Shown: positions 1 to 64,000 of the stretch, piece by piece
Layout of the letters: the number at the start of each line of letters is the position of its first letter
Numbering within the stretch: position 1 is the first letter of the stretch
Origin: an archaeon
Lineage (GTDB): Archaea; Nanobdellota; Nanobdellia; Woesearchaeales; UBA9642
Direction: 5' to 3'
Length of the DNA: 64,000 nt
Assembly (NCBI GenBank): GCA_020057295.1
Contig: JAGVGF010000002.1
Span: 203,878-267,877 of the forward strand
Made by a program: the position numbers and the translations under genes
Notes under the pieces: model-generated
Database searches by the model: none
What the model was told of the DNA's origin: nothing
What the model saw: the letters and a program-made list of their open reading frames with translations, nothing else

Positions 1-33
1 AATTTAAGTATTATTTATCATTTAAAGTCAAAT

Positions 34-3000
34 CTAACCGAATATGTGTGTGATCCAGTAAGCGAATTGATTCCACCAATTACCTATAGTTGACCATATA
101 CCTGTAGGTGAAGATTCCAATGCAACATTACCTGTAATTAGGTTTCCACTATTACTTGTATTTCCATTATTATTTTGATTTGTTGCTACAGTATTTTGTT
201 CATTATTATTTTGATTTGTTGTTGGTACTATTGGTGTGGTCGTATTTTGTTTTGGAACTGTTGCTTGTCCTGGTGTACATGATTTTGTTCTTGTCAATGT
301 TGTATTGCTATTGTCTGTGTAACATATTTGTGAACTTACGCCTTCTGAATTACATGTTGACCATGTTTCACATTGCAATGGTATTCCTCCTGATGAGCCT
401 CCACTACTACCTCCTCCACTCGAAGATGTGACAACTGGTGCAGCAGCTTCTGAATATGTTACAAATTGTGTAAAATGTTTTGTCCAAATAATTAAATCGT
501 TTCCAACATCTATTTTACAATCGCTTTCAATAGGCAGTAAGTCATTAGCAACTTGAGTATCATTCAAACAAACATTAAGTATTTTTGTAAATACTCCTGC
601 TCTCGAATAACCCGTAAGTTTTCCTGCCTGACCAGATATTACAAGTCGAGCTGCATTATCAAATGTCAATTTAGTATCACCATAGCCCACTTCAACAACT
701 GATAAAACAGTGTTAGTCATTCCATTATTTACTGTTGGCGTTACGCTTGTTAGAACATTAACTGTTGGAACATTCATTATGCCATTCCAATCCTCAGGAC
801 CAGAAATGGTTGTTCCTGAAGGCAATGTTACACTATAATCAGTTCCTAATGTATCTCTTGAAAGTGTTAAATCATTTGATAAATTAACAGATGTAAAATT
901 TGTTGTTACATTTGTTATATTATTAGTTACTGAATTAGTCGTTGTTAAAAGAGACAAATCTAATGTTACTTGTTTTGTATCTTCTATGGTGTTTGGTACA
1001 TTAATATTCGTTAAAGGCGAACCAACCGGAACAAGTATATCTGTTGAATTTTCAGTTACGTTCATAACTTCAGAATCTGCTAATGTTTGATTTTCTGTTG
1101 GAATGTCTGTCATGTTAGTTGTCAATGCAGAGGTAGTATACCATGGTGCATAACTTACATTGCCAGAAATAACGGCTGTAAAATTAGGATTAGCACTGCC
1201 CCAATAATTATACGTTGCGTTAACAAATGGGTGAGTAGAACTTATACTAATATCATTATTAACAAATCTATTTTCGTGTGCAACTACAACAGTGTTATCT
1301 ATATCTGAATATCCAACTGCTATAGCTTCAGTACAGTTTGAAATCGTATTACCTGTTATAGTAGCACGAGTTCCTGTTCCGTAATAGTCCGTTACTAAAA
1401 TTCCTGCCGATGTCGAACCGTCATTTGTTGTAACGCCCTTGCAATTTGATATAGCATTGTTAGATATTATTGCTGATGCTCCCGCACCTACTTCTATTCC
1501 ATAATCTAAAAAATCACCTGATCCTTTTCCGACATAAGTATTGCCAGTAATCAAAGCGTTACCAATCGCTGGTCCACTATACGCTCCACGAACATGAACT
1601 CCTATACGTTCAATGTTGCTGAATGTGTTGTTGCTGACTGTTATATTGCCAAACACTACGATTCCGCGGCCAGAGTACGTGCCTGCTTTAATGTTCTTTA
1701 TAATATTATTGTTAATCGTTCCATCACCATAAGATGCTATTGCCCAATTAATTAATCGTGTTGGTGCATCACCATCTAGTGTTACATTACTTAAATTGAA
1801 ATTCACACCGGTGTTAATCAGGAACCATGCTGCGCTATCAGCATTGTTGCCTGCAGTATCGGTTGATGGCTTTATGATTGTCGTTAGTTTATTAACTCCG
1901 ACGATAGATACATTTTTGCTAATGACTATTTGTCCAGTTTCAGTATACGTTCCTGGTCCTACTTTAATCGTGTCGCCGCTCTGAGCAACTCTATCAATCG
2001 GATATCGTTTTATTGCAGTGTAAATACCAGCAATATTAACAATATCTCCTGTTGAACCACAGCCGATGCAATCCCATGTACGCATTTCATTTGCTGGAGT
2101 CCAAACAGTTACAGATTTATCGAATGTGTTTGCAGTAAGAATAGCGTTCCAATCCAATGAACTATAACCTACATTTCCTTTGTAATTTCCCCAAGCAATA
2201 ACATGTCTACGATCTGCTGTTGTAAATTCATTATTAGTAATTGTTGCTGCTCCAACAGGATACACATCCCATAGATCTGCTTGTGGACCAACAAATTCAA
2301 TTCCATCCATAACGTTCTCAAACTTATTACCTATAATTACACGATTAGCAACATCTCCACTCCAACCTGCACCGCTGCTAAAACGGATGCCAGAACCATA
2401 TAAGCCTGCTCCGCCACCATCTAGTAAGTTTCCTTCAATTCTATAAGATTGTAAATGAGAACTGTCTGTTCCCGAATCATACTTTGGATCGTACATATAG
2501 ATTGAAGAAACTCCATCCATTGCATTTATTACAGAATTTTTTATTACAACATTGTTCCCAATCACTTCAACTGTTTTAGTGTTCTCTCCACCGTTCCATC
2601 CCAAAATTGTGAAACCAGAAATTACTACATTATCAGCTTGAACAAATATTGTGTCCTCATGCCCAGAGTTTAACAATTGTCTTTTTGGACTGATTGTTGC
2701 AAGGACATTATCATAATTTGTTATTACATTTCCATTATTATCAACACCTTGTATAGTGACTGATTTATCTACAAAGATATTGAAATCACTAGAACCTGCT
2801 CCGCCATCAACTTGATTACGGGAATTCGCTTCATCCTGGTTATATGTTCCAGGTGTGACATCAATTATATCGCCACTAGTGGCTGCATCAATCGCAGCCT
2901 GAATAGTATAAAAAGATTGCTCTCCTGAATCAAGAATGTTATTTACATTCGTATCAATGAAAACTGGACCTGAAAAATTCGTAGCGTTAGAAGTATAAAT

Positions 3001-3786
3001 AGATATGTTGTTAGAATCTAATGTTACTGCTGTTTGTGCTAATGCTCTTCCGTTTAATGTTGCTCCAGTTAGCATTGCAATATTTGTAGCATCTAAAATA
3101 TTTCCACTTAATACTGATGTTGTTCCAAGTGTTGTTGTGCTAGCGACTTGCCAGAAGATATTTTTTGACTGGCAACTTCCATTTAATATAACTTGCTTTG
3201 AAGAAGCAATATTTAGAGTATTTGCTATTTGAAATATAAACACACCATTCGAGTCTCCTTGACAATCAAGAACAACATTGTTATTTATCAATACCGAAGT
3301 ACTTGGACCCCATTTGTAAATTCCTGGTGTTAAAGTCATTCCGCTAATGTCTCCTGCTCCAAGTTCGATATAATCTGCGGATCCTGTGCCATTAACTCTT
3401 CCAGCTGCATCATTGTAAGCAGTTGTCATATCATTTGTTGCAGTATTAATTTTAGCTGGGGTTGGAACAGCATAGTTATATGCATATATTTTTCCATTCA
3501 CTAAAGTTGATGTAGAAAATTGATTAGAACTATCTAGAGTTAACGCGAAATTTCCTGTTATTGCTGTAGAAGTTACTGCAGGGCCGACACCAATATCTCC
3601 AACAATAGATGTTGTACCAGTAGAAGATATTCCGGAACCAGATAATATAACAAAGTCTGCAGTTGATCCGAGATTTACAATCGCGGGACTTGATGCATTA
3701 ACAAAGTATACCATAAATAAGAAAATTATGAGAATAAATACTATTGAATATACAACGATTTTTGATAATATCTTTTTCTGTTTCAT
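34..3786 (-). CDS. Large secreted surface protein: DUF3494 ice-binding-like domain + right-handed beta-helix repeats + TKHFT domain + Cys module + Trp-rich C-terminal tail
   Basis: Signal peptide; VNLGSTADFVILSGSGIS...LTPGIYKW...FIFQI...NIFWQV...GATLNGRALAQTAVTLD is the DUF3494 pattern; TIQAAIDAA..GD.I.V.PG.Y and I..N.I repeats typical of pectin-lyase-like beta-helix. Confidence 0.85.
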   Translation of the reverse strand: MKQKKILSKIVVYSIVFILIIFLFMVYFVNASSPAIVNLGSTADFVILSGSGISSTGTTSIVGDIGVGPAVTSTAITGNFALTLDSSNQFSTSTLVNGKIYAYNYAVPTPAKINTATNDMTTAYNDAAGRVNGTGSADYIELGAGDISGMTLTPGIYKWGPSTSVLINNNVVLDCQGDSNGVFIFQIANTLNIASSKQVILNGSCQSKNIFWQVASTTTLGTTSVLSGNILDATNIAMLTGATLNGRALAQTAVTLDSNNISIYTSNATNFSGPVFIDTNVNNILDSGEQSFYTIQAAIDAATSGDIIDVTPGTYNQDEANSRNQVDGGAGSSDFNIFVDKSVTIQGVDNNGNVITNYDNVLATISPKRQLLNSGHEDTIFVQADNVVISGFTILGWNGGENTKTVEVIGNNVVIKNSVINAMDGVSSIYMYDPKYDSGTDSSHLQSYRIEGNLLDGGGAGLYGSGIRFSSGAGWSGDVANRVIIGNKFENVMDGIEFVGPQADLWDVYPVGAATITNNEFTTADRRHVIAWGNYKGNVGYSSLDWNAILTANTFDKSVTVWTPANEMRTWDCIGCGSTGDIVNIAGIYTAIKRYPIDRVAQSGDTIKVGPGTYTETGQIVISKNVSIVGVNKLTTIIKPSTDTAGNNADSAAWFLINTGVNFNLSNVTLDGDAPTRLINWAIASYGDGTINNNIIKNIKAGTYSGRGIVVFGNITVSNNTFSNIERIGVHVRGAYSGPAIGNALITGNTYVGKGSGDFLDYGIEVGAGASAIISNNAISNCKGVTTNDGSTSAGILVTDYYGTGTRATITGNTISNCTEAIAVGYSDIDNTVVVAHENRFVNNDISISSTHPFVNATYNYWGSANPNFTAVISGNVSYAPWYTTSALTTNMTDIPTENQTLADSEVMNVTENSTDILVPVGSPLTNINVPNTIEDTKQVTLDLSLLTTTNSVTNNITNVTTNFTSVNLSNDLTLSRDTLGTDYSVTLPSGTTISGPEDWNGIMNVPTVNVLTSVTPTVNNGMTNTVLSVVEVGYGDTKLTFDNAARLVISGQAGKLTGYSRAGVFTKILNVCLNDTQVANDLLPIESDCKIDVGNDLIIWTKHFTQFVTYSEAAAPVVTSSSGGGSSGGSSGGIPLQCETWSTCNSEGVSSQICYTDNSNTTLTRTKSCTPGQATVPKQNTTTPIVPTTNQNNNEQNTVATNQNNNGNTSNSGNLITGNVALESSPTGIWSTIGNWWNQFAYWITHIFG

Positions 3787-3865
3787 TTTTAATCCGCCTC
3801 TCCCCTTGTAAACATATTAAATAATATGTTCTTAAACAATATTTTTTTATTTTTTTATACAAAAT

Positions 3866-4351
3866 TTATCTAGCCTTGACTTCTCCTGGAGATGCTGAAA
3901 TAGTATCTTCTGTATTCTCTACATCTCCTTCGGAAAATCTGTAGTGTCTTGTAATTTTAATTCTTGCAGTATCTTCGATCACATCTCCTGTTTTGTCAGG
4001 CAGTAATCGCATATTATGAATATCAATTCCTTGAATTTCTATCTCTACTTTTCTTATACTTGAATGGTTTGGTGTGAGTACAATGGTTTTGTGATCAGGT
4101 CCCCATTTTTTCTCGAATGTTCCAGATGTATAATTAAATTTAGATAAAGGAATATTTGGAAGGGTTAAGCAATTCGCTTTCAAAAAAACAATATACTCGC
4201 CATAAGTCATTATAGGAATTATGCCTTTGCCCTCTTTCTTGCTTTGATTTTCAAAACGTATAGTGTCTTTTCTTTGTATATAGTGCAAACTATTCTTTTG
4301 ATTTATGTTACTTTTAATTTCGTCTAATTTATCTTCTTTTGATTTTTCCAT
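3866..4351 (-). CDS. Hypothetical protein (probable start MEKSKEDK, 161 aa)
   Basis: ORF track 3866..4480 overlaps the upstream gene; ATG at 4351 preceded by GGAG avoids the overlap. Confidence 0.6.
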   Translation of the reverse strand: MEKSKEDKLDEIKSNINQKNSLHYIQRKDTIRFENQSKKEGKGIIPIMTYGEYIVFLKANCLTLPNIPLSKFNYTSGTFEKKWGPDHKTIVLTPNHSSIRKVEIEIQGIDIHNMRLLPDKTGDVIEDTARIKITRHYRFSEGDVENTEDTISASPGEVKAR

Positions 4352-4389
4352 TGTAATAATGCTCCATTTTTTAAAATGATATTTTTTTC

Positions 4390-4719
4390 TTAAAGTGGCC
4401 CAGCAATTGTTGGTAATATTAAACTGACAATAATTGCAAAAATCCATATAACTACAGCTATAACAAAAGATTTTATCCAACCAATCTTATATAAACTACC
4501 TAGAGCGATAAGCCAAGCTATTCCACCAATTAATGCAGCAACCCAACCTATTCCTATAAAATAAGAAGTGAGTGAAAATATTATTGCACCGACAAGTGCA
4601 GTTAATATAGCTGTACCAAATCCTTCTTTTTCTCCAAATAATTTTGCAGCTATATAAATAATAATTGATGATATGATTAAACTTATCAAAAATCCTATTA
4701 ATGCTTCTAATACTATCAT
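4390..4719 (-). CDS. Small multi-TM membrane protein
   Basis: 109 aa, about four hydrophobic segments, GAGG SD upstream. Confidence 0.7.
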   Translation of the reverse strand: MIVLEALIGFLISLIISSIIIYIAAKLFGEKEGFGTAILTALVGAIIFSLTSYFIGIGWVAALIGGIAWLIALGSLYKIGWIKSFVIAVVIWIFAIIVSLILPTIAGPL

Positions 4720-4805
4720 AATAAACCTCTATTTCTTGACCGTGTCATTACACAATTTTGTGATAATGATTCCTAATATAGAACCTAAATATTTTTTGTT
4801 AACAT

Positions 4806-4925
4806 TTACGTTTTCATTATTTTTTTTCCTGCAGGTCTGTTTTTTACCATTCCTTTTCCACCTGCGCTCTTTGCAGCTCTTTTCTTTGCTGCTGTCATTC
4901 TTCCGCCTCTGCTTGATTTTGCCAT
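4806..4925 (-). CDS. 39-aa basic microprotein MAKSSRGGRMTAAKKRAAKSAGGKGMVKNRPAGKKIMKT
   Basis: Translated by hand; GGAGG SD upstream, starts 1 nt after the stop of the previous gene; below ORF-track cutoff. Confidence 0.6.
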   Translation of the reverse strand: MAKSSRGGRMTAAKKRAAKSAGGKGMVKNRPAGKKIMKT

Positions 4926-4926
4926 T

Positions 4927-5157
4927 TTATTTCCTCCGTTTGTTATAGTCTATGTTTTTAATTAGCCAATAAATTCCTACAATTATTAGAATAATTACTA
5001 AGATGCTGAAAATCCAGCCGAGCGACATAAATCCATAACTATATCCGCTCATCATTCCATAACTTCTAAAACCGAATCCGAAAAATTCTAAGAGGATTAG
5101 AATTGCTATAACAACAACTATTCCTATAATAAAATTTTTATTATCTTTCTTTGTCAT
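4927..5157 (-). CDS. Small two-TM membrane protein with YGMM..YG.GF linker
   Basis: 76 aa, two hydrophobic helices around a Gly/Met/Tyr-rich loop. Confidence 0.65.
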   Translation of the reverse strand: MTKKDNKNFIIGIVVVIAILILLEFFGFGFRSYGMMSGYSYGFMSLGWIFSILVIILIIVGIYWLIKNIDYNKRRK

Positions 5158-5203
5158 TTTTATTTTCCCAAATTTAATTTACTAATATAAATCTGATAAT
5201 TAT

Positions 5204-5392
5204 TTAAGCTTGTTTGATCACGTGAGCTATTACTGAAATTGCAAATAATATTACAAAAATTATAGCTAACCATTTAGCGATTGTAAATGATGTTCCTGAG
5301 ATGAATCCAAATCCTAATATTCCAGCAATTACTGCTACTACCAAAAATATTATCGCTAAAAACAACCAGCCTCCTAAACCTTTTTTATTCAT
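5204..5392 (-). CDS. DUF1328 (UPF0391/YtjA-like) small membrane protein
   Basis: LAIIFLVVAVIAGILGFGFISG....IAKWL..IFVILF matches the DUF1328 pattern. Confidence 0.8.
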   Translation of the reverse strand: MNKKGLGGWLFLAIIFLVVAVIAGILGFGFISGTSFTIAKWLAIIFVILFAISVIAHVIKQA

Positions 5393-5507
5393 TTTTGTCT
5401 CCGTTATAATTATGTATTCTTCACAGTAAGTTTATATCACATTTGAATCAAATGTTCTAATTAAAAAAATAAAAAAATGTATTACGCAACTTTACGTTGA
5501 TAAGCTT

Positions 5508-7613
5508 TTAACCAAATATGTGTGTGATCCAGTAGATGAACTGGCTCCACCATCGACCTATAGTTGACCATATTCCTGTAGGTGATGATTCTAATGCAAC
5601 GTTACCTGTAATTTGGTTTCCATCATTTGGTGTATTTCCATTATTATCTTGAACTACTGGTGTAGTCTGATTTACTGCCCAAGTGTTTTGTCCATTGTTA
5701 CCTGTGTCTGTTACTGGTGTAGTTACGTTTTGTTTTGGAACTGTTGTTTGTCCTGGTGTACATGATTTTGTTCTTGTCAATGTTGTGTTGCTATTGTCCG
5801 TGTAACATATTTGTGAACTTACGCCTTCTGAATTACATGTTGACCATGTTTCACATTGTAATGGTGTTCCTCCTGATGAACCTCCACCGCCTCCTCCTGT
5901 GCTTGCTGGTGGTTGTACAACAGCAGCATCAGTTGTAAAGCTTGTAGTATTACTTACAGAATATCCTGCTTTATCATAACATGTAATATTTACTGTATAA
6001 GCTGTACTAGAACTTAGACCGCTTAAACTAGCTGTGTATACTCCATTACTTAAAATTAAATTGCCGCTTCCCGCGCCTGTATAAGTACAATTATTTATTC
6101 CAGAATACATATCACTAGCATTAATAGTAATGGTTGCACCACTACTAGTTACACTACCGCTGGATACACTGTTTGTTACTGGTGCAGTTTGATCTACATA
6201 AACTGTAAACGAAGTCGTGTTTATGTTTGTAGCATTATCTCTTACAGTTAAGTTTACATAGTACGTACCATTTGTAGTAACAGTATATGTTTCTATTGCT
6301 GAAAGATTAATTGTGGTTGCTGTCCAATTCTGTAACAATCCTCCTGTAGAATTGTATACTGATAATGTCCAATTTATTAAGTTAGTATCATTAGCAGTAA
6401 AGTTAATACTTAATGTTGTGTCATTAGTACCGTAACCATTACTTACATTGTTGATACTATTAATTAATGATGTTGGCATAATTGTATCTATAAAAACCAT
6501 TCTATTACTAGAGTTAGTTACAACAGATCCGTCATCACAACTCATATACCAACTATTGTTACCTTCGCTTAATTGTGCATTAGCAGTAATAGCAGTATTA
6601 GTATTATTAACAACTGAACTATTTGTTCCTACAGAAACATTGTTTGCATACAAAGTACAAGATGCTGTTGAAGCACCAACATACTTGAAAGTAAATGCTG
6701 GCATATTACTAGTATTCCATGTATTAGTTGTAGGATTTACTAAAGTTACTACTGGTGAACTTGTGCCAGTTGGCGATGTAACTATATTGGATTGCAATGT
6801 AACTTGATCAGTTGATGCAAATAATTTACCAGTTATATTAGCACCAGTAAGTGCGTTTACTTCTGTCCATGCGAATACATTTCCATAAAAAACAGTGTTA
6901 GTTCCAATAACTGTTTTACCTGCTGTTCTCCAATAAACATTTTTTGCTTGTGCACCGTTTGCTAAAATTATATTACCTCCTGGGGCTCCAGTAATAAGAG
7001 TGCCTGTACCGACTATATTAAAAATCCACACGGAATTAGGATTACCTTCTGCATCTAGAGTTAAATTTCCTTGTTGTATTATTACATTGGAAGCAGTCTT
7101 ATAGACTCCACGAGTAAGTGTTAAATTGCCTAATTCTGTTGGGCAAGATATTGTTGGTGCGTCAGGATTTGGGTCTGCAGCTAAATATGTGAATGCAATT
7201 CCTAAATCAGTTTTTGCTTGAGTTATCATTGCACCGCTAGTTGTCCATGTTGCTCCAACAGGTAATGTTGAATAATGTAATGGATAAGGAAATGGTGCCG
7301 GATTAGAATCATCGGATGCGTATGATGTTCCGCCTGTAAGTTCAGTAAAATCTCCTGCAGGTCCAGTTGATGTGAATCCTGTAATGAACGTACGAGCTTG
7401 ATCTTCTACACCAATATCTCCACCTGTAATATTACTGCCTACTGTTGTTGTGACTGTTTGACTAGCTAAAATTACGAATCTGCCTGCTTCTCCTAAATCT
7501 GGAGCAGTTGGATTTTCTCCTACTGCATTAACGTTAATTGCACTAATTAATAATATAGTTGCAAAAATTGCAATATACATAAAGATGTTTGATGATGTGT
7601 TTTTTTGTTTCAT
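5508..7613 (-). CDS. Secreted DUF3494 ice-binding-like protein with Ig/FN3-like repeats, Cys module and Trp-rich tail
   Basis: PDLGEAGRFVILA...LTLTRGVYK...LTLDAEGNPNSVWIF...GAQAKNVYW; Thr/Asn-rich beta-sandwich repeats (D.T.P, Y.V.I.C.D.AG); tail nearly identical to the 1250-aa gene. Confidence 0.85.
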   Translation of the reverse strand: MKQKNTSSNIFMYIAIFATILLISAINVNAVGENPTAPDLGEAGRFVILASQTVTTTVGSNITGGDIGVEDQARTFITGFTSTGPAGDFTELTGGTSYASDDSNPAPFPYPLHYSTLPVGATWTTSGAMITQAKTDLGIAFTYLAADPNPDAPTISCPTELGNLTLTRGVYKTASNVIIQQGNLTLDAEGNPNSVWIFNIVGTGTLITGAPGGNIILANGAQAKNVYWRTAGKTVIGTNTVFYGNVFAWTEVNALTGANITGKLFASTDQVTLQSNIVTSPTGTSSPVVTLVNPTTNTWNTSNMPAFTFKYVGASTASCTLYANNVSVGTNSSVVNNTNTAITANAQLSEGNNSWYMSCDDGSVVTNSSNRMVFIDTIMPTSLINSINNVSNGYGTNDTTLSINFTANDTNLINWTLSVYNSTGGLLQNWTATTINLSAIETYTVTTNGTYYVNLTVRDNATNINTTSFTVYVDQTAPVTNSVSSGSVTSSGATITINASDMYSGINNCTYTGAGSGNLILSNGVYTASLSGLSSSTAYTVNITCYDKAGYSVSNTTSFTTDAAVVQPPASTGGGGGGSSGGTPLQCETWSTCNSEGVSSQICYTDNSNTTLTRTKSCTPGQTTVPKQNVTTPVTDTGNNGQNTWAVNQTTPVVQDNNGNTPNDGNQITGNVALESSPTGIWSTIGRWWSQFIYWITHIFG

Positions 7614-7723
7614 TTTTGTTTCTCCCTTATCGTAAATTTTTTGTTTTTTTTTATTCTATAATTTTTTCAAATCTGATTTTGATTTTCTTTTATTTATTGT
7701 ATATTCTTATCGTAAAATTTTTA

Positions 7724-8944
7724 TTACTTTCCTCCAAAGAGTCTTGAGACCCATGCAAGGAAATTTTCCCACCACGAATTTTTACTTCCACTTTGTGTTG
7801 TTCCGCCAGCTTGTGTATTTTCATTATTGTTTGTATTATTTTGACTTGCTGGTGTACTTTGATTTACAGTCCAAGTGTTTTGTCCATTATTACTCGTATT
7901 TGTTACTGGTGTAGTTACGTTTTGTTTTGGAGCTGTTGTTTGATTTAATGTACATGCTTGTGTCTTTGTTAATACTGTATCTCCAGTAGTATACTTGCAT
8001 GTTCTTGTACTGATATTTTTTGAATTACATGCTGACCATTCTGTACATTCAAGAGTATTTGAGCTTCCGCTAGTACTTCCTCCTGAACTTGAACTTCCGC
8101 TTCCACTACTTGTTCCTCCTGAACTTCCACTGCCTGTTCCAGGAGTAGGAGTTGGTGTAGGTGTTGGATTTGGTGTTGATGATCCTGATGGTATTGTGAC
8201 AGCATTTGCATCTAATGTTACTGCTGTTTGTGCTAGTGCTCTTCCATTTAATGTTGCTCCGGTATTTAGTACGATTGCTGTTTGACCTAGAATATTTCCT
8301 TTAAAGTCTGATGTTGTTCCAAGTGTTGCTTGACCTGCGACTTGCCAGAATATGTTCTTTGCTTGTGCACCGCCACTTAGAATAACTTTTTTACCATTTG
8401 CTATATCAAGTGTTTGCGCTATTTGGAATATCCATACATCTGTTGAACTTCCTGATAATGTAACATCTGTTGGTATTGTAACTCCAGTTCCCCATTTGTA
8501 AAGTCCAGGTGTTAATGTCATTCCGCCTATATTTCCAGCGCCTAATTCAGTATAATCTGGTAATGTTCTTCCAGCTGCATCAGTGTATGCTATTTCCATA
8601 TCGCCTATAGCTACACCCATAGCAGTTGGTGTTGGTGGGGTATAATCTGCTGCATATATTTTTCCTGTTACTAAAGATGATGTTGCGAAAGTATTTGATG
8701 CATCAGAAATTAATCCGAATCCTGTTATGAAAGTTGCAGCTGCTGGACTTAATCCAATATCCCCAACTATTGAAGTGGTTCCAGTAGTTGAAACCCCTGA
8801 TTTTGATAGAATAACGAAATTGCCTGCTGTTCCAAGATTTACAGCTGATTGTGCTGCGTTGACATTAAATGCGCTCATTAATAATATAGTCGCAAAGATT
8901 GCAATATACATGAAAATATTTGATGTTGTGTTTTTTTGTTTCAT
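7724..8944 (-). CDS. Secreted DUF3494 ice-binding-like protein with PT/GS linker, Cys module and Trp-rich tail
   Basis: VNLGTAGNFVILSKSGVSTTG...LTPGLYKW...VWIFQI...GAQAKNIFWQV...GRALAQTAVTLD is canonical DUF3494. Confidence 0.9.
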   Translation of the reverse strand: MKQKNTTSNIFMYIAIFATILLMSAFNVNAAQSAVNLGTAGNFVILSKSGVSTTGTTSIVGDIGLSPAAATFITGFGLISDASNTFATSSLVTGKIYAADYTPPTPTAMGVAIGDMEIAYTDAAGRTLPDYTELGAGNIGGMTLTPGLYKWGTGVTIPTDVTLSGSSTDVWIFQIAQTLDIANGKKVILSGGAQAKNIFWQVAGQATLGTTSDFKGNILGQTAIVLNTGATLNGRALAQTAVTLDANAVTIPSGSSTPNPTPTPTPTPGTGSGSSGGTSSGSGSSSSGGSTSGSSNTLECTEWSACNSKNISTRTCKYTTGDTVLTKTQACTLNQTTAPKQNVTTPVTNTSNNGQNTWTVNQSTPASQNNTNNNENTQAGGTTQSGSKNSWWENFLAWVSRLFGGK

Positions 8945-9085
8945 TTTGGTTTCTCCCTTAAATTTATTTTAAATTTTTATTTTGATTGTAAATTATTTTT
9001 CTGAATAGCAGCGCAGCAGCTAATAAATTAAAATATTCTCTCGTCTAATATGTTTAATACAGATGTCCTTTATTTTTATTTATCC

Positions 9086-9259
9086 TTATTTTTTGTGATG
9101 TGGTACACCATTTTGTGGTTTTCCGCATAATGGACAAATCAATGAAAAACCAACCAATTTAGTTTGATCTATTGACTTTTTACAGTATTTACATATAATC
9201 TTATTTTTAAGATTATCACGAACGTTGTTGCTTTTTGTTGTTTTGTTGCTTTGTTTCAT
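9086..9259 (-). CDS. 57-aa zinc-ribbon microprotein (CKYC...CPLC)
   Basis: Translated by hand: MKQSNKTTKSNNVRDNLKNKIICKYCKKSIDQTKLVGFSLICPLCGKPQNGVPHHKK; two CxxC pairs. Confidence 0.65.
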   Translation of the reverse strand: MKQSNKTTKSNNVRDNLKNKIICKYCKKSIDQTKLVGFSLICPLCGKPQNGVPHHKK

Positions 9260-9487
9260 TTTAATCTTTTCATCGAAGATTATTATAGTTCAAAAAATCA
9301 AGCATGTTATTGTTCGGGATTTTAAACCTGTAACAATTCCCCAATAATATAGATAAGTAGATGAAGTATAAGGATGCTTGGTTGGGATAAACAACAAGAA
9401 AAGACTTATTTGTTGGAACTTCAGAAATGATTTAAGCACAACTTAAGTCGTTGAAAGAAATTTTGGACATTTAACCTCTATATTCAT

Positions 9488-10057
9488 TTACAATCGTTTT
9501 TTTGTATCTAGAGGGAATAATTCATATTCAGAAATATCTTTCTTATCAATGATTTCCATTAACAAACCAAGAGGACTTTGTGTGATAATTTTATCAACTG
9601 AGAATGTGTAAACTTCTTTTATCTCAATATAATTTTGATATTTGGTTTGAATATTAGAGATATACTCCTCTTTTTGTGATGTGTCTCTAAATCCTATTAA
9701 TAGAATATGAGATGCTTGTGCATCAGCTACTCTGTACGCTGCGATTACGTATGGTATTTTTGAGATACGCTCAGCAATTGAACTATCAGAATATTTATCC
9801 CACACTGCAGGTTTTATGCGGATGACAAGTAATGCCATGGCGTGAATGCCTATTTTTTTAAAATCTATTATCGGCATATATCCTTCTATGATTCCTAATT
9901 GTTCAAGTTTTTCTCTTATCTTAAAAACTGCCTGAGGAGAAATACCCATGTCTGTTGCTATTTTGCTGTCTAGAATTCTTGAATGTTCTATAATCTTACG
10001 TAATACATCTTTATCATTCTCCGTTAACTTTGGAGAATTTGGATCTGCTTTAAGCAT
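9488..10057 (-). CDS. Lrp/AsnC family transcriptional regulator
   Basis: LT..D..VL..I..HSR...S.IA..MGIS.QAV.K...KLE..GIIEGY.P.IDF.K.G wHTH + RAM domain. Confidence 0.9.
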   Translation of the reverse strand: MLKADPNSPKLTENDKDVLRKIIEHSRILDSKIATDMGISPQAVFKIREKLEQLGIIEGYMPIIDFKKIGIHAMALLVIRIKPAVWDKYSDSSIAERISKIPYVIAAYRVADAQASHILLIGFRDTSQKEEYISNIQTKYQNYIEIKEVYTFSVDKIITQSPLGLLMEIIDKKDISEYELFPLDTKKRL

Positions 10058-10132
10058 AAAGTTGAAAAGACTATCAAGATTATAAAGCTGCGTTAAAAAT
10101 CTCTCTAAGAAATTTTTTAACTTGAGTAATAT

Positions 10133-10696
10133 TTAATTTTTCTTGTTTATTGGAAATAATTCATATGTAGAAAAATCATTCTTATCTATAACTTCATTTA
10201 GTAAGCTAATCGGATTCTGAATTATTATTTGATCCACTGAGAAAGAATATGCTTCTCTTATTTCAATTTCGTTTGCATACTTAGTTTGCATTTGAGAGAC
10301 AAATTGTTCTTTTTGTGCTATGTCTCTAAATCCTATTAATAGAATGTGTGATGCTTGTACATCTGTAACTCTATACGCTGAGATGATGTACGGGATTTTT
10401 GAAATACGTTCGGAAACTTCAAAGTCTTTGTATTTATCCCATACTTCAGATTTAACGCGAATGATAATTATTGCTAGAGCGTTGATTCCTATTTTTTTAA
10501 AGTCTATTATCGGCATATATCCTTTTATAATTCCTTGTGATTCAAGTTTTTCTCTTATTTTAAATACTGCTTGAGGAGAAATACCGATTTCTTGTGCTAT
10601 TTTGCTATCTGGGACTTTAGAATTTTCTATAATTTTACGTAAAACTTCTTTATCGTGTTCTGTCAATTTTGGAGAATCGGAGTCCGCTTTGAGCAT
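10133..10696 (-). CDS. Lrp/AsnC family transcriptional regulator (tandem paralog)
   Basis: Same motifs, colinear and highly similar to 9488..10057. Confidence 0.9.
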   Translation of the reverse strand: MLKADSDSPKLTEHDKEVLRKIIENSKVPDSKIAQEIGISPQAVFKIREKLESQGIIKGYMPIIDFKKIGINALAIIIIRVKSEVWDKYKDFEVSERISKIPYIISAYRVTDVQASHILLIGFRDIAQKEQFVSQMQTKYANEIEIREAYSFSVDQIIIQNPISLLNEVIDKNDFSTYELFPINKKN

Positions 10697-10838
10697 AACT
10701 TCTTTAAAGCATTCAAATATAAAAATTTTCTTTAATTTCTCGATATATATTTTTCTACTTTTATGTTTTATTGTCGCTATAGCCTAAATATTTCTATTTA
10801 TTTTAAAACTATCAGTCTCTCTTGTTTTGTGCTTAAAT

Positions 10839-10857
10839 CGAAACATTTATATATAAG
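10839..10857 (+). promoter_or_regulatory. Archaeal BRE-TATA promoter
   Basis: CGAAAC-ATTTATATATAAG upstream of the 10912 small ORF. Confidence 0.55.
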
Positions 10858-10911
10858 TTAGAGTAAATACTACTACTAATAAGTAACAACTTATTTCGTT
10901 GGGGGATTTAT

Positions 10912-11061
10912 ATGATCAATCGATTATACAATGATATAACTGTTTCAGACTTGACATTATCTCAAGTTGAAGCGTTAATAAAAGACGACGATATTGAATA
11001 CTCTGGAGACTACGGTTTCAAAGTTCAAGATAATGTTAAACTAATATTTAGTATGAATTAA
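10912..11061 (+). CDS. 49-aa acidic microprotein MINRLYNDITVSDLTLSQVEALIKDDDIEYSGDYGFKVQDNVKLIFSMN
   Basis: Translated by hand; own TATA promoter, GGGGG SD, downstream hairpin + T-tract. Confidence 0.55.
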   Translation: MINRLYNDITVSDLTLSQVEALIKDDDIEYSGDYGFKVQDNVKLIFSMN

Positions 11062-11101
11062 TTATACAAAGAAATAATACTCAAAAACACCTCACCTTTT
11101 T

Positions 11102-11166
11102 TGCACGAAGGACACCAATCACCTCACCCACTAATTTTCTGATTTGTTCTTCGTGCACTTTTTTTT
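11102..11166 (+). terminator. Stem-loop with T-tract
   Basis: TGCACGAAGGACA (11102-11114) pairs with TGTTCTTCGTGCA (11145-11157), followed by T8. Confidence 0.6.
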
Positions 11167-11172
11167 ATTCAG

Positions 11173-12384
11173 TTAGCTATTTTTTATACTGGCATAATCT
11201 TCTAAAACTATTTTATCTACATTATCTAAATCTGTAACCTTGTAAAGTTTTCCTTCACCAATTTCTACAATTTTTTTAGCTAGTTCTAAACCTTTATTAT
11301 CTAAATTTATTCCAACCATTGAAATAGTTATACGATTATTTCTAGCCTGACTGACAGCTTGTAGCGTTTCATTTTCTGGAATTGTTCCTTTCGTTGGCAG
11401 CGCATCAGTCAACAATATAAGATGTTTAGTATCATTTTTTGGAAATAATTCTATTGCTTTACCAATAGATTTAGCTATATCTGTTTCCATCGATGCCTTA
11501 ATTTCTGAAAGTTTTCTTAACAATTCCATAAAATCTAATGTTGGCGGAACACACTCTTTTATTTCAGAACCAAAAACCACTAGTCCTACACGATTTTTCT
11601 CTTGGATTGCTTTAAATGCTAATGCTATCCCTGCCTTCTTTGCAATCTTTAATTTTTCACCTTTCATACTTCCAGAAGCATCAATACCATAAATTATAGA
11701 AATTTTACCTTCAGTTTTTCTGTCATATGCTTTCAAGTCTTCTTTAGAAATTTCCGAATGTCCACGACGTAGAGATGTTTTGATGGTTTGTTTAATTGCC
11801 AAATCTCTATATCTATTATTTTTATATGATCTATAATCTTCTTTGTCACCATGAATATTTTGCTTCTTACTTTTTTTCTCACCAAAACCTTTTGGTATTA
11901 AATGATCTAATTCTTCAACATATAATACTAATGCGCTAAGCGTTAAGCCTTTATCTGTTATTGTTCCATCCTTATTTAGAAAACCGTCTTCTTTCAAATC
12001 ATCAATTTTATCATTAATTTTTTTCTGTAATTCTCTTTTGAATTCAGGAATATTAATATTTTTTTCAATATAATTAGGACTGTAACCAGTTAGTTCTCTA
12101 ATAATAACTTCGCCATACAATTTTTTTGCTAGTTTGTAATCTTTAATTAAGTTTTGAAATATCATATCAGGAGTTAAACTACCAATACCTTGTGTAACAC
12201 TTTCAGAAATTAATCTGCCATCACTAATATTTTCTTTATCATCTTCTAGAATAGAATGCATTAATTTTTCTTCATCAGTCTGACTTTTTAATTTACCTTT
12301 CTGTTCTTCAACTTCTTCAAGTTTTGGTATAATTCTTTCTACATCCTGTGAATCATGTGTCGTTTCTAGGCTAGGTATAACCAC
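11173..12384 (-). CDS. VWA domain protein (ChlD/MoxR partner-like)
   Basis: MIDAS DASGSM, T, LLTDA motifs; translationally coupled to the AAA+ gene. Confidence 0.85.
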   Translation of the reverse strand: MVIPSLETTHDSQDVERIIPKLEEVEEQKGKLKSQTDEEKLMHSILEDDKENISDGRLISESVTQGIGSLTPDMIFQNLIKDYKLAKKLYGEVIIRELTGYSPNYIEKNINIPEFKRELQKKINDKIDDLKEDGFLNKDGTITDKGLTLSALVLYVEELDHLIPKGFGEKKSKKQNIHGDKEDYRSYKNNRYRDLAIKQTIKTSLRRGHSEISKEDLKAYDRKTEGKISIIYGIDASGSMKGEKLKIAKKAGIALAFKAIQEKNRVGLVVFGSEIKECVPPTLDFMELLRKLSEIKASMETDIAKSIGKAIELFPKNDTKHLILLTDALPTKGTIPENETLQAVSQARNNRITISMVGINLDNKGLELAKKIVEIGEGKLYKVTDLDNVDKIVLEDYASIKNS

Positions 12385-13390
12385 TCTTTCTGCCCTTAAA
12401 TTTTTTGAATTCTTCAGCTAAATATTTTTCTGGAGTTTCAAGATATTTTATTGAGGGCTTTAATCTTATTCTGTGTGATATTACTGATAACATAACTTCT
12501 TTTATATGTTCGCTATTTACTGTTTTGTCTTTAGATAAGTATGCTACAGCCTGTGCTCTTTCATATATTCCGAGGCTTGCTCTCACTGATGGTTTTTTAT
12601 CGATGTTAGGATCGTTACGTAAACTTCTAATGAAGTCTATTGTATGATTTAGTAAATCTTCAGGGAATGTTACCTCATCAATTCTCTTACCTTTCATAGA
12701 AACTATTTTTCTCTCTATTTCTAAAGTTTCAGGATATCCCATATATATCATATCAAATCTATCCAGGAATACATCACTTAAAGTTTCTGTACTCGTATCT
12801 TCAGGATTCATTGTACCAATAAATACGAATTCTGCTGGGAAATCAATATTATAACTACCAATAGTTACTTTTTTCTCCTCTAAAACTTGTAATAATGCAT
12901 TCTGTAACTTTTCACTACATCTATTTATCTCATCAAAAAATAATATTCCATTATTTGCCCTAAATATTTTACCAGGAGTGAATGCTTCAATACTTAATGG
13001 ACCATACTTCATAGCTTTTATTGGATCAATATCTCCAAGTAAATCTTCAGCCGTCAAATCTGGACTACCCTGTATTCTAATAAATCTATCTTCACCACTG
13101 ACATTTTTGTGTTTTATCTTATCTTTATTGTTTAAACACTCAGGGCATATTGCACGTTCAGGAGTGCAGTTGAAGCCACAATTATTAACTTTCATGTCAG
13201 GCAATATTTTAGCAATATTTTTTGCAAGAGTTGTTTTACCAATACCAGGATTACCAATAAGAATTACGTGTCTATCCATTAACAGTGCAGATTTTAAGTC
13301 ACGCTTAACATTTTCTTGACCCAGTATATCTTCAAATTGTTCATCAATAATTTTTCGACGTAAAACGTCACTAATAAGTATATTATTCAT
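12371..13390 (-). CDS. MoxR/ChlI-like AAA+ ATPase
   Basis: Walker A GNPGIGKT, Walker B FFDEINR, GTMNP, LDRF; Cys-rich insert. Confidence 0.9.
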   Translation of the reverse strand: MNNILISDVLRRKIIDEQFEDILGQENVKRDLKSALLMDRHVILIGNPGIGKTTLAKNIAKILPDMKVNNCGFNCTPERAICPECLNNKDKIKHKNVSGEDRFIRIQGSPDLTAEDLLGDIDPIKAMKYGPLSIEAFTPGKIFRANNGILFFDEINRCSEKLQNALLQVLEEKKVTIGSYNIDFPAEFVFIGTMNPEDTSTETLSDVFLDRFDMIYMGYPETLEIERKIVSMKGKRIDEVTFPEDLLNHTIDFIRSLRNDPNIDKKPSVRASLGIYERAQAVAYLSKDKTVNSEHIKEVMLSVISHRIRLKPSIKYLETPEKYLAEEFKKFKGRKSGYT

Positions 13391-13479
13391 AGTACCACCT
13401 AGGGCCGTTAATGACGATACTATTTATAAATGTTTGTCTAGAATAATGCAATATTTTCTACTATATTTATACATTTTGA

Positions 13480-14088
13480 TTAGAATAATAAACAGAAATA
13501 TATTATACATGCACTAATTACAGGAACTAAAAAATTATCATCGATAGTATCATTATAAAATCTTATATCTAAAGATTCGACACTCATTGCGATAATTGCT
13601 GCAATAGTTGCAAAGATCCAATTTACAAATAGGCTTGCCGCTATACTTGCAAATATTATTCCTACAATTGTTCCTTCAATAAGTCTAGTATCGTTTAATG
13701 GATGTTTAATTTTACCATAATGTTTACCAATCATTGCAGATATACTATCTCCAAAAGTCCAAATCATAAGTGATGCTAACACAATATTTTTATCAAAAAA
13801 TACGGTTATTAATAATACTCCTGCGAATAAGTATATTACTCCTTTGCCTGGAGCCTTTTTACGTAACTTTTCTCTCTCAAAAATTTTTAAAAACCAATGA
13901 ATTATCGGAATATCAAAATGTTGATATATTAGAGATATAACAAGTCCTATAATTATTATACTTATAGTCATCCAAGGTTTAAGAAAGTCAAAATAAATTA
14001 ATACAGATAATACTAACCCAAGTGTTATATGAAAAAATTTTCTTCTAAGTTCTAACCAATCAATATTTCCACGCATACTTCTCACCAA
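13480..14088 (-). CDS. Dolichol/phytol kinase family (CTP-dependent polyprenol kinase)
   Basis: ELRRKFFH, GDSISAMIGK.YG, EG, DDNF motifs. Confidence 0.85.
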   Translation of the reverse strand: MVRSMRGNIDWLELRRKFFHITLGLVLSVLIYFDFLKPWMTISIIIIGLVISLIYQHFDIPIIHWFLKIFEREKLRKKAPGKGVIYLFAGVLLITVFFDKNIVLASLMIWTFGDSISAMIGKHYGKIKHPLNDTRLIEGTIVGIIFASIAASLFVNWIFATIAAIIAMSVESLDIRFYNDTIDDNFLVPVISACIIYFCLLF

Positions 14089-14665
14089 TTTTAAGGAATA
14101 TCCATCCTATACTGTATCCGATTATCGCTCCGCCAATTACATCACTTAAATAGTGTACTCCAAGATATATTCTGCTGAAACCAACAAGTATCGCAAACGT
14201 CCAGAATATCCATTTAATTTTCGGAAAATTTTTACTCATTACAGGAATAATGCTAAAGAACATCATTGTGTGTCCTGAAGGAAATGAGCTCATACTTGTT
14301 TGTATGCTGCTGTTTATGTTTAATGCTTCAAAAGGTCTTGGTCTATTAATCAAAGTTTTTAGAATGTAGATCATTAATGGATCTATAATAACAGTTAATC
14401 CTAGTGCTAAAAATTTCCTCTGATTAATTATTAACACAGCTAAAAGTATTAACGCAATCCAAGCAAATATATACATTTCTCCAAATAATGTTATTAGATA
14501 AAAAATCGTTAACAATAACGGATATTGAATATTATCTATAAACAGGATGATAACTTTATCCAATAGAAAACTTACTAAAAATATTATTAATGATATTATG
14601 TAAGTAGGAATATTTACATCAAGTAAAATGTTTTTTGTATTATTTTTGTTAAGGATTTTTTTCAT
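14060..14665 (-). CDS. PAP2 family membrane phosphatase
   Basis: K...NRPRP, SFPSGH, SRIYLGVHY.SDV. Confidence 0.9.
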   Translation of the reverse strand: MKKILNKNNTKNILLDVNIPTYIISLIIFLVSFLLDKVIILFIDNIQYPLLLTIFYLITLFGEMYIFAWIALILLAVLIINQRKFLALGLTVIIDPLMIYILKTLINRPRPFEALNINSSIQTSMSSFPSGHTMMFFSIIPVMSKNFPKIKWIFWTFAILVGFSRIYLGVHYLSDVIGGAIIGYSIGWIFLKIGEKYAWKY

Positions 14666-16011
14666 ATTATCTTAATATTTTTTGTTCTTCTACTAATAAA
14701 TTCTTGTTTGCATAAATCTTGTAAAAATATTTTTGGATCGACATACTTTCTTGGCATTACAGCATATATTCTGTTTCCTTTGATGCATGTTTTATGTTTC
14801 AATTCGGTATGTTTTTTCAAAAATTTTTCATAATCTATTTTTGCGCTTATTGGTGGACCTTCTTGTTCAACTTCTTTACTCATGTTTTTATCGACTATAA
14901 AATACATTTCAGCAAATCTTTTGTCAAAGATGAAATTCCAGTTACTAGCTAAAACCTTAAAATCATTTAACTGCATTTGTTCAATTAATGTTTCATAAAC
15001 TTTTAAAACTTTTGTACCTACAACGTCTTTACTGCCATCGAGAGTTTCGATATTTGCCTGTACTATGTTTATTTGAGAAATTGTTTTTGAATAGTTTACT
15101 TTAACGTTTTTTGTTTTTTCTGAAATATCTTTTTTTATTTCAAATTTTTTTATTTCAAAAAAATCTTTAGAAGGTTTTTCTAAAAATCTTTTCGCAGCAT
15201 CAATAAATATTATTAGTTTTTCCCTACTTAAAGCTGCAGCACTATTACGTTCAGTTTGTATGGGATCAATAATTATTAATGGTGAAATTTTACTTTGATT
15301 TAAATCTTTCAATGGATTTTTTTGATGTTTTTCTGGATCAATGATTATTGGTTTGTTAACACTAATATCTTCATATTTACTAAATGCCTTTAATAGGTTG
15401 ATAAATGATCCGTAGTATATTATTAGTATGTCTAGTATGTGTCCACTAAATCCATTAACATAACTTTCTGCACCATAAACTCCATTAGTTTTGCAAAATT
15501 GTTTAGCTAATCTTATCTCGTCCGTGAGTTTTGAGTTTTTATCTGTATACTTTTTAACCCATGTCACATGTTCTGGACTCAGATCTGTGATATTTAGTGC
15601 TTCGTTATGATTTTGTGCATGCACTAATATAACTGGTATTACTTCAAAATTTAATATTTTGTTTTTCTTTTTTTGTTCAAACTGAAAATAATCTCTACTA
15701 CCGTGTATTCTGTCCAATTTTTTGACTTTTAATTCTTTACACAAAATTTTCAATATTTTTTCAGTTAATTCAGAAATATCATATTCTATATACGATTGAT
15801 TATATCTTACAAATAAATCTATATCATAATCATTTTTTAAGAATGTTCCTTTAGCTATACTTCCACCTTTAACACATTCAGCTACTAACTTAGATTTTTT
15901 AAGTAATTTATTTATTCTATCTACAACGCTATCTACATCTACTAGTATGCTATTATCTGGTCTAATTTTGTCTTTTACAGATTCTAAAATTTTGACGTAT
16001 TTATCCACCAT
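14662..16011 (-). CDS. cca: Class I CCA tRNA nucleotidyltransferase
   Basis: GGSIAKGTFL...DIDLF, GVYGAES...GFSG, DPIQ..RN.AAA. Confidence 0.9.
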   Translation of the reverse strand: MVDKYVKILESVKDKIRPDNSILVDVDSVVDRINKLLKKSKLVAECVKGGSIAKGTFLKNDYDIDLFVRYNQSYIEYDISELTEKILKILCKELKVKKLDRIHGSRDYFQFEQKKKNKILNFEVIPVILVHAQNHNEALNITDLSPEHVTWVKKYTDKNSKLTDEIRLAKQFCKTNGVYGAESYVNGFSGHILDILIIYYGSFINLLKAFSKYEDISVNKPIIIDPEKHQKNPLKDLNQSKISPLIIIDPIQTERNSAAALSREKLIIFIDAAKRFLEKPSKDFFEIKKFEIKKDISEKTKNVKVNYSKTISQINIVQANIETLDGSKDVVGTKVLKVYETLIEQMQLNDFKVLASNWNFIFDKRFAEMYFIVDKNMSKEVEQEGPPISAKIDYEKFLKKHTELKHKTCIKGNRIYAVMPRKYVDPKIFLQDLCKQEFISRRTKNIKII

Positions 16012-16098
16012 GGCATATTTTAGTATGATGTGTTTTAAAATTTTCCCACTTTTAACGTAAACTTAATAAATCTTGATTACGATTATTGCGTTAAAGAG

Positions 16099-17304
16099 GT
16101 GTTTATGCTACTGGAACAATTAATCTATATAGCAGTTATAGTCCTTATTGGCACTGTAATTCTATTGCTTCGTAGAAAAGCAGAAGGCAGCAGATCAGGA
16201 TATAAATTAGCATTAATACTATTAGGATTATTATTAGGTTTATCTACTATTGGTAATAGTCCTGTTTTTTCATTCGATAAATATTTTTTAAAAAGTTTTA
16301 GTGTATTCTTGCTAATAGTTTTATTGTTTGAATTAAGCATCAGATTAAATTCTGAAAACATTAAAATAACTCCTAAGAATATTAAACTATTTTTTAGTAT
16401 GTTATTAATAAATATAATATTTTTAAGTTTATTCACAGCGCTCATATTAAAAATAAATTTTCTTAACGGAATATTATTTGCACTCATAATGTCGTCTATA
16501 GAATATTTTTTAGTTGATCAATTAAAAGAAGAAGGAGATTTAGCAAATCCGTTAATAATATTTTTTGGATTTAGCATAATGGTTTTTTACAGTTTGCAAG
16601 GATTAATGTTTGACAATGTTTTATATTTCTTAAAATATCTCTTAATAGGTTTGGGAACTGGTGTAATTATTGGTATATTAGTTTTCAAGAGCATGAAAAA
16701 TAATTATATAGATCAAGTACACGAACTAGGTCTTGTTGCCGTTGCTGTAAGCACTTACATTATTACAGAACAATTAGCTGGTTCAGGACTTTTTGCTGTA
16801 ATGATATTGGGTGTATTTTTCGGAAACAGTTATGTCAGAAAAACATCTTCACTATACAGTTTTTCACCTTTTATATTCAAAAGTTTAGAAATGTTAATAT
16901 ATTTAATGATAGGATTTGTTGTGGCTTTAAATTTTAATGACGGAATATTGTGGAAAGCTCTAGCTATATTTGCATTATATATACTTTTACGATTACTAAT
17001 TATACATTACAATTATAAGCATCATTCTATGCAAAATAAGTTGTTATTAACATTTGCACCTAAGGGAATGATTGTTGGTGTGATGATTCTTGTACTTGGA
17101 GTGTATGTTACTGTTGAAGATGTTCTAATACATGCTATGCTGCTTGTACTAATTTATAGTTTAATAGCAGGAATATGCATAGAATATTTAGAACATAAAA
17201 AATTATTACGGCTAGATAAGTTATTCAATATTCTAATTAATATACGATTTGGACGTAAGAGAGATCTTCCAAACAAGAAAAGGTTTCATACATACTACAA
17301 ATAA
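16099..17304 (+). CDS. Cation:proton antiporter (CPA1-like)
   Basis: Multi-TM; LKEEG..ANP, SGLFAV...G, APKG motifs. Confidence 0.75.
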   Translation: MFMLLEQLIYIAVIVLIGTVILLLRRKAEGSRSGYKLALILLGLLLGLSTIGNSPVFSFDKYFLKSFSVFLLIVLLFELSIRLNSENIKITPKNIKLFFSMLLINIIFLSLFTALILKINFLNGILFALIMSSIEYFLVDQLKEEGDLANPLIIFFGFSIMVFYSLQGLMFDNVLYFLKYLLIGLGTGVIIGILVFKSMKNNYIDQVHELGLVAVAVSTYIITEQLAGSGLFAVMILGVFFGNSYVRKTSSLYSFSPFIFKSLEMLIYLMIGFVVALNFNDGILWKALAIFALYILLRLLIIHYNYKHHSMQNKLLLTFAPKGMIVGVMILVLGVYVTVEDVLIHAMLLVLIYSLIAGICIEYLEHKKLLRLDKLFNILINIRFGRKRDLPNKKRFHTYYK

Positions 17305-17407
17305 ACTCTAAAACGGAAACTTAAGTTATAGATTGCCAGGAAATATGCTTCTAGCGAGGATACGGTTTATAAATACCTTTATAAATTGCCTGGCATTTCT
17401 CGTGTAT

Positions 17408-17797
17408 ATGATTAGAATTATACTTGATACGAATTTTTTGATGATTCCATCACAATTCAAAGTTGACATATTTTCAGAATTCAAAAGATTAATGACTGAG
17501 CAATCTTCCTTATATGTTTTAGAAGCTTCAATAGACGAGTTAACAACAATCTCTTTAGGTAAAACTAAAGATAATGTACATGCAAAAGTGGCTCTTAAGC
17601 TTATAAAACAAAAAAACTTAAAAACCCTTCCAAATTCCACTAATGAAAAGTATGCTGATAATCTTATCTTAGAGGGTGTTACAAATAAGGATATAGTCTG
17701 TACGCAAGACCAAGCCTTAAAAAGACTCCTTAAAAATAAGCATAAAGGTATACGCTTGATAACTTTAAAATCAAAAAAATATCTCGATTTCGAGTGA
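17408..17797 (+). CDS. PIN domain protein (Fcf1/Utp23-like)
   Basis: IILDTNFL, ADNLI, VCTQD; canonical position upstream of rpoE1. Confidence 0.85.
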   Translation: MIRIILDTNFLMIPSQFKVDIFSEFKRLMTEQSSLYVLEASIDELTTISLGKTKDNVHAKVALKLIKQKNLKTLPNSTNEKYADNLILEGVTNKDIVCTQDQALKRLLKNKHKGIRLITLKSKKYLDFE

Positions 17798-17806
17798 GGC
17801 AAAAAA

Positions 17807-18379
17807 ATGTACTATAAAACAAAAGTTAAGGATTACGTCAGATTACCACCATCATCTTTTAGCGAAGATTTGGAATTATCACTCACTCAAGAAATAAAAA
17901 AGAAATATAGTGGTTTTATAAGTCAAGAGTTAGGATTTGTTATTGATGTAACTGGTGTAGATACAGTAGGTCAAGGAATAATATTACCTGGTGATGGTTC
18001 AGCACATTACAATGTAGAATTTACATTATTAACTTTTAAACCAGAAATGCAAGAGATAGTTTTAGGAAAAATAACTAACGTTGCAGATTTCGGTGCATTC
18101 ATCAACATAGGACCAGTTGAAGGCATGATTCATATAAGTCAGACTATGAATGACTTTGTATCATTTGGTAAAGATGGCGTTTTAAGTGGTAAGAACAGTA
18201 AACGAGCATTAAAAGCTGGCGATATATGTCGAGCAAAAATAATCGCTGTATCATACAAGGATTTAACAAACCCGAAAATAGGTTTAACAATGAGACAGAT
18301 AGGACTTGGCAAGGAAGACTGGGTAGATGAACCAGCAGAAGCTGCTAAAGAGTCTAAAGAAGAGAAGAAGGCTAAATAA
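17807..18379 (+). CDS. rpoE1: RNA polymerase subunit E' (Rpo7)
   Basis: G.ILPGDG, FGAFINIGP.EG.IHISQ, KIGLTMRQ.GLGK. Confidence 0.95.
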   Translation: MYYKTKVKDYVRLPPSSFSEDLELSLTQEIKKKYSGFISQELGFVIDVTGVDTVGQGIILPGDGSAHYNVEFTLLTFKPEMQEIVLGKITNVADFGAFINIGPVEGMIHISQTMNDFVSFGKDGVLSGKNSKRALKAGDICRAKIIAVSYKDLTNPKIGLTMRQIGLGKEDWVDEPAEAAKESKEEKKAK

Positions 18380-18390
18380 TTGAGGTTCAA

Positions 18391-18576
18391 ATGAAAAAAA
18401 AGGTATGCAAGAAATGTAAAATCTTTGTTGATGGTGAAACTTGTCCATTATGTAAGAAGAATAATTTCTCTAACAATTGGCAAGGTAGAATAAATTTCAT
18501 TGATGTACAAAATAGTACGATTGCTAAAAAGATTAATGTTGAAGTCAAAGGCGAATACGCTATTAAGGTAAAGTGA
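18391..18576 (+). CDS. spt4: Transcription elongation factor Spt4 (RpoE'')
   Basis: CKKC..CPLC, WQG, GEYAIKV. Confidence 0.95.
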   Translation: MKKKVCKKCKIFVDGETCPLCKKNNFSNNWQGRINFIDVQNSTIAKKINVEVKGEYAIKVK

Positions 18577-18583
18577 GGTTAAA

Positions 18584-18949
18584 ATGGATGTTGAAGTATT
18601 AAAAAAGAATAATGAACCATTGATGCATCGATCATATTTCGAGGCAAAGATAGTTTTTGAAGGTAAAACTCCTTCAAGACCAGAGTTAATGAAAGATTTA
18701 TGTCATAAATTATCATCAAAAGAAAATATGACTATAATTAGGAAGATTAATACAGATTATGGTTCTGAAAGAGCTTTACTAAACGGTTATGTTTATGATG
18801 ACGAAACTGTAATGAATAAATTAGAAACAAAATTTGTTAAATTAAGACATTTAGCAAAAGCTGAACAGAAAGCAGAGAAAGAAAAATTCAAAGCAGCAAA
18901 ACAAGCAGCAGCTGCAGCAGCAGCTCCAGCAAAGGGCAAGAAAAAGTAA
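18584..18949 (+). CDS. rps24e: 30S ribosomal protein S24e
   Basis: N.PL..R, TPSR, I.T.YG, VY; operon position. Confidence 0.85.
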   Translation: MDVEVLKKNNEPLMHRSYFEAKIVFEGKTPSRPELMKDLCHKLSSKENMTIIRKINTDYGSERALLNGYVYDDETVMNKLETKFVKLRHLAKAEQKAEKEKFKAAKQAAAAAAAPAKGKKK

Positions 18950-18996
18950 CTCAAAAATTGAGTTGCAATTAAAATAATAATCAAAGGTGAATAATA

Positions 18997-19203
18997 ATGG
19001 CAGCAAAACCAGCAGCAAAAGGTGGAGAAAAGAAAGGCGGACCAGTAAAGAAAGGTAAACAGTATCATATGTATAAGGTCTACGAAGTAACAGGCAATTC
19101 AGTAAAGAGAAAAAATAAGACTTGCCCAAAATGTTCTGTATTAATGGCAAACCACAAGGACAGATGGACATGTGGCAAATGCGGATACATGGAAAAGAAA
19201 TAA
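18997..19203 (+). CDS. rps27ae: 30S ribosomal protein S27ae
   Basis: CPKC...MA.H.DR..CGKC. Confidence 0.95.
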
Positions 19204-19322
19204 TTTCTTTTATTTTATTCTTAATTCTTTTAGAAAACAAAAATTCTTAATATGTTTTTATTACTCTTTAGTGATTAAATAATAGAAAAATTTATAAATC
19301 TGTTATTTTCTTATATCATTAT

Positions 19323-19757
19323 ATGGAATCTCACTTATTTTATCTTCCACAAAAAGTTGATGAACAACAAGTCTCTAGATTAGCTTTAGGACCGTTGATG
19401 CCTTCTGAATATCGTAGAACTTTTCCCGTATTTGTAAATAGTCCAGAACTAGGAACAAAAACTGGAACAGTAGGATTTATGGATTTCATAGATCGAAGAG
19501 TAACTTTACCTCAATCTATAAGCAATCGAGGCATTGTTGATGTAATCAGTGTTATGACTGTCGGAATAGAACCAGGATATCAAGGCAAAGAATATTTTCG
19601 TGTAATGCATGATGAACTAGTACGATTAGCGTTAGAAGAACATAAAGACGGTTTAATGTTTGTAAGTCTAGGAAATAAAGACTTAAAACGTAAACTTATA
19701 GTAAAATATGACTATGTTCCATTATCAGAAAAAGAAGTTGTAAAAATGTTAAAGTAG
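19323..19757 (+). CDS. GNAT-fold protein
   Basis: Motif A-like VGIEPGYQGKEY. Confidence 0.5.
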   Translation: MESHLFYLPQKVDEQQVSRLALGPLMPSEYRRTFPVFVNSPELGTKTGTVGFMDFIDRRVTLPQSISNRGIVDVISVMTVGIEPGYQGKEYFRVMHDELVRLALEEHKDGLMFVSLGNKDLKRKLIVKYDYVPLSEKEVVKMLK

Positions 19758-19782
19758 AATTCTAATGTGATGCTGTTTTTTA

Positions 19783-20463
19783 TTAGTTTGTTTTTCTTTT
19801 AAGCTCAAAAGCGTAAAATACTCTATTCTCATCTACTTTATTTTCACCTATTAACTTTACTTTAAATCCTGCTTTTTCAGCTTTCCGCTTCATTTCTTCT
19901 ACAGCTCCAAATTTAGCCTGGCTAATATATATTCTTCCATTTTTCTTTAAATGATTATGTACTTGCTCAAAAAATGTGTTTTGCACATTCAAATTATCAT
20001 CCCAAACAGTTCGTTCGGCATAATCTGAAACTGAATGTGGTGTAAATGGAGGGTTCATTGTTATAACATCAAATTTTTCTTCAGGTTTTATTGCACTAAA
20101 CATGTCGGAAAGTCTTACTTCTATGACTGAGTCAAACTGGTGTGTTTTTACATTTTCTTTGGCGCTCTTAACAGCATTTGGACTGATATCTATTGCTAAA
20201 ACTTTCTTTGCTCCCTTTATAGCTGAAAATATAGCAATCACGCCAGAACCTGTACAGAGATCCAAAACATCATCACCAAGATTTATTTTATAATTCTTCA
20301 CAATTGCCTTGCTGTCTTCGTGTGGCCAGAAAACATTTGGATAAACAACAAATTTTTCTCCTAAATACTCTACAATTGTTCCTTTTCTAGGAGAATTTCT
20401 AAATTTATCTTGCATTTGCTTCTGAATTTCATAAATTTTTTTCATACTCTTTTTGTCAAGCAT
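19783..20463 (-). CDS. HemK/PrmC-like SAM-dependent methyltransferase
   Basis: VF.P.EDS, VLDLCTGSG, NPPF. Confidence 0.85.
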   Translation of the reverse strand: MLDKKSMKKIYEIQKQMQDKFRNSPRKGTIVEYLGEKFVVYPNVFWPHEDSKAIVKNYKINLGDDVLDLCTGSGVIAIFSAIKGAKKVLAIDISPNAVKSAKENVKTHQFDSVIEVRLSDMFSAIKPEEKFDVITMNPPFTPHSVSDYAERTVWDDNLNVQNTFFEQVHNHLKKNGRIYISQAKFGAVEEMKRKAEKAGFKVKLIGENKVDENRVFYAFELKRKTN

Positions 20464-20523
20464 AATTTAACCTAGAACTCATTATTTATAATTTTTTCCA
20501 TAGCTCTGCCTGATTATAAAAAT

Positions 20524-20566
20524 TTTGCCTTCACTTTGATCGTTGGGGGTGATGAGTGAAGGCAAA
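20524..20566 (-). terminator. Perfect 12-bp hairpin downstream of ftsZ followed by T-tract
   Basis: TTTGCCTTCACT (20524-20535) / AGTGAAGGCAAA (20555-20566). Confidence 0.55.
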
Positions 20567-20672
20567 GAATTACATCCATAACGGATCGTGAAAACAACTC
20601 AGCGTGATGCTAGATTCTTTGCAAACTATGTGATTATAATAATAAAGATAAAAAAAATAAAAGTGTAAGAGT

Positions 20673-21728
20673 TTATCTTACAATTTCTATGCCTAATTCA
20701 TCAGACATTCTTTGTCTGTTAGCCTTGGCTTGTTTTGGTGAGACCTTACCCATGATGTATGGACTCTTAACACCAGTAATGATTGTCATTACTGTTAATT
20801 TGCCCTTCATGGACTCGGAGACTCTTGCTCCCCATATTACGTTTGCGTCTTCATCCATTGACTCAGTTACTAACTCGCCAACTCTGCTGATTTCGTCCAA
20901 AGTCATATCATTTCCACCACTAATGTGAATGATTGCTCCTGTAGCTCCTTCGTAGCTAATCTCTAATAATGGATTGCTTAATGCTCCCTTAACAGCTTCT
21001 TCTACTCTGTTGTTAGTATCTGATGCACCAACACCAATAGCTGCTACTCCACCATCAGTCATTATTGCCTTTACATCTGCATAGTCTAAGTTGACTAAGG
21101 ATGGTATTGCAATTGTTTCTACGATTCCTTTAATCATTGTTGCTACTAATTCGTTTGCTACAGCGAATGCTTGTTGTACTGGTAAGTTACCAGCAATTTG
21201 TACTAGTCTGTTGTTATCAATTACTATTACTGTATCTGATACTTGTCGTAATTGTTGTAGGCCAAATTCTGCTTTGTCTACTCTTGCTCTCTCAATCTTG
21301 AATGGCATAGTTACTGTTCCAATAACTATAGCACCCATATCCTTAGCTGTTTGTGCGATTACTGGTGCTGCTCCAGTTCCAGTACCGCCGCCCATACCAG
21401 CACATATAAAGACCATGTCTGAACCTTTCAGTGCTTCCTTGATCTCTTGAATACTTTCTTGTGCTGCCTCAGTTCCTCTTTCCGGGAATCCACCACATCC
21501 TAATCCTCTAGTAACGTCCTTTCCTAATAAGAATTTTCTATCAGCTTCCATTAAATTCAGGTGTTGCTGATCTGTGTTACAGGCAATTATTTCTGCTCCT
21601 TTAATGCCTTTCTTGTATAGCCAGTTAACCATATTGTTACCAGCACCGCCAGCACCAATAACTTTTATGTTGGCTTGGCCAACTTCTACTCCATCATATC
21701 CATTTGCGTTTGTTTTCACGAAGTCCAT
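20673..21728 (-). CDS. ftsZ: Cell division protein FtsZ
   Basis: GAGGAGNN, GMGGGTGTG, NLDYAD, IWGA. Confidence 0.97.
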   Translation of the reverse strand: MDFVKTNANGYDGVEVGQANIKVIGAGGAGNNMVNWLYKKGIKGAEIIACNTDQQHLNLMEADRKFLLGKDVTRGLGCGGFPERGTEAAQESIQEIKEALKGSDMVFICAGMGGGTGTGAAPVIAQTAKDMGAIVIGTVTMPFKIERARVDKAEFGLQQLRQVSDTVIVIDNNRLVQIAGNLPVQQAFAVANELVATMIKGIVETIAIPSLVNLDYADVKAIMTDGGVAAIGVGASDTNNRVEEAVKGALSNPLLEISYEGATGAIIHISGGNDMTLDEISRVGELVTESMDEDANVIWGARVSESMKGKLTVMTIITGVKSPYIMGKVSPKQAKANRQRMSDELGIEIVR

Positions 21729-21819
21729 GTTCTCTAATCCCCCAGGTCGGGCCCTGTCTTTTTTTATAATTGATTAATCATCTTGCAATATGTATTTTGC
21801 AAAATATAGCTTTGACTAT

Positions 21820-21834
21820 GAAAATCTTTATATA
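21820..21834 (+). promoter_or_regulatory. BRE-TATA pointing away from ftsZ into the hairpin block (candidate antisense promoter)
   Basis: GAAAATC-TTTATATA, same form as promoters at 10839, 33276, 52865. Confidence 0.5.
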
Positions 21835-21861
21835 CTATGCTGTACTAACTATCCTTAGAAT

Positions 21862-21976
21862 AAGTTTTTATCTCGCCAAAGATAAACTTTCGTTATCGCG
21901 CTTTTCGCCAAAAAAGTACGATATCAGTTTTGTTTTTCGTATACTAGTGTTTTAAGTTTTCGCCAAAAAACTTTAA
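21862..21976. ncRNA. Candidate structured RNA: three stem-loops with identical CGCCAA (+) / UUGGCG (-) loops
   Basis: TCGCCAAA at 21873, 21905, 21960, each inside a different self-complementary stem. Confidence 0.5.
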
Positions 21977-22001
21977 TTGATTCTTTTAATCATTAAACTA
22001 A

Positions 22002-22015
22002 TATATAAAGCTTTC
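22002..22015 (-). promoter_or_regulatory. BRE-TATA pointing toward ftsZ
   Basis: Minus strand GAAAGC-TTTATATA. Confidence 0.5.
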
Positions 22016-22064
22016 TGTTGTTTAAACTATTGATTAGTAAATATCTTTTGTAATTTATATTCTA

Positions 22065-22712
22065 GAAAACATCTTTCAGAGTGATGTTCGTGCTTATTTG
22101 ATATTTTTTCGTTTCAGAATTTTTATTTTTCTAATAATATTTCTTTCTTACCCGGATATAAATTCATTGCAGCCATTTGTTGATATTGTATTTCTGTAAG
22201 CACAAGATGTGTTATTGTGAATGCATATTTTTCTTTTATTTTTACAATTATTTCTCTAATAAAACTATTATCAATGCTTTCTCCTATAACTAATAAGCTT
22301 GCCTTATCTTTTTCTTCACGACCATAAAGTATGATTGTTTTGATTCCTTCAATCTTATTAGCTTGATCAACGAATTCATCTATTATGGTTTTCTTTTCTT
22401 CAAATATTGTTTCTAGATATTTTGTTTTCTCATTATTTGTAAGTTGATATATCTTTAGATGTTTTATTTTAGTACGTTCAATTATTTCTAATTCCATTAA
22501 TTTTTGCAACAATCTATGTGTTGTAGCTAATGATACTTTTGTTTGCTTTGCAATCTCTTGAAGGTACAATTGTTGGTCCTTTTTCTTAAGGAACAACTTT
22601 AGAACAGACAGCATTTTCTTGTCAAACAGGTTTTCAAGTAATTTCTGATTCTCCATAATATGCTGTTTATAGACTCCTATATAAACTTTTCCATTTATGA
22701 AAACATCTTTCA
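22065..22712. repeat. 14-bp direct repeat GAAAACATCTTTCA (TGAAA-N5-TTTCA palindrome) at 22065-22078 and 22699-22712
   Basis: Exact copies flank the wHTH gene. Confidence 0.6.
22123..22656 (-). CDS. Winged-HTH protein fused to degenerate nucleotidyltransferase-like domain
   Basis: LQEIAKQTKVSLATTHRLL.KL HTH; IILYG...LLVI lacking GS/DxD; probable start MENQK behind a TATA. Confidence 0.75.
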   Translation of the reverse strand: MENQKLLENLFDKKMLSVLKLFLKKKDQQLYLQEIAKQTKVSLATTHRLLQKLMELEIIERTKIKHLKIYQLTNNEKTKYLETIFEEKKTIIDEFVDQANKIEGIKTIILYGREEKDKASLLVIGESIDNSFIREIIVKIKEKYAFTITHLVLTEIQYQQMAAMNLYPGKKEILLEK

Positions 22713-22830
22713 AAAATGATTTTTATTTATTTGTGTTTTGAGAATAATTTGTGCTCAAATAAAATTTATTTCTATATTTGTAATGTTTTTGCAACGGTTT
22801 GTGCTTCCTAGAAATTAGTTTTATACTAAC

Positions 22831-23502
22831 CTACCTTACGTGCCTTACATCCCTATATGACATGTCCATATCTTTTGTTCTTTGTATATCTCTTTCCTTT
22901 AAAGTTGTTTTTCTTAATAATGAACCTGTTTTAAGATCAATTTTTTGCAGTAATGCCTCTTCCATTCGTAACAATGTTTCTTCTCTTCCCAATATATCGC
23001 TTAGTATCTTGATATTTTCTTTATTGTTAACTATCTCTTCATCTGTTTTTTCCATAAGATCTATCTGCTTCTGCCATATAGGTTCTATTGATTTTAGCAA
23101 TCTCATAAGCTCATTCAAGTCATTAATCGTTTCTTGTTCCAATTGTCCAAGTTCTGATGACTCCTCATTTTTAATAAGTTCTTTCAAAATATCTATTCCT
23201 TTCAGACAAGATTTTTGTTCCTTATCATTATCTAATTCATCTGCATCGAACATTCCTTCAAGTTTTTCAATCTCAACCCGTACTGTTTTGAATGATTCTT
23301 TGCTTGGTTTTTTTAGAAACTCGTAATAGCTTTTAATCTTAGAATTATGATTAAGTATTATATTCTGGAATGATTTGATTACTTCATCCAAGTCTTCATC
23401 AAGGCCCTTAAGCTTATCAACACTTTCACGATAGTACTTTCCAGCATCCTTTTTCTTCTTTAATCCAAAAAATCCTTGATAAATGTGCTCATTAATTCTC
23501 AT
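22831..23502 (-). CDS. Hypothetical alpha-helical/coiled-coil protein
   Basis: 223-aa E/K/L-rich ORF. Confidence 0.65.
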   Translation of the reverse strand: MRINEHIYQGFFGLKKKKDAGKYYRESVDKLKGLDEDLDEVIKSFQNIILNHNSKIKSYYEFLKKPSKESFKTVRVEIEKLEGMFDADELDNDKEQKSCLKGIDILKELIKNEESSELGQLEQETINDLNELMRLLKSIEPIWQKQIDLMEKTDEEIVNNKENIKILSDILGREETLLRMEEALLQKIDLKTGSLLRKTTLKERDIQRTKDMDMSYRDVRHVR

Positions 23503-23540
23503 AATATTAAAGAAATGAACTTACATATATATTTATTGAT

Positions 23541-25322
23541 TTATTTAATATATCCACCTTTCTGTAAGTTCCACAATTTTTTATATTCCCCAGGCTTCTT
23601 TATTAATTGTCTATGTGTTCCTGCTTGTACTATCTTTCCTTTCTTTAGAACAACTATCTTGTCAGCTTTCATAATCGTGCTTAGCCTGTGTGCTATTATT
23701 ATTGTTGTTCTTCCTTTCATTAACTTCTCTAATGCTGCTTGTATGTCGTGTTCTGTTTGTGAATCTAAAGCTGATGTTGCTTCATCTAATACTAATATTT
23801 TTTTATTAGCAAGAATTGCTCTTGCTATACTTACTCTTTGTTTTTCTCCACCGGATAACTTAACACCCCTTTCTCCTACTACTGTTTCTTCTTTTTTCGG
23901 GAATTCTTTGATTATTTTATCTAATTGTGCAAATTTTATTGCTTCCATTATCTCTTCTTTTGTTGCTTCAGGTTTTGAGAATCCAACATTGTTATATATA
24001 CTATTATCAAATAATACGCACTCTTGTGGCACTATACTCATTTCTGATCTCAAAGTTTCTTGCTGTATATCTCTTATATCTATTCCATCAACCTTTATTG
24101 ATCCTTCATCAACATCATACAATCTATATAATAGTTTGACTAATGTAGACTTTCCTGATCCGGAATGTCCAACAAACGCTACTTTCTTATTTTTATTAAT
24201 TTTCAATGTGAAATCTTCAAAAATTTTTCTCTGACCATACTTAAATGTCATATTTTCAAAATCTATAATTCCATCGTTTATGATTATTGGCTTTGCTTCA
24301 GGCTTATCTTTTACTTCCTGTTCAACTTTATTATACTCAAACAAACTCTGGAAATCTACCATTACCCTATAGTATTCTCTCATTCCATGCACAAATCCAA
24401 ATAATGGATTCATTAATGTTCCATACACAGTATATATGAATACTACAGTTCCAAGACTTATTTCATTATTGATGAATCTAGTCAACGGTACATATAATAA
24501 TAGAAATGTTCCTATGCTTAATATTAATGCTTGACCTGCATCAAGCCATCTGAAATAGTCCCAATTCTTTTTCATCCAGAATCTAGTATTTTCAGTAATA
24601 TCCTGGAATTTGTTCTTGATATACTGTTCTTTACCGAAATATTTTATTGAATCTATATTAGTAAATATGTCTGCTATGTTTCCCTTTTCAAAATCTTCAA
24701 CTTCGTTTGCTTTTACACTTGAAGGTTTCTGTATCTCTTGAACAACGTAACTATATGATACGAATAATATAACCGTTAAGAACACAATCAGTCCTGTCGT
24801 TAAATCAAAAAGTATTAATGATGCTGAAACTATAACTAACTGGAATATTAATGGTGCTACATTAAATGCTATTATATCAGTCATTCGTTCAACAGCTCTT
24901 CCTCCTCTTGTTAAACGTGATATCATTGATCCAGTTCTATTACTAGTGTGGAATTTGTGTGATAGATCTACAATATGATTGAAGAATCTTACTTTAATAT
25001 CTGTAATTAATCCTGATTCTAGTTTGTTTATAGAATTTAACATAAACCATTTTAGTATGCTTCTAATTATTACTACACTAACATATATTCCAGCAACCAT
25101 TACTAATGCTTGTACTAACGCTTCATTGCTTAATGTTCCTGATGCATGTTCAGTTCCTTTGTCTATAATTATCTTAAATATGAATCTGTCAGCTACATAT
25201 GTAGCTTCAACAACTAGAACTATGGCTAATAAGATTATAAATAGTACACGATATTTTTTTAATAGTTCTAGATATATCCTTAGGTTATATCTGAAATCTA
25301 TCTTTTCAGGTTTATCACTCAT
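23541..25322 (-). CDS. ABC exporter, fused permease/ATPase (MsbA/Atm1-like)
   Basis: TM domain + GHSGSGKS, LSGGEKQR, LDEATSALD, IAHRLST; probable start MSDKPEK. Confidence 0.92.
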   Translation of the reverse strand: MSDKPEKIDFRYNLRIYLELLKKYRVLFIILLAIVLVVEATYVADRFIFKIIIDKGTEHASGTLSNEALVQALVMVAGIYVSVVIIRSILKWFMLNSINKLESGLITDIKVRFFNHIVDLSHKFHTSNRTGSMISRLTRGGRAVERMTDIIAFNVAPLIFQLVIVSASLILFDLTTGLIVFLTVILFVSYSYVVQEIQKPSSVKANEVEDFEKGNIADIFTNIDSIKYFGKEQYIKNKFQDITENTRFWMKKNWDYFRWLDAGQALILSIGTFLLLYVPLTRFINNEISLGTVVFIYTVYGTLMNPLFGFVHGMREYYRVMVDFQSLFEYNKVEQEVKDKPEAKPIIINDGIIDFENMTFKYGQRKIFEDFTLKINKNKKVAFVGHSGSGKSTLVKLLYRLYDVDEGSIKVDGIDIRDIQQETLRSEMSIVPQECVLFDNSIYNNVGFSKPEATKEEIMEAIKFAQLDKIIKEFPKKEETVVGERGVKLSGGEKQRVSIARAILANKKILVLDEATSALDSQTEHDIQAALEKLMKGRTTIIIAHRLSTIMKADKIVVLKKGKIVQAGTHRQLIKKPGEYKKLWNLQKGGYIK

Positions 25323-25383
25323 AACACAACCCCTACTATATGAGCACATTAACACTTTATAAAACTTTGTCTTCACTTTACGG

Positions 25384-25471
25384 AGAATTTACGTGCGCCT
25401 TTTACAAAAAGTCGCGTCAAAAGTGTGTGTTAACTTTTAGTTAAGCACACGAATACTTTATTCAGAATTTA
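25384..25471 (+). mobile_element. 72-bp three-hairpin element flanked by 8-bp direct repeat AGAATTTA
   Basis: Repeats at 25384-25391 and 25464-25471; shares layout and termini with the element at 39345-39417. Confidence 0.4.
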
Positions 25472-25474
25472 GAA

Positions 25475-27247
25475 TCAGTACTGTTCCTTATAAAATCCTT
25501 CTACTTGATTTAATGTAGAACTTTCGTCAGGTCTTCTATCCATTCTTATTCTTACAAGTCTTGGGAATCTTAATGCATATCCTGAACTGTATGAAGGACT
25601 TTTTTGTATCTCTTCAAACTTTAATTCTACAACGATGTTAGGTTTGATTGTGACTTCTCTTCCTTTTTCTGTAATTATGTACGGCTTTAGCGCTTCTGTA
25701 AGTTCATTGAATGATACTATATTCTCATCATTCAAGTCTTCTTCTCCCTTCTTTTCTTTAATTCCAGTTCCAAACTTTCCAATTTCAAGATAATTGTCAG
25801 TATCTTCATCATATATTGCAACAGTGTATGATGTAAGCCAACCAGTTCTTTTCCCTTCGCCCCATTCTGCTGCAACGATAACAACATCTAAAGTTTCCAT
25901 TACCGGCTTAAGTTTTATCCATGTTCCTACTCTTGAGCCAGGTTTGTATGGCGCATTAATATTCTTGAACATCACACCTTCATTTCCAGCATCAAGACTC
26001 TTTTTATAGAATTTCTCTGCATCATTATCATTGTCTGTTATTACTTGCTGCGCAAGTCTAATATGGAATGGTTTCTCTTTTATTATCTTTTCAATCAACT
26101 TTCTACGTTCACTAAATGTTTCCTTAATAGTTGATTTACCATCATAATATATTATATCAAAAATGTTTAATTCTACAGGAACATCTTTAGCCATTTGTTC
26201 AATATCATACTTTCTCTTTATTCTTTGAGAAATATTCTGAAAAGGAACATACTTTTTTGTTTGAGGATTATAGCCTACCGCTTCTCCATCAATAATACAT
26301 GATTCTGTAGTAATATTTTCTCTAATCAATTTAACTACTTCTGGAAATTGTGCGCTAACATTTTCTAACCTTCTAGTATGTATGGTTACTTTATCTCCAT
26401 GTTTTCCAATTAACATTCTAAAGCCATCATACTTATATTCAATAGCTGCTGGCCTTCCTACTGTTTCAAATGCTTCGCTAACGTTTTTAGCTTTTTGTGC
26501 TAACATTACTTTTACTGGCTTTTGTGTATTTAACTCTAATGTTTGTAAAATGTTAATATCATCATCAATAATCATTTGAGCAACTATTGCATAATCATTA
26601 GTCACATCATAAGCTTCCTGTATTGAATCACGAATCTTTACAAGTTCAGAACCGCCACCAAAACTGGGGTCTTTACTTTCCAAATCAACCTTTCCACCAT
26701 GTCTCTCATAATAAGCTATTGCAATTGCATCTCTTAGCGTTCCTTCTCCTAATCCTACACGTAAATCTTCTAGAACAGTTCTCGTAATATATTTTGCTTC
26801 TTTAGGCTTTGCACTAGTAAGTAATTCAGCGATAGTTTTTAATTTCACATCTGTACTTCCAAGTCCTTCGATAGTTGCAAGTTTTTGAATGTTTGAGAAT
26901 ACTTTGTCAACTGTTAAATCTTGACTAAATAATGTGTGTTGTCTTTTCTTTTTTATTAATTCTTCAGATGTTAATCCTAAATCCCCTGTTTTCTTCCATG
27001 TTTTTTCAATATCATCTGTAGTTATTCCTGATGCAATATTTAATGCTTTAACAATTAATTTTGATGCCACACCTATCTTTCTATCATCAGATTTTGGAAA
27101 TACTATTCCTTGAACTAATAACATGATCTTATCAACATCTTTTTTAGGGCAATTTTTCAAGAATTCAGCAAGTATTATGGTCTTTTCAAGCCTCTTACTT
27201 GTACTTTCAAGTTTCTCATATAATTCTGTTAATTGAATATAATCCAT
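25475..27247 (-). CDS. lig: ATP-dependent DNA ligase
   Basis: EYKYDG, IDGE, EGVMFK, WIKLK, LRFPR. Confidence 0.96.
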   Translation of the reverse strand: MDYIQLTELYEKLESTSKRLEKTIILAEFLKNCPKKDVDKIMLLVQGIVFPKSDDRKIGVASKLIVKALNIASGITTDDIEKTWKKTGDLGLTSEELIKKKRQHTLFSQDLTVDKVFSNIQKLATIEGLGSTDVKLKTIAELLTSAKPKEAKYITRTVLEDLRVGLGEGTLRDAIAIAYYERHGGKVDLESKDPSFGGGSELVKIRDSIQEAYDVTNDYAIVAQMIIDDDINILQTLELNTQKPVKVMLAQKAKNVSEAFETVGRPAAIEYKYDGFRMLIGKHGDKVTIHTRRLENVSAQFPEVVKLIRENITTESCIIDGEAVGYNPQTKKYVPFQNISQRIKRKYDIEQMAKDVPVELNIFDIIYYDGKSTIKETFSERRKLIEKIIKEKPFHIRLAQQVITDNDNDAEKFYKKSLDAGNEGVMFKNINAPYKPGSRVGTWIKLKPVMETLDVVIVAAEWGEGKRTGWLTSYTVAIYDEDTDNYLEIGKFGTGIKEKKGEEDLNDENIVSFNELTEALKPYIITEKGREVTIKPNIVVELKFEEIQKSPSYSSGYALRFPRLVRIRMDRRPDESSTLNQVEGFYKEQY

Positions 27248-27341
27248 AGAATAATGATATACCCTACACTTTTAAAAATTTGATGAAAATAGTCCTAGCA
27301 GTCTATGTTTTCATAACTTTTATAAACTTCTATTTATTCAC

Positions 27342-28409
27342 GTGAGTATGGGATTGTATGATGATTTACTAAAGGGTGGAGAATCCCTATTTAAGAACGA
27401 GTACGCATTAGATTATACTTTTCTTCCAAAAACTGTTCCTTATAGAGAGGCACAACAGAAATATCTAGCTTCATGTATAAAACCTTTATTGATGGATCAT
27501 AATGGACGTAATGTTCTGGTCCATGGTCCACCAGGTGTTGGTAAGACTGCTGCATTAAAACACTTACTTCGAGAATTAGATGAAAGCGATGAATTTGCAG
27601 AAAAACTTTTCCCAATATATGTTAATTGCTGGCATAAAAATACCACATATAAAGTAGTCCTAGAATTATGTGATCAAGTTGGTTACGCATTCGTACAAAA
27701 TAAGAATACTGAAGATTTATTCAAAATAGTTACGCAAATTATTAATAAAAAAGGAGCAATATTTGTATTCGATGAGATAGATAAGGCTGAAGATACAGAC
27801 TTCCTATATATACTATCAGAAATGGTTTTTAAAAAAACCATATTTTTAGTAACGAATTATAAATCTTGGCTTCTAGAATTAGATGATAGGATTAGAAGTA
27901 GATTAATGATGGAACAGACAGAATTTCCACAATATAATGCTGAAGAAGTTGCTGGAATATTAAAAGAGAGAATCCCTTATGCATTTAACACTAATTGTGT
28001 TGATGATGATGCAATAATAGCAATTGCTAACAAGGCAGCTGATTTAAAAGACTTAAGGATAGGAATGTTTTTACTTAGAGAATCTGCAGTAGTTGCAGAA
28101 TCTAAAGGCAGTAAACGTGTTAAAGCAGAGCATGTACAGTCAGCTATCTTGAAAATAGATCAGTTCACAATTAAGAGTACTGATGATTTGGATGATGATG
28201 CTAAAAATATATTAAAAATTGTTAGAGAATATAGTGGTAAAAAAATTGGTGACTTATATAAATTATATGAGCAGGCCGGCGGTAAAACTTCTTATAAAAC
28301 CTTTCAGCGTAAAATCACCAAGTTAGAAGAAGGTAAGTTTATTTCTTTAGAAAGAACTCATGCTGGTGGTAATACTACTATTGTGAATAAAAAATTAACG
28401 GAATATTAA
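27342..28409 (+). CDS. cdc6: Orc1/Cdc6 family replication initiator
   Basis: PYRE, GPPGVGKT, YVNC, FDEID, RSRL, Y..EE...IL..R, C-terminal wHTH. Confidence 0.88.
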   Translation: MSMGLYDDLLKGGESLFKNEYALDYTFLPKTVPYREAQQKYLASCIKPLLMDHNGRNVLVHGPPGVGKTAALKHLLRELDESDEFAEKLFPIYVNCWHKNTTYKVVLELCDQVGYAFVQNKNTEDLFKIVTQIINKKGAIFVFDEIDKAEDTDFLYILSEMVFKKTIFLVTNYKSWLLELDDRIRSRLMMEQTEFPQYNAEEVAGILKERIPYAFNTNCVDDDAIIAIANKAADLKDLRIGMFLLRESAVVAESKGSKRVKAEHVQSAILKIDQFTIKSTDDLDDDAKNILKIVREYSGKKIGDLYKLYEQAGGKTSYKTFQRKITKLEEGKFISLERTHAGGNTTIVNKKLTEY

Positions 28410-28415
28410 GGTGAG

Positions 28416-28847
28416 ATGATGGTGGTAGATGCAACAACAATAATTCTTACAGCAGTCTGTACAGGAATAGGTATTCCTATCGGAAATGCTATTTATGAAA
28501 TGTTTTTAAAAGACTATTTTAAAAAAATAAAAGCTCATAACAAAAAACTAAATAAGTTGAAAGATAAATTAAAAAGCAGATTGTTACACTATAAAAGACC
28601 TTGGGTAGCATTATTATTAAATTTATTTCTTTGGGGTATTGGATATTTCTATGTCAAAAGAAAAAGATTATTGGGAGCATTATTATTGTTAGTCCAAATA
28701 TTTGTCGTCGGAGGATTCGCCTTCGGACAAGGAAGTGTAAAGAATATTTTTGAAGGCATAAGCAGTGGATTTTTAACAATAATAGTTGCAATATATCTTG
28801 GTGTGGATGCGTATCATCTTGCGCAAGAAGTAAATAAAGAGAAGTGA
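28416..28847 (+). CDS. Hypothetical membrane protein
   Basis: K.PWVALLL..F.WG.GYFYV motif, several TM segments. Confidence 0.65.
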   Translation: MMVVDATTIILTAVCTGIGIPIGNAIYEMFLKDYFKKIKAHNKKLNKLKDKLKSRLLHYKRPWVALLLNLFLWGIGYFYVKRKRLLGALLLLVQIFVVGGFAFGQGSVKNIFEGISSGFLTIIVAIYLGVDAYHLAQEVNKEK

Positions 28848-28911
28848 AAATAACTAGAAATTATTCTTTTTTTAATATTTTATTTTGTTCTTCTACATTA
28901 CTTATTTTCTT

Positions 28912-29415
28912 CTATTTTATTTTGCTCTCCATTTTATGTTTTTCATCGACGGCACAAAGTTGTTCATAAATATTTTCTATCAAATCATAATTCTTTGATT
29001 CTTCTAGTGTTACCCATGCATGATCTATTAGTTCATCTTTTTGTTTTAATTCTACCCTGCCTGAATCGTAATCTGCATGTAAACTAACAATTATCGTCGA
29101 GAAGCCGCTTGGTCTGATAAATATTAAACTAGACACGTATCCTATGTTCTTAATTTTTATATTTGTTTCTTCAAAAATTTCTTTCTCAAGAATTTTTTCA
29201 AATATATTTAGCCAGTGATCTTTTGTATCTTTGTGTGTGTTAATAAAATCTTTTTGTTCTATTTTTCCTCCTGGAACACACCATTTTAGAGGAAATGCTT
29301 TTTCTTCAGGACTACGTTTACATATTAGATATTTATTTTTATTATTTTCTTTCTTATATATTATTCCTGTTATTGCAACATAATTTGTTTTTTGTTTTAT
29401 TTCTTCTATTTCCAT
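28912..29415 (-). CDS. NUDIX hydrolase
   Basis: W.VPGGKIE...EIFEET. Confidence 0.85.
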   Translation of the reverse strand: MEIEEIKQKTNYVAITGIIYKKENNKNKYLICKRSPEEKAFPLKWCVPGGKIEQKDFINTHKDTKDHWLNIFEKILEKEIFEETNIKIKNIGYVSSLIFIRPSGFSTIIVSLHADYDSGRVELKQKDELIDHAWVTLEESKNYDLIENIYEQLCAVDEKHKMESKIK

Positions 29416-29502
29416 TTTTACCCCCGTCGATAAAATCTTTTTGTGATTGTTGTGTTGTTGTTGTCTTATTGTTGTTATTTTTACACAATATTTAAATAAT
29501 TC

Positions 29503-29518
29503 CTCGAATTAATTCGAG
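29503..29518. promoter_or_regulatory. Perfect 16-bp palindrome CTCGAATTAATTCGAG, candidate operator
   Basis: Lies between TTTAAATA (29491) and the start of the HTH-NUDIX gene. Confidence 0.6.
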
Positions 29519-29539
29519 TAAGTACAATTAAGGTGTGAA

Positions 29540-30244
29540 ATGCAAAAAATGCTTAGTAAAAAAGAACGTAACGAAATATTCAAATTGTTTTTAGAGAATA
29601 ATAAATTAAAATTTAATGAGATAGAAAAGGTTTTGAAAATTCGTTCTAATATGGTTTCTTATCATCTGACTAGCATGGTAAAGGATGGTTTATTGACTAA
29701 AAAAAGTGAATATTATATTCTTACAAAAAATTCTGAGAAATACATCCCGTTATTTTCCGAGGTGTCAGATTCCGATGTCGGCCCATTGCCTGTGATTCTC
29801 GTCGCTGTAATGCATAAAGATAAGATACTGCTTGTTAAAAGAAATAAACGTCCGTATAAAGATTATTGGTCTATGGTTGGTGGAAAATTATTATTACATG
29901 AGGATGTTAAGAGCGCAAGTATAAGAAAAGTCGTACAGAAAACTAATTTAGATGTGGAGTTTATTTCTTTAAATAATATTTTACATGAACATGTTGAAGG
30001 TGAAGGTATTATTAAACACAGTTTTATATTGCTATTCACTAAAGTTCGTTCTAAGAGTTTAAAATTTGGTGAAAGTAAGGCTGGAGCATTAAAATGGTTT
30101 GATCTAAAAAAACTTGACAAAATACAAATTATTCCTTCTGATTATTGGTTAATAAAAAATTCTTTAAACAAAAAGATTAATGTCCCTCGAATGTATATGT
30201 GTGAACGTGACGGCGTAATAGAATCACACAAGATTATTAAATAA
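29540..30244 (+). CDS. wHTH + degenerate NUDIX regulator (NrtR-like, reversed domain order)
   Basis: KFNEI....SN.VSYHL..M...G HTH; WSMVGGK...RKVVQKT Nudix box lacking Glu residues. Confidence 0.8.
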   Translation: MQKMLSKKERNEIFKLFLENNKLKFNEIEKVLKIRSNMVSYHLTSMVKDGLLTKKSEYYILTKNSEKYIPLFSEVSDSDVGPLPVILVAVMHKDKILLVKRNKRPYKDYWSMVGGKLLLHEDVKSASIRKVVQKTNLDVEFISLNNILHEHVEGEGIIKHSFILLFTKVRSKSLKFGESKAGALKWFDLKKLDKIQIIPSDYWLIKNSLNKKINVPRMYMCERDGVIESHKIIK

Positions 30245-30299
30245 TATACCACTTAAAGGTAATGACAATCTTTTTAAACACTATTATTTTTCTTTCGGT

Positions 30300-31481
30300 A
30301 TGGCTATAACGCCAGTAACATTTTCAAATGATAGACTTATAAATTTATGTTCGGCTTGCGATATTTCCGAGCTTGAATTAGCTATAGCTTCAAACCATTC
30401 CACTTTTGAATCTCAAATTTTTTCCGTAGCTGAACTATATCTAAGAAAAAGTATAGCTTCAGGAATGGAAAAAAAATGGGCTTTATCAAAAATAACTTAT
30501 CCAAATCTAGCATTATTGCTCTTCGGAAATGATTCGAACTCAAATACTAGAAAAGCAGGATCAATACTAAGTGATATTTATGAAAAGAGAAAAAAACGAG
30601 TCACAGAAGCTGAATCAGTTGTTTACGATACATTAACAAATATCTCTTTATTCAGACAAGCTATTGGACAAAAAGTGTTTGGCCATAATTTCAAACTAAA
30701 TATGTTAGTTCCAGAAAAAAATCCTTTTAATTACTTGTTGAACTCTGCAGAACAACGCGCTGGATTAAAAATTCCTGTATATCTTAATGAAAGAATATTT
30801 TTTCTATTAGGTGTTATGCGTGCTTCGGCTTCTAGGGGAAAAGACTTAAGAATTTCAGGTCAGAACGGTGATGCTGATTTTTATTGTGGTGTTTTAGAAG
30901 ATATTATTCAAGAAAATTTTAATATTTTACCAAGAACGGCAATACTTCCTCACGAATACCATTCCGCTAAGAAAGGCGCTTACGTGCTTAATGATGTATC
31001 TATGAGTTTTAACTGGTGTTCCGTCAAAAAATATGTGAATGATTTTTTTAACGTTTTTTCTAAAGATGGATTAGAAATACCTAAATTTGTTCCTGAAAGC
31101 CATGTTGCGGATATGTCTCTCGCTTATTTTATGGGGATGCTCGCTGGAGGTTCTAGTGTTAGTGTTTATCAAGAAAAAGCAAAGCCACATCAATTCCGCT
31201 CACCAAAATTAATACTTGAGTTCCATGACAAGGATGGTAAATACTTGTCTGAAATATTAAGAATTAACAAAGAGCAAGGATATATGTTAGATTTTAAAGA
31301 TAACGTTGCTAGGCCATCATTTAGATATTTGAATAAGAGAGATGTAATTAGATTGACGGAATGGAAAGTCCCATTTTATATATCGGATACGCAAGTAGGA
31401 ATGTTTGTTAATAACAGACAATTATCTAAATTGTTTTCTAATGGACTTATAACTTCAACAGTTCCAGGGTATCAGACTTAG
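30300..31481 (+). CDS. Degenerate double-LAGLIDADG domain protein
   Basis: IP..LNE..FFLLGVMRASAS and IP.F......AYFMGMLAGGSSV mirror the two LAGLIDADG helices without acidic residues. Confidence 0.5.
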   Translation: MAITPVTFSNDRLINLCSACDISELELAIASNHSTFESQIFSVAELYLRKSIASGMEKKWALSKITYPNLALLLFGNDSNSNTRKAGSILSDIYEKRKKRVTEAESVVYDTLTNISLFRQAIGQKVFGHNFKLNMLVPEKNPFNYLLNSAEQRAGLKIPVYLNERIFFLLGVMRASASRGKDLRISGQNGDADFYCGVLEDIIQENFNILPRTAILPHEYHSAKKGAYVLNDVSMSFNWCSVKKYVNDFFNVFSKDGLEIPKFVPESHVADMSLAYFMGMLAGGSSVSVYQEKAKPHQFRSPKLILEFHDKDGKYLSEILRINKEQGYMLDFKDNVARPSFRYLNKRDVIRLTEWKVPFYISDTQVGMFVNNRQLSKLFSNGLITSTVPGYQT

Positions 31482-31598
31482 CACGATTGTGCTCCACTAG
31501 ACACACTGGACTTTCTGAAACAGGGTATATAAATAACTAATTCTATTAAAATCTTATCGAGAAAAATTGATTTTATTTGTTGTGTGTAAGGAGGAAAA

Positions 31599-31712
31599 AT
31601 GGTTGTTGACGAATTTATAACTGAACAAAACTTTGTATTTGATGACACAGGATTTGTTGAAGGATTATTCTGGAATCAGATTAATAACTTGACTAGAAAT
31701 ACCAAGGGGTGA
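31599..31712 (+). CDS. 37-aa microprotein MVVDEFITEQNFVFDDTGFVEGLFWNQINNLTRNTKG
   Basis: AGGAGG SD, upstream TATATAAA; translated by hand. Confidence 0.5.
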   Translation: MVVDEFITEQNFVFDDTGFVEGLFWNQINNLTRNTKG

Positions 31713-31716
31713 AATC

Positions 31717-31836
31717 ATGAAGAGAAAAAATATTGTAAAATTATTGGAAACGTATGAAGGAAGAGACTTCTTCTATGAACGAGCTAAAAATTGGGAAAAC
31801 AGTTCATTAAACATTAAAGATGAAATGATTGTATAA
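31717..31836 (+). CDS. 39-aa microprotein MKRKNIVKLLETYEGRDFFYERAKNWENSSLNIKDEMIV
   Basis: GGGGTG SD overlapping the previous stop; T-rich tract downstream. Confidence 0.5.
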   Translation: MKRKNIVKLLETYEGRDFFYERAKNWENSSLNIKDEMIV

Positions 31837-31898
31837 GTATATCTTTTTATACTTTCTTTTTACACTAACTTTTTAAACTAAAAAAATATCCTTCTTTT

Positions 31899-32543
31899 AT
31901 GATTGTAATCAACTTTGATGAATACAACATTAATCGTAAAAATATTCTACAAGATCTGCCTACGTCAGTGTTCGTATATCCTACTGATACTATCTACGGT
32001 ATTGGATGTAATGCACTGGATGAAAAGCTAGTTCAAAAAATTAGACAAATAAAAAAAACAGCTCAACCGTTTTCTATTATAGTTCCTAGTAAAGAATGGA
32101 TTTATGAAAATTGTGTTGTTACGGAAGAAGCTGAAGAATGGATTAGGAAACTTCCTGGGCCATATACTTTAATTTTACCTTTAAAAAATCCTAAAGCTGT
32201 AGCTAAAAATGTTTATAATATTAAAGATGGTAATGCAACAATTGGCGTTAGAATGCCTAATCATTGGTTTTTAGCATTATCTTATATTTTGAAGATGCCT
32301 ATAGTTACTACTAGTGCAAATCTTCCTGGTCAAGATTTTATGACTTCACTAGAAGATTTAGATTTAAGTATACGAAATAGTGTTGATTATGTGTTTTATG
32401 ATGGGCCAAAGAGAGGCACTCTTTCGACAATAGTGCATTTAGAAGGGAAAAAAGTAGAATTAACTCCTAGACATGATTTAAAACCTATTCATAAAAAAAT
32501 TCAATTCCCATTAAACGAAATTACTTTAACTAGAAAAAAATAA
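31899..32543 (+). CDS. tsaC: L-threonylcarbamoyladenylate synthase (YrdC/Sua5 domain)
   Basis: YPTDTIYGIGC, PGPYT, GVRMP, TTSAN. Confidence 0.9.
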   Translation: MIVINFDEYNINRKNILQDLPTSVFVYPTDTIYGIGCNALDEKLVQKIRQIKKTAQPFSIIVPSKEWIYENCVVTEEAEEWIRKLPGPYTLILPLKNPKAVAKNVYNIKDGNATIGVRMPNHWFLALSYILKMPIVTTSANLPGQDFMTSLEDLDLSIRNSVDYVFYDGPKRGTLSTIVHLEGKKVELTPRHDLKPIHKKIQFPLNEITLTRKK

Positions 32544-32562
32544 TTCTGACATGTGGTGTTTT

Positions 32563-33213
32563 ATGAAGATATTATCAGCTGGAGACTTACACGGCGATTC
32601 TGGTATAGCCAGAAAATTAGCAGATAAAGCTGTTAAAGAAAATGTTGATTTAGTAATTCTTTGTGGAGATTTAACTCATGGTGAAGAAAAAACAGATAAT
32701 CTTATAGGGCCGTTTGTTAAACAAGGTAAAAGAGTTTTATTAATACCAGGAAATCATGAAAGTGTTGCAACAGCAGATTTTCTTGCTAAAGTTTACGGTG
32801 TAAAAAATATTCACGGTTATGGTATTAAATTATTTGATCCACGAGGTCATAAAGAATCCGGAAAAAATTCTAAAGACAAAAAATATGTTGGATTGTTTGG
32901 ATGTTCTGGAGTAAACCTTGGTATACATCAAATAACTGATAAAGAAGCTTACGACTTGTTAATGAAAGGACATCATTACGTTCAAGATGCTCAATGCAAG
33001 ATAATGGTTTCACATGTTCATCCATCAGGAACAAAAATGGAAAAGTTCACACAATTCTTCGAAGGCTCAAAAGCTATTAGACGCGCAATAGATAAACTTC
33101 AACCAGACATAATGCTTTGTTCTCATGTCCATGAAGCAGAAGGTTTAGAAGAAAAAATAGGAAAAACTCGAGTGATAAATGTTGGTGCTAAAGGAAAGAT
33201 TTTTGAGATATAA
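32563..33213 (+). CDS. Calcineurin-like metallophosphoesterase
   Basis: DLH, GDL, GNHE, SH, HVHE. Confidence 0.9.
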   Translation: MKILSAGDLHGDSGIARKLADKAVKENVDLVILCGDLTHGEEKTDNLIGPFVKQGKRVLLIPGNHESVATADFLAKVYGVKNIHGYGIKLFDPRGHKESGKNSKDKKYVGLFGCSGVNLGIHQITDKEAYDLLMKGHHYVQDAQCKIMVSHVHPSGTKMEKFTQFFEGSKAIRRAIDKLQPDIMLCSHVHEAEGLEEKIGKTRVINVGAKGKIFEI

Positions 33214-33310
33214 AGAATATGCACTTATTGTTTACTTCTTTTTTTATTGTTGATTTATTATTTGCGGAATGACTCGAAAACTTTATATATTGTCTACTCT
33301 GAAGTAGTAT

Positions 33311-33844
33311 GTGACACAAGAAATAGAGAGAAAATATCTTATATGGGAATCCGGAACAAATTATTTTACAGAAGCATTATCGATAATGTATCCTTCAATT
33401 GATGCATTAAAGGATGATGTCACTAATAACGGTGCACCAATAAGACAAGGATATCTTTCACTCACCACGGGACGAGAATTAAGTGATTTAGTAGGTATGA
33501 ATGTCGATTTTATTCCGAGCGAAGCTAGACTGAGAGATAAGAAAAAGAAATTTTATTTTACTATCAAAGGGAGTGGTGGACTAGAGAGAAATGAATTGGA
33601 AGTCGAAATCGAGAGAGAAATTTTTTATCAGTATTGGCCGCAGACTAAAGGGCAAAGGGTTGAGAAAATTAGATTAAGCAGACCATTCGATGGACATACT
33701 TTAGAAATTGATGTGTATACTGATAGAGATTTGATTGTTGCAGAAATAGAGGTTCCTACTCTGGAAGAAGCGGAAAAACTCGAGATTCTAGGAAAAGATG
33801 TAACGACAGATAAAAGATATAAAAATAAGAATCTTGCAAAATAA
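33311..33844 (+). CDS. CYTH domain protein
   Basis: EIERKYL, RQGY, RLR, TIK, R.E.E, EIDVY, AEIE. Confidence 0.88.
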   Translation: MTQEIERKYLIWESGTNYFTEALSIMYPSIDALKDDVTNNGAPIRQGYLSLTTGRELSDLVGMNVDFIPSEARLRDKKKKFYFTIKGSGGLERNELEVEIEREIFYQYWPQTKGQRVEKIRLSRPFDGHTLEIDVYTDRDLIVAEIEVPTLEEAEKLEILGKDVTTDKRYKNKNLAK

Positions 33845-33882
33845 AAATATTTTCTATATTTATATTGTTTGAGCTAAAGCTT

Positions 33883-35304
33883 TTATCCTTTAATCACACC
33901 TAATGGAACTAATCTTGCAACCATGTTTCCTATGCCTATGCCGTGAGAAACGCGTATTACTTCATCAATGTCTTTGTACATTTGCGGAGCTTCTTCTGCT
34001 ATGCCTTTTATTGATCCTGCTTTAACTTCAATGTTCATATTCTTTAGCTGATCAATAATATCTTGACCTTTTAATGTTCTAAGAGCCTCTGATCTTGAAC
34101 CTACACGACCAGCTCCATGAGCTGTACTACCAAAACTGACTTCTTCAGCTTTCTTTGTACCAACTAACACATAACTTGCTGTGCCCATACTTCCTGGAAT
34201 AATTATTGGTTGTCCATAATCTCTATAAATCTCTGGAACTTCAACACGACCAGGCCCAAAACTTCTTGTTGCACCTTTTCTATGAACGCAAACTTTTCTA
34301 CTTTCACCATCTACAATATGTTTCTCAAACTTTCCAATATTGTGACAAACATCATAAACTACATCAATATTATCTTGACTTCCATACAATTTTTCGAATA
34401 TGTTTCTTACATGATACGTTATTAATTGTTTATTGCTGAATGCAAAATTTGCTGCTGCACCCATTGCCTTCAAATATTCTTGTCCTAAGTCAGAATTTAT
34501 TGGTGCATTAATTAATTCTCTATCAGGTAAATCTGCGTGTCCATATTTTTCTTCCATCTTCATTATATAATCTGAAGCAACTTGATGTCCTAATCCTCTT
34601 GATCCACAATGTATCATAACAACTACTTGTCCCGGATGTGTTATTCCAAATGCCTTAGCAATTTTTTCATCATATATTCTATCAACTTTCTGTAATTCTA
34701 AAAAATGATTTCCTGAACCAAGAGTTCCTAACTGTGGAACTCCTCTTAATAATGCTTTTTCTGATATTACTGTAGGATCAGAATCTAATCTTCCATTCTC
34801 TTCAGTTCTATCAATATCTTCAATCTTACCATAACCTTGTTCAATCATATATTTTGCGCCATGATTCATTGTTTCCAAAAGTTGCTGTTTCGAAAATTGT
34901 ATCACACCTTTTCTACCAGTTCCTACAGGAATTTTTTTAAATAATTCATTTAATAATTCCGTTCTATGCTTTAATATTTCGTCAAAATTATAATCAGTTC
35001 TCAAAAGACGGACAGAGCAATTAATATCATAACCAATTCCGCCAGGAGAGATTATTCCTTCATCCATGTCGAAAGCAGCAACGCCGCCTATTGGAAATCC
35101 ATAACCTTCATGACAATCAGGCATTGCAATTGCATTACCAACTATGCCTTTTAAGCATGCAACGTTCATTATTTGATTAAACGTTTTATCACTACGAACT
35201 TTAGACATTAATGCATCTGAAGAATAAATGACTGCAGGAACATTCATCTGTCCATGCTTTTCAATCTTCCAAGTAAACTCGTTTATTTTAGTTGGTTCAA
35301 CCAT
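33883..35304 (-). CDS. rtcB: RNA 3'-phosphate/5'-OH ligase RtcB
   Basis: MPDCHEGYGFPIG, GYDINC, GSGNHF, HCGSRG, HN, HRKGAT, AHGAGR. Confidence 0.97.
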   Translation of the reverse strand: MVEPTKINEFTWKIEKHGQMNVPAVIYSSDALMSKVRSDKTFNQIMNVACLKGIVGNAIAMPDCHEGYGFPIGGVAAFDMDEGIISPGGIGYDINCSVRLLRTDYNFDEILKHRTELLNELFKKIPVGTGRKGVIQFSKQQLLETMNHGAKYMIEQGYGKIEDIDRTEENGRLDSDPTVISEKALLRGVPQLGTLGSGNHFLELQKVDRIYDEKIAKAFGITHPGQVVVMIHCGSRGLGHQVASDYIMKMEEKYGHADLPDRELINAPINSDLGQEYLKAMGAAANFAFSNKQLITYHVRNIFEKLYGSQDNIDVVYDVCHNIGKFEKHIVDGESRKVCVHRKGATRSFGPGRVEVPEIYRDYGQPIIIPGSMGTASYVLVGTKKAEEVSFGSTAHGAGRVGSRSEALRTLKGQDIIDQLKNMNIEVKAGSIKGIAEEAPQMYKDIDEVIRVSHGIGIGNMVARLVPLGVIKG

Positions 35305-35774
35305 TCTTCTAAGAAGAGCCCAGGCTTTAAAAATTTAGTTCTCACGAAACAATCATAGACTTTTGCTGCATCAAATGCGCAATATTTTGGCACAAGAGGA
35401 ATTTCTTCTGCTGCAGTTAATGTTCGATCTATGGCATAATCTGTTCCAGAATGTATCACTTTCGCATTTGGTCCTAATCTGTGATATACTCTGCGCCTAT
35501 TTTGTGGATCAATAACCATTATGTGGTATATTGCTCTTTGTTTTAGACTCGAACTCTCAAACGTGATTACTGAGCTTAATTCTCTTCTAACTTCTGTGAA
35601 ACAGTTAACAATTGGCGCTTTATGAGTACTTATCTTTTCGTCAATATCCACAAGTCCTTGTATATACATTTGCGTTCCAAGACAATTTTTTCCATGAGTA
35701 TCTGATTCCGTTGCAATTTTTACTCTACGTAGAAATTCATCGTACGTAATTATGCTCGGAAGTAGTTCTATCAT
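35283..35774 (-). CDS. Hypothetical protein, possible papain/NlpC-P60-like fold
   Basis: GKNCLG...YHIMV...VYHRLG Cys/His pattern. Confidence 0.5.
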   Translation of the reverse strand: MIELLPSIITYDEFLRRVKIATESDTHGKNCLGTQMYIQGLVDIDEKISTHKAPIVNCFTEVRRELSSVITFESSSLKQRAIYHIMVIDPQNRRRVYHRLGPNAKVIHSGTDYAIDRTLTAAEEIPLVPKYCAFDAAKVYDCFVRTKFLKPGLFLEEWLNQLK

Positions 35775-35828
35775 ATTAGAAAGGAATATTTATCCTAATT
35801 TAAATTTTTCTTATGAATAAACAGTTAT

Positions 35829-36284
35829 TTACAAGTCCACAACAACTTGAACAGTATATTTTCCTTTTTCTTCATCAAATTTTACATACATCTCATTATA
35901 TGTTACTGCCTTAACTTCACCATGACCTTCTAAGTTTATTGCTTGTGTGCCTTCCATTATTGCTTTTAATTTATACATTTCATCAACATGTATTATTTGT
36001 ATCTTTTTAACTACTCCAACAAATAATTCTGCACTCATTAAAAAAATAACTTCTTCAAGAAAATTATATAGTAATGTTTCAAGATTTGTTCCTTCAACAA
36101 TTACATCTCTTTCCTGTTCATCAAATTCATAATCTAGAACTTCTTCTATATTATATATTATACTAATCATAGCTTCCTGAGCATTTTTAAAAGCTTCCTC
36201 TAAAGTGTTACCATAAGCTTGAAATTTTGCATCAGCGGTCTTATCAAAAAATTTATATTTATCAGTTGATTGATTTTCATCCAT
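35829..36284 (-). CDS. Archease
   Basis: D.TAD, G.TLEEAF.NA, VKAVTY, VVVDL. Confidence 0.92.
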   Translation of the reverse strand: MDENQSTDKYKFFDKTADAKFQAYGNTLEEAFKNAQEAMISIIYNIEEVLDYEFDEQERDVIVEGTNLETLLYNFLEEVIFLMSAELFVGVVKKIQIIHVDEMYKLKAIMEGTQAINLEGHGEVKAVTYNEMYVKFDEEKGKYTVQVVVDL

Positions 36285-36318
36285 AACATTAAGAAGAATT
36301 ATAGGTTTAAAAACTTAA

Positions 36319-36801
36319 TCACTCATCTAAGAAATTTTTTGGCAAATATACTATTTCTATGCCTAATTCTTTTGCCATTTGATGCTCCCATGTGGCTCCA
36401 TGACTGGATTCCCATCCATGAATAAAATAGAATTTTTTTATATATCCTGATTTGAATACGTGTGAGTAAAATCCGTCTAGTAGTAATTGATTTTTTTCTT
36501 TTGTGTGTGTGCCTGTAATATTTTTAAGATGTTGAAAACGTTTCTCAAATGGCGTCCAATTAAATATAGAATTTCCCTGATCTGCCAATTTATGTGTAGT
36601 CTTTTCTATTACTTCAAGATTTTTCTGTAATGATCCAAGACCTCCAGTAGATGCTGGCCCGCATACTTCTCCAATGGGTTGAGGCATATCCTTTAGAACG
36701 TCAATAGCAATATCCTTTAAATCGTCATAACTTTTAGCTTCATCTATTGCTTTGTAATGTTCATCCTTATAATGTTTTAGTGAATGATGTTTAACACTCA
36801 T
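36319..36801 (-). CDS. DUF4406 / nucleoside 2-deoxyribosyltransferase-like protein
   Basis: GP.ST, F..GWESS.GA.WE...A.ELG..I.Y. Confidence 0.7.
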   Translation of the reverse strand: MSVKHHSLKHYKDEHYKAIDEAKSYDDLKDIAIDVLKDMPQPIGEVCGPASTGGLGSLQKNLEVIEKTTHKLADQGNSIFNWTPFEKRFQHLKNITGTHTKEKNQLLLDGFYSHVFKSGYIKKFYFIHGWESSHGATWEHQMAKELGIEIVYLPKNFLDE

Positions 36802-36874
36802 GGAACCTTTAAGAACTTAAGTATTATAAAAATTTATTGTTTAAAGTCTTCTAATATCAAGATAAAAAAACTAC

Positions 36875-37393
36875 TTAATATTTTTTAAGTAGATCACCAA
36901 GTGATGCTCCTATGGCACATGGTGCGCTAAGTATTATTACTAAACTTACGAAATATTGTGGCGCTATGATATATTGTAATCCAAAAATGTACGCTATACT
37001 AGATGCTACTAATAGTGCGATAAAGTAGAACATTATTATTCTTTTAATCCAAAACTGTCCAAACTTTCTATTCTTTTTATCAGCAACCTTACTATATCCT
37101 ATAATATATATCTCTAATGTTAACAGTATTAATGTACATGCAACTATAATGTATAAGTGCGGTTCTGGAATGTTTACAGCAATATTTATTGTACCCAAAG
37201 AGAATAGTACGCTAAATCCGAAGAATAACGCCCCTATAAAAGCTCTAACCCAATCTTGTTTAGAAAAGTGATCTGGTGTATGATCGATTAATTTATCTTT
37301 GATACGCTCAACGTCGTTCTTTATTATTTCAGTCTCGAATTTTACAACATCGAGTTCTCTCTTAATCTCGTCGATTTCTCGCAAATCATACAC
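36875..37393 (-). CDS. DUF2391-like membrane protein
   Basis: F...D.VRAFIGAL, KR....Y, AIGA...DL. Confidence 0.65.
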   Translation of the reverse strand: MYDLREIDEIKRELDVVKFETEIIKNDVERIKDKLIDHTPDHFSKQDWVRAFIGALFFGFSVLFSLGTINIAVNIPEPHLYIIVACTLILLTLEIYIIGYSKVADKKNRKFGQFWIKRIIMFYFIALLVASSIAYIFGLQYIIAPQYFVSLVIILSAPCAIGASLGDLLKKY

Positions 37394-37462
37394 CTCTTTC
37401 TAATAATAATATTATAAGTAATTTATATATTTGACGATTAATAATACATCCCACATAATTGA

Positions 37463-39178
37463 CTAATTAATATATGCGTTAGCCATATATTGTTGTGCCA
37501 TTCTATACGTGTTAAAAAAACTTGCATTTATAGCTATGCAATGTCTCATTATATCTGCCCATTTATCTTTATTACCATAAAATGTTGGTATAATAACGTT
37601 TTCTAATTTTTCATATAAATCTCTAGCTTCATCTTTCATATCCGAATCTTCTCTAAATTCTGCATCTTGTGGATGTGGCCCTAACGACCATCCAGTAATA
37701 TTTTCTACACATCCTTCAAGCCACCATCCATCAAGTGTTGAAGCTTGTGGTACACCATTCAATGCTGCTTTCATTCCGCTAGTGCCTGATGCTTCTAATG
37801 GTCTTTGAGGATTATTTAACCAGATGTCACATCCTGCAACCATTTTGCGTGCTACTAGCATATCATAATTTTGTAAGAATACCATTTTTACTCTACAATT
37901 TTCACTATTTATTTTGTTTGCTATCTGAATAACTTTTTTAATTAACTCTTTACCTCTATAATCTTTAGCATGTGCTTTTCCAGCAAATATTATTTGTATA
38001 TCTCCTACTTTTTCGGCAACTTGTTTTAATCTATCAATATCTTGTAATATTAAATCTGGACGTTTATATTCTGTGAATCTTCTAGCATATCCTATAGTAA
38101 ATCTTAAAGGATCGAACTTCATGTTAGTTTTTTGATTTACTTCATCTATCAATTGCTTCTTAGCTTCCATATGAGCATCCAGTATATCTTCTTTAGGTAT
38201 AGATAATCCGTATCTTAACGTGAACGGATCTCTAACCCATCCAGGAACATATTTATCATATAATGTCTTGAATGGTGGACTAATCCATGTTTGAGGATGT
38301 ATGCCGTTAGTTATTGCATCAATAGTATATCCAGGAAACATTTCTCTAGTTATTTCACCGTGTCTCTTAGCCACCCCATTTACATATGTAGAGAAGTTTA
38401 AGGCTAGTAATGTCATGTTAAAATTTCCATCATGTATTGCTCTATCCAGAACAAATTGAGGTGCATATCCGTTGAGCATTTTTTTAAATAAATCTGTTTC
38501 GAAAGAATCGTGTCCAGCTGCTATTGGTGTATGTGTTGTAAATACACACTTATTTCTTACTGCTTCAATGTTAAAACATTGTTCATCTTCACCACATTCA
38601 TAATTTTGCATTCTATGTAATAATTCTAATGTTAATAATGCGCTATGTCCTTCGTTCATATGATATTTTTTAATATTATACCCTAAAGATTCTAGCATTC
38701 TGACGCCGCCTATTCCTAAAACTATTTCTTGAGCCAGTCTATAAGATTTATCTCCACCATATAATGATGATGTTAATGTTTTATCGTAAGGTGTATTATC
38801 ATCGGTGTTTGTGTCTAAGAAAAATATTGGAATATTATATCCTGAACATCCTCTAATCATGTGTTTCCATACTCTTACTTTTACTTCACGTCCTTCAATA
38901 TTTACACTAATAATATTTGGCATTAATACCATGAAATCATTAACGCGCCATTCTACAGGAGTTTCAATTTGATTGCCGTCGTTATCGATTACTTGATGAA
39001 AATATCCTTTAGAATTTATTAGTGTAATTCCAATCACTGGTACACGCATGTCAGCAAAACTTTTGATTAAGTCGCCAGCAAGTATTCCTAGGCCACCAGC
39101 GTAAGTTGGTATAGAATGACTTATTCCAATCTCCATACTAAAATATGCAATGTGCTCACGATCTTGACCCACAACCAT
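37463..39178 (-). CDS. glgP: Alpha-glucan (glycogen/maltodextrin) phosphorylase
   Basis: YAGGLGILAGD, MNEGH, FTTHTP, ARRF..YKR, EASGTSGMKA. Confidence 0.95.
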   Translation of the reverse strand: MVVGQDREHIAYFSMEIGISHSIPTYAGGLGILAGDLIKSFADMRVPVIGITLINSKGYFHQVIDNDGNQIETPVEWRVNDFMVLMPNIISVNIEGREVKVRVWKHMIRGCSGYNIPIFFLDTNTDDNTPYDKTLTSSLYGGDKSYRLAQEIVLGIGGVRMLESLGYNIKKYHMNEGHSALLTLELLHRMQNYECGEDEQCFNIEAVRNKCVFTTHTPIAAGHDSFETDLFKKMLNGYAPQFVLDRAIHDGNFNMTLLALNFSTYVNGVAKRHGEITREMFPGYTIDAITNGIHPQTWISPPFKTLYDKYVPGWVRDPFTLRYGLSIPKEDILDAHMEAKKQLIDEVNQKTNMKFDPLRFTIGYARRFTEYKRPDLILQDIDRLKQVAEKVGDIQIIFAGKAHAKDYRGKELIKKVIQIANKINSENCRVKMVFLQNYDMLVARKMVAGCDIWLNNPQRPLEASGTSGMKAALNGVPQASTLDGWWLEGCVENITGWSLGPHPQDAEFREDSDMKDEARDLYEKLENVIIPTFYGNKDKWADIMRHCIAINASFFNTYRMAQQYMANAYIN

Positions 39179-39272
39179 ATATTCATATAATATCTCGAGT
39201 TTAAAAACTTGTTATACTATTTTTAAGGGATGACAAGAAAATGTATTATTATATGTGTTATTAAGAAGATTA

Positions 39273-39344
39273 TGGCCCCGGCGCGAGTTGAACGCGCTAC
39301 CTTCGCTGAGTGAGAGCGACATCATACCGTTAGACCACGAGGCC
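39273..39344 (-). tRNA. tRNA-Val (CAC), no encoded CCA
   Basis: Cloverleaf GGCCTCG/CGGGGCC, anticodon arm TCGCT-CTCACTC-AGCGA, T arm GCGCG-TTCAACT-CGCGC. Confidence 0.85.
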
Positions 39345-39433
39345 GTTTGAATATTTTATTGTCGCTTAAAGCGACATTTGTTTTTTCCGAGGTTTTTTAT
39401 AAAAAAGCTCGCCAGGTGTTAGACCACGAGGCC
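39329..39433 (-). mobile_element. 73-bp three-hairpin element flanked by 16-bp duplication of the tRNA 5' end
   Basis: GTTAGACCACGAGGCC at 39329-39344 and 39418-39433. Confidence 0.5.
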
Positions 39434-39458
39434 ACGTATTATGATAATTATTCTTCTT

Positions 39459-40625
39459 CTACAAAAATTCTACATCGACTTCCATTTGGTCCCATGTAGG
39501 ATATTGTTCAACAATTGCTGGGATTAGGTTTAATGATTTTAGATGTTTGGCAAGTTTTTTAACAATTCCTATGTTTGTTATTATTCTTAATTTTTTATCG
39601 TCAATATCTAACATATTATTTGGTATAGATAGTTCTTTAACAAGTTTGGAACGTATTTCGTGTAATTCTTTAAGTATGTGTTCACGTTCTGTTGGTAAAA
39701 TATTGGTTATTATTGTTTTATATCCGAATGATGGTTGGAGATTATGTAAATATATTGCTCCACGAACGATGGTTCCATCTTCTGTTACTATATCAAATAT
39801 TTTCTTAGTATTTTCTGCACGCAATTTCAATCTTTGTCTTAATTGTACACCATCTTTTAATTTGCATGTGCAGTAATGAACATTTGATTGAGGATATTTT
39901 GTTTCGGCATATTTCATCAATTTTAATGCTAATTCTTGCGATCCTTTAACACCATAAGATAGTTTGTCTTTAGTATGAAAATCTCTATCCACTAATTCAC
40001 AACTATTGGTATCAGATATCTCCAGTTCATTAAGGTTTAAGAAATCTATTTTTGGAATGAAATAATCAATTAATTTAATAGTTTGAACATCATATCCAGG
40101 AATGCTCGGAATTTCTACACCCAAGTCAAAAACGTATTTTCGTTTACCTTTATCAAACAATAAGTTAATATTTTTCCAATGCGTATCAATAGTGAAGTCT
40201 GGATGCACTCTTAATTCATCAAGCCCGGCTTCTTCTAACATTTTAAGTCTTTCAGGTCTTAATGATTCTAAGATTGTGTATAAGTGTATGTGATATTTTT
40301 TTCCAAATTCTTTCTTTAATGCTTTAATGTATCTGCATGTTCTATCTATTCTGCTCAATGGGTCTCCCCCCGTAAATCCTGCTCCTTTAGCTTTACATGC
40401 TTTAGATTCTTCTATTAAGGCATTTATTTCATTTTCATCTATTAATTGTCTCTCATTAGCATAGATTACGTCAGTATTTTTCTTTTGCTCTGATAATGGG
40501 CAATAGAAACAGTTCTTTGGACATATACCTGTAACAAATACTACTAGTTTTCTACCAAGAACACATTGTCTACATCCTTTAGCTAAATCATTATATTTCC
40601 ATGAATAATATTTTGTTTGTTCCAT
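39459..40625 (-). CDS. Archaeal radical SAM protein
   Basis: CPKNCFYC, TGGDP, HLYT, GLDELRVHP, NLNELE. Confidence 0.9.
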   Translation of the reverse strand: MEQTKYYSWKYNDLAKGCRQCVLGRKLVVFVTGICPKNCFYCPLSEQKKNTDVIYANERQLIDENEINALIEESKACKAKGAGFTGGDPLSRIDRTCRYIKALKKEFGKKYHIHLYTILESLRPERLKMLEEAGLDELRVHPDFTIDTHWKNINLLFDKGKRKYVFDLGVEIPSIPGYDVQTIKLIDYFIPKIDFLNLNELEISDTNSCELVDRDFHTKDKLSYGVKGSQELALKLMKYAETKYPQSNVHYCTCKLKDGVQLRQRLKLRAENTKKIFDIVTEDGTIVRGAIYLHNLQPSFGYKTIITNILPTEREHILKELHEIRSKLVKELSIPNNMLDIDDKKLRIITNIGIVKKLAKHLKSLNLIPAIVEQYPTWDQMEVDVEFL

Positions 40626-40666
40626 AGTTTCACTAATTTGCGTAAACAATTTTTGATACTCAAAAA

Positions 40667-41458
40667 TTATATAAATAATTTTTGATAATTATTATATATT
40701 ATATTTGCTGTTTCTTCTTCCGTTAATTCTTTTATCTGAGCAATTTTCTTTATAGTATATTTTACATTGTCTGGTCTGTTTGTTCTTCCAGGAAATGGAC
40801 TTAAGTACGGTGCATCGGTTTCTGTAAGTAATTGTGTAATAGGTGTATCTTTTACAACCTGTTGAAAATGTAGTGATCTATCAACGTTACATGGTATAGA
40901 AAAATACCATCCATTATCACGAATTCTTTGTACAATATGTTTTCTTCCAGAGAAGCAATGCATTATAACTTTCTTATCTTTCATATTTTCCTGTTCTAGC
41001 AATTCTACAACATCTAACTCTGCATTACGTGAATGTAATATTATTGGAACATTATATTTTTGAGCTATATTAACAAATTTTTTAAGACAATTTTTTTGAA
41101 TATTTTTTCTTTTATCATTCATAACTAATTCTTTATAGTCTAGGCCTATTTCTCCAATAGCTACACACTTTTTGTTTTTTATATTTTCTTCAATAAATTT
41201 TATTTCATCATTAAATTCTTTTTCTTTACCTTTCTCAATCATTTCAAGACAATGTATAGGATAAATTCCGAGTGCGATTTTTACTATGGAATGTTTCTTT
41301 GCTATTTCGATTGTTTTTCTATTACTTTCAACATCCACGCCATTAGCTACAACTATCTTAACATTATTTAAGGCACATTCATCTAATATCTTATCTATGC
41401 CTCCTTCTTTCTCATAACCTTCAATATCCAAGTGTGCATGTACGTCAACTAACAACAT
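40667..41458 (-). CDS. tatD: TatD family nuclease
   Basis: DVHAH, GEIGLD, HSR, HCFSG, ETDAPY. Confidence 0.92.
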   Translation of the reverse strand: MLLVDVHAHLDIEGYEKEGGIDKILDECALNNVKIVVANGVDVESNRKTIEIAKKHSIVKIALGIYPIHCLEMIEKGKEKEFNDEIKFIEENIKNKKCVAIGEIGLDYKELVMNDKRKNIQKNCLKKFVNIAQKYNVPIILHSRNAELDVVELLEQENMKDKKVIMHCFSGRKHIVQRIRDNGWYFSIPCNVDRSLHFQQVVKDTPITQLLTETDAPYLSPFPGRTNRPDNVKYTIKKIAQIKELTEEETANIIYNNYQKLFI

Positions 41459-41546
41459 GATATCAAGAACAGAATTGGTTTTTATAAAGTTAATCTAATA
41501 AGAATATATTATCTGTAGAGTTTTTATATTGTCATGAATATTATTT

Positions 41547-41948
41547 CTATTCTGAATGTATCAAATCTAGAATCATTTCTTTAATATCATTACGAACACT
41601 TCTTGCATAATCTAAGCCTAATCCGTAGGGATCGCTAAAAGGCTTATAGATTAATTTTCCAGAACTAGTAATACTTTTTGGACAATCATCAATGTCGCAC
41701 ATTACAACAATATTATCGACATCATTAATCATGGAACTAGAAAATTTTTTCACAGTTTTTTCTGAGATATCTATACCTTCTTCTAGCATTATCTTAATAA
41801 TGTCTGGAGCAGGATGAGCATATCTTAATCCAGCATTATTAGAAACGCCTGCACTTTTAGCATCTGATGAGTTTGTAAAATGATTATAATATCCTTCAGC
41901 CATCTGACTTCTAGCAATGTTACCATAACATAAAAATAAGACTTTCAT
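41547..41948 (-). CDS. LMW phosphatase / ArsC-like arsenate reductase
   Basis: CYGNIARSQMAE, VMC....CP, DP. Confidence 0.85.
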   Translation of the reverse strand: MKVLFLCYGNIARSQMAEGYYNHFTNSSDAKSAGVSNNAGLRYAHPAPDIIKIMLEEGIDISEKTVKKFSSSMINDVDNIVVMCDIDDCPKSITSSGKLIYKPFSDPYGLGLDYARSVRNDIKEMILDLIHSE

Positions 41949-42030
41949 AGTGTATTAGTAGAATAGCTGTTTATATTTTTATTGTATTAGAGTTCTTTAT
42001 CAGATATATCCTACTATTTTTGTTGTTTTC

Positions 42031-42399
42031 TCACTTTCTTTTTTTTAATTGTTTTAGATTATTATCAAGATCTATGCCGTACTTTCCGTCACCATATTTG
42101 TATATTAATCCATCCTGATTCATTAAAGATTGTAGATTTAATTGATACTTTCCTTTACCCGTAATATTTATTGCTTCAATGTCAAAAATTATTATCTCCT
42201 TATTATCATCATCTTCTAGTTCGTAGAAATAATTTATTTCATCATATGATTCTTCAACCTTCTTTTTAGCCTTACTGTTTTTATTATTTTTAACAAAATA
42301 GAATAATTTACCTCCGCATATACATCCGTTAAGTATCTCTTCAGAACCTTTTTCGTATACTTCTCCACATTTTACACATTTATGCTGCATCAAAATCAC
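42031..42399 (-). CDS. oapC: OapC/ArvC Zn-ribbon protein (DUF2072)
   Basis: HKCVKCG...IL.GC.CG...F.F; GKY.I.L repeats; third gene of the operon. Confidence 0.85.
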   Translation of the reverse strand: MILMQHKCVKCGEVYEKGSEEILNGCICGGKLFYFVKNNKNSKAKKKVEESYDEINYFYELEDDDNKEIIIFDIEAINITGKGKYQLNLQSLMNQDGLIYKYGDGKYGIDLDNNLKQLKKRK

Positions 42400-42812
42400 T
42401 TCTTCTTAATATTATTTTTACCTGTACCTTTTGAATATTTATTTATATAATCTTTATGAAAATATATTTCTATACTTTCAGGATTTTGTTTTAGTTCGCT
42501 TATTATTTTTGCGGGACCAATAATTGTTAATCCTGTACTTTCACCGATTAATATTTTTGCAATGTTATGTTTAATTCTAGTTATTAGATTATGTTCATGA
42601 TTGTCGTGTACTATTCCTATTTCTAAACCATTAAATTCATCGTTAATAGAATTCATTGTCTCTCTTATTAAATTTGCTTCATCAATACTGTTCAATCGTC
42701 CATCAATTAGTATAATATTTTCTTCTTTTATAAGTTTTAATATCTCTTCCATTCTGCCCTTAGAATTCATGCTAGAAAGTTTCTTATTCGACAAATATTT
42801 GAATTTTAACAT
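42396..42812 (-). CDS. oapB: OapB/ArvB protein (DUF2073)
   Basis: EA.LI..TM..I...F.G.EI, GLTIIGPA. Confidence 0.85.
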   Translation of the reverse strand: MLKFKYLSNKKLSSMNSKGRMEEILKLIKEENIILIDGRLNSIDEANLIRETMNSINDEFNGLEIGIVHDNHEHNLITRIKHNIAKILIGESTGLTIIGPAKIISELKQNPESIEIYFHKDYINKYSKGTGKNNIKKK

Positions 42813-42819
42813 TTTAGAA

Positions 42820-43470
42820 TTAACGTTTAACCTTTTTTCTCATAACAATTAATTTGTCATATAGGTCGTCCATATTCTTAGAAAACTTTGCGCTTATACC
42901 TATAACTTTATATTTTGGAAATGCTTGTTGTATCTTTTCTAATTTTCCTGATTTCAAATCTATTTTGTTGGCTATTATCAAGAAAGGTATATTTCTAGCT
43001 TCTAGATTACCTACTATTGTTAAATTTACTTGATTAAGAGGATTTTTTGTTGAGTCAATCATTATTAGAACTATATCTACATTATCTAGCCATTTAATGC
43101 TTTCAATAACACCTTTAGTTGCTTCACGTGCACGCTGTTTTGCTTCTTTATTATTCATTCCAGCTTTTACAAATACTTCATAATCTATACGCGTGGCAAT
43201 GCCTGGCGTGTCTATCAAATCAAACTCTATTTTTTTGCCATTTCTATTGACTAGTAATTTTTCTTTAACATTAATTTTTCTGGTTTCATGAGCTATATTT
43301 GAGATATCTGTAAATTCACTATCAGAATTAATTACATCTTTACACATTCTATTAGCAAGCGTAGTTTTTCCACTGTTTGGTGCACCATATATTCCTAACT
43401 TAAATATTCTTTTGTCAGCGAATATAGTATCCCATACATCCATAAATACTGTTTTAAGTTTTGCTATCAT
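42820..43470 (-). CDS. oapA: OapA/ArvA small Era-like GTPase
   Basis: GAPNSGKTTLAN, HETR, DTPG, EATKGV, NKID. Confidence 0.9.
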   Translation of the reverse strand: MIAKLKTVFMDVWDTIFADKRIFKLGIYGAPNSGKTTLANRMCKDVINSDSEFTDISNIAHETRKINVKEKLLVNRNGKKIEFDLIDTPGIATRIDYEVFVKAGMNNKEAKQRAREATKGVIESIKWLDNVDIVLIMIDSTKNPLNQVNLTIVGNLEARNIPFLIIANKIDLKSGKLEKIQQAFPKYKVIGISAKFSKNMDDLYDKLIVMRKKVKR

Positions 43471-43491
43471 AATTCACACTCTATTACACCA

Positions 43492-43505
43492 TTATCATAT
43501 GATAA
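43492..43505. promoter_or_regulatory. Perfect 14-bp palindrome TTATCATATGATAA, candidate operator of oapABC
   Basis: Between a minus-strand TTTAAATA (~43530) and the oapA start. Confidence 0.4.
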
Positions 43506-43549
43506 GAGAATTCATCTATCCATACAGGTTATTTAAAAAAGTTTTGATT

Positions 43550-43972
43550 TCAAGAAGTTATTTTTTGCATGGTAATATTTCCACCATTTTTTGTAACGTT
43601 ATTCATTCCCTTGCCTACTGTCGATGATCCTTTGACATATCCTTGTTGAACGAAGTAAACTCTTTCTCTACCAGCATATCTTATAACTATTTCTGGAGTA
43701 TTGCCAGCTCCGGGTATTATATCTATACTATAATTTGCTCCATTAATACTCTGCGGTAATTCAAACTGTCTATAATATCCATCTGTTACTGATTCGGCAA
43801 GTTTTATTTCATTAACAACAAGATTTTCAACCTGCTTGGCAGCTTGATCTGTCTTATCCCTATTTGCATCCACAAGTTTTGCTTGAATTACTATATAGAA
43901 TACTAAAAATGTCATTATCATGAAACCTGTTAGTATAACAAATTCCATTGATGTTTGAGCTTTACGATTCAT
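43550..43972 (-). CDS. Class III signal peptide (pilin-like) protein
   Basis: MNRKAQ/TSMEF + hydrophobic helix. Confidence 0.85.
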   Translation of the reverse strand: MNRKAQTSMEFVILTGFMIMTFLVFYIVIQAKLVDANRDKTDQAAKQVENLVVNEIKLAESVTDGYYRQFELPQSINGANYSIDIIPGAGNTPEIVIRYAGRERVYFVQQGYVKGSSTVGKGMNNVTKNGGNITMQKITS

Positions 43973-43981
43973 ATAATCACA

Positions 43982-44488
43982 CTATTTCAACTGTGAGATG
44001 TATACATATGTTGTTTTTGATTCAAATTTTAGTTGATGATTTCCAGGCTGAGGAATATTTGCTGTCATCGCAGTATTACCACAATTAGGAGGGAGACTGC
44101 CGCCGGAACATGCACTTCTAGGTGCACTTCCATACTGATACCCTCCAGAAATATTTATTCTTGAAAAGAATACTGCTTCATTTATTCCGCTAGACAATTC
44201 ATATTTTATTACCAACTCTTGATTGTTAAGTATATATACGTCACGGACATTTTTTGGATAACGTAAATCTTGTGTTACAAGTGATCCATCTGCTAATCCA
44301 TATATAGATTCAGCGTTAGTTATTATAGAAGTACCAATTTGTGTGATTTGCGTCCTTATCGATGCTTCATTAGATGTTTGTGAGTACTTATAGAAGAAAT
44401 ATCCTCCTGGTATAAGTATAGCGAATGATACTCCAATAATTATCAAGTATTCAACAGAAATTTGTGCTTTAGACTTTTTTAACAACAT
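43982..44488 (-). CDS. Class III signal peptide (pilin-like) protein
   Basis: KKSKAQ/ISVEY + hydrophobic helix; probable start MLLKK after GAGGTG. Confidence 0.85.
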   Translation of the reverse strand: MLLKKSKAQISVEYLIIIGVSFAILIPGGYFFYKYSQTSNEASIRTQITQIGTSIITNAESIYGLADGSLVTQDLRYPKNVRDVYILNNQELVIKYELSSGINEAVFFSRINISGGYQYGSAPRSACSGGSLPPNCGNTAMTANIPQPGNHQLKFESKTTYVYISQLK

Positions 44489-44673
44489 ACACCTCTTTGA
44501 TATCACATACACCTTATGTATAGATGTGTTATAGCTGTGTTCTTTACACGACCTCGTACACTATATATAGTTTGTACATTATACCTTATTAATGGTATTT
44601 ATTTAGTTTATGCTTTTAATACGCTTATAGAAATAGTAAGATTTATAAAAATGTGTTTAATTCTTGAACTTGT

Positions 44674-45747
44674 ATGAGCGAACACAACGGTGATAAGGAA
44701 CATTCAGAACATAATCATACTCATAAGAATGGATTCTTTTTAGGACTATATGATAAACATTACAAAGCATTACTAATAATTTCATTAATATTGCTTGCAT
44801 TCTCGTTTGTTGTTATTGGTCACAAATATGTTACTACAGGAGATTTCGTTAGCAGGGGCGTATCATTAACTGGTGGTTTAAGTATTACACTAAAAGCACC
44901 TACAAGTGATATTAATCCTGATGAGTTACAAGCATACTTACTAAAACAATTTCCTAAAGCAGATATTAACGTCAGGACTTTTGGTGCTGCGGACAATTTG
45001 AAAGTATCTATAGAAGCGTCTGGTGTTAATGATACAGAATTTATTAATTTATTAAAACCTAGGTTTCCTAATTTAACTGATGAAGATTTTGTTAAGAACA
45101 AGCAAACTGTCGGTCCAACATTTGGTGAAGCATTCTTTACACAGACATTAAAGGCAATATTTATAGCATTTTTATTCATGAGTATAGTTATCTTCTTATA
45201 TTTTGGAGAATCAACAAGAGATAAATGGATTGCATCAATATTAACAGTAATTTCAGCATTTATGATATTCTACGCAAATTCCGCAATAACATATCTTGTT
45301 CCAGTAATATTGTTCATAATATGTATAATTATATACATTAGAGATAGTATACCAGCATTTGGTATTGTACTATGTGCATTTTCAGACATATTCTTTTCAT
45401 TAGCTATATTTAATCTATTCGACTATAAATTGAATATTGCGGGCGTTGCAGCATTCTTAATGCTTGTCGGTTATAGCATTGATACTGACATCTTATTATC
45501 TGTACGTGTGTTAAAGAGACGTGGCGGTACAATATTTGATAGGACAGTTGATGCATTGAAGACAGGTATGACTATGTCAGTATGTGCTTTACTTGCTGTA
45601 CTTGCAGCATTAATATTTACACATTCAATTGTTATTAAGGAAATAATGTTTATATTATTAGTAGGGTTAATTGGTGATATAATATTTACGTGGATCCAAA
45701 ATGCAGGCATATTAAGATGGCATTTAGAAAAGAAGGGATGGAAATAA
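44674..45747 (+). CDS. secF: Protein translocase subunit SecF
   Basis: G.SLTGG, VGPTFG, GYSIDTDILL, GL..D...TW.QNAG. Confidence 0.92.
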   Translation: MSEHNGDKEHSEHNHTHKNGFFLGLYDKHYKALLIISLILLAFSFVVIGHKYVTTGDFVSRGVSLTGGLSITLKAPTSDINPDELQAYLLKQFPKADINVRTFGAADNLKVSIEASGVNDTEFINLLKPRFPNLTDEDFVKNKQTVGPTFGEAFFTQTLKAIFIAFLFMSIVIFLYFGESTRDKWIASILTVISAFMIFYANSAITYLVPVILFIICIIIYIRDSIPAFGIVLCAFSDIFFSLAIFNLFDYKLNIAGVAAFLMLVGYSIDTDILLSVRVLKRRGGTIFDRTVDALKTGMTMSVCALLAVLAALIFTHSIVIKEIMFILLVGLIGDIIFTWIQNAGILRWHLEKKGWK

Positions 45748-45788
45748 ATTTAACATATACTATAATTAATTAATATAAGTTGATATTT

Positions 45789-47495
45789 ATGAGTGTTAAT
45801 AAAATTTTTAAAAATTGGAAGATATGGTTTTTAGCAATATGTATAGTCATGGCTATAGTTGCTATATGGCCAAATCCTGTAGCTGATGGTGTAGCTGTAA
45901 GAAGTGTAATTAAAGATTCTGCAGCATCACTTGCTGGAATGCAAAATCCTAAACCCACAACAACACCGATGGGTAGAGAAGTTATTCATTACGTTAATAA
46001 TATTCCCATAAAAGATATTACTGATTATGCTGACATAGTATCGTCATTAAAGCCTAACACTACTGTTATTATCAAAACTAATAGAGATACGTACAAGCTA
46101 AATATTAAACCATTATTATTAACAACAGTATTGAATGATACTGAATTAATCAATTATACTGAAACAATATATAATTCTACAACCAATGAATCTTTCAATG
46201 TTACTGAAACTAAACTTGTAAATAAAACTTTACAAAAAGTTGTTGGTACTGAAGATATTGGATTAAGAGTTTATGATGCTCCAAAATCTAATATCAGAAT
46301 GGGTCTAGACTTACAGGGTGGAAGTAGAGTAATATTAAGACCTGAACAACAATTAGCTCAAGATGATTTAGATAGTCTTGTAGAAAATATGAAACAGAGA
46401 CTAAATGTTTATGGACTATCTGACTTGACTGTTAGACCAACCATTGATTTGGATGGTAGAACATTTATTATTGTAGAAATTGCCGGAGCAACTGATGAAG
46501 AGGTTAAGGATTTATTATCCAAACAAGGTAAGTTCGAAGGTAAAGTCGGTAATGACACAGTATTCAAAGGTGGTGCAGATATTAAACATGTTTGTAAAAC
46601 TCCTGACTGTTCAAGAATACAACAATGTAACAAAGGTTCCGATAACAGTTATTTCTGTAGATTCATGTTTGCTATAACATTAAGTCCTGAATCTGCACAA
46701 AGACAAGCAGACAGAACTAAAAATCTAGATGTTAAAATAGAAAATGGTGAAGGTTTCTTGAATGAAACATTAGACTTATATTTAGATGATGAAAAAGTTG
46801 ATAGTCTACGTATTGGTGAAAGTTTAAAGGGTAGGGCAGAAACTGAGATTAGTATAAGTGGTAGTGGGACCGGATTAACTCAGCAGGAAGCAATGAATGA
46901 TGCAACAAATAATATGAAGAGGTTGCAAACAATATTAATTACAGGATCATTACCTGTTAAGTTATTGATTGAAGATACAAGCAATGTCAGTCCAGTATTA
47001 GGTGGAGAATTTATTCAAAACACATTATTTGTAGGATTAATGGCTATGATTTTTGTAATAATTGCTATTATGATTAGATATAGACGTTTAGTGGTTTCTG
47101 TTCCTGTAGCTATAACATTATTATCAGAAGTTATTATATTACTTGGATTTGCATCTATTATCGGATGGAATATCGACTTAATAGCAATAGCAGCAATAAT
47201 TATTGCTATTGGTACTGGTGTAGATTCACAGATTGTAATCATTGATGAAATGAGCGGTAAGCATCAAAATGAAGAATCAACCGGATGGAAAGATAAAGTT
47301 AAGAATGCATTCTTTATTATAATGGCATCATATTTAACAATGGTTGTAGCAATGTTGCCTTTATTATCTGCAGGAGCAGGATTATTGAAAGGCTTTGCAA
47401 TAACAACTATTCTAGGTGTTTCTATTGGTGTATTCATTACAAGACCAGCATTTGCAGTAATCGCAGAAAGCGTCCTAAGAAAAGAGATAGAATAA
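45789..47495 (+). CDS. secD: Protein translocase subunit SecD
   Basis: GLDLQGG, RLN.YGL, GSLPV, GTGVD.QI, GFAITT, ITRPA. Confidence 0.92.
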   Translation: MSVNKIFKNWKIWFLAICIVMAIVAIWPNPVADGVAVRSVIKDSAASLAGMQNPKPTTTPMGREVIHYVNNIPIKDITDYADIVSSLKPNTTVIIKTNRDTYKLNIKPLLLTTVLNDTELINYTETIYNSTTNESFNVTETKLVNKTLQKVVGTEDIGLRVYDAPKSNIRMGLDLQGGSRVILRPEQQLAQDDLDSLVENMKQRLNVYGLSDLTVRPTIDLDGRTFIIVEIAGATDEEVKDLLSKQGKFEGKVGNDTVFKGGADIKHVCKTPDCSRIQQCNKGSDNSYFCRFMFAITLSPESAQRQADRTKNLDVKIENGEGFLNETLDLYLDDEKVDSLRIGESLKGRAETEISISGSGTGLTQQEAMNDATNNMKRLQTILITGSLPVKLLIEDTSNVSPVLGGEFIQNTLFVGLMAMIFVIIAIMIRYRRLVVSVPVAITLLSEVIILLGFASIIGWNIDLIAIAAIIIAIGTGVDSQIVIIDEMSGKHQNEESTGWKDKVKNAFFIIMASYLTMVVAMLPLLSAGAGLLKGFAITTILGVSIGVFITRPAFAVIAESVLRKEIE

Positions 47496-47551
47496 ATTTA
47501 TTTAGGATTATTATTAGTAATGTTTATAAAATTTCTACGCTTTCTAAATAT

Positions 47552-48175
47552 ATGAAGCGCGCAATACTTACAGGATTTGAGCCATTTGGACCATACAAAT
47601 ATAATCCTGTTCAAGATACTGCAAGAGAATATAATAGAAAAATATTAGGAGATATTGAGATCATAGGATTAGTTTTACCATGCACATATTATGGAGCTTT
47701 TAAATTATTATCTGAAAAAATAGACGAGCTTTCTCCAGATATAATTATTGGTAGCGGACTCGCTTCTAGAATTCAACGTATAAGACTTGAAGCATTTGGA
47801 AGAAATGTTATGAATGGAAAATATCCCGACAACGAAGGAAGAAAGGCAGATAATGAACCTATTATTAAAGATGGAAACTTGCTATATCAAACAACTTCAA
47901 ATAGTATTCTCTTAGCAAGTGCTCTTTATGATTCAGGAATTTCTGCAGAAGTATCAATCGATGCTGAGGGATTTATTTGTAATTCTTTAATTTATCTAAC
48001 TGCAAAAAGAATTTCTGATGAAAATATTCCTATTAGGTTTGCTTTTTTCCATACTCCCTGGACAGAAGATTATTTAGATAGAGTAAACTTAGAATCTGGT
48101 AAAGTGACAATTAAAAAAAACAATTTAAGGAGAACAATAGAGCTTTTAGTAAGAAATGTTGAGCGAAACATATAA
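47552..48175 (+). CDS. pcp: Pyroglutamyl-peptidase I
   Basis: LTGFEPFG, RLE, AEGFICN, FFH.P. Confidence 0.88.
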   Translation: MKRAILTGFEPFGPYKYNPVQDTAREYNRKILGDIEIIGLVLPCTYYGAFKLLSEKIDELSPDIIIGSGLASRIQRIRLEAFGRNVMNGKYPDNEGRKADNEPIIKDGNLLYQTTSNSILLASALYDSGISAEVSIDAEGFICNSLIYLTAKRISDENIPIRFAFFHTPWTEDYLDRVNLESGKVTIKKNNLRRTIELLVRNVERNI

Positions 48176-48186
48176 ATTTCATCCAA

Positions 48187-48726
48187 TTATTCACAGAAAT
48201 AAATTATGTCTTTATCTTCTTCGATTTTTTTTAAAATTTTGAATTTTCCTTGAATTATCTTCTCAATAATTTCTCGTTTTTGACTTCTCTTTAGAAATGT
48301 TAGTATAAATTTCTTTCCAACACGTTTAATTTCGTCTAGTCCTTTAGAAATGTTAGTAAAATTTTGAATGGCTGTTAATGAAATAACTATATTAAATTCT
48401 TTATCTGTGTACGGAAGTTCTTCAGCTCGTTCTACTTTAAATTTTATTAATGGGTTATGTTTAATCGCTATTTTAATCAGTTCTGAACTCGGATCAATTC
48501 CGTGTTTTTCCTTAGCTTTAAAGAAACCCGTACTAATTCCAGTTCCACATCCAACATCAAGTAATTTATCAGAAGAGCTAATAAAATCTTTTAATCGAGA
48601 ATCGTTAACTATTTCTTTACCGATTAATTCTAATTTCTTCAACTGTTCCTCACTATGTAGTTCATCATATCCTGAAGCGATACTATCATAATATTCTTTA
48701 TGTGCTCCTATTTTATGTTCTGTCAT
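48187..48726 (-). CDS. Class I SAM-dependent methyltransferase
   Basis: LLDVGCGTG, GIDPS, AE.LP. Confidence 0.88.
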   Translation of the reverse strand: MTEHKIGAHKEYYDSIASGYDELHSEEQLKKLELIGKEIVNDSRLKDFISSSDKLLDVGCGTGISTGFFKAKEKHGIDPSSELIKIAIKHNPLIKFKVERAEELPYTDKEFNIVISLTAIQNFTNISKGLDEIKRVGKKFILTFLKRSQKREIIEKIIQGKFKILKKIEEDKDIIYFCE

Positions 48727-48760
48727 AAAATTCTTAAATCATTAATAGTTTATATGTTTT

Positions 48761-49285
48761 ATGACAATAACATTTTCAAGCAGTAGAAACCTGACAGCAG
48801 AAGATCATGATGCTGGTGCTGCGTTGACTGAGAAATATTTTAATACATCAGGAGATACAGAACAATTACAGATAAATAGTGATAATAAACAATGGTTTAG
48901 AAAAAATTTTCCGGAATCATTGACTGTGATAAAGGAAGATAATAAAATTATCGGATTAGCGTTTGTATTTTTATCAGACGATTATTCCATGCAGAAATTT
49001 ATAAGTGGCGAAATGTCAGAAAATGAATTAACCGAATATTTTAAAAAAAATTATTCTTCCCAAAAAAAAGATTTTACAAATTTATATCTATGTTCTGTGT
49101 TTATAATTCCAGAATATCGTGGGAGAGGATTGGGCGAACAGGTTTTACTTGCTAAAATAGAAGAAATGTCTCATAATGTAAACTTGCGAAGTCTGTTCTA
49201 TTGGGCATATTCAGATGTCGGAGAACATATTTCTAAAAATATCGCGAAAAAAACTACACTATTACTACACAGGAGATCTGAATGA
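48761..49285 (+). CDS. GNAT acetyltransferase
   Basis: VFIIPEYRGRGLG. Confidence 0.75.
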   Translation: MTITFSSSRNLTAEDHDAGAALTEKYFNTSGDTEQLQINSDNKQWFRKNFPESLTVIKEDNKIIGLAFVFLSDDYSMQKFISGEMSENELTEYFKKNYSSQKKDFTNLYLCSVFIIPEYRGRGLGEQVLLAKIEEMSHNVNLRSLFYWAYSDVGEHISKNIAKKTTLLLHRRSE

Positions 49286-50106
49286 ATAGATTTCTCCTAT
49301 TATTAAAAACTAGTCGCCCAATATTTTGGTTAGTTGCTCCTTTAGTGTTTATTGGAGGATTAATTGTTGGTGAAGCAAAATTCTCTGTATTGTCTGTTAT
49401 TCAACTAGTTCTGTTGTCATTTCCTTATTCCTTATTTGTATTTGGCATTAATGATATATATGATTATGCATCTGATAAAATTAATTCTAGAAAAAAATTT
49501 GTCGAAGGAATTGCTTTACAGCCAAGATATCATGAATTCGTTAAACACTCTGTCCTGATTGCAGGATTTGTTTTATTGTTAAGTTCGTTATTCACTTTAA
49601 ACATTCTAAATATTATGTCGATGATTTTATTACTGTTTTTATCATATTATTATTCTTCAAAACCATTAAGATTTAAAGAAGTTCCTCTACTTGATTCAAT
49701 AACTAATGGCTTAGGATTTTTGTTTGTGGCTTTATTAGGGTTTAGTTTTGGAAGTAGCATTGAACAATTACCAATAAAAGCATTATTTGTTGCTGGATGT
49801 GTTTCGGCAATGCATGCCCTAACAACAATTGTAGATTATCAAGTTGATAAGAAAGCAAAGGTCAAAACATTTTCTACAGTTCTCGGAAAGAGAAACGCAG
49901 CATTATTTGCCTTACTGATATTTATAATGACGATAATTTTTTCAAATATTCTATCAATAATAATCCTTTTATATTTAGCGATATGTGCATTATCGAGTTT
50001 AATGATTATGATTTATCCGAATGAAAAATTTTCATTAGTTGTCAATAGAATTTTATTTGTGTTGTTCCTTATAACAATAGCATCTTACTTGATTTTTAGA
50101 TTTTAA
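49282..50106 (+). CDS. UbiA family prenyltransferase (lycopene elongase-like subgroup)
   Basis: SRP.FW, GINDIYD..SD..N.RK, YYS..PLRFKE.P..DS, D...D. Confidence 0.85.
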   Translation: MNRFLLLLKTSRPIFWLVAPLVFIGGLIVGEAKFSVLSVIQLVLLSFPYSLFVFGINDIYDYASDKINSRKKFVEGIALQPRYHEFVKHSVLIAGFVLLLSSLFTLNILNIMSMILLLFLSYYYSSKPLRFKEVPLLDSITNGLGFLFVALLGFSFGSSIEQLPIKALFVAGCVSAMHALTTIVDYQVDKKAKVKTFSTVLGKRNAALFALLIFIMTIIFSNILSIIILLYLAICALSSLMIMIYPNEKFSLVVNRILFVLFLITIASYLIFRF

Positions 50107-50155
50107 CGTCAACTTTTTAAATCTCTCTTTTGTCCTTATATTATTATCATAAAAC

Positions 50156-50227
50156 GGGCTCATGGTCTAGTGGTATGACGTTTCCTTGACGTGGAAAAGG
50201 TCGCCGGTTCGAATCCGGCTGGGCCCA
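50156..50227 (+). tRNA. tRNA-Val (GAC), no encoded CCA
   Basis: Cloverleaf GGGCTCA/TGGGCCC, TTTCC-TTGACGT-GGAAA, GCCGG-TTCGAAT-CCGGC. Confidence 0.95.
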
Positions 50228-50311
50228 GTTTTATTTGTTTTATACTTTAATGTTATTCTCCTTACCATCAAATATATAAACTCGTTATATACATAGCATT
50301 ATTAGAAAGAG

Positions 50312-50776
50312 GTGTATATGTCTTACATTGATATTCCGAAGTATAGAGTTAGTCCAAGACCAGAACGTTTTCTAGTTAATCAGATATTTGTGGAGATATT
50401 ATTAGGAGTATTACTATATCTTGGTATATTTGTTAATTATTTTCTGATTAATGAATCTATTCCAGAATTCTTGAACGGAATTTTTATTGTTGGAATACTG
50501 CTTACATTAATTATTGATGCACTATTATCTTACATGAAATATGGACATTACGTTTATGAATTTCATGAAAATAGGCTTGTTGTAACAGAATCAGACATTA
50601 AAACTGTTCCTTATGATTCTATTAAGACTATGCATTATACACATAATTTGTTAGATGATTGGTTTAAGACAGGATCTATAGTATTAAATCTAAATGATGG
50701 AAAAAAAATAAAGATAAGATATCTATATAATTCTAATCAAGTATTCTTCTGGCTGCAAAAGAATCTACGTCACTAA
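50312..50776 (+). CDS. Two-TM protein with bacterial PH-like domain
   Basis: Two TM helices then Y.F...R....., I.Y..I, D..F.TG.I. Confidence 0.65.
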   Translation: MYMSYIDIPKYRVSPRPERFLVNQIFVEILLGVLLYLGIFVNYFLINESIPEFLNGIFIVGILLTLIIDALLSYMKYGHYVYEFHENRLVVTESDIKTVPYDSIKTMHYTHNLLDDWFKTGSIVLNLNDGKKIKIRYLYNSNQVFFWLQKNLRH

Positions 50777-50906
50777 TTCTTTTGCTATCTGTTCGCTCTA
50801 ATCGTTACTTTATCGATATGCTAATTCATATTGCAATTTTCTTAGCATTATTTTGTTTTATAAATATTCGCTCACCTTATGATAACAAAAGAATCTACGT
50901 CACTAA
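50756..50906 (+). repeat. 21-bp direct repeat CAAAAGAATCTACGTCACTAA, 109-bp spacer
   Basis: Exact copies at 50756-50776 and 50886-50906. Confidence 0.8.
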
Positions 50907-50944
50907 CGTAACATTTATATATTAATTATAGTAGAATTGACGAT

Positions 50945-51874
50945 ATGGATTTGAAGCCGTTATTTTATACAATATTTAAAACGTTGAATCCATACTCTTA
51001 TGACGAGTTGACCGATAGACGTTTAAGTTATGCACTTAAGTATTTTGCATTCATCACAATATTCTGTATAATTCTTATGTTTATACTATTCATTCCTTTC
51101 CTATTCTATACACATCAATACGTTGCTGAAGATATCGCGCACTTTCAGAATCTAACAGTAGCCTCAACGTTTACATTAAAGGATTCATTTAACTTATTAT
51201 CTGATCCTATAATAAAGTTTGATTCCAAAAAACAGAACATTAGTGATGAGTTTGTTCTTATAACTCCCGATACAGCATCTTATAGGCAATTCTTTATGTT
51301 TGGTAAACAAATAGATATTCCCTTAAATAAAGGCTTAGATATTGCATCAAGTCCAAATGCTAATGTATTCATAAGTTTAGGATTACTCTTCTTACTACCA
51401 TCATTATTCTTTTGGTCAATAATATTTTTTATGGTATACTTTATGATGATAATATTTGTTACATTCATCTTAGGATCAATACTTGCAGGAATATTTAGAG
51501 TAAATATTACTTTATTGAAAACGTTAAAAGCATCGATATATGCTTGCACGATATTCATAGTCCTGCAGTTAGTGCTAATGCCTTTCTTTAGATTATTGTT
51601 ATTACCGTTAGCACTATATTGGATATTATTTTTGATTATTTTATTTTTATGGCGTGATGAAGAAGATGAACGAGAAAGGCGTGGACAGGATAGGGAAGGT
51701 TCAAGCAAGAATAAAGACATGTTTGGTCGTAAGGATAAGCCTAAGGATTCATGGTGGCCTGACAAAAGAAATATAGTACAAGATGCGTATGATGTTGACG
51801 AACATGGCAATCTTAAGAGTGGTTCGAAGAAACATCACAATGAAGATGATGAAGATGGATATGTGAGATTATAA
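50945..51874 (+). CDS. DUF1189-like membrane protein with charged C-terminal tail
   Basis: N-terminal TM, extracellular loop, 3 TM with ASIYA.T. Confidence 0.6.
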   Translation: MDLKPLFYTIFKTLNPYSYDELTDRRLSYALKYFAFITIFCIILMFILFIPFLFYTHQYVAEDIAHFQNLTVASTFTLKDSFNLLSDPIIKFDSKKQNISDEFVLITPDTASYRQFFMFGKQIDIPLNKGLDIASSPNANVFISLGLLFLLPSLFFWSIIFFMVYFMMIIFVTFILGSILAGIFRVNITLLKTLKASIYACTIFIVLQLVLMPFFRLLLLPLALYWILFLIILFLWRDEEDERERRGQDREGSSKNKDMFGRKDKPKDSWWPDKRNIVQDAYDVDEHGNLKSGSKKHHNEDDEDGYVRL

Positions 51875-52031
51875 ATACATTTTTCTATAAGTATATCTTT
51901 TTACTCTTTCTTTTTTGCAACCATTGTAACCTTATAAAGTATTTTCTCTGGAGTGAAAACAATAAACTTTAAATATCGCAGTTGCCATATATGTTATTAT
52001 TGTAATTGATTATTATAATCGTGAGGTATTT

Positions 52032-52784
52032 ATGGAATCTAGAGAGCAAAGAATTGCCACATTAACAGCAACATTAAAAGCTTCAGGAATAGCAAAAAGT
52101 GATAGTCAGGCTAGGATGATGGCTGAAGAAATGATTGGTGTAGAAGAACATGTACAGAAGAGTTATGAAGTAGAACATGCAAAAGCACATGAATATTTAC
52201 AGACTGCTAAAAATTTGGGTACAAGACCTGCACAACAGACACAAAAACCTGTACAGGAAGTTAGATTCTCGCAACAATCAAATTCTCAAGATACTCGAAC
52301 TCCAAAAATACAGGAATTACCTCAGCGAGAAAAAATTGAATCAGTATATACTGATGTAAACATTAATTCTACTAAACCTTTAGCACAAGCAGTTAATGAA
52401 CATGATACACACAACCCTGCCATTGAAGCTATAAAGAATCAGATGATGCATGAGCATATAATTCCATTAGAGGATAGAGAACAACCACTACAAAAAGAAC
52501 CATCTAAAGATGTACCTTCTGAAGTAGATTATCATGAATCGACTGATTCATCTGTTGAAAATTCAACAATTCAACCAGTCGTTGATACACCGGTTGAGCA
52601 AAATGAAACAGTTGAACAACCAACATTAGATACTCAAAAACTTGTAGAGATGATGGAAGAGGATGGAAAACTAGAGGAACATACTAGAGAAATTAAAGAA
52701 AAACCTAAGGATGTCAAGCCAAAAGAGGCTTATGCAGAAAACAGTATTGATCTAGGTAATGTGTTTAATTTTAATAAGAAATAG
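52032..52784 (+). CDS. Hypothetical acidic, largely disordered protein
   Basis: E/Q/P-rich 250-aa ORF with GTGAGG SD. Confidence 0.7.
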   Translation: MESREQRIATLTATLKASGIAKSDSQARMMAEEMIGVEEHVQKSYEVEHAKAHEYLQTAKNLGTRPAQQTQKPVQEVRFSQQSNSQDTRTPKIQELPQREKIESVYTDVNINSTKPLAQAVNEHDTHNPAIEAIKNQMMHEHIIPLEDREQPLQKEPSKDVPSEVDYHESTDSSVENSTIQPVVDTPVEQNETVEQPTLDTQKLVEMMEEDGKLEEHTREIKEKPKDVKPKEAYAENSIDLGNVFNFNKK

Positions 52785-52926
52785 TTTATTTAATTTTTTT
52801 AATAATATTGTAATTGATTCTGAATGGGAAAATAAGCTTGAAATCACTGGGTAGTGAATAAAATCGAAACCTTTATAAATAATATTCTACTACACAGTGA
52901 TAACTTAATGTTTGTTGGGGGTTAAA

Positions 52927-53964
52927 ATGAGCGCAACAAAGTCAATATTATTTGGATTGTCATTACTTACTGCTGCTGAATTAACAATTGTTGAGAGAGC
53001 ATTAGCAGATTTTAATTCATTAAAAAACGCTGCAAAGAGTATTCCTAATGCAACTCAATTAAATGTTCCAGAAATTCCAAGTAACGTTGTTATTATGGAT
53101 CACACTAGAAATCCATCAGGATTTAAAGGATACACTGGAATCGCAGCTGCTCCTGCAGTAGACGATTCAATTGCTAAAATAGCAGATGATCTTGGTGTAA
53201 TGCAATGGTACGTGACACCACGCGGTACAATATTAAGATATAAGAGTTTGCCTAATGGTTCTATAAAATTACACACTTCAACAAACGATTCATTAGCATA
53301 TTTACAGATGGTTGGAAAAGGAATATTTGATTCAACAATACTTAAAGAGAATCATGCACCTACAGTTAGAAGTCAATTTAATGAATTTAGTATGCCTATA
53401 AATGGCGGTAGAAAATTCATCGGATTAGCATCAACTTTATTTGATGATGTAGATCCTGGAGACAAACAAAGATTGTCTTACGCAGGATGGTTAACAGATC
53501 CTTCAAAAGCATTATTTCAAATAGTTAATGATACATTATATGTAACACCACTAGATACTGGAAAAACTAATTTAGTGTTAAAAGTAGCTGATCCACAAGC
53601 TGATTCAGTAAAGATGACTATACCAATAACTATTGGTGCACCAGTAACATCTGTAGATGATAAAGTAACTAACGGTGTTCCTAATAATTTCAAGGTACAG
53701 AATTATCCAAATCCATTTAATCCATCAACTAATATAGCATACACTTTAGAAACTGATGGTAAAGTAAGATTCGAGATATTTGATGCATTAGGAAGATTAG
53801 TAGAAACATTAATCGATGAAAGACAAAAGGCAGGAACACATACTATAAATTATAACGCATCAAAGCACAATCTATCTTCAGGAATATATTATGGTAGATG
53901 TACGGTTAAGGGATCAGACGGATCCTATAAATTGTCAACAGTAAAACTATCGTTGACAAAATAA
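52927..53964 (+). CDS. Secreted protein with T9SS type A C-terminal sorting domain
   Basis: Signal peptide; VTSV...P..F..QNYPNPFNPST.I.Y.L....V...IFD.LGR.V..L.......G...I.......LSSGIY......K..L.K. Confidence 0.85.
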   Translation: MSATKSILFGLSLLTAAELTIVERALADFNSLKNAAKSIPNATQLNVPEIPSNVVIMDHTRNPSGFKGYTGIAAAPAVDDSIAKIADDLGVMQWYVTPRGTILRYKSLPNGSIKLHTSTNDSLAYLQMVGKGIFDSTILKENHAPTVRSQFNEFSMPINGGRKFIGLASTLFDDVDPGDKQRLSYAGWLTDPSKALFQIVNDTLYVTPLDTGKTNLVLKVADPQADSVKMTIPITIGAPVTSVDDKVTNGVPNNFKVQNYPNPFNPSTNIAYTLETDGKVRFEIFDALGRLVETLIDERQKAGTHTINYNASKHNLSSGIYYGRCTVKGSDGSYKLSTVKLSLTK

Positions 53965-54018
53965 TAAAAATTATAAAGTTGGAGAACTTATTATAGAATG
54001 ATAACGGGGGTTTTAAAC

Positions 54019-56013
54019 ATGAAAAAAGTCTTTATTGCAGTACTATTATTGTTAATGGTTGGAATTGTAAGCACCTTTGTAAGTGCACTGGATTTACAAG
54101 TTGTAGGAGTATACACTGATCCTGCAAATCCACCAGTATTAAATCAGAATGCTACTATAAGAACTGATGTACAGTTCGTAAACGGCACAGGTCCAATAAG
54201 TGGAGTGTTATTAAATATAGATTTCGGCAATGGAGCAAGTTCAAGTAGAACCGTAACATTAAACACAGTTAGTACTGTGTATTCATTCTTTGATTCAGTA
54301 AAATATACTAGCACAGGAGCAGTAAACATTAATGCAACAGTAGATCCATTAAATACTTTTGCTGAAGATATTGAATCTAATAATCAAGTATTAAAATCTG
54401 TAACTGTTACACCATCAGGTCCAGCAGTAAGCCTACAAAATGTAATATTACAAGGCAATCCTGGAACTAACCCAACAACTTCCGTTAATCTAGTAAACAA
54501 TGGTACAGTAGATTTGAATACTATAACTATTGTTTCATCAGTATTAACATCAAGTACAAGCACAATACCAGCATCAGCAGTCACAATAAGTCCATCAAGT
54601 ATAACATTGTTAACTGTTGGCTCAACTGCAGGTCTAACTGTAACCACATATATCCCAGCAGGCCAAGCAGCAGGAACATATACAGGAACATTAACTTTAG
54701 GATATAATAGTGCAACAACAACATTCCCAATAACAGTTACTGTAAACAATGTTGCTACAGCACCATCATTCTCTGTAAATGATTTAGAGTTCATACCACA
54801 AGATGGAATGAGAGGACAAGATGTAAGTCAAACATTACGTATGACTAATACTGGTAATCAGGCATTAACATTGAATTTATCTTCAACTTTACCTTCAGCA
54901 TATAAGGTAAGATTTAGTTTATCAACAGTTACAGTAAATCCTGGAGCTAGCGTTGATGTTACAGTAACTTCATACGTACCATTATCACAAGCATCAGGCA
55001 GAACACAAGTTAATAGCGGAATAGTTGTATCATCAACTAATATCCCTGGTCTAACACAAACATCTAACACATTCTTTACAGTATCAAGCATGTTAGAGAT
55101 ATACAAGGTAGCTTTAGAAATTGATGGTGATACAAGATCACTTAGCGCCGGAGATACTTACGAAAAGGATTTGAAAGCAGGAGCACCAATAAAATTAACA
55201 ATATCTGTAAGAAACAATTTCTATAGTCTTCAAGATATAGACATTAACGATGTAAGAGTAGATGTTAGAAGCTCAGGAGCTTTAGATGTTGATGAAACTG
55301 ATGATTTGAATGATTTATCATATGGTGATAAAGATTCAATATCAATAAGTACAACAATACCTTCAGATGCAGAAGATGGCGACTCTTATAATATAAATGT
55401 AAAAGCAACAGGTAAGGACTCATATGGTGCAGCACATTCATCAACATACAATGTGAGATTACAAGTTAAGAGAACATCTCACGAAATAACAATTCAAGAT
55501 GTATCATTAACACCACAAAGAATTGTATGTAGTGGAAGAGCAACAGTAAATGCACAATTAAAAAATACAGGAAGATACAACGAAAATAAGGTACACTTAC
55601 TAATAGAAAATGCCGATCTAAACTTAAAGCAGAGATTCTACGATATATCTTTAGATAAAGATGATACTATAAGAAAGACATATACATTTAATATCGGAAA
55701 TACTACACCTGCAGGACAGTATGATGTAATATTAACATCATTCTACAATACAGAAACAGATAGTGATACTCAAATTGCGACATTAACTGTTGAACCATGT
55801 CCAAGTACAGCTACTACGAACAATCCAAATGCAGGAACAGGAAGTAACACACCAACACCTAATTATCCACAGGTAACTCCAGTAACAGGAGCATCACCAG
55901 TGTATGGTAGTTCATCTTTTGGTGATAGTACAGCATATGTGGTATTATTAGTAGCAGGAGTAGTTGTAGTATTAGCAATACTAATAATATTGTTAGCAAA
56001 GTTTGTATTCTAA
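54019..56013 (+). CDS. Multi-Ig/CARDB-like cell-surface protein with C-terminal TM anchor
   Basis: Signal peptide, VDP.N...E..ESNN CARDB motif, N.GN/IP....G.Y repeats, C-terminal TM. Confidence 0.8.
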   Translation: MKKVFIAVLLLLMVGIVSTFVSALDLQVVGVYTDPANPPVLNQNATIRTDVQFVNGTGPISGVLLNIDFGNGASSSRTVTLNTVSTVYSFFDSVKYTSTGAVNINATVDPLNTFAEDIESNNQVLKSVTVTPSGPAVSLQNVILQGNPGTNPTTSVNLVNNGTVDLNTITIVSSVLTSSTSTIPASAVTISPSSITLLTVGSTAGLTVTTYIPAGQAAGTYTGTLTLGYNSATTTFPITVTVNNVATAPSFSVNDLEFIPQDGMRGQDVSQTLRMTNTGNQALTLNLSSTLPSAYKVRFSLSTVTVNPGASVDVTVTSYVPLSQASGRTQVNSGIVVSSTNIPGLTQTSNTFFTVSSMLEIYKVALEIDGDTRSLSAGDTYEKDLKAGAPIKLTISVRNNFYSLQDIDINDVRVDVRSSGALDVDETDDLNDLSYGDKDSISISTTIPSDAEDGDSYNINVKATGKDSYGAAHSSTYNVRLQVKRTSHEITIQDVSLTPQRIVCSGRATVNAQLKNTGRYNENKVHLLIENADLNLKQRFYDISLDKDDTIRKTYTFNIGNTTPAGQYDVILTSFYNTETDSDTQIATLTVEPCPSTATTNNPNAGTGSNTPTPNYPQVTPVTGASPVYGSSSFGDSTAYVVLLVAGVVVVLAILIILLAKFVF

Positions 56014-56183
56014 ACTTTTTTATTATTTTTTTATTTTTATTTTAACACTTTTTCTTATAAAACTTTTTCTTATAACAATATATTGAATTAAATAAGGTGT
56101 AATAGTTTAATTATAGTTTGATAGTTTAGTATCGTAACATTTATATATACTCATTATAGAATTATTATCAAAAGTGGTGAGTA

Positions 56184-57488
56184 ATGAAGTTAATATTCCA
56201 TGGTGGTGCAAGAGAGGTTGGGAAGAGTTGTATTGAATTGGTTAGTAACTCGCATAGATATCTTCTTGATGCTGGTTTAAAATTTAAGGAACACGGTTTT
56301 GAAGCACCATTTCACGTTTTTGATCTTCCACGTGTTGATGGATTATTTTTAAGTCACGCACATTTAGATCATTCTGGTGCATTACCTTTATTTGAACATT
56401 ATAATCTTATCTGTCCAATATTTACCACGGAACAAACTAAAGAATTAACCAATATTTTACTTGAGGATTCATATAAAATAGCGCGTATCAGACATTTACA
56501 TCCAGCATATGCAAAACCTGACTTACATAAAGTTAATAATGCAGTAAATATTGTAGATTTTAATAAATCTTATAATTTTAAAAATGTCGAATACAAATTC
56601 TTTAATGCTGGACATATTCCTGGTAGTGCAATGATTCTAATAAAGACTGACGGTAAAAAAATATTATATACTGGAGATTTTAGACTTAGAAGCACTGAAA
56701 TAATGAAGGGTGCAGAAACTGATTTTGATGAACATATTAATAGTGGTGATCTAAAAGATATTGATGTACTCATCTGTGAAACTACTTATGGTGGTAGAAC
56801 TTTAAATAATCATGACGTTGTTAAAAAGAATTTTCTTGATAGAATTGAAGAGGTTATAAAAACAGGATCTGTAGTTATCCCTGTATTTGCTTTAGGCAGA
56901 GCTCAAGATGTATTATTAATGTTATCTGAACGTAAATGGCCTGTACCCATATATTATGACGGATTATCTGTAAAAATGACCAAAACTATACTTAGAAATA
57001 ATCCATCTTACTTGAATAATAGACCCTTACTTTATGAAATGTTTAATAGACGTGTGGATCAAATAACTAAGCAGAAGAAACGTGAAAAAGTTATGGGTAA
57101 TCATGGGATAGTTGTTACGACAAGTGGAATGTTACAAGGCGGCCCTGTACTTGCATATATTGATAACATGTGGGGCAATCCTAACAATGCAGTATTAATG
57201 ACAGGTTATCAATGTAAGAGAACCAATGGACAATTATTACTTGACGAAGGATACATTTATTTAAATGGTTGGAAAACAGTTGTTAAATGTCAAGTTGCAA
57301 AATATGATTTTAGTGGGCATTCAGATGATCCTCAATTAAGAGAATTTATTACAAAAATTAATCCTAAAAATTTAATATTACAGCATGGAGATCCAGAGAG
57401 TAGCATAAAAGTTAAAGAATGGGCTGAACAAGCGTTAAAATGTAATGTGTATGTTCCAGCAGTTGGGGATGAATTAGAATTCAAATAG
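56184..57488 (+). CDS. MBL-fold beta-CASP ribonuclease
   Basis: GGAREVGKS, SHAHLDH, AGHIPG, TGD, ETTYG, SGH. Confidence 0.92.
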   Translation: MKLIFHGGAREVGKSCIELVSNSHRYLLDAGLKFKEHGFEAPFHVFDLPRVDGLFLSHAHLDHSGALPLFEHYNLICPIFTTEQTKELTNILLEDSYKIARIRHLHPAYAKPDLHKVNNAVNIVDFNKSYNFKNVEYKFFNAGHIPGSAMILIKTDGKKILYTGDFRLRSTEIMKGAETDFDEHINSGDLKDIDVLICETTYGGRTLNNHDVVKKNFLDRIEEVIKTGSVVIPVFALGRAQDVLLMLSERKWPVPIYYDGLSVKMTKTILRNNPSYLNNRPLLYEMFNRRVDQITKQKKREKVMGNHGIVVTTSGMLQGGPVLAYIDNMWGNPNNAVLMTGYQCKRTNGQLLLDEGYIYLNGWKTVVKCQVAKYDFSGHSDDPQLREFITKINPKNLILQHGDPESSIKVKEWAEQALKCNVYVPAVGDELEFK

Positions 57489-57553
57489 TAATATTATTAT
57501 AAAAACTGTCAAACAAGCATATTTTCTCATTTGTCAAGTAATTTATTAAAAGA

Positions 57554-58240
57554 TTATTTTTTCTTAAAATTTCTTATTATTTTTAAGACTTCTTCTGGCG
57601 TATCTGCAAACTGTATATAATCTAATTGTTTTTCTGTTATGAATCCTTCTTTTACAGCGTTGTTTTTTAACCAGCTAAATAATCCTTTCCAATATTTTGT
57701 GTTTACACAAATAATCGGTACTGTATCTGCCATATGAGTTTCTACAAGTGTAATATATTCAAAAAGTTCATTCAATGTTCCATATCCTCCAGGATAAAAG
57801 ACAAGTGCATCACTTTCTATAGAAAGACAGAATCTTCTAACAAATAGAAAGTTAAATGAATATTGATGTGTAAATAATTTGTCCTCAACATGTTGTTCTC
57901 GTTGAATGAATTTTGCTTTGAATCCTATTGATAAAGTTTTAGCACGTATTGCGCCACTGTTAGATGCTTTCATAATTCCTGGGCCACCACCACTTATTAT
58001 TGCGTAACCATTTTTTCCGAGAAGATATGCTGTTTTTTCACAATTAATATAATCTTTTTCTTTCTCGTTCGTAACATGTGATCCAAAAAAACTTACCATA
58101 TTTTTATGTATACTTCTAAGAAGTTTTAAACCATCAATAATATCTTGTGAAGTACTATGTGCGGTTTTTATTATGTGATCATATTGTTTTTGATTTGTTG
58201 GTAAAAAAATATTATTTTTTTTCATAATTATTCCTCTCAT
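57554..58240 (-). CDS. LOG family nucleotide phosphoribohydrolase
   Basis: SGGGPGIM, PGGYGTLNE. Confidence 0.88.
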   Translation of the reverse strand: MRGIIMKKNNIFLPTNQKQYDHIIKTAHSTSQDIIDGLKLLRSIHKNMVSFFGSHVTNEKEKDYINCEKTAYLLGKNGYAIISGGGPGIMKASNSGAIRAKTLSIGFKAKFIQREQHVEDKLFTHQYSFNFLFVRRFCLSIESDALVFYPGGYGTLNELFEYITLVETHMADTVPIICVNTKYWKGLFSWLKNNAVKEGFITEKQLDYIQFADTPEEVLKIIRNFKKK

Positions 58241-58262
58241 GTATTGTTATTGTTGTATAATT

Positions 58263-58718
58263 CTATTTATTTTTAGCGTATGCGCTAATATTTTTTCCAG
58301 CAACTCTTGGACCGTATCCGTCTTTTAGTTCTTTATTTACTGAAGTGAATTTAAATTTATTTTTATTGTTTATCATAACTATAATTATATCTTTGTTGAT
58401 TACTTGAGAAAATTCATTAATTAATTGTAAACACATACCACAAGGTTTTATAAATTTCTCAGATGGGAAGTACACTGCAACCGCCTTATAATCATATTTG
58501 CCATTTGCTACAGCGTGATATATCGCACATTGTTCTGCGCAAACTCCGAGACCTGATATTGTTGTTTGAACATTACATCCTTGAAAAATTTCGTCTTCTG
58601 TTGTAAGAACCGCAGCACCAACGCCTTTAGGAGTAATTGGATGAAATGCATTGTTGCTAGCATCAACCGCTGCAATTGTTAGTCTTTTCAGAATATCTTT
58701 TTTCAATGGTTTAAGCAT
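58263..58718 (-). CDS. cdd: Cytidine deaminase
   Basis: VGAAV, GCNV, CAE, PCGMC. Confidence 0.88.
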   Translation of the reverse strand: MLKPLKKDILKRLTIAAVDASNNAFHPITPKGVGAAVLTTEDEIFQGCNVQTTISGLGVCAEQCAIYHAVANGKYDYKAVAVYFPSEKFIKPCGMCLQLINEFSQVINKDIIIVMINNKNKFKFTSVNKELKDGYGPRVAGKNISAYAKNK

Positions 58719-58802
58719 TTTATCTTACATAAACTAATATTATATAAATGTTTCTCTTCAATATGTTATCTATTCTAATCTATGTCTGCTTTATTCAATA
58801 TA

Positions 58803-59450
58803 TTAGAATAAGAATGGTACGATGTTCTTGAGTATGTCCAAACGCGTGTCTATGTGTTCAATAATTTTCTTTAACTTTTTTTCTTGCATTTTTAATTCTA
58901 TTAAGAATTTTTCAACATCTTCAATTAATCTTTTAGAATCTTGTGTATCAATAACTCCTGTTAATAATTCGCTTAGTCTTTGCAACCTGTTTACATCATC
59001 TAAATCTATGTCTTTCTCTTCATCTATAATTAGTTTTTCTCCTTCTTCCAATCGTTGTCTGAATCCTATTAAATCTTTTATATCTTTAGACCATATTTCT
59101 ATGCCTGTAGTCTCACCAAATTTATCTTTAACACTAATTATAGTTAGTAAATACTGATTAGCTTTTACTTTATCGTTGCTTTTCAAGTAATCATAAAATC
59201 TGTGTTGCTCAGCATTACCATACATATCTATTAATGTCTCTTCAAACTTCATGAAATCTCCCTGTATATCTCCGCCTGGTGTTAAGTGCGGACCAATCTT
59301 CGAAAGTTTTTCTAGAGTAGCTTCTTTAGGTAATTCTATCTTCGCAAAAAGTTTATGATTATGTAAATTTAAGTAATGATTCCATTCCTTCACTATGTCT
59401 GGATATGTTAAGAATTCTAAACTGTGTTTATTACTAAAACCAAAGGTCAT
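58803..59450 (-). CDS. Hypothetical alpha-helical protein
   Basis: 215-aa ORF, coiled-coil-like C-terminus. Confidence 0.65.
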   Translation of the reverse strand: MTFGFSNKHSLEFLTYPDIVKEWNHYLNLHNHKLFAKIELPKEATLEKLSKIGPHLTPGGDIQGDFMKFEETLIDMYGNAEQHRFYDYLKSNDKVKANQYLLTIISVKDKFGETTGIEIWSKDIKDLIGFRQRLEEGEKLIIDEEKDIDLDDVNRLQRLSELLTGVIDTQDSKRLIEDVEKFLIELKMQEKKLKKIIEHIDTRLDILKNIVPFLF

Positions 59451-59540
59451 GCCTATATTTAAGATGTTATTTTAATAAAGTTTACTGTTTTTATAGAAAG
59501 TTATAAAATTCTCTAAAATATTTTTATTTAGAATTTGTTT

Positions 59541-61550
59541 TTAATCGTCTCTTTGCTTAATCTTCTTTAAAATGTCTTCTTTGCCTTTCCAGTCTAATAT
59601 CTCTTCTAGAACTTCCGTAATCATTTCAACAGGTATTATTTTAATCTTTGATAATTTGTCCTTATCTACTATAATATCTTGAACGTTGCTTTTTGGTACA
59701 ATTACGTTTTTTATTCCTGCTGCTATTGCAGCTTCAATTTTTGCACTAACACCGCCAATTGGTAGAACTTCTCCACGCACTGATAATGATCCAGTCATTG
59801 CATAATCTTGTTTTATTGGGACTTTCTTTAATGCTGAAATGATTGTTGTAGCGACCGCAATACTTGCCGAATCTCCTTCTACCCCTTCATATGTTTGTAG
59901 GAATTGTACGTAAACATCTTTTGTTTCCTTAATGTCTTCACCAAAATATTTCTTAATTATTGCTGAAACATTTTGTATAGCTTCTTTTGCTATTTCTCCA
60001 AGTTTTCCTGTTGCTATAATTTCGTTTGTTTTTCCTCCTGGTGTTACTTCTGCCTCTATTGGCATTACAATACCAGAATAGTTTACTCCTGAACCAATTA
60101 CTGCAAGGCCGTTTACTCGTCCAACTTTTTTACCTGTTACAACTATTATCTCATATTCCTTCTTTCTTTCAATAAATTTATCGGATATTTGTTGTTCTAA
60201 TGATCGCGCAATCTTTTTAGCTTTTATTATATGATCTTTCGTGACATATTCTGCTTTTTCTTCCATTGCTACATCGCCTGCAGCTCTAATTAATCCGCCT
60301 AAATCTCTTAACATTAATGATAAGTGTCCTTTTCTATTAGCTCTTCTTCTACCTTCCTCTATAATATATTCTACAGCTTCCTTTTTGAAGTGTGGAATCT
60401 TTTTATCTTTATGCACTTCTTGTGATACAAATATCGCTATCTTATTACGATTTTCAGCAGTATCAAGCATTGTTTCATTCATGAATATTTCATAACCATA
60501 TCCTCTAATCCTGCTTCTTAATGCTGGATGCATGTGCTGTACTGTTTCTACATTTCCTGCAGCTACTAAAATGAATTGACATGGTACAGCTTCCGTTCTA
60601 ACCATAGCGCCTGCACTTCTTTCTGATTGTCCTGTAATAGGATATTTTCCTTCTTGTAAAGCTGTTAGTAAATCTTGTTGTGTAGATGGGTCTAATGTTG
60701 ATATCTCATCAATAAATAACACTCCCATATGTGCCTTGTGTATCATTCCAGCTATCACTCTCTCATTAGCTGGTGTTCCTAATCCTCCAGACTGGAATGG
60801 ATCGTGTAATACATCACCTAACAACGCGCCAGCATGTGCACCTGTTGCATCATAAAATGGTACATGTTGTCTATCGAAATTATCTACAATAACTTTTGGT
60901 GCACCTTCACTACCCGTGCCCATCATCTTTTTGCCGACATTCATAAATATTACAAACCCTACCAAGAACATCATTCCTCCAAGGAAGAATGCTGCAAACA
61001 TTATGTCTGATTTGTAATAGCTTCTTACCCACCATGGTACAACCATTGCAAGTACTGCAAGTATTAATATAATTATATTTTGAGTCTTTAATGCGCCACC
61101 ATTTTGTGTCTTAGATTTAGCGACTAGTTCTCTGCCCTTTCCAGCTGTTATTGTTCTAATTAACGGCTGATTTTCATCATTAGCATTTGGTAACGCTAAA
61201 ACATCAACTAATTTCTCTCTCGGTAATAACTCTGCAAGAGCCATTCCAAGCATACTCTTACCTGTTCCTGGTTCTCCGATTAATAGAACGTGTCTTCTTT
61301 GTCTTGCTGCTTTCTTTATTACATTAACAGCATCTTCTTGACCAATAACTTGATCAACCATCATTTTTGAGATAGGAATATCTTTTGTAGTTTCATATTT
61401 CAAATTCTTTAAATCAATTTTAACTTCTGAAACCTTGGAATCTTGAATCTTTGAACTAATAATCTTGGCCTTAGAATTTTTACTTTTAGAACTAAGTACT
61501 TTAGTCCGAGAATCCTTCTTCTGTACCTTTTTATTCTTACGCTTAGCCAT
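59541..61550 (-). CDS. lonB: Archaeal ATP-dependent protease LonB
   Basis: [10 protein letters not shown] insert, FIDEI, EGDSAS Ser and downstream Lys dyad. Confidence 0.96.
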
Positions 61551-61611
61551 AATACCCCATTAAAACAATATACTGAAACAATATTTCATTAATAAATCTT
61601 TTGAATCTTGC

Positions 61612-62343
61612 CTACTCTTTTAATATATTCTCAACATCTGCAATATTAATTATAGGTTTAGGACTTCTAGTTGTATCATCGTGACCGATTCTAGAACATG
61701 CACTATTAACGTAAATATCTACAAAATTAAAATTTTCTAACTCTTGGAAATTTAATTCGTTACAGTAGAATATGAATACTTGTTTATCAGACCATTTTTT
61801 TACTATATTATCTCGTAATCTATCAGCTCTCTTACTACTATTCTGTCCACGCTTTGTTGTTACAAGTATTCCTATATTTTTGCTCGTTAAAAACTTTAAC
61901 AATGCACCTTTAGAACGTTTTTGAATAGCATCATACATTTCCTTTTCTAAAATTTTTAATTTATTAATTTTAGGATCATAGCAATAAACATCTTTCTTAT
62001 TATTTACTAACAATGCTTGTGGATGAAATACTCCATCACCTATACATAAGAAAGCATCAAATTCCTTACCATCATGAATACTGTTATGTGCATCAAATGT
62101 TTCCATATTACATCCTAGCAATTGTCCTTTCTCACTTATCATACCATCATATAGAAAATTTTTAGATTTTGTCATTATGATAGTTTTCCCATGAGCTTCT
62201 AACTGTTTTTCAATATCAGGTAACTGATTTAAGAATTGAACACTACTAAATAACATTAATTTATTTGGAAGTTTATCTACTATGTTCTTCGGAACAACTA
62301 TCTTTCCAGTATACTTTGCAGGTATTAAAACTATAGACGTCAT
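61612..62343 (-). CDS. dph2: Diphthamide synthesis protein Dph2
   Basis: GQLLGC, GDG.FH, K.GQ, SACSRI. Confidence 0.85.
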   Translation of the reverse strand: MTSIVLIPAKYTGKIVVPKNIVDKLPNKLMLFSSVQFLNQLPDIEKQLEAHGKTIIMTKSKNFLYDGMISEKGQLLGCNMETFDAHNSIHDGKEFDAFLCIGDGVFHPQALLVNNKKDVYCYDPKINKLKILEKEMYDAIQKRSKGALLKFLTSKNIGILVTTKRGQNSSKRADRLRDNIVKKWSDKQVFIFYCNELNFQELENFNFVDIYVNSACSRIGHDDTTRSPKPIINIADVENILKE

Positions 62344-62432
62344 ATTGATAGTAACTTTAAGGCTTTTATAAAGTTTTAGAATGGTAAATCTTTTATATAA
62401 GTTCATTCTTTATACTTATTGGTGTATATTTT

Positions 62433-62870
62433 ATGGATATTGTTCGTGATTTATTGTTGAATTATTATTTCTTAACATTTATTGCTGCATGGATTTTATC
62501 TACTGTTATAAAGGCATTTTTACATTCTAGAGCTAATGCTAAGAAGTTTCATTTAAAGGATGGTTTTCAGAATGGTGGAATGCCCAGTTCACACAGTGCA
62601 GTGGTTACATCAATAACAATGGCATTGCTTTTAAAAACAGGTTTTAGTGAATACTTCTTTATATCAATGATATTTGCATCTATTGTAATTAGTGATGCAT
62701 TTAGAGTTAGACAAAACATAGGATTACAAGGAGAAAAGTTAAATGAATTATTAAAGAAAGCTAATCAGAAAACTATAGAAGTGGTTTATGGGCATACATT
62801 TCTCCAAGTAATAGCAGGGATAATTTTAGGCATATTATGTGCATTATTTTTTAATTTTATACTATTCTAA
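62433..62870 (+). CDS. Divergent PAP2 family protein (DUF212)
   Basis: GGMPSSHSA, DA..VR...G, GHT..QV..G. Confidence 0.9.
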   Translation: MDIVRDLLLNYYFLTFIAAWILSTVIKAFLHSRANAKKFHLKDGFQNGGMPSSHSAVVTSITMALLLKTGFSEYFFISMIFASIVISDAFRVRQNIGLQGEKLNELLKKANQKTIEVVYGHTFLQVIAGIILGILCALFFNFILF

Positions 62871-62900
62871 GAATTAATTAAATACTTTTGATGGCAAATT

Positions 62901-63194
62901 TTATTTATATGATAATATTAGTAGAGCTAATATTATTATTGTTAATATAACCATTAACATTCTAAGAAACGTTGCTGAATGTATTTGATGATCCTTAACT
63001 TTTCTAAAATCTTTATACTGTTCAGCTAATTTTTGTTCAAACAAAGTATTATATCTTGCTTCTTCATTATTAGAATTTATCAATTCATTTTTATATTCCG
63101 GAGCACCGTAACCTTTACCACTGCTAACTTTATCTCTTACTATTTTTTTTACAGAACTTTTCTTAACCCTCTTTTTAACATTCTTTCTAGCCAT
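62901..63194 (-). CDS. Hypothetical protein, basic N-terminus and C-terminal TM
   Basis: 97-aa ORF. Confidence 0.6.
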   Translation of the reverse strand: MARKNVKKRVKKSSVKKIVRDKVSSGKGYGAPEYKNELINSNNEEARYNTLFEQKLAEQYKDFRKVKDHQIHSATFLRMLMVILTIIILALLILSYK

Positions 63195-63313
63195 ATACTT
63201 GAATGTTGTGCTTGGTATATTAAAAGGTTTATTACTATTCTATAATTACTAAAGATTTATGTTTTACAGCGATAAAGTTATAAATGTCTTGCTGATAGAT
63301 ATTTCTAAGTATT

Positions 63314-64000
63314 ATGGTCGAGTTAAAAAAGAGTTTAGGATTTTGGAGTTTGTTTTCTATTGTTGTTACCTCGATGATAGGCACTGGAATGTTTTTCGGT
63401 ACAGCTATTGCTGCTAAGGAGGCTGGTAATGCTTCTATACTTGTATGGCTTGTTTTAGGTGCTATCACGGTTTATGTTGGTGCTTGTTTTGGTGAGTTAA
63501 CAGCAATGTTTCCTAGTGCTGGAGGAATATATGAATTTGCGAAGCAAGCTTATGGTAAAGGTTTGTGGTCTTTTATTATTGGTTGGACTTCTTGGATTGT
63601 GATTAATATAATGAATTCTTTGTTAATAGTTGCCGCTCTTGATTATCTTGTTCCAAAAGATTATGGTATCCTAATAAAAGTTGCTCTTGCAATAGCAATA
63701 GTTCTCATACTTAATGTTTTTGCGTATCTCGGTACTGAAGGTTTATCCAAAATTCTAGGAGTTTTTGCAATATTAATTATTATTGTATTAATAACTATTA
63801 TTGCTGTAGGGTCCGGGCATGTAAGTTATTCGAATTATACTCCTTTCTTTTCAACTCCTTTTATAGGATTGTTTGTTGCATTGTTTTTTATTGTTGAAAC
63901 CTTTTTTGGTTGGGAGAATGCTACATTCATGGCTGAAGAAACTAAGAATGCAGAAAAAGTTATTCCTAAGGCTTTGATGTGGGGTTCAATATTTGTATCT
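63314..64000 (+). CDS. APC family amino acid permease (runs off window end)
   Basis: MVELKKSLG...IGTGMF, EL..MFP.AGG.Y, GWE.....AEE.KN. Confidence 0.88.
   Translation, partial: MVELKKSLGFWSLFSIVVTSMIGTGMFFGTAIAAKEAGNASILVWLVLGAITVYVGACFGELTAMFPSAGGIYEFAKQAYGKGLWSFIIGWTSWIVINIMNSLLIVAALDYLVPKDYGILIKVALAIAIVLILNVFAYLGTEGLSKILGVFAILIIIVLITIIAVGSGHVSYSNYTPFFSTPFIGLFVALFFIVETFFGWENATFMAEETKNAEKVIPKALMWGSIFVS

Follow-up and report, generated by a model that had tools for sequence, protein, structure and literature searches.

A hairpin array with a fixed UUGGCG loop ahead of one ftsZ paralogue in woesearchaeal archaea, with a possible facing antisense RNA

Directly ahead of an ftsZ gene, a woesearchaeal archaeon carries one hexamer three times between inverted flanks, and the question is whether these repeats act as RNA or as DNA, and what reads them. 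To our knowledge, the control of FtsZ levels in archaea is poorly understood, and for uncultured DPANN archaea almost nothing is known of how genes are regulated. The repeats lie in a 64,000-nt stretch of contig JAGVGF010000002.1 (the window, meaning the whole stretch that was analyzed), where a core reading CGCCAA on the + strand and TTGGCG on the ftsZ strand is common to three inverted repeats, here called H1, H2, and H3 (Table 1). As far as sequence comparison can tell, they are best explained as RNA hairpins that form a conserved control module serving a single ftsZ paralogue. This RNA element is sharply defined, is conserved across the class, and sits on a gene central to division, in organisms whose genes are mostly leaderless. 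For its mode of action, we tentatively favor a long ftsZ leader with UUGGCG loops that would be opposed by an antisense RNA of ~130 nt with CGCCAA loops.

Table 1. Features of the ftsZ locus in positions of the window; promoters and transcripts are predictions, and bits are scores of the hairpin covariance model
Feature	Position	Strand	Description
P1, distal sense promoter of ftsZ (predicted)	22016..22002	(-)	BRE AGAAAGC 22016..22010, TATA TTTATATA 22009..22002; strict consensus match
H1, hairpin nearest P1	21951..21976, core 21954-21973	(-)	+ strand reads TTTAAGTTTT-CGCCAA-AAAACTTTAA; loop UUGGCG 21966..21961 on ftsZ strand, CGCCAA on + strand; stem 7 bp perfect, 10 positions including one mismatch; 35.6 bits
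H2	21894..21923	(-)	+ strand reads TATCGCGCTTTT-CGCCAA-AAAAGTACGATA; loop UUGGCG 21911..21906; 12-position stem containing one G.T and one C.A; 29.6 bits
H3, hairpin nearest ftsZ	21867..21886	(-)	+ strand reads TTTATCT-CGCCAA-AGATAAA; loop UUGGCG 21879..21874; 7-bp stem of different sequence (ATCT/AGAT beside loop); 29.4 bits
Pas, antisense-facing promoter (predicted)	21820-21834	(+)	BRE GAAAATC 21820-21826, TATA TTTATATA 21827-21834; strict consensus match
Predicted antisense RNA, ~130 nt	21857..21988	(+)	three CGCCAA loops; start from calibration of Pas; ends at T-tract TTCTTTT (21981-21987)
P2, candidate proximal sense promoter	21802..21816	(-)	AAAGC-TATATTTT; arranged back to back against Pas; tentative assignment
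Predicted ftsZ leader, ~250 nt from P1	21729..21981	(-)	H1-H3 in first ~120 nt; GGGGG Shine-Dalgarno 21743..21739
ftsZ paralogue bearing the array, 351 aa	20673..21728	(-)	Pfam Tubulin 5.7e-50, FtsZ_C 1.6e-31
Two GCCAA words, codons 17-20	21670..21679	(-)	GGC CAA GCC AAC; complement of the UUGGC in the loops; might serve as an intramolecular partner

Hairpins with a fixed loop and covarying stems

The first-pass annotation had described three hairpins with different stems and an identical TTGGCG loop, and all three are present as listed, each with a 6-nt loop and all sited between the predicted P1 and Pas starts. The bare hexamer TTGGCG/CGCCAA showed no enrichment in the window (12 observed, 9.0 +/- 3.3 expected), and 3 of the 12 copies fall within 93 nt on one strand. 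What sets these three apart is the flanks. Among the 227 copies of the hexamer in the 1.2-Mb genome, H1, H2, and H3 alone showed at least 4 consecutive complementary flank pairs (7, 5, and 7, respectively), and the other 224 copies had at most 3. Similarly, the covariance model found three matches in its own genome, H1 to H3, with the next best hit at 21.4 bits (E 3.4). RNAalifold recovered the helices of all three hairpins from 11 genus-level sequences and showed compensatory changes in H3 (CG/GC and UA/CG). Single-sequence folding gave unremarkable MFE z-scores for the region (-1.0 and -1.3); support for the hairpins thus comes from the comparison with relatives, and thermodynamic stability alone adds little. 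An Rfam search of 21000-23000 (E up to 10) returned no family match, with SNORD42 noise at E 4.6 inside the neighboring wHTH gene, and a search of 20300-20800 returned noise only. The array is an RNA motif new relative to Rfam 15, and no description of it was found in the literature searched.

We then compared 102 distinct ftsZ loci of related Woesearchaeota/Nanoarchaeia, scanning the 400 nt upstream of ftsZ. Strand polarity was strict in this region, with 172 distinct TTGGCG on the ftsZ strand against 0 CGCCAA, and loci with the motif carried 1-4 copies. The flanks paired (at least 5 of 8 positions Watson-Crick) in 127 of the 172 upstream copies but in only 9 of 105 copies elsewhere in the same loci, whereas 45 of the 172 were poorly paired, tandem unpaired copies among them. 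Alignment of related ftsZ upstream regions with a covariation test, which the first-pass annotation had proposed, gave a score of 0.822 over the 127 hairpins compared to 0.189 +/- 0.013 in shuffles, none of 500 shuffles reaching 0.822; sliding the partner arm yielded at most 0.238. Pairing cells amounted to 82%, and the inner stem pairs showed all four Watson-Crick types. The rows of this covariation analysis had been chosen beforehand for having 5 or more of 8 positions paired, and it is the count of 127/172 versus 9/105 that constitutes the unselected test. An earlier argument for structure rather than a dsDNA site is thereby sustained: stems that covary around a constant loop mark the repeats as structure elements, as opposed to a duplex DNA site.

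TTGGCG formed the loop of 93 perfect hairpins (at least 5 bp, 6-nt loop), and any other loop occurred at most 3 times. The six letters are invariant across lineages with fully diverged stems. TTGGCA, TTGGCT, and TTGGAG were single or rare variants in perfect hairpins, and the variants TTGGCT, TTGGTA, and TTGGAA appeared, by eye and in few loci, to switch together within a locus. UUGG opens every loop, and every noted variant keeps it. The loop-adjacent pair was U-A in 87 of the 127 hairpins (consensus UUUUGGCGAAAA). Mismatches were counted in loci that are related and not phylogenetically independent: the loop-closing pair on the sense strand was U.G 15 times and G.U twice, with the A.C/C.A type at 0, and within stems A.C/C.A, corresponding to G.U on the antisense RNA, occurred 22 times versus 5 for G.T/T.G. 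Wobble is thus tolerated on both strands, sense and antisense, which we count for the antisense reading.

Restriction of the array to one ftsZ paralogue

Of 52 model matches in 41 relatives, 50 sit directly upstream of the array-bearing ftsZ paralogue. The second ftsZ paralogue of the genome (on contig C6) has a short leader without hairpins. Of two model matches away from ftsZ, one was inside an ORF and the other was a 21-nt copy of a ftsZ-leader hairpin of the same genome. In a 151-genome sample of the phylum, 21 genomes had matches; ftsZ followed 108-300 nt downstream on the same strand in 13 of the 14 newly fetched loci, and these 13 include 4 genomes from another order. Matches were almost entirely confined to the front of one ftsZ paralogue in the own genome, the relatives, and the sample loci, with no regulon of several target mRNAs. 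A single array locus per genome fits an antisense pair, since such a pair needs no other genomic site.

A cross-genome scan with the pattern TTTTGGCGAAN{15,45}TTTTGGCGAA gave at least 80 loci and at least 120 stretches. Among the matches listed, ftsZ adjoined 11 of the at least 80 loci, all 11 from Woesearchaeota, Nanoarchaeia, or an unclassified archaeon; the remaining loci listed were mostly bacterial, and the Huberarchaeum and Bathyarchaeota matches listed proved to be plain tandem duplications. The neighboring wHTH gene adjoins the ftsZ locus in 55 of the 102 loci. By our own tally, it did so in 34 of 68 loci with hairpins and in 21 of ~29 without, and it was rejected as a hairpin partner because its presence showed no association with that of the hairpins.

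Facing promoters and predicted transcripts

A strict promoter consensus (AAANNTTTAWATA) has 74 instances in the genome. Since 40 of the 74 lie 21-80 nt before an ORF of at least 100 aa in the forward sense and only 9 in the reverse sense, the motif is orientation-specific. Two of the 74 flank the hairpins convergently. These are the BRE-TATA elements that the first-pass annotation had placed there; both match the oriented consensus of the genome and both are conserved. In 21 of the 74 instances, an ATG follows the TATA by 21-25 nt, and calibration on such leaderless genes puts the predicted P1 start at about 21978-21981 (-) and the predicted Pas start at A21857/G21858, within TTAGAA, in agreement with the earlier estimates of 21978 and 21858. 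Over the 400 nt before the ftsZ ATG, no strict sense promoter motif occurs other than P1. P1 recurs in 62 of 67 hairpin loci as TTTATATA/TTTAAATA (at most 1 mismatch), preceded by cAGAAAta and 28-75 nt before the first loop. A proximal TTATAAAA (21770..21763) that had been named as a possible ftsZ promoter is not conserved in genus-level relatives. The candidate P2 fails the strict consensus, and a block agaaaTATATttt follows Pas in many relatives.

Pas has no ORF of at least 100 aa on the + strand for 1027 nt after it and no ATG at the leaderless position, and so would be an orphan promoter element with no ORF to serve. It was found in 51 of 68 hairpin loci as TATATAAA/TATTTAAA in the sense view (at most 1 mismatch), 29-66 nt after the last loop, and is followed there by nnTTT (47, 46, and 39 of the 51), which is the AAA of a BRE on the other strand; TTCTAR lies ~20 nt upstream of the element in the sense view in relatives. 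The other 17 of the 68 lacked a clear Pas at this threshold, and Pas-like elements persist in some loci without hairpins. P1 and Pas occurred together in 46 of 67 loci at a median inner TATA-to-TATA distance of 162 nt. Across relatives, each stands at a fixed distance from the outermost hairpins, and the same convergent layout was seen in another order. The Pas TATA lies inside a palindrome (ACTA..TAGT, 17 nt between the arms) that is conserved in part; its arms could form stems of at least 5 bp in 22 of 51 loci compared to 24% of shuffles. An RNA stem was rejected here; the palindrome may be more like an operator, since its arms are conserved in sequence and do not covary.

The 22 nt before H1 were A-rich on the ftsZ strand in relatives (49% A versus 30% T), with an A-run of at least 4 in 42 of 67 loci, a tract that would read as a U-tract at the end of the antisense RNA. 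T-runs of at least 4 after the last hairpin were present in just 17 of 67 loci, so read-through past the hairpins into ftsZ appears likely. One RNA-library run (share 0.05) provided contigs of a relative, matched at 80% likeness, unstranded, and possibly including DNA carry-over. Such unstranded contigs of relatives covered ftsZ and the hairpin region and none covered the wHTH gene; a 399-nt contig, unstranded and without defined ends, joined the 5' coding part of ftsZ to H3-H2, and some, likewise unstranded, also covered the P1 promoter region. The duplex region of the two predicted RNAs ends more than 100 nt before the ribosome-binding site. No RNase III domain was matched in the own genome, which is 100% complete by markers, and thus the usual bacterial executor of antisense control is missing.

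Antisense pairing and its alternatives

Under the antisense reading, both promoters would fire: P1 would start the ftsZ leader, whose first part would fold into hairpins that each present UUGGCG, and Pas, facing P1 from the ftsZ side, would start a non-coding RNA fully complementary to the hairpin block, with CGCCAA loops and a U-tract end close to where P1 starts. "Kissing" (loop-loop) contacts of the U-turn-type UUGG(CG) loops with their complements would nucleate fast pairing, which, combined with head-on transcription, would reduce or gate the expression of ftsZ from P1. A U-turn loop had been suggested by the first-pass annotation, and the UUGG start fits the YUNR rule that PMC4485353 describes for loop-loop antisense systems. 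As an extension, the loops might also pair with GCCAA at ftsZ codons 17-20, and the antisense RNA would compete with that intramolecular contact. Against a pure antisense reading stand the invariance of the loop over large distances and the 45 poorly paired copies, which fit a sequence-specific binding partner; these two, together with loop variants that appear to change jointly within a locus, are explained better by such a partner than by a complementary antisense RNA alone. A "timer" for cell division is speculation. Facing canonical promoters around identical U-turn-type loops make an architecture that is directly testable in vitro.

Similar designs are known from plasmids. In Inc RNA/repZ of ColIb-P9 and CopA/CopT of R1, the target loop is 5'-UUGGCG-3', a short antisense RNA carries the complement, and the promoters face each other. 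The antisense RNA of ColIb-P9 reportedly competes with an intramolecular contact, going by the title of a 1998 paper by Asano and Mizobuchi. The ftsZ array shares with both systems the hexamer in the hairpin loop of the target, and it would share the complement on a short antisense RNA from a facing promoter. However, they control the replication of bacterial plasmids, use sigma-70 promoters and RNase III, have one or two recognition loops, and carry a leader peptide or pseudoknot at the RBS, whereas the array is archaeal and chromosomal, with BRE/TATA elements and 1-4 equal loops before ftsZ, and is without RNase III. No sequence family is shared with the plasmid antisense RNAs (no Rfam match), and, judged by its sequence, the array is an analogue and not a member of the plasmid kissing-loop systems. 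RNA I of ColE1, ~110-130 nt long with three stem-loops, is complementary to the 5' end of RNA II and ends near the RNA II start. The predicted antisense RNA resembles it in length, in three stem-loops, and in an end near the target start, but the ColE1 loops differ from one another and its target is a replication primer, in contrast to identical loops in an mRNA leader. The parallel with ColIb-P9 drawn in the first-pass annotation is borne out insofar as Asano et al. 1998 (J Biol Chem 273:11826), cited by PMC10724649, PMC3753616, and PMC4374534, has UUGGCG in its title. Among bacterial cis-antisense RNAs, RnaG of Shigella icsA has a convergent promoter and promotes premature termination in the 5' mRNA, according to an excerpt of PMC2879508, and StfZ of E. 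coli is antisense to ftsZ mRNA, according to an excerpt of PMC9628754. Both lack repeated identical hexaloops, and the region that StfZ overlaps is the ftsA-ftsZ junction rather than a dedicated leader.

If the antisense reading is true, the locus would be a clear archaeal chromosomal case of kissing loops and a striking convergence with plasmid systems. A wider reading, unlikely as a whole, would make it a self-contained ftsZ RNA toggle in DPANN that converged on the logic of enterobacterial plasmid copy-number control with the same UUGGCG/CGCCAA kissing hexaloop and polarity. It would combine the facing-promoter leader and antisense RNA, competition between the antisense RNA and a loop-GCCAA contact at codons 17-20, a further conserved hairpin downstream of ftsZ with a loop that mimics an anti-Shine-Dalgarno, and a possible coupling of division to replication through the gene dosage of an origin-proximal ftsZ, since the antisense level would track that dosage.

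Short hairpins of free stem sequence with a fixed loop, one to several per untranslated region, are also the sites of IRE/IRP and CsrA (GGA hairpins). A dedicated RNA-binding protein might likewise read UUGGCG on short stems, and sometimes unpaired, and set how well the ftsZ mRNA is translated or how stable it is; the facing promoter would then be a separate or accessory feature. We consider this main rival possible but rather unlikely, and it is compatible with the antisense reading if the protein acts, for example, as a Rom- or FinO-like helper. An invariant hexamer on free stems in an untranslated region, the 1-4 copies per locus, the poorly paired and tandem copies, the apparent joint change of loop variants within a locus (by eye, few loci), and the preference for U-A next to the loop all speak for it. 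However, IRE/IRP and CsrA involve known proteins and many mRNAs, whereas the array has one locus per genome and no known binding protein. A regulator with one target locus per genome is possible but unusual, the wHTH neighbor is not associated with the hairpins, and a conserved, correctly oriented orphan promoter facing the array would be left unexplained. If a protein does read the loops, they would point to a new division regulator. A DNA-level element, in which a protein would bind a cruciform or single-strand hairpins at an origin of replication or an operator, is very improbable. It would suit inverted repeats in an AT-rich 394-bp spacer, cdc6 at 5.6 kb in the own genome, and the operator-like palindrome around the Pas TATA, but the flanks of the three sites differ within one genome, which leaves no duplex recognition sequence common to them, and the 172-to-0 polarity and the strand-specific tolerance of wobble-type mismatches also count against it. 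Moreover, the array follows ftsZ and not cdc6, whose distance from it ranges from 3.7 to 22 kb within the family and reaches 114 kb in a complete genome of the same order. The replication primer or origin role that had been suggested as a variant is accordingly not upheld, as the array always travels with ftsZ, and an ORB/oriC identity was rejected on the same distances and the differing flanks.

The least probable alternative, which we regard as hardly credible, would have the loops serve as UGGN receptors that bind uncharged tRNA by its free NCCA 3' end, by analogy with the T-box antiterminator bulge, and would tie division to amino-acid supply. It agrees with the constant UUGG, with tRNA genes that here encode no CCA, and with several tRNAs whose G73, read from their 3' ends, would pair with the C of UGGC. 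On the other hand, the pairing would span only 4 nt, neither a T-box nor any other Rfam family matched, there is no specifier element, and Pas would go unexplained; we know of no archaeal precedent for a tRNA-receptor leader of this kind. A T-box leader identity was rejected, the locus having simple hairpins only, without a Stem I specifier or antiterminator. Finally, without any cis-antisense RNA, the loops might base-pair with the GCCAA in codons 17-20 of ftsZ, or with some other RNA that contains (C)GCCAA, and so shape leader folding and translation. GCC encodes Ala19 in 45 of the 102 loci, compared to 1-18% at 25 other conserved Ala columns and to a GCC usage for Ala of 4.9% genome-wide and 5.3% before Asn. 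GCCAA density is 4.9 per kb in the first 120 nt of ftsZ versus 1.0 per kb in the rest, and GCCAA occurs in codons 16-20 of 40 of 66 hairpin loci versus 11 of 29 others (p 0.047, kin not independent). However, this association with the hairpins is weak, 26 of the 66 hairpin loci lacking GCCAA there; just 5 nt are complementary, and Pas is left unexplained. Such pairing in place of an antisense RNA is improbable. No small RNA was recognized among the 10 TTGGCG/CGCCAA copies outside ORFs in the own genome, H1 to H3 included, and one further UUGGCG word among the non-ORF copies lies in what we take to be 16S rRNA, in the universal 907-926 region.

Hairpin array upstream of ftsZ and its conservation

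The genome analyzed here is 1.2 Mb in 6 contigs, with 31% G+C. Its hairpin array lies within a 394-bp spacer bounded by a winged-helix gene and ftsZ, both on the minus strand. The three inverted repeats with a common loop that the first-pass annotation had described are present (H1 to H3, predicted hairpins numbered towards ftsZ); their CGCCAA cores on the plus strand mean that the loops on the ftsZ strand are UUGGCG. The bare hexamer was not enriched in the window (12 observed against 9.0 ± 3.3 expected), and the folding energy by itself was unremarkable (z-scores of −1.0 and −1.3). Among 227 hexamer copies genome-wide, only these 3 sites had at least four consecutive complementary flank pairs. 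A covariance model of the hairpin, made from relatives' sequences, found only H1–H3 in the same genome (35.6, 29.6 and 29.4 bits), the next match scoring 21.4 bits.

Coordinates and strands of features around ftsZ in the window
Feature	Position	Strand	Remark
ftsZ	20673-21728	-	
Small winged-helix gene	ORF 22123-22713	-	likely leaderless start M20 at ~22656
Predicted hairpin H1	21951-21976	+ (reading)	TTTAAGTTTT-CGCCAA-AAAACTTTAA
Predicted hairpin H2	21894-21923	+ (reading)	TATCGCGCTTTT-CGCCAA-AAAAGTACGATA
Predicted hairpin H3	21867-21886	+ (reading)	TTTATCT-CGCCAA-AGATAAA
P1, predicted distal sense promoter of ftsZ	22016..22002	- (ftsZ strand)	strict word, 273 nt before ATG
Pas, predicted antisense-facing promoter	21820-21834	+	strict word, facing P1
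Two adjacent GCCAA words	21669-21680	-	ftsZ codons 17-20
Hairpin behind ftsZ	20524-20566	-	~106 nt after ftsZ stop; stem TTTGCCTTCACT / AGTGAAGGCAAA, loop CATCACCCCCAACGATCAA

We then compared 110 collected ftsZ loci, 102 of them distinct. Across the distinct loci, 172 distinct TTGGCG copies and not a single CGCCAA were counted on the ftsZ strand within the 400 nt before ftsZ (39,031 nt in total). Of these 172 copies, 127 had flanks with 5 or more of 8 Watson-Crick pairs, compared with 9 of the 105 TTGGCG copies in the remainder of the same loci (462,858 nt). TTGGCG was found in the 400-nt upstream stretch of 71 of the 102 loci and was absent from 31; for 5 of these, the available upstream sequence is shorter than 400 nt. 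The stem sequence differs in nearly every lineage, with the pairing kept. Within the 127 hairpins, 82% of cells were paired, and all four Watson-Crick types were represented at inner stem positions. Covariation in the upstream regions of relatives, which the first-pass annotation had proposed to test, proved strong, with a score of 0.822 against 0.189 ± 0.013 for shuffled rows (0 of 500 reached 0.822) and at most 0.238 for slid partners; these 127 rows were pre-chosen for pairing, and the unbiased test is the flank-pair count. Perfect hairpins with 6-nt loops in the leaders carried TTGGCG 93 times and any other loop at most 3 times, and RNAalifold recovered the three helices from 11 genus-level sequences. 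Four loci (L084, L103, L105 and L029) have no TTGGCG, and TTGGCT, TTGGTA or TTGGAA repeats stand in the same place; in such leaders the same variant recurs per locus, and only UUGG is constant.

The element is tied to one ftsZ paralogue; the leader of the second is short and lacks hairpins. When 41 related genomes were searched with the model at E up to 0.3, matches were found in 26 of them, and 50 of the 52 matches lay directly before this paralogue. One exception is inside an ORF. The other (L141, G035:C2:20354-20383) is a 21-nt exact copy of one of the same relative's ftsZ-leader hairpins, CCTTTGTT-TTGGCG-AACAAAG, at a second intergenic spot; it directly precedes a small ORF, whose product we take, by eye, to resemble a ribbon-helix-helix or antitoxin protein. 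When 151 genomes were sampled evenly across the phylum, 21 had matches at E up to 0.05. Among the 14 newly fetched loci, 13 are followed by a co-directional ftsZ at 108–300 nt, and the remaining one stops at a contig end; four of the genomes concerned belong to another order of the same class. No family in Rfam 15 matched the element, and a literature search turned up no report of an archaeal element of this kind. In its working, the element would resemble plasmid-type antisense control or protein-read hairpin arrays, but it is a member of neither by descent.

Facing promoter elements and strand signals

The genome contains the strict promoter word AAANNTTTAWATA at only 74 sites. When ATG-started ORFs of at least 100 aa were counted, the word lay 21–80 nt before an ORF in 40 of 74 cases in the forward sense; the reversed word did so in 9 of 74. 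Genome-wide, an ATG was located 21–25 nt past the TATA in 21 of the 74 motifs, indicating that many genes are leaderless, with a start site ~22–24 nt after the TATA. Against this leaderless background, the predicted ftsZ leader of ~250 nt stands out. Two of the 74 motifs, P1 and Pas, flank the hairpins in facing orientation. Pas is followed by no ORF of at least 100 aa for 1027 nt, and an ATG is missing where a leaderless gene would begin.

Both convergent promoter elements of the first-pass annotation belong to the strict set and are conserved in relatives. P1, at no more than one mismatch and preceded by cAGAAAta, was found in 62 of 67 hairpin loci, 28–75 nt ahead of the first loop. Past the last hairpin, relatives show in order TTCTAR, ~20 nt, TATATAAA/TATTTAAA and nnTTT; TATATAAA/TATTTAAA was found at no more than one mismatch in 51 of 68 loci, with the three T positions of nnTTT present in 47, 46 and 39 of the 51. 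On the opposite strand this block reads as that BRE-TATA word again, TAGAA occupying the predicted start position. Both promoter elements were found in 46 of 67 loci, at a median TATA-TATA distance of 162 nt, and the facing layout is retained in the four genomes of the other order. The calibrated starts, predicted at ~21978–21981 and 21857–21858, agree with those proposed earlier near 21978 and 21858. In many relatives a conserved block tATATTttAcAgaAc, possibly an operator, lies 10–25 nt ahead of the P1 BRE (22040–22080 in the window); it is similar to the TATATTTTGCAA block that follows Pas.

Loop-adjacent pairs on the ftsZ strand included 15 U·G, 2 G·U and none of the A·C/C·A type, and well-flanked stem interiors held 22 A·C/C·A, which are G·U on the plus-strand RNA, against 5 G·T/T·G; these mismatch counts include inherited copies of one event. 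Such wobble, tolerated on both strands, fits two folding RNAs but is not decisive. The 22 nt that precede the first hairpin consist of 49% A and 30% T when read on the ftsZ strand, with an A-run of at least 4 in 42 of 67 loci; on that strand, T-runs of at least 4 past the last hairpin occur in only 17 of 67. The A-rich tract would be a U-tract for the plus-strand RNA after that RNA's last hairpin; together with the few T-runs, it suggests that the antisense RNA would be short and that the sense RNA would continue into ftsZ. Metatranscriptome contigs, which are unstranded and come from relatives (one run with a small share of words), extend over ftsZ and the region of the hairpins; none falls on the upstream gene. 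One of them links the 5′ part of ftsZ with H3–H2, a weak hint.

Candidate modes of ftsZ control

As the best-supported picture, we tentatively propose, at somewhat less than an even chance, that a long ftsZ leader with UUGGCG loops is opposed by an antisense RNA of ~130 nt with CGCCAA loops. P1 would start the leader, whose 5′ part would display its loops, and Pas would start the opposing non-coding RNA. FtsZ output might be affected through head-on transcription, premature termination or altered leader folding. A domain search found no RNase III domain in the genome, and the predicted sense/antisense overlap ends over 100 nt short of the ribosome-binding site. The UUGGCG motif is named for ColIb-P9 in the title of a 1998 paper by Asano et al. 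One hint for the leader-folding route may come from the Ala19 codon of ftsZ, for which 45 of 102 loci use GCC, compared with a GCC share of 1–18% in 25 further conserved Ala columns; GCC is rare, making up 4.9% of Ala codons genome-wide. GCC at this codon yields GCCAA, the complement of UUGGC in the leader loops; this genome has two such words. GCCAA occurred in 40 of 66 loci with hairpins and 11 of 29 without (p 0.047, kin not being independent), a weak link.

A loop-binding protein that reads UUGGCG, possibly together with the antisense RNA, is the main rival and appears less likely; it draws weight from the constancy of the loop, which a sequence-specific reader would demand and a fully complementary antisense RNA would not. 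All six loop letters stay constant over distances at which divergence has left ~40% identity in the stems and the neighbouring gene. The flanks are poorly paired in 45 of the 172 TTGGCG copies, and the variant loops (TTGGCT, TTGGTA and TTGGAA) seem, by eye and in few loci, to change jointly within a locus. Replication primer control near cdc6, the other role suggested in the first-pass annotation, found no support, and neither did an origin role: the sites have different flanks and a strict polarity, and the distance to cdc6 is 3.7–22 kb within the family and 114 kb in one complete genome from the order.

Apart from the antisense proposal, the winged-helix gene is likely a dedicated regulator of the ftsZ locus, judging from gene order. 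Across the order it adjoins ftsZ in 55 of the 102 loci, where other neighbours vary, and this adjacency was not linked to hairpin presence in the 102 loci. The protein has ~177 aa from M20 and an IclR/Lrs14-like HTH only, its family being unassigned. A partly conserved palindrome, ACTA-N17-TAGT, brackets the Pas TATA box, and the winged-helix protein may be its binder.

Hairpin behind ftsZ

A strong, conserved hairpin also follows ftsZ, with an MFE z-score of −2.4 for its region and no match in Rfam. Of 100 loci, 72 have a hairpin enclosing a C-run in the first 350 nt past the ftsZ stop, and most of the 45 rows viewed share this stem, with TCACCCCCAAC as the core of the loop. This loop resembles the 16S 3′ end (AUCACCUCC), and it is complementary to the ribosome-binding site of ftsZ, GGGGG(U).

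Follow-up and report, generated by a model that had tools for sequence, protein, structure and literature searches.

A type IX secretion-type C-terminal domain on a predicted surface protein of a woesearchaeal archaeon

C-terminal domains (CTDs) of type IX secretion systems (T9SS) are taken to mark a bacterial system for secretion across the outer membrane. One such domain ends an open reading frame in the 64,000-nucleotide stretch of DNA analysed here (the window), which belongs to a genome of 1.2 Mb in six contigs, 100% complete and with a contamination of 0.46%. What, then, could such a domain be doing in an archaeon? That the genome is archaeal, and of the DPANN type (Woesearchaeota) as had been supposed, is clear from the core genes of the window, which code for ribosomal protein S24e, Rpb7, Orc1/Cdc6, an ATP-dependent DNA ligase and the archaeal CCA enzyme, accompanied by RtcB with archease, LonB, diphthamide synthesis and OapB/OapC, and from its RadA, whose cluster (at least 90%) contains NCBI proteins recorded under the name Candidatus Woesearchaeota archaeon. 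The domain is found in five ORFs on four contigs of 124 to 268 kb (GC 0.306 to 0.316), always at the extreme C-terminus of the protein. Each of the five genes has archaeal core genes around it and adjoins, on the same strand, a gene for a secreted protein of 621 to 1433 aa. Four of the five proteins have putative signal peptides ending in A-Q, a habit of Bacteroidota.

The features of the locus in the window are collected in Table 1. A TTG at 52912 is an alternative start of the CTD gene, less likely than the ATG, and a Shine-Dalgarno-like GGGGGT lies 5' of the gene at 52917-52922. The putative signal peptide, judged by eye, has K5, a hydrophobic run of 12 residues and ALA followed by D; inspection of the protein revealed no hydrophobic run of transmembrane length. 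The motif ADFNSLKNAAKS is common to the homologues of G001, G003 and G034, and the proteins of these three genomes and of G000 all have A(D/E)(F/Y)N..L after the signal peptide. The region that begins with it is modelled at pLDDT < 50, and the N-terminal 185 residues are without a confident model. Next comes the stretch in which the first-pass annotation had seen a cadherin/Ig-like segment (NHAP...F.D.D.GD..LSY), and the segment is present. It gave no direct Pfam match at E <= 0.1; when 1.84 billion representatives were searched, it aligned to tandem repeats in large Big_9/Cadherin_5 proteins. In one of the proteins matched, P0122, Pfam places Big_9 over 11 stretches with 262 bits, and Cadherin_5 among these proteins has 163 bits. 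Strands are predicted at residues 185-240 (pLDDT about 65-72), and Foldseek with the model of the whole protein returned generic two-Ig-domain matches only. The passenger (residues 1-255) was detected in only two of 41 relatives, G000 and G001. The composition of the CTD gene (GC 0.330, GC3 0.159) is host-like, as had been noticed from the start, with a GC3 equal to that of its neighbours (S-layer-like gene, GC 0.341 and GC3 0.156; beta-CASP gene, 0.316 and 0.179).

Table 1. Positions of the features discussed, numbered from the first nucleotide of the window.
Feature	Position	Strand	Basis
250-aa conserved gene (M.SREQRIA.L.ATLK ... N.DL...FNFNKK), no Pfam family	52032..52784	+	
Conserved S-layer promoter block: CGAAACC + TTTATAAA (52872-52879) + ACTACACAGTGATAAC (52889-52904)	52865..52904	+	
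CTD gene, 345 aa from ATG	52927..53964	+	ORF call
Signal-peptide-like N-terminus, residues 1-27 (MSATKSILFGLSLLTAAELTIVERALA)	52927..53007	+	Sequence inspection
Family-specific N region, residues 28-140, beginning with motif ADFNSLKNAAKS	53008..53346	+	Comparison with homologues
Big_9/cadherin-like Ig domain, residues ~141-241 (NHAP...FDDVDPGD...LSY)	53347..53649	+	Matches to Big_9/Cadherin_5 protein repeats
T9SS type A CTD, residues 258-345, seven-strand beta-sandwich reaching the stop codon	53698..53961	+	HMM cut-offs, predicted structure, similarity
Spacer between CTD gene and S-layer-like gene, 33 nt, with ATTATAAA TATA-like box + GGAG	53965..53997	+	
S-layer-like surface protein, 671 aa: signal peptide, Ig-like/NPCBM_assoc, C-terminal membrane anchor ending LLAKFVF	53998..56013	+	

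The domain is a genuine T9SS type A CTD. It scored 33.6 bits with PF18962 (Por_Secre_tail; cut-off 27) over residues 260-328 and 31.8 bits with TIGR04183 (cut-off 23), and the 14 residues after the end of the HMM match take it to the stop codon. A generic FlgD Ig-like domain, the alternative considered at first pass, was not borne out: the two share a fold class, but the match to FlgD_ig (PF13860) is weak (20.6 bits, under its cut-off of 27), whereas the T9SS models score higher and pass theirs, and the alignment shows the N-terminal strand, QNYPNPFNP, and the K..L.K terminus to be characteristic of CTDs. The tail had been described as intact, and indeed QNYPNPFNPST..., LSSGIY and a terminal K-L-S-L-T-K before the stop codon are all present. 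The protein keeps the motifs that the available text of the review PMC10202324 labels B (PNPF), D (G.Y) and E (K..L.K), and P261, P263, G289, G319 and Y321 are invariant in an alignment of 21 rows. By similarity search, identity to the CTDs of named Ignavibacteria, Melioribacteraceae and Bacteroidota proteins is 35-63%. The structural model (pLDDT 76-95 over residues 258-340) is an Ig-like sandwich of about 80-85 residues that resembles the CTDs of PorU (6za2_B; Z 9.2, rmsd 2.4, 87 aligned), mirolase (8qb1_A; Z 8.9) and NucA (8glk_D; Z 8.4, 75/75 aligned). The fold alone is not CTD-specific, since generic MG/Ig domains score Z up to 9.5, level with the CTDs. A profile of archaeal CTDs also matches FlgD structures (3osv, E = 1.7e-5). 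The protein as a whole would have the build of bacterial type A CTD proteins, in which the domain is likewise at the extreme C-terminus, with a signal peptide (here putative) in front and Ig-like passengers (here a probable one) before it.

The CTD gene is placed between a conserved S-layer-like promoter and its ORF. In relatives, the 250-aa gene is found directly upstream of the S-layer-like gene, with homologues at the same position in G003, G004, G007, G008, G009, G011 and G001. In six relatives (G005, G006, G007, G008, G009 and G011) it is the S-layer-like gene that follows the promoter block, but in G000 and G001 it is the CTD gene, and in G003 a decayed homologue of this; G034 has a similar block ahead of the CTD gene, with the stop of the latter 5 nt away from the ATG of the S-layer-like gene. 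The archaeal promoter proposed at first pass was found here upstream of the ATG, with CGAAACC before the TTTATAAA TATA and 48 nt from this to the ATG; the 16-nt downstream part of the block occurs only twice genome-wide at <=1 mismatch. The 671-aa protein has homologues in 40 of 41 relatives, an NPCBM_assoc match of 33.7 bits and a hydrophobic C-terminal segment (640-671). We call it S-layer-like only, because its score with NF033506 (PACE-CTERM-PROT putative S-layer protein) is 68.8 bits, below the cut-off of 110. From its placement behind this promoter, the CTD protein is probably made together with the main surface protein and at similar, presumably high, levels. A TATA-like box in the spacer, with a similar 'aaaattataaa' in the 65-nt spacer of G001, means that the S-layer-like gene may either be co-transcribed or use its own small promoter. 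G003 has a shortened or decayed CTD, which is hence dispensable there. None of 47 further loci of the order had an S-layer-like ORF beside the CTD gene, and the layout is found in four genomes only.

In a bacterial T9SS the core components SprA (Sov; translocon), PorV (shuttle), GldM (PorM) and PorU (sortase) are expected; in this archaeon none was found. The models for SprA, PorV and GldM (TIGR04189, NF033710 and TIGR03517) gave no match at E <= 0.1 in the 100%-complete genome, and the PorU model (NF033707) matched through CTDs only. Positive controls cover the PorV and SprA searches, both above the cut-off in two T9SS-positive bacterial genomes, one from Flavobacterium and one from Ignavibacteriaceae, while GldM was without a control. 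Nine bacterial loci obtained when searching for related loci with the window CTD served as entry to the control genomes; with the CTD alignment as query, that search turned up no conserved stretch. Bacteria with a T9SS have tens of CTD copies, compared with five in this genome and one to three in most relatives. Other differences are the position of the gene in an S-layer-like operon and, in relatives, the existence of internal copies. The view of the first-pass annotation that archaea lack a T9SS is supported for this genome by these searches, and the available text of PMC11285876 gives T9SS genes as absent from archaea. A bacterial parallel is provided by Tannerella forsythia, whose S-layer glycoproteins TfsA and TfsB are exported by the T9SS via their CTD, according to the accessible part of PMC10202324. 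Both cases link a type A CTD to S-layer biology, as far as that text describes them. However, in Tannerella the S-layer proteins themselves bear the CTD, which the T9SS removes, whereas here a separate small protein bears it, the S-layer-like protein is membrane-anchored and no T9SS was found.

How widespread is the domain among relatives? The HMM search suggested at first pass, extended here from the genome (five genes) to the order, placed it above the cut-off in 40 of 251 genomes (16%), patchily and mostly in one to three copies, and at E <= 1e-3 in 17 of 41 relatives, single-contig G034 included; both counts are upper bounds, because the matches in G012:C9 are bacterial contamination and both the 47 order-level loci (GC 0.31-0.63) and G013 are unvetted. 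G013 has 14 matches, including PAD_porph+CTD and C25 peptidase+CARDB+CTD. Seven of the 31 scorable order-level copies are internal, and with five more (in L011, L012, two genes of L030, and L080, the 3' end of which is cut) the internal copies amount to 12 archaeal proteins from 11 genomes, most of them large multi-domain surface proteins. No internal copy was present in the 120 proteins retrieved by similarity search with the window CTD (Fisher p = 8.5e-6). In these 12 proteins, therefore, the CTD is not a C-terminal signal. The other 24 scorable copies have stayed at the extreme C-terminus and kept K..L.K, as would be expected if that terminus were still of importance. The CTD phylogeny, also suggested at first pass, was run as a quick ML tree that combined 19 CTDs from archaea with 118 from the similarity search. 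In it 86 of the 133 branches lack resolution; the archaeal label changes 11 times, versus 18 when shuffled, and the tree is compatible with a single origin.

The domain is also maintained. Between G000 and G001, where dS is saturated at about 2, dN is 0.47 for the CTD and 0.81 for the passenger. In the C3 paralogues the CTDs are 83% identical (dN 0.10, dS 0.54, dN/dS about 0.19) and the passengers 31% (dN 0.83, dS 1.16). Judged by these substitution rates, the CTD is under purifying selection and not merely carried along. The alternative is that it is a harmless leftover of gene transfer from FCB bacteria, on its way to being slowly lost. The patchy distribution (40 of 251 genomes), the decayed and shortened copy in G003, the lack of any reader machinery found in the genome and the unresolved tree, which is compatible with repeated recent imports, would all suit such a neutral history. 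We nevertheless consider it unlikely, because the CTD has evolved more slowly than its passenger in both of the independent comparisons, G000 and G001 have kept it despite saturated synonymous divergence, codon usage is fully ameliorated, and the domain has been fused to various archaeal passengers and moved to internal positions.

The explanation that we favour, and regard as somewhat probable, is that the CTD is an FCB-derived domain reused without a T9SS as a folded surface module, possibly S-layer-linked. It would have come from FCB-group bacteria (Ignavibacteriota- or Bacteroidota-like), long enough ago to account for the fully host-like codon usage, and selection would have kept it since. 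The exported protein would consist, from N to C, of a cleavable signal peptide, a lineage-specific region, the Big_9/cadherin-like Ig domain and the CTD. With a single membrane and no T9SS, it would have to leave the cell by Sec, and the CTD would thus not be an outer-membrane translocation signal. It may instead serve as a compact, stable beta-sandwich end module, and the CTD and/or the Ig domain might hold the anchorless protein at the archaeal surface, by association with an S-layer or glycan, or might present it as an adhesin. The earlier idea of an acquired domain kept for a new purpose survives in its first half, since selection keeps the CTD; the purpose suggested, attachment to a bacterial T9SS host, seems improbable, as the findings point elsewhere. 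Some observations speak against a surface module: the operon layout in four genomes only, the shortened CTD of G003 and the 16% patchy occurrence. To these can be added the TATA-like box in the spacer and the 24 of 31 copies that are still extreme C-terminal.

The C-terminal position in these copies and in all five proteins of this genome, together with the conserved K..L.K ending, would also be expected if an undescribed archaeal system recognised the CTD there and processed or attached the protein, like PorU/PorV or archaeosortases. A candidate could be the secreted 436-aa protein (...FAGYIF) encoded directly after the C4 CTD gene here and in G001, which resembles Bacteroidota DUF5723 by language-model features (score 0.95, low recognition, 1649). 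However, it is present in only two of 41 relatives, has no bacterial sequence homologue and no DUF5723 HMM match, and its fold model has a mean pLDDT of 29; furthermore, the PorU model matches only CTDs and the internal copies oppose a strict C-terminal signal. We find such a reader improbable. As for the 436-aa protein as a PorV-like reader, it was discarded, with no Pfam or NCBIfam match and no PF18990 match in the genome; its homologues are one in G001 and two metagenome proteins only, and the DUF5723 likeness is no more than a lead.

It seems equally doubtful that the displayed CTD is captured by the PorV, or the PorU/PorV attachment complex, of an FCB bacterium and so fastens the archaeon to it. 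The canonical sequence, with its 35-63% identity to Ignavibacteria, Melioribacteraceae and Bacteroidota CTDs and with PNPF, G.Y and K..L.K kept, would fit this, as would the strongest-looking surface promoter, appropriate for an adhesin, and the Bacteroidota-like A-Q ending of four of the five signal peptides. The genome also codes for peptidoglycan-hydrolase domains, namely SLT (63 bits) and, in a protein of 1338 aa, Amidase_2 (84.8 bits); Peptidase_M23 was not found in it. The available text of PMC8204110 takes proteins of this kind as a hint that certain Woesearchaeota might be episymbionts of bacteria, and on this ground, together with the two domains, a bacterial partner is possible for this archaeon. 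Still, the 12 internal copies offer no free C-terminal tag, the family is coupled to an S-layer-like gene of the archaeon itself, and among 251 genomes SLT, present in 26 of 40 with the CTD vs 114 of 211 without, showed no significant association with it (odds ratio 1.58, p = 0.23; kin are non-independent). For these reasons the first-pass proposal that the CTD points to a bacterial host found no support. A bolder version, in which the archaeon lives on FCB bacteria, offers the CTD, on surface proteins made in abundance, as bait to be grabbed by the exposed PorV/attachment complex of the host and then opens the wall with the 1338-aa Amidase_2 protein and SLT, appears to us very improbable; if true, this cross-domain cargo mimicry would be a molecular handle on the bacterial host of a DPANN archaeon. 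Finally, an artefact by which a bacterial gene was wrongly joined to archaeal DNA in assembly or binning can practically be dismissed, although bacterial contamination does exist among relatives (G012:C9, with TonB receptor, DUF5074 and M43-PKD-CTD genes): contig chimerism is ruled out by five genes on four contigs, each amid archaeal core genes, and the window gene lies mid-contig (268 kb), flanked by a conserved archaeal gene on one side and the S-layer-like gene on the other, in a gene order that recurs in G001, in G003 and in G034, a closed genome, with a GC3 equal to that of its neighbours, in a genome of 0.46% contamination, and with a copy 97% identical in an independent source.

The reading as a reused surface module also affects how CTD matches are to be understood. 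A full-text literature search found no discussion of the T9SS CTD in DPANN archaea; the closest item was a table row, in the accessible part of PMC6461988, listing a Thermoprofundales C25 peptidase with a T9SS CTD annotation. New here are the placement behind an S-layer-like promoter, the purifying selection on the CTD, the occurrence of internal copies, the count over the whole order and the PorV/SprA controls. A CTD that is selected in single-membrane archaea, stands in an S-layer-like operon and is at times internal has a function apart from T9SS targeting, and the reading of CTD matches in genome annotation is affected accordingly. The protein becomes a candidate surface protein, predicted to be highly expressed, for cells with little-known envelopes and partners, and may be a small entry to the question, raised in the available text of PMC8204110, of the bacterial partners of some Woesearchaeota.

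Across the genus, the gene order is the 250-aa gene, the S-layer-like gene and the beta-CASP RNase gene. The S-layer-like protein begins with a signal peptide, contains Ig-like domains and ends in a membrane anchor; its 68.8 bits on the "putative S-layer protein" model of NCBIfam fall short of the cut-off. Homologues are present in 40 of the 41 relatives. Six of these relatives (G005, G006, G007, G008, G009 and G011) share a conserved block 5' of this gene, CGAAAC(C/A)TTTATAAA, about 9 nt, and ACTAC(A/G)(T/C)AGT(A/G)A(T/C)AAC. In the genome of the window (G000), the block is found instead 5' of the gene carrying the T9SS type A C-terminal domain (CTD), an intact ORF with a ribosome-binding-like run (GGGGGT) 5 nt before its start, and only 33 nt separate its stop from the S-layer-like ATG. 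A 1666-bp contig of the relative G001 matches this layout: the end of the 250-aa gene is followed by the block, a CTD gene, 65 nt and then ATGATAACGGGGGTA, which encodes MITGV. At the same place, G003 has a homologue of 189 aa in which the middle strands of the CTD are missing, and in G034, a closed genome from another family, a 234-aa CTD gene follows a similar block and stops 5 nt before the S-layer-like ATG. The motif A(D/E)(F/Y)N..L, right after the signal peptide, is common to the proteins of G000, G001, G003 and G034. With their shared block, layout and motif, these genes form one family, which comes first in the S-layer-like transcription unit; the representative search added a fifth full-length member (P0155). 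Placed there, the CTD protein would be made from the S-layer promoter. A ATTATAAA-like box occurs in both spacers (G000 and G001) between the CTD gene and the S-layer-like gene, so a second start for the latter is possible. In none of another 47 CTD loci from the order did an S-layer-like ORF adjoin the CTD gene; the placement therefore characterises this gene family, not archaeal CTD genes generally.

Coordinates of the features, in the window or on other contigs of G000 and of the relative G012
Feature	Sequence (locus)	Positions	Strand	Remarks
Three tandem Ice_binding (PF11999) genes	window	34-8944	-	secreted, 1250, 701 and 406 aa; 185-265 bits each
Orc1/Cdc6	window	27342-28409	+	
OapC/OapB pair	window	42031-42812	-	origin-associated; 14 kb from Orc1/Cdc6
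Pyroglutamyl peptidase	window	47552-48175		
250-aa gene	window	52032-52784	+	
Conserved S-layer block	window	52865-52904		
CTD gene	window	52927-53964	+	345 codons
S-layer-like gene	window	53998-56013	+	671 aa
Amidase_2 gene	G000:C3 (L115)	4786-8799	+	1338 aa; 84.8 bits; next to RPA gene
Four-gene CTD cluster	G000:C3 (L038)	7473-19832	-	
436-aa secreted protein	G000:C4 (L037)	8414-9721	-	24 nt after another CTD gene
SLT gene	G000:C5 (L116)	1829-2839	-	337 aa; 63 bits
RelA/SpoT	G000:C5 (L039)	18074-19933	-	HD_4, RelA_SpoT, TGS, ACT; beside TruD
Bacterial contig	G012:C9 (L036)	1-20000		

The sequence strings quoted in the first-pass annotation were all recovered in the CTD protein, which has neither a membrane anchor nor a lipobox. 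The domain scores 33.6 bits on Por_Secre_tail (PF18962, residues 260-328; Pfam cut-off, 27) and 31.8 bits on TIGR04183 (NCBIfam cut-off, 23), and the FlgD_ig model reaches 20.6 bits, below its Pfam cut-off of 27; this comparison of scores speaks against a grouping with generic FlgD-Ig domains. The cadherin/Ig-like segment described in that annotation (residues ca. 141-241) is without a direct Pfam call; among 1.84 billion representatives, it matches a repeat unit, in up to 19 stretches, of proteins of 490-5710 aa, and those matches that were scanned were Big_9/Cadherin_5 proteins. AlphaFold2 modelled the CTD confidently (pLDDT 76-95) and residues 185-240 moderately (about 65-72), with no usable model for residues 1-185. 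The CTD model matched the CTDs of PorU (6za2_B; Z 9.2, rmsd 2.4, 87 residues, 24% identity), mirolase (8qb1_A; Z 8.9) and NucA in a T9SS complex (8glk_D; Z 8.4, 75/75 residues). Since generic MG/Ig domains and archaeal S-layer domains (7ptp_A, Z 9.2; SlaB 8qox_B, Z 8.6) tie with them, the fold alone is not diagnostic, and it is the sequence that identifies the CTD.

Five ORFs on four contigs of G000 exceed the TIGR04183 cut-off among archaeal neighbours (S8e, Rpb6, exosome subunits, proteasome alpha, Rpp14, RadA and TruD), which rules out contig chimerism for this genome. All five products have a signal-peptide-like N-terminus and the domain at the extreme C-terminus, and each ORF adjoins, on the same strand and less than 150 nt apart, a gene for a secreted protein of 621-1433 aa. 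The window itself contains archaeal genes for ribosomal protein S24e, Rpb7, Orc1/Cdc6, ATP-dependent DNA ligase, the archaeal CCA enzyme, RtcB with archease, LonB, diphthamide synthesis and OapB/OapC, and the host-like base composition noted at first pass is confirmed by a GC3 of 0.159 in the CTD gene, equal to that of its neighbours. The genome (1.20 Mb, 6 contigs, GC 0.306-0.316 each) is 100% complete with 0.46% contamination, and its RadA clusters at 90% or more with proteins that NCBI labels Candidatus Woesearchaeota archaeon. It also encodes a full-length bacterial-type RelA/SpoT in an archaeal context. The Ice_binding proteins of the window, the largest of which also has a beta-helix region, suggest a cold habitat.

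The HMM search across the genome and the DPANN order found that the CTD recurs and is not a one-off. Matches at E <= 1e-3 were present in 17 of 41 relatives (G000 counted), with four copies in the single-contig G034, and of 251 genomes drawn evenly from the order, 40 exceeded the cut-off (33 of the 204 high-quality ones). The tallies of 17/41 and 40/251 are upper bounds because one contig of an archaeal MAG (G012:C9), with five CTD matches, is bacterial contamination (TonB-dependent receptor, DUF5074, DUF3332, M43-PKD-CTD, LuxR response regulator and HlyD), and G013 and the order-level loci are unvetted. The signal peptide ends in ...A-Q in four of G000's five CTD proteins (genes on C3, C4 and C5) and in many small ones across the order (L070-L107); such ends are typical of Bacteroidota signal peptidase I substrates. 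With the exception of P0001 (97% identical) and P0002 (36%, the G001 protein), the 2277 hits match the CTD only (19-63% of the query covered, 28-63% identity), the named ones coming from Ignavibacteria, Melioribacteraceae, Bacteroidota, Chlorobi and Zixibacteria. A tree of the CTDs lacked resolution and is compatible with a single or multiple archaeal origin.

Judged by sequence, the archaeal CTD is not bound to the C-terminus. The order-level sample held 24 terminal copies, 7 internal ones followed by 449-860 residues, and 3 cut by a contig end, whereas in 120/120 comparison proteins (HMM built from homology-search hits of the CTD protein) the domain ends no more than 18 residues from the C-terminus (7/31 versus 0/120, Fisher's test, p = 8.5e-6, with a comparison set biased by being picked for similarity to a C-terminal query). 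Five more internal cases (L011, L012, two genes in L030, and the 3'-cut L080) bring the total to 12 proteins in 11 genomes, typically with a signal peptide, CarboxypepD_reg, the CTD-like domain and further domains, in that order. These secreted proteins (L011, L012, L030, L068, L076, L080, L085, L086, L090, L094 and L097) are mostly large (490-1154 aa, one shortened by a contig end), with a complete CTD-like domain near the N-terminus and 115 to 860 residues beyond it, and their downstream parts are common to subsets.

Between G000 and G001, the CTD (residues 258-345) has 44% amino acid identity and a dN of 0.47, and the passenger, N-terminal to it, 33% and 0.81, with dS saturated (about 2) in both. 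For the two paralogues on C3, the values are 83%, dN 0.10 and dS 0.54 in the CTD, versus 31%, 0.83 and 1.16 in the passenger. This dN/dS pattern shows that the CTD is under purifying selection, and in the paralogues it suggests a more recent common origin of the CTD part, by conversion or swap. In the C3 cluster, giant cysteine-rich proteins without a Pfam family (1433 and 1287 aa), which are partly related, alternate on the same strand with these CarboxypepD_reg...CTD proteins (599 and 700 aa).

That archaea have no T9SS agrees with our searches of G000, in which SprA (TIGR04189), PorV (NF033710) and GldM (TIGR03517) gave no match at E <= 0.1 and PorU (NF033707) matched only through the CTDs. 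The positive controls, a Flavobacterium genome and an Ignavibacteriaceae MAG, cover PorV and SprA, not GldM, and both components were over cut-off in both. A passage of PMC11285876 likewise describes archaea without T9SS genes, a table entry in PMC6461988 gives one annotated C25 peptidase of Thermoprofundales, and a section of PMC10202324 covers the motifs of type A CTDs and the S-layer that Tannerella exports through its T9SS. Our search of freely accessible full texts found no literature treating the T9SS CTD in DPANN; the S-layer-promoter placement, internal copies, order-wide frequency, selection figures and positive controls for PorV and SprA are new here. On C4, the 436-aa secreted protein has a signal peptide ending in NAQ and a C-terminus (...FAGYIF) like that of an outer-membrane barrel; its pairing with the CTD gene is also found in G001 (36% identity). 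It has no family match, only two other homologues among 5.8 billion proteins, and a weak Atlas resemblance to Bacteroidota DUF5723.

The CTD could conceivably serve, as first proposed, for attachment to the T9SS (PorV/PorU) of a bacterial host, an option of low probability. G000, an archaeon without peptidoglycan, encodes the peptidoglycan-hydrolase domains Amidase_2 and SLT, the latter present in 140 of the order's 251 sampled genomes (G212 included), and passages of PMC8204110 propose that such proteins may mean bacterial partners. However, CTD presence is not associated with SLT (26/40 versus 114/211, p = 0.23). We lean, by a modest margin, towards a T9SS-independent role, in which the CTD holds or orients the protein at the archaeal surface or serves in an adhesin. 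The protein would be exported by Sec, and it ends in a stable beta-sandwich maintained by selection. A specific association with the S-layer is less likely than not. Most economically, the CTD would hold or orient the protein by associating with the S-layer or with glycans, or it would contribute, alongside the cadherin-like domain, to an adhesin.
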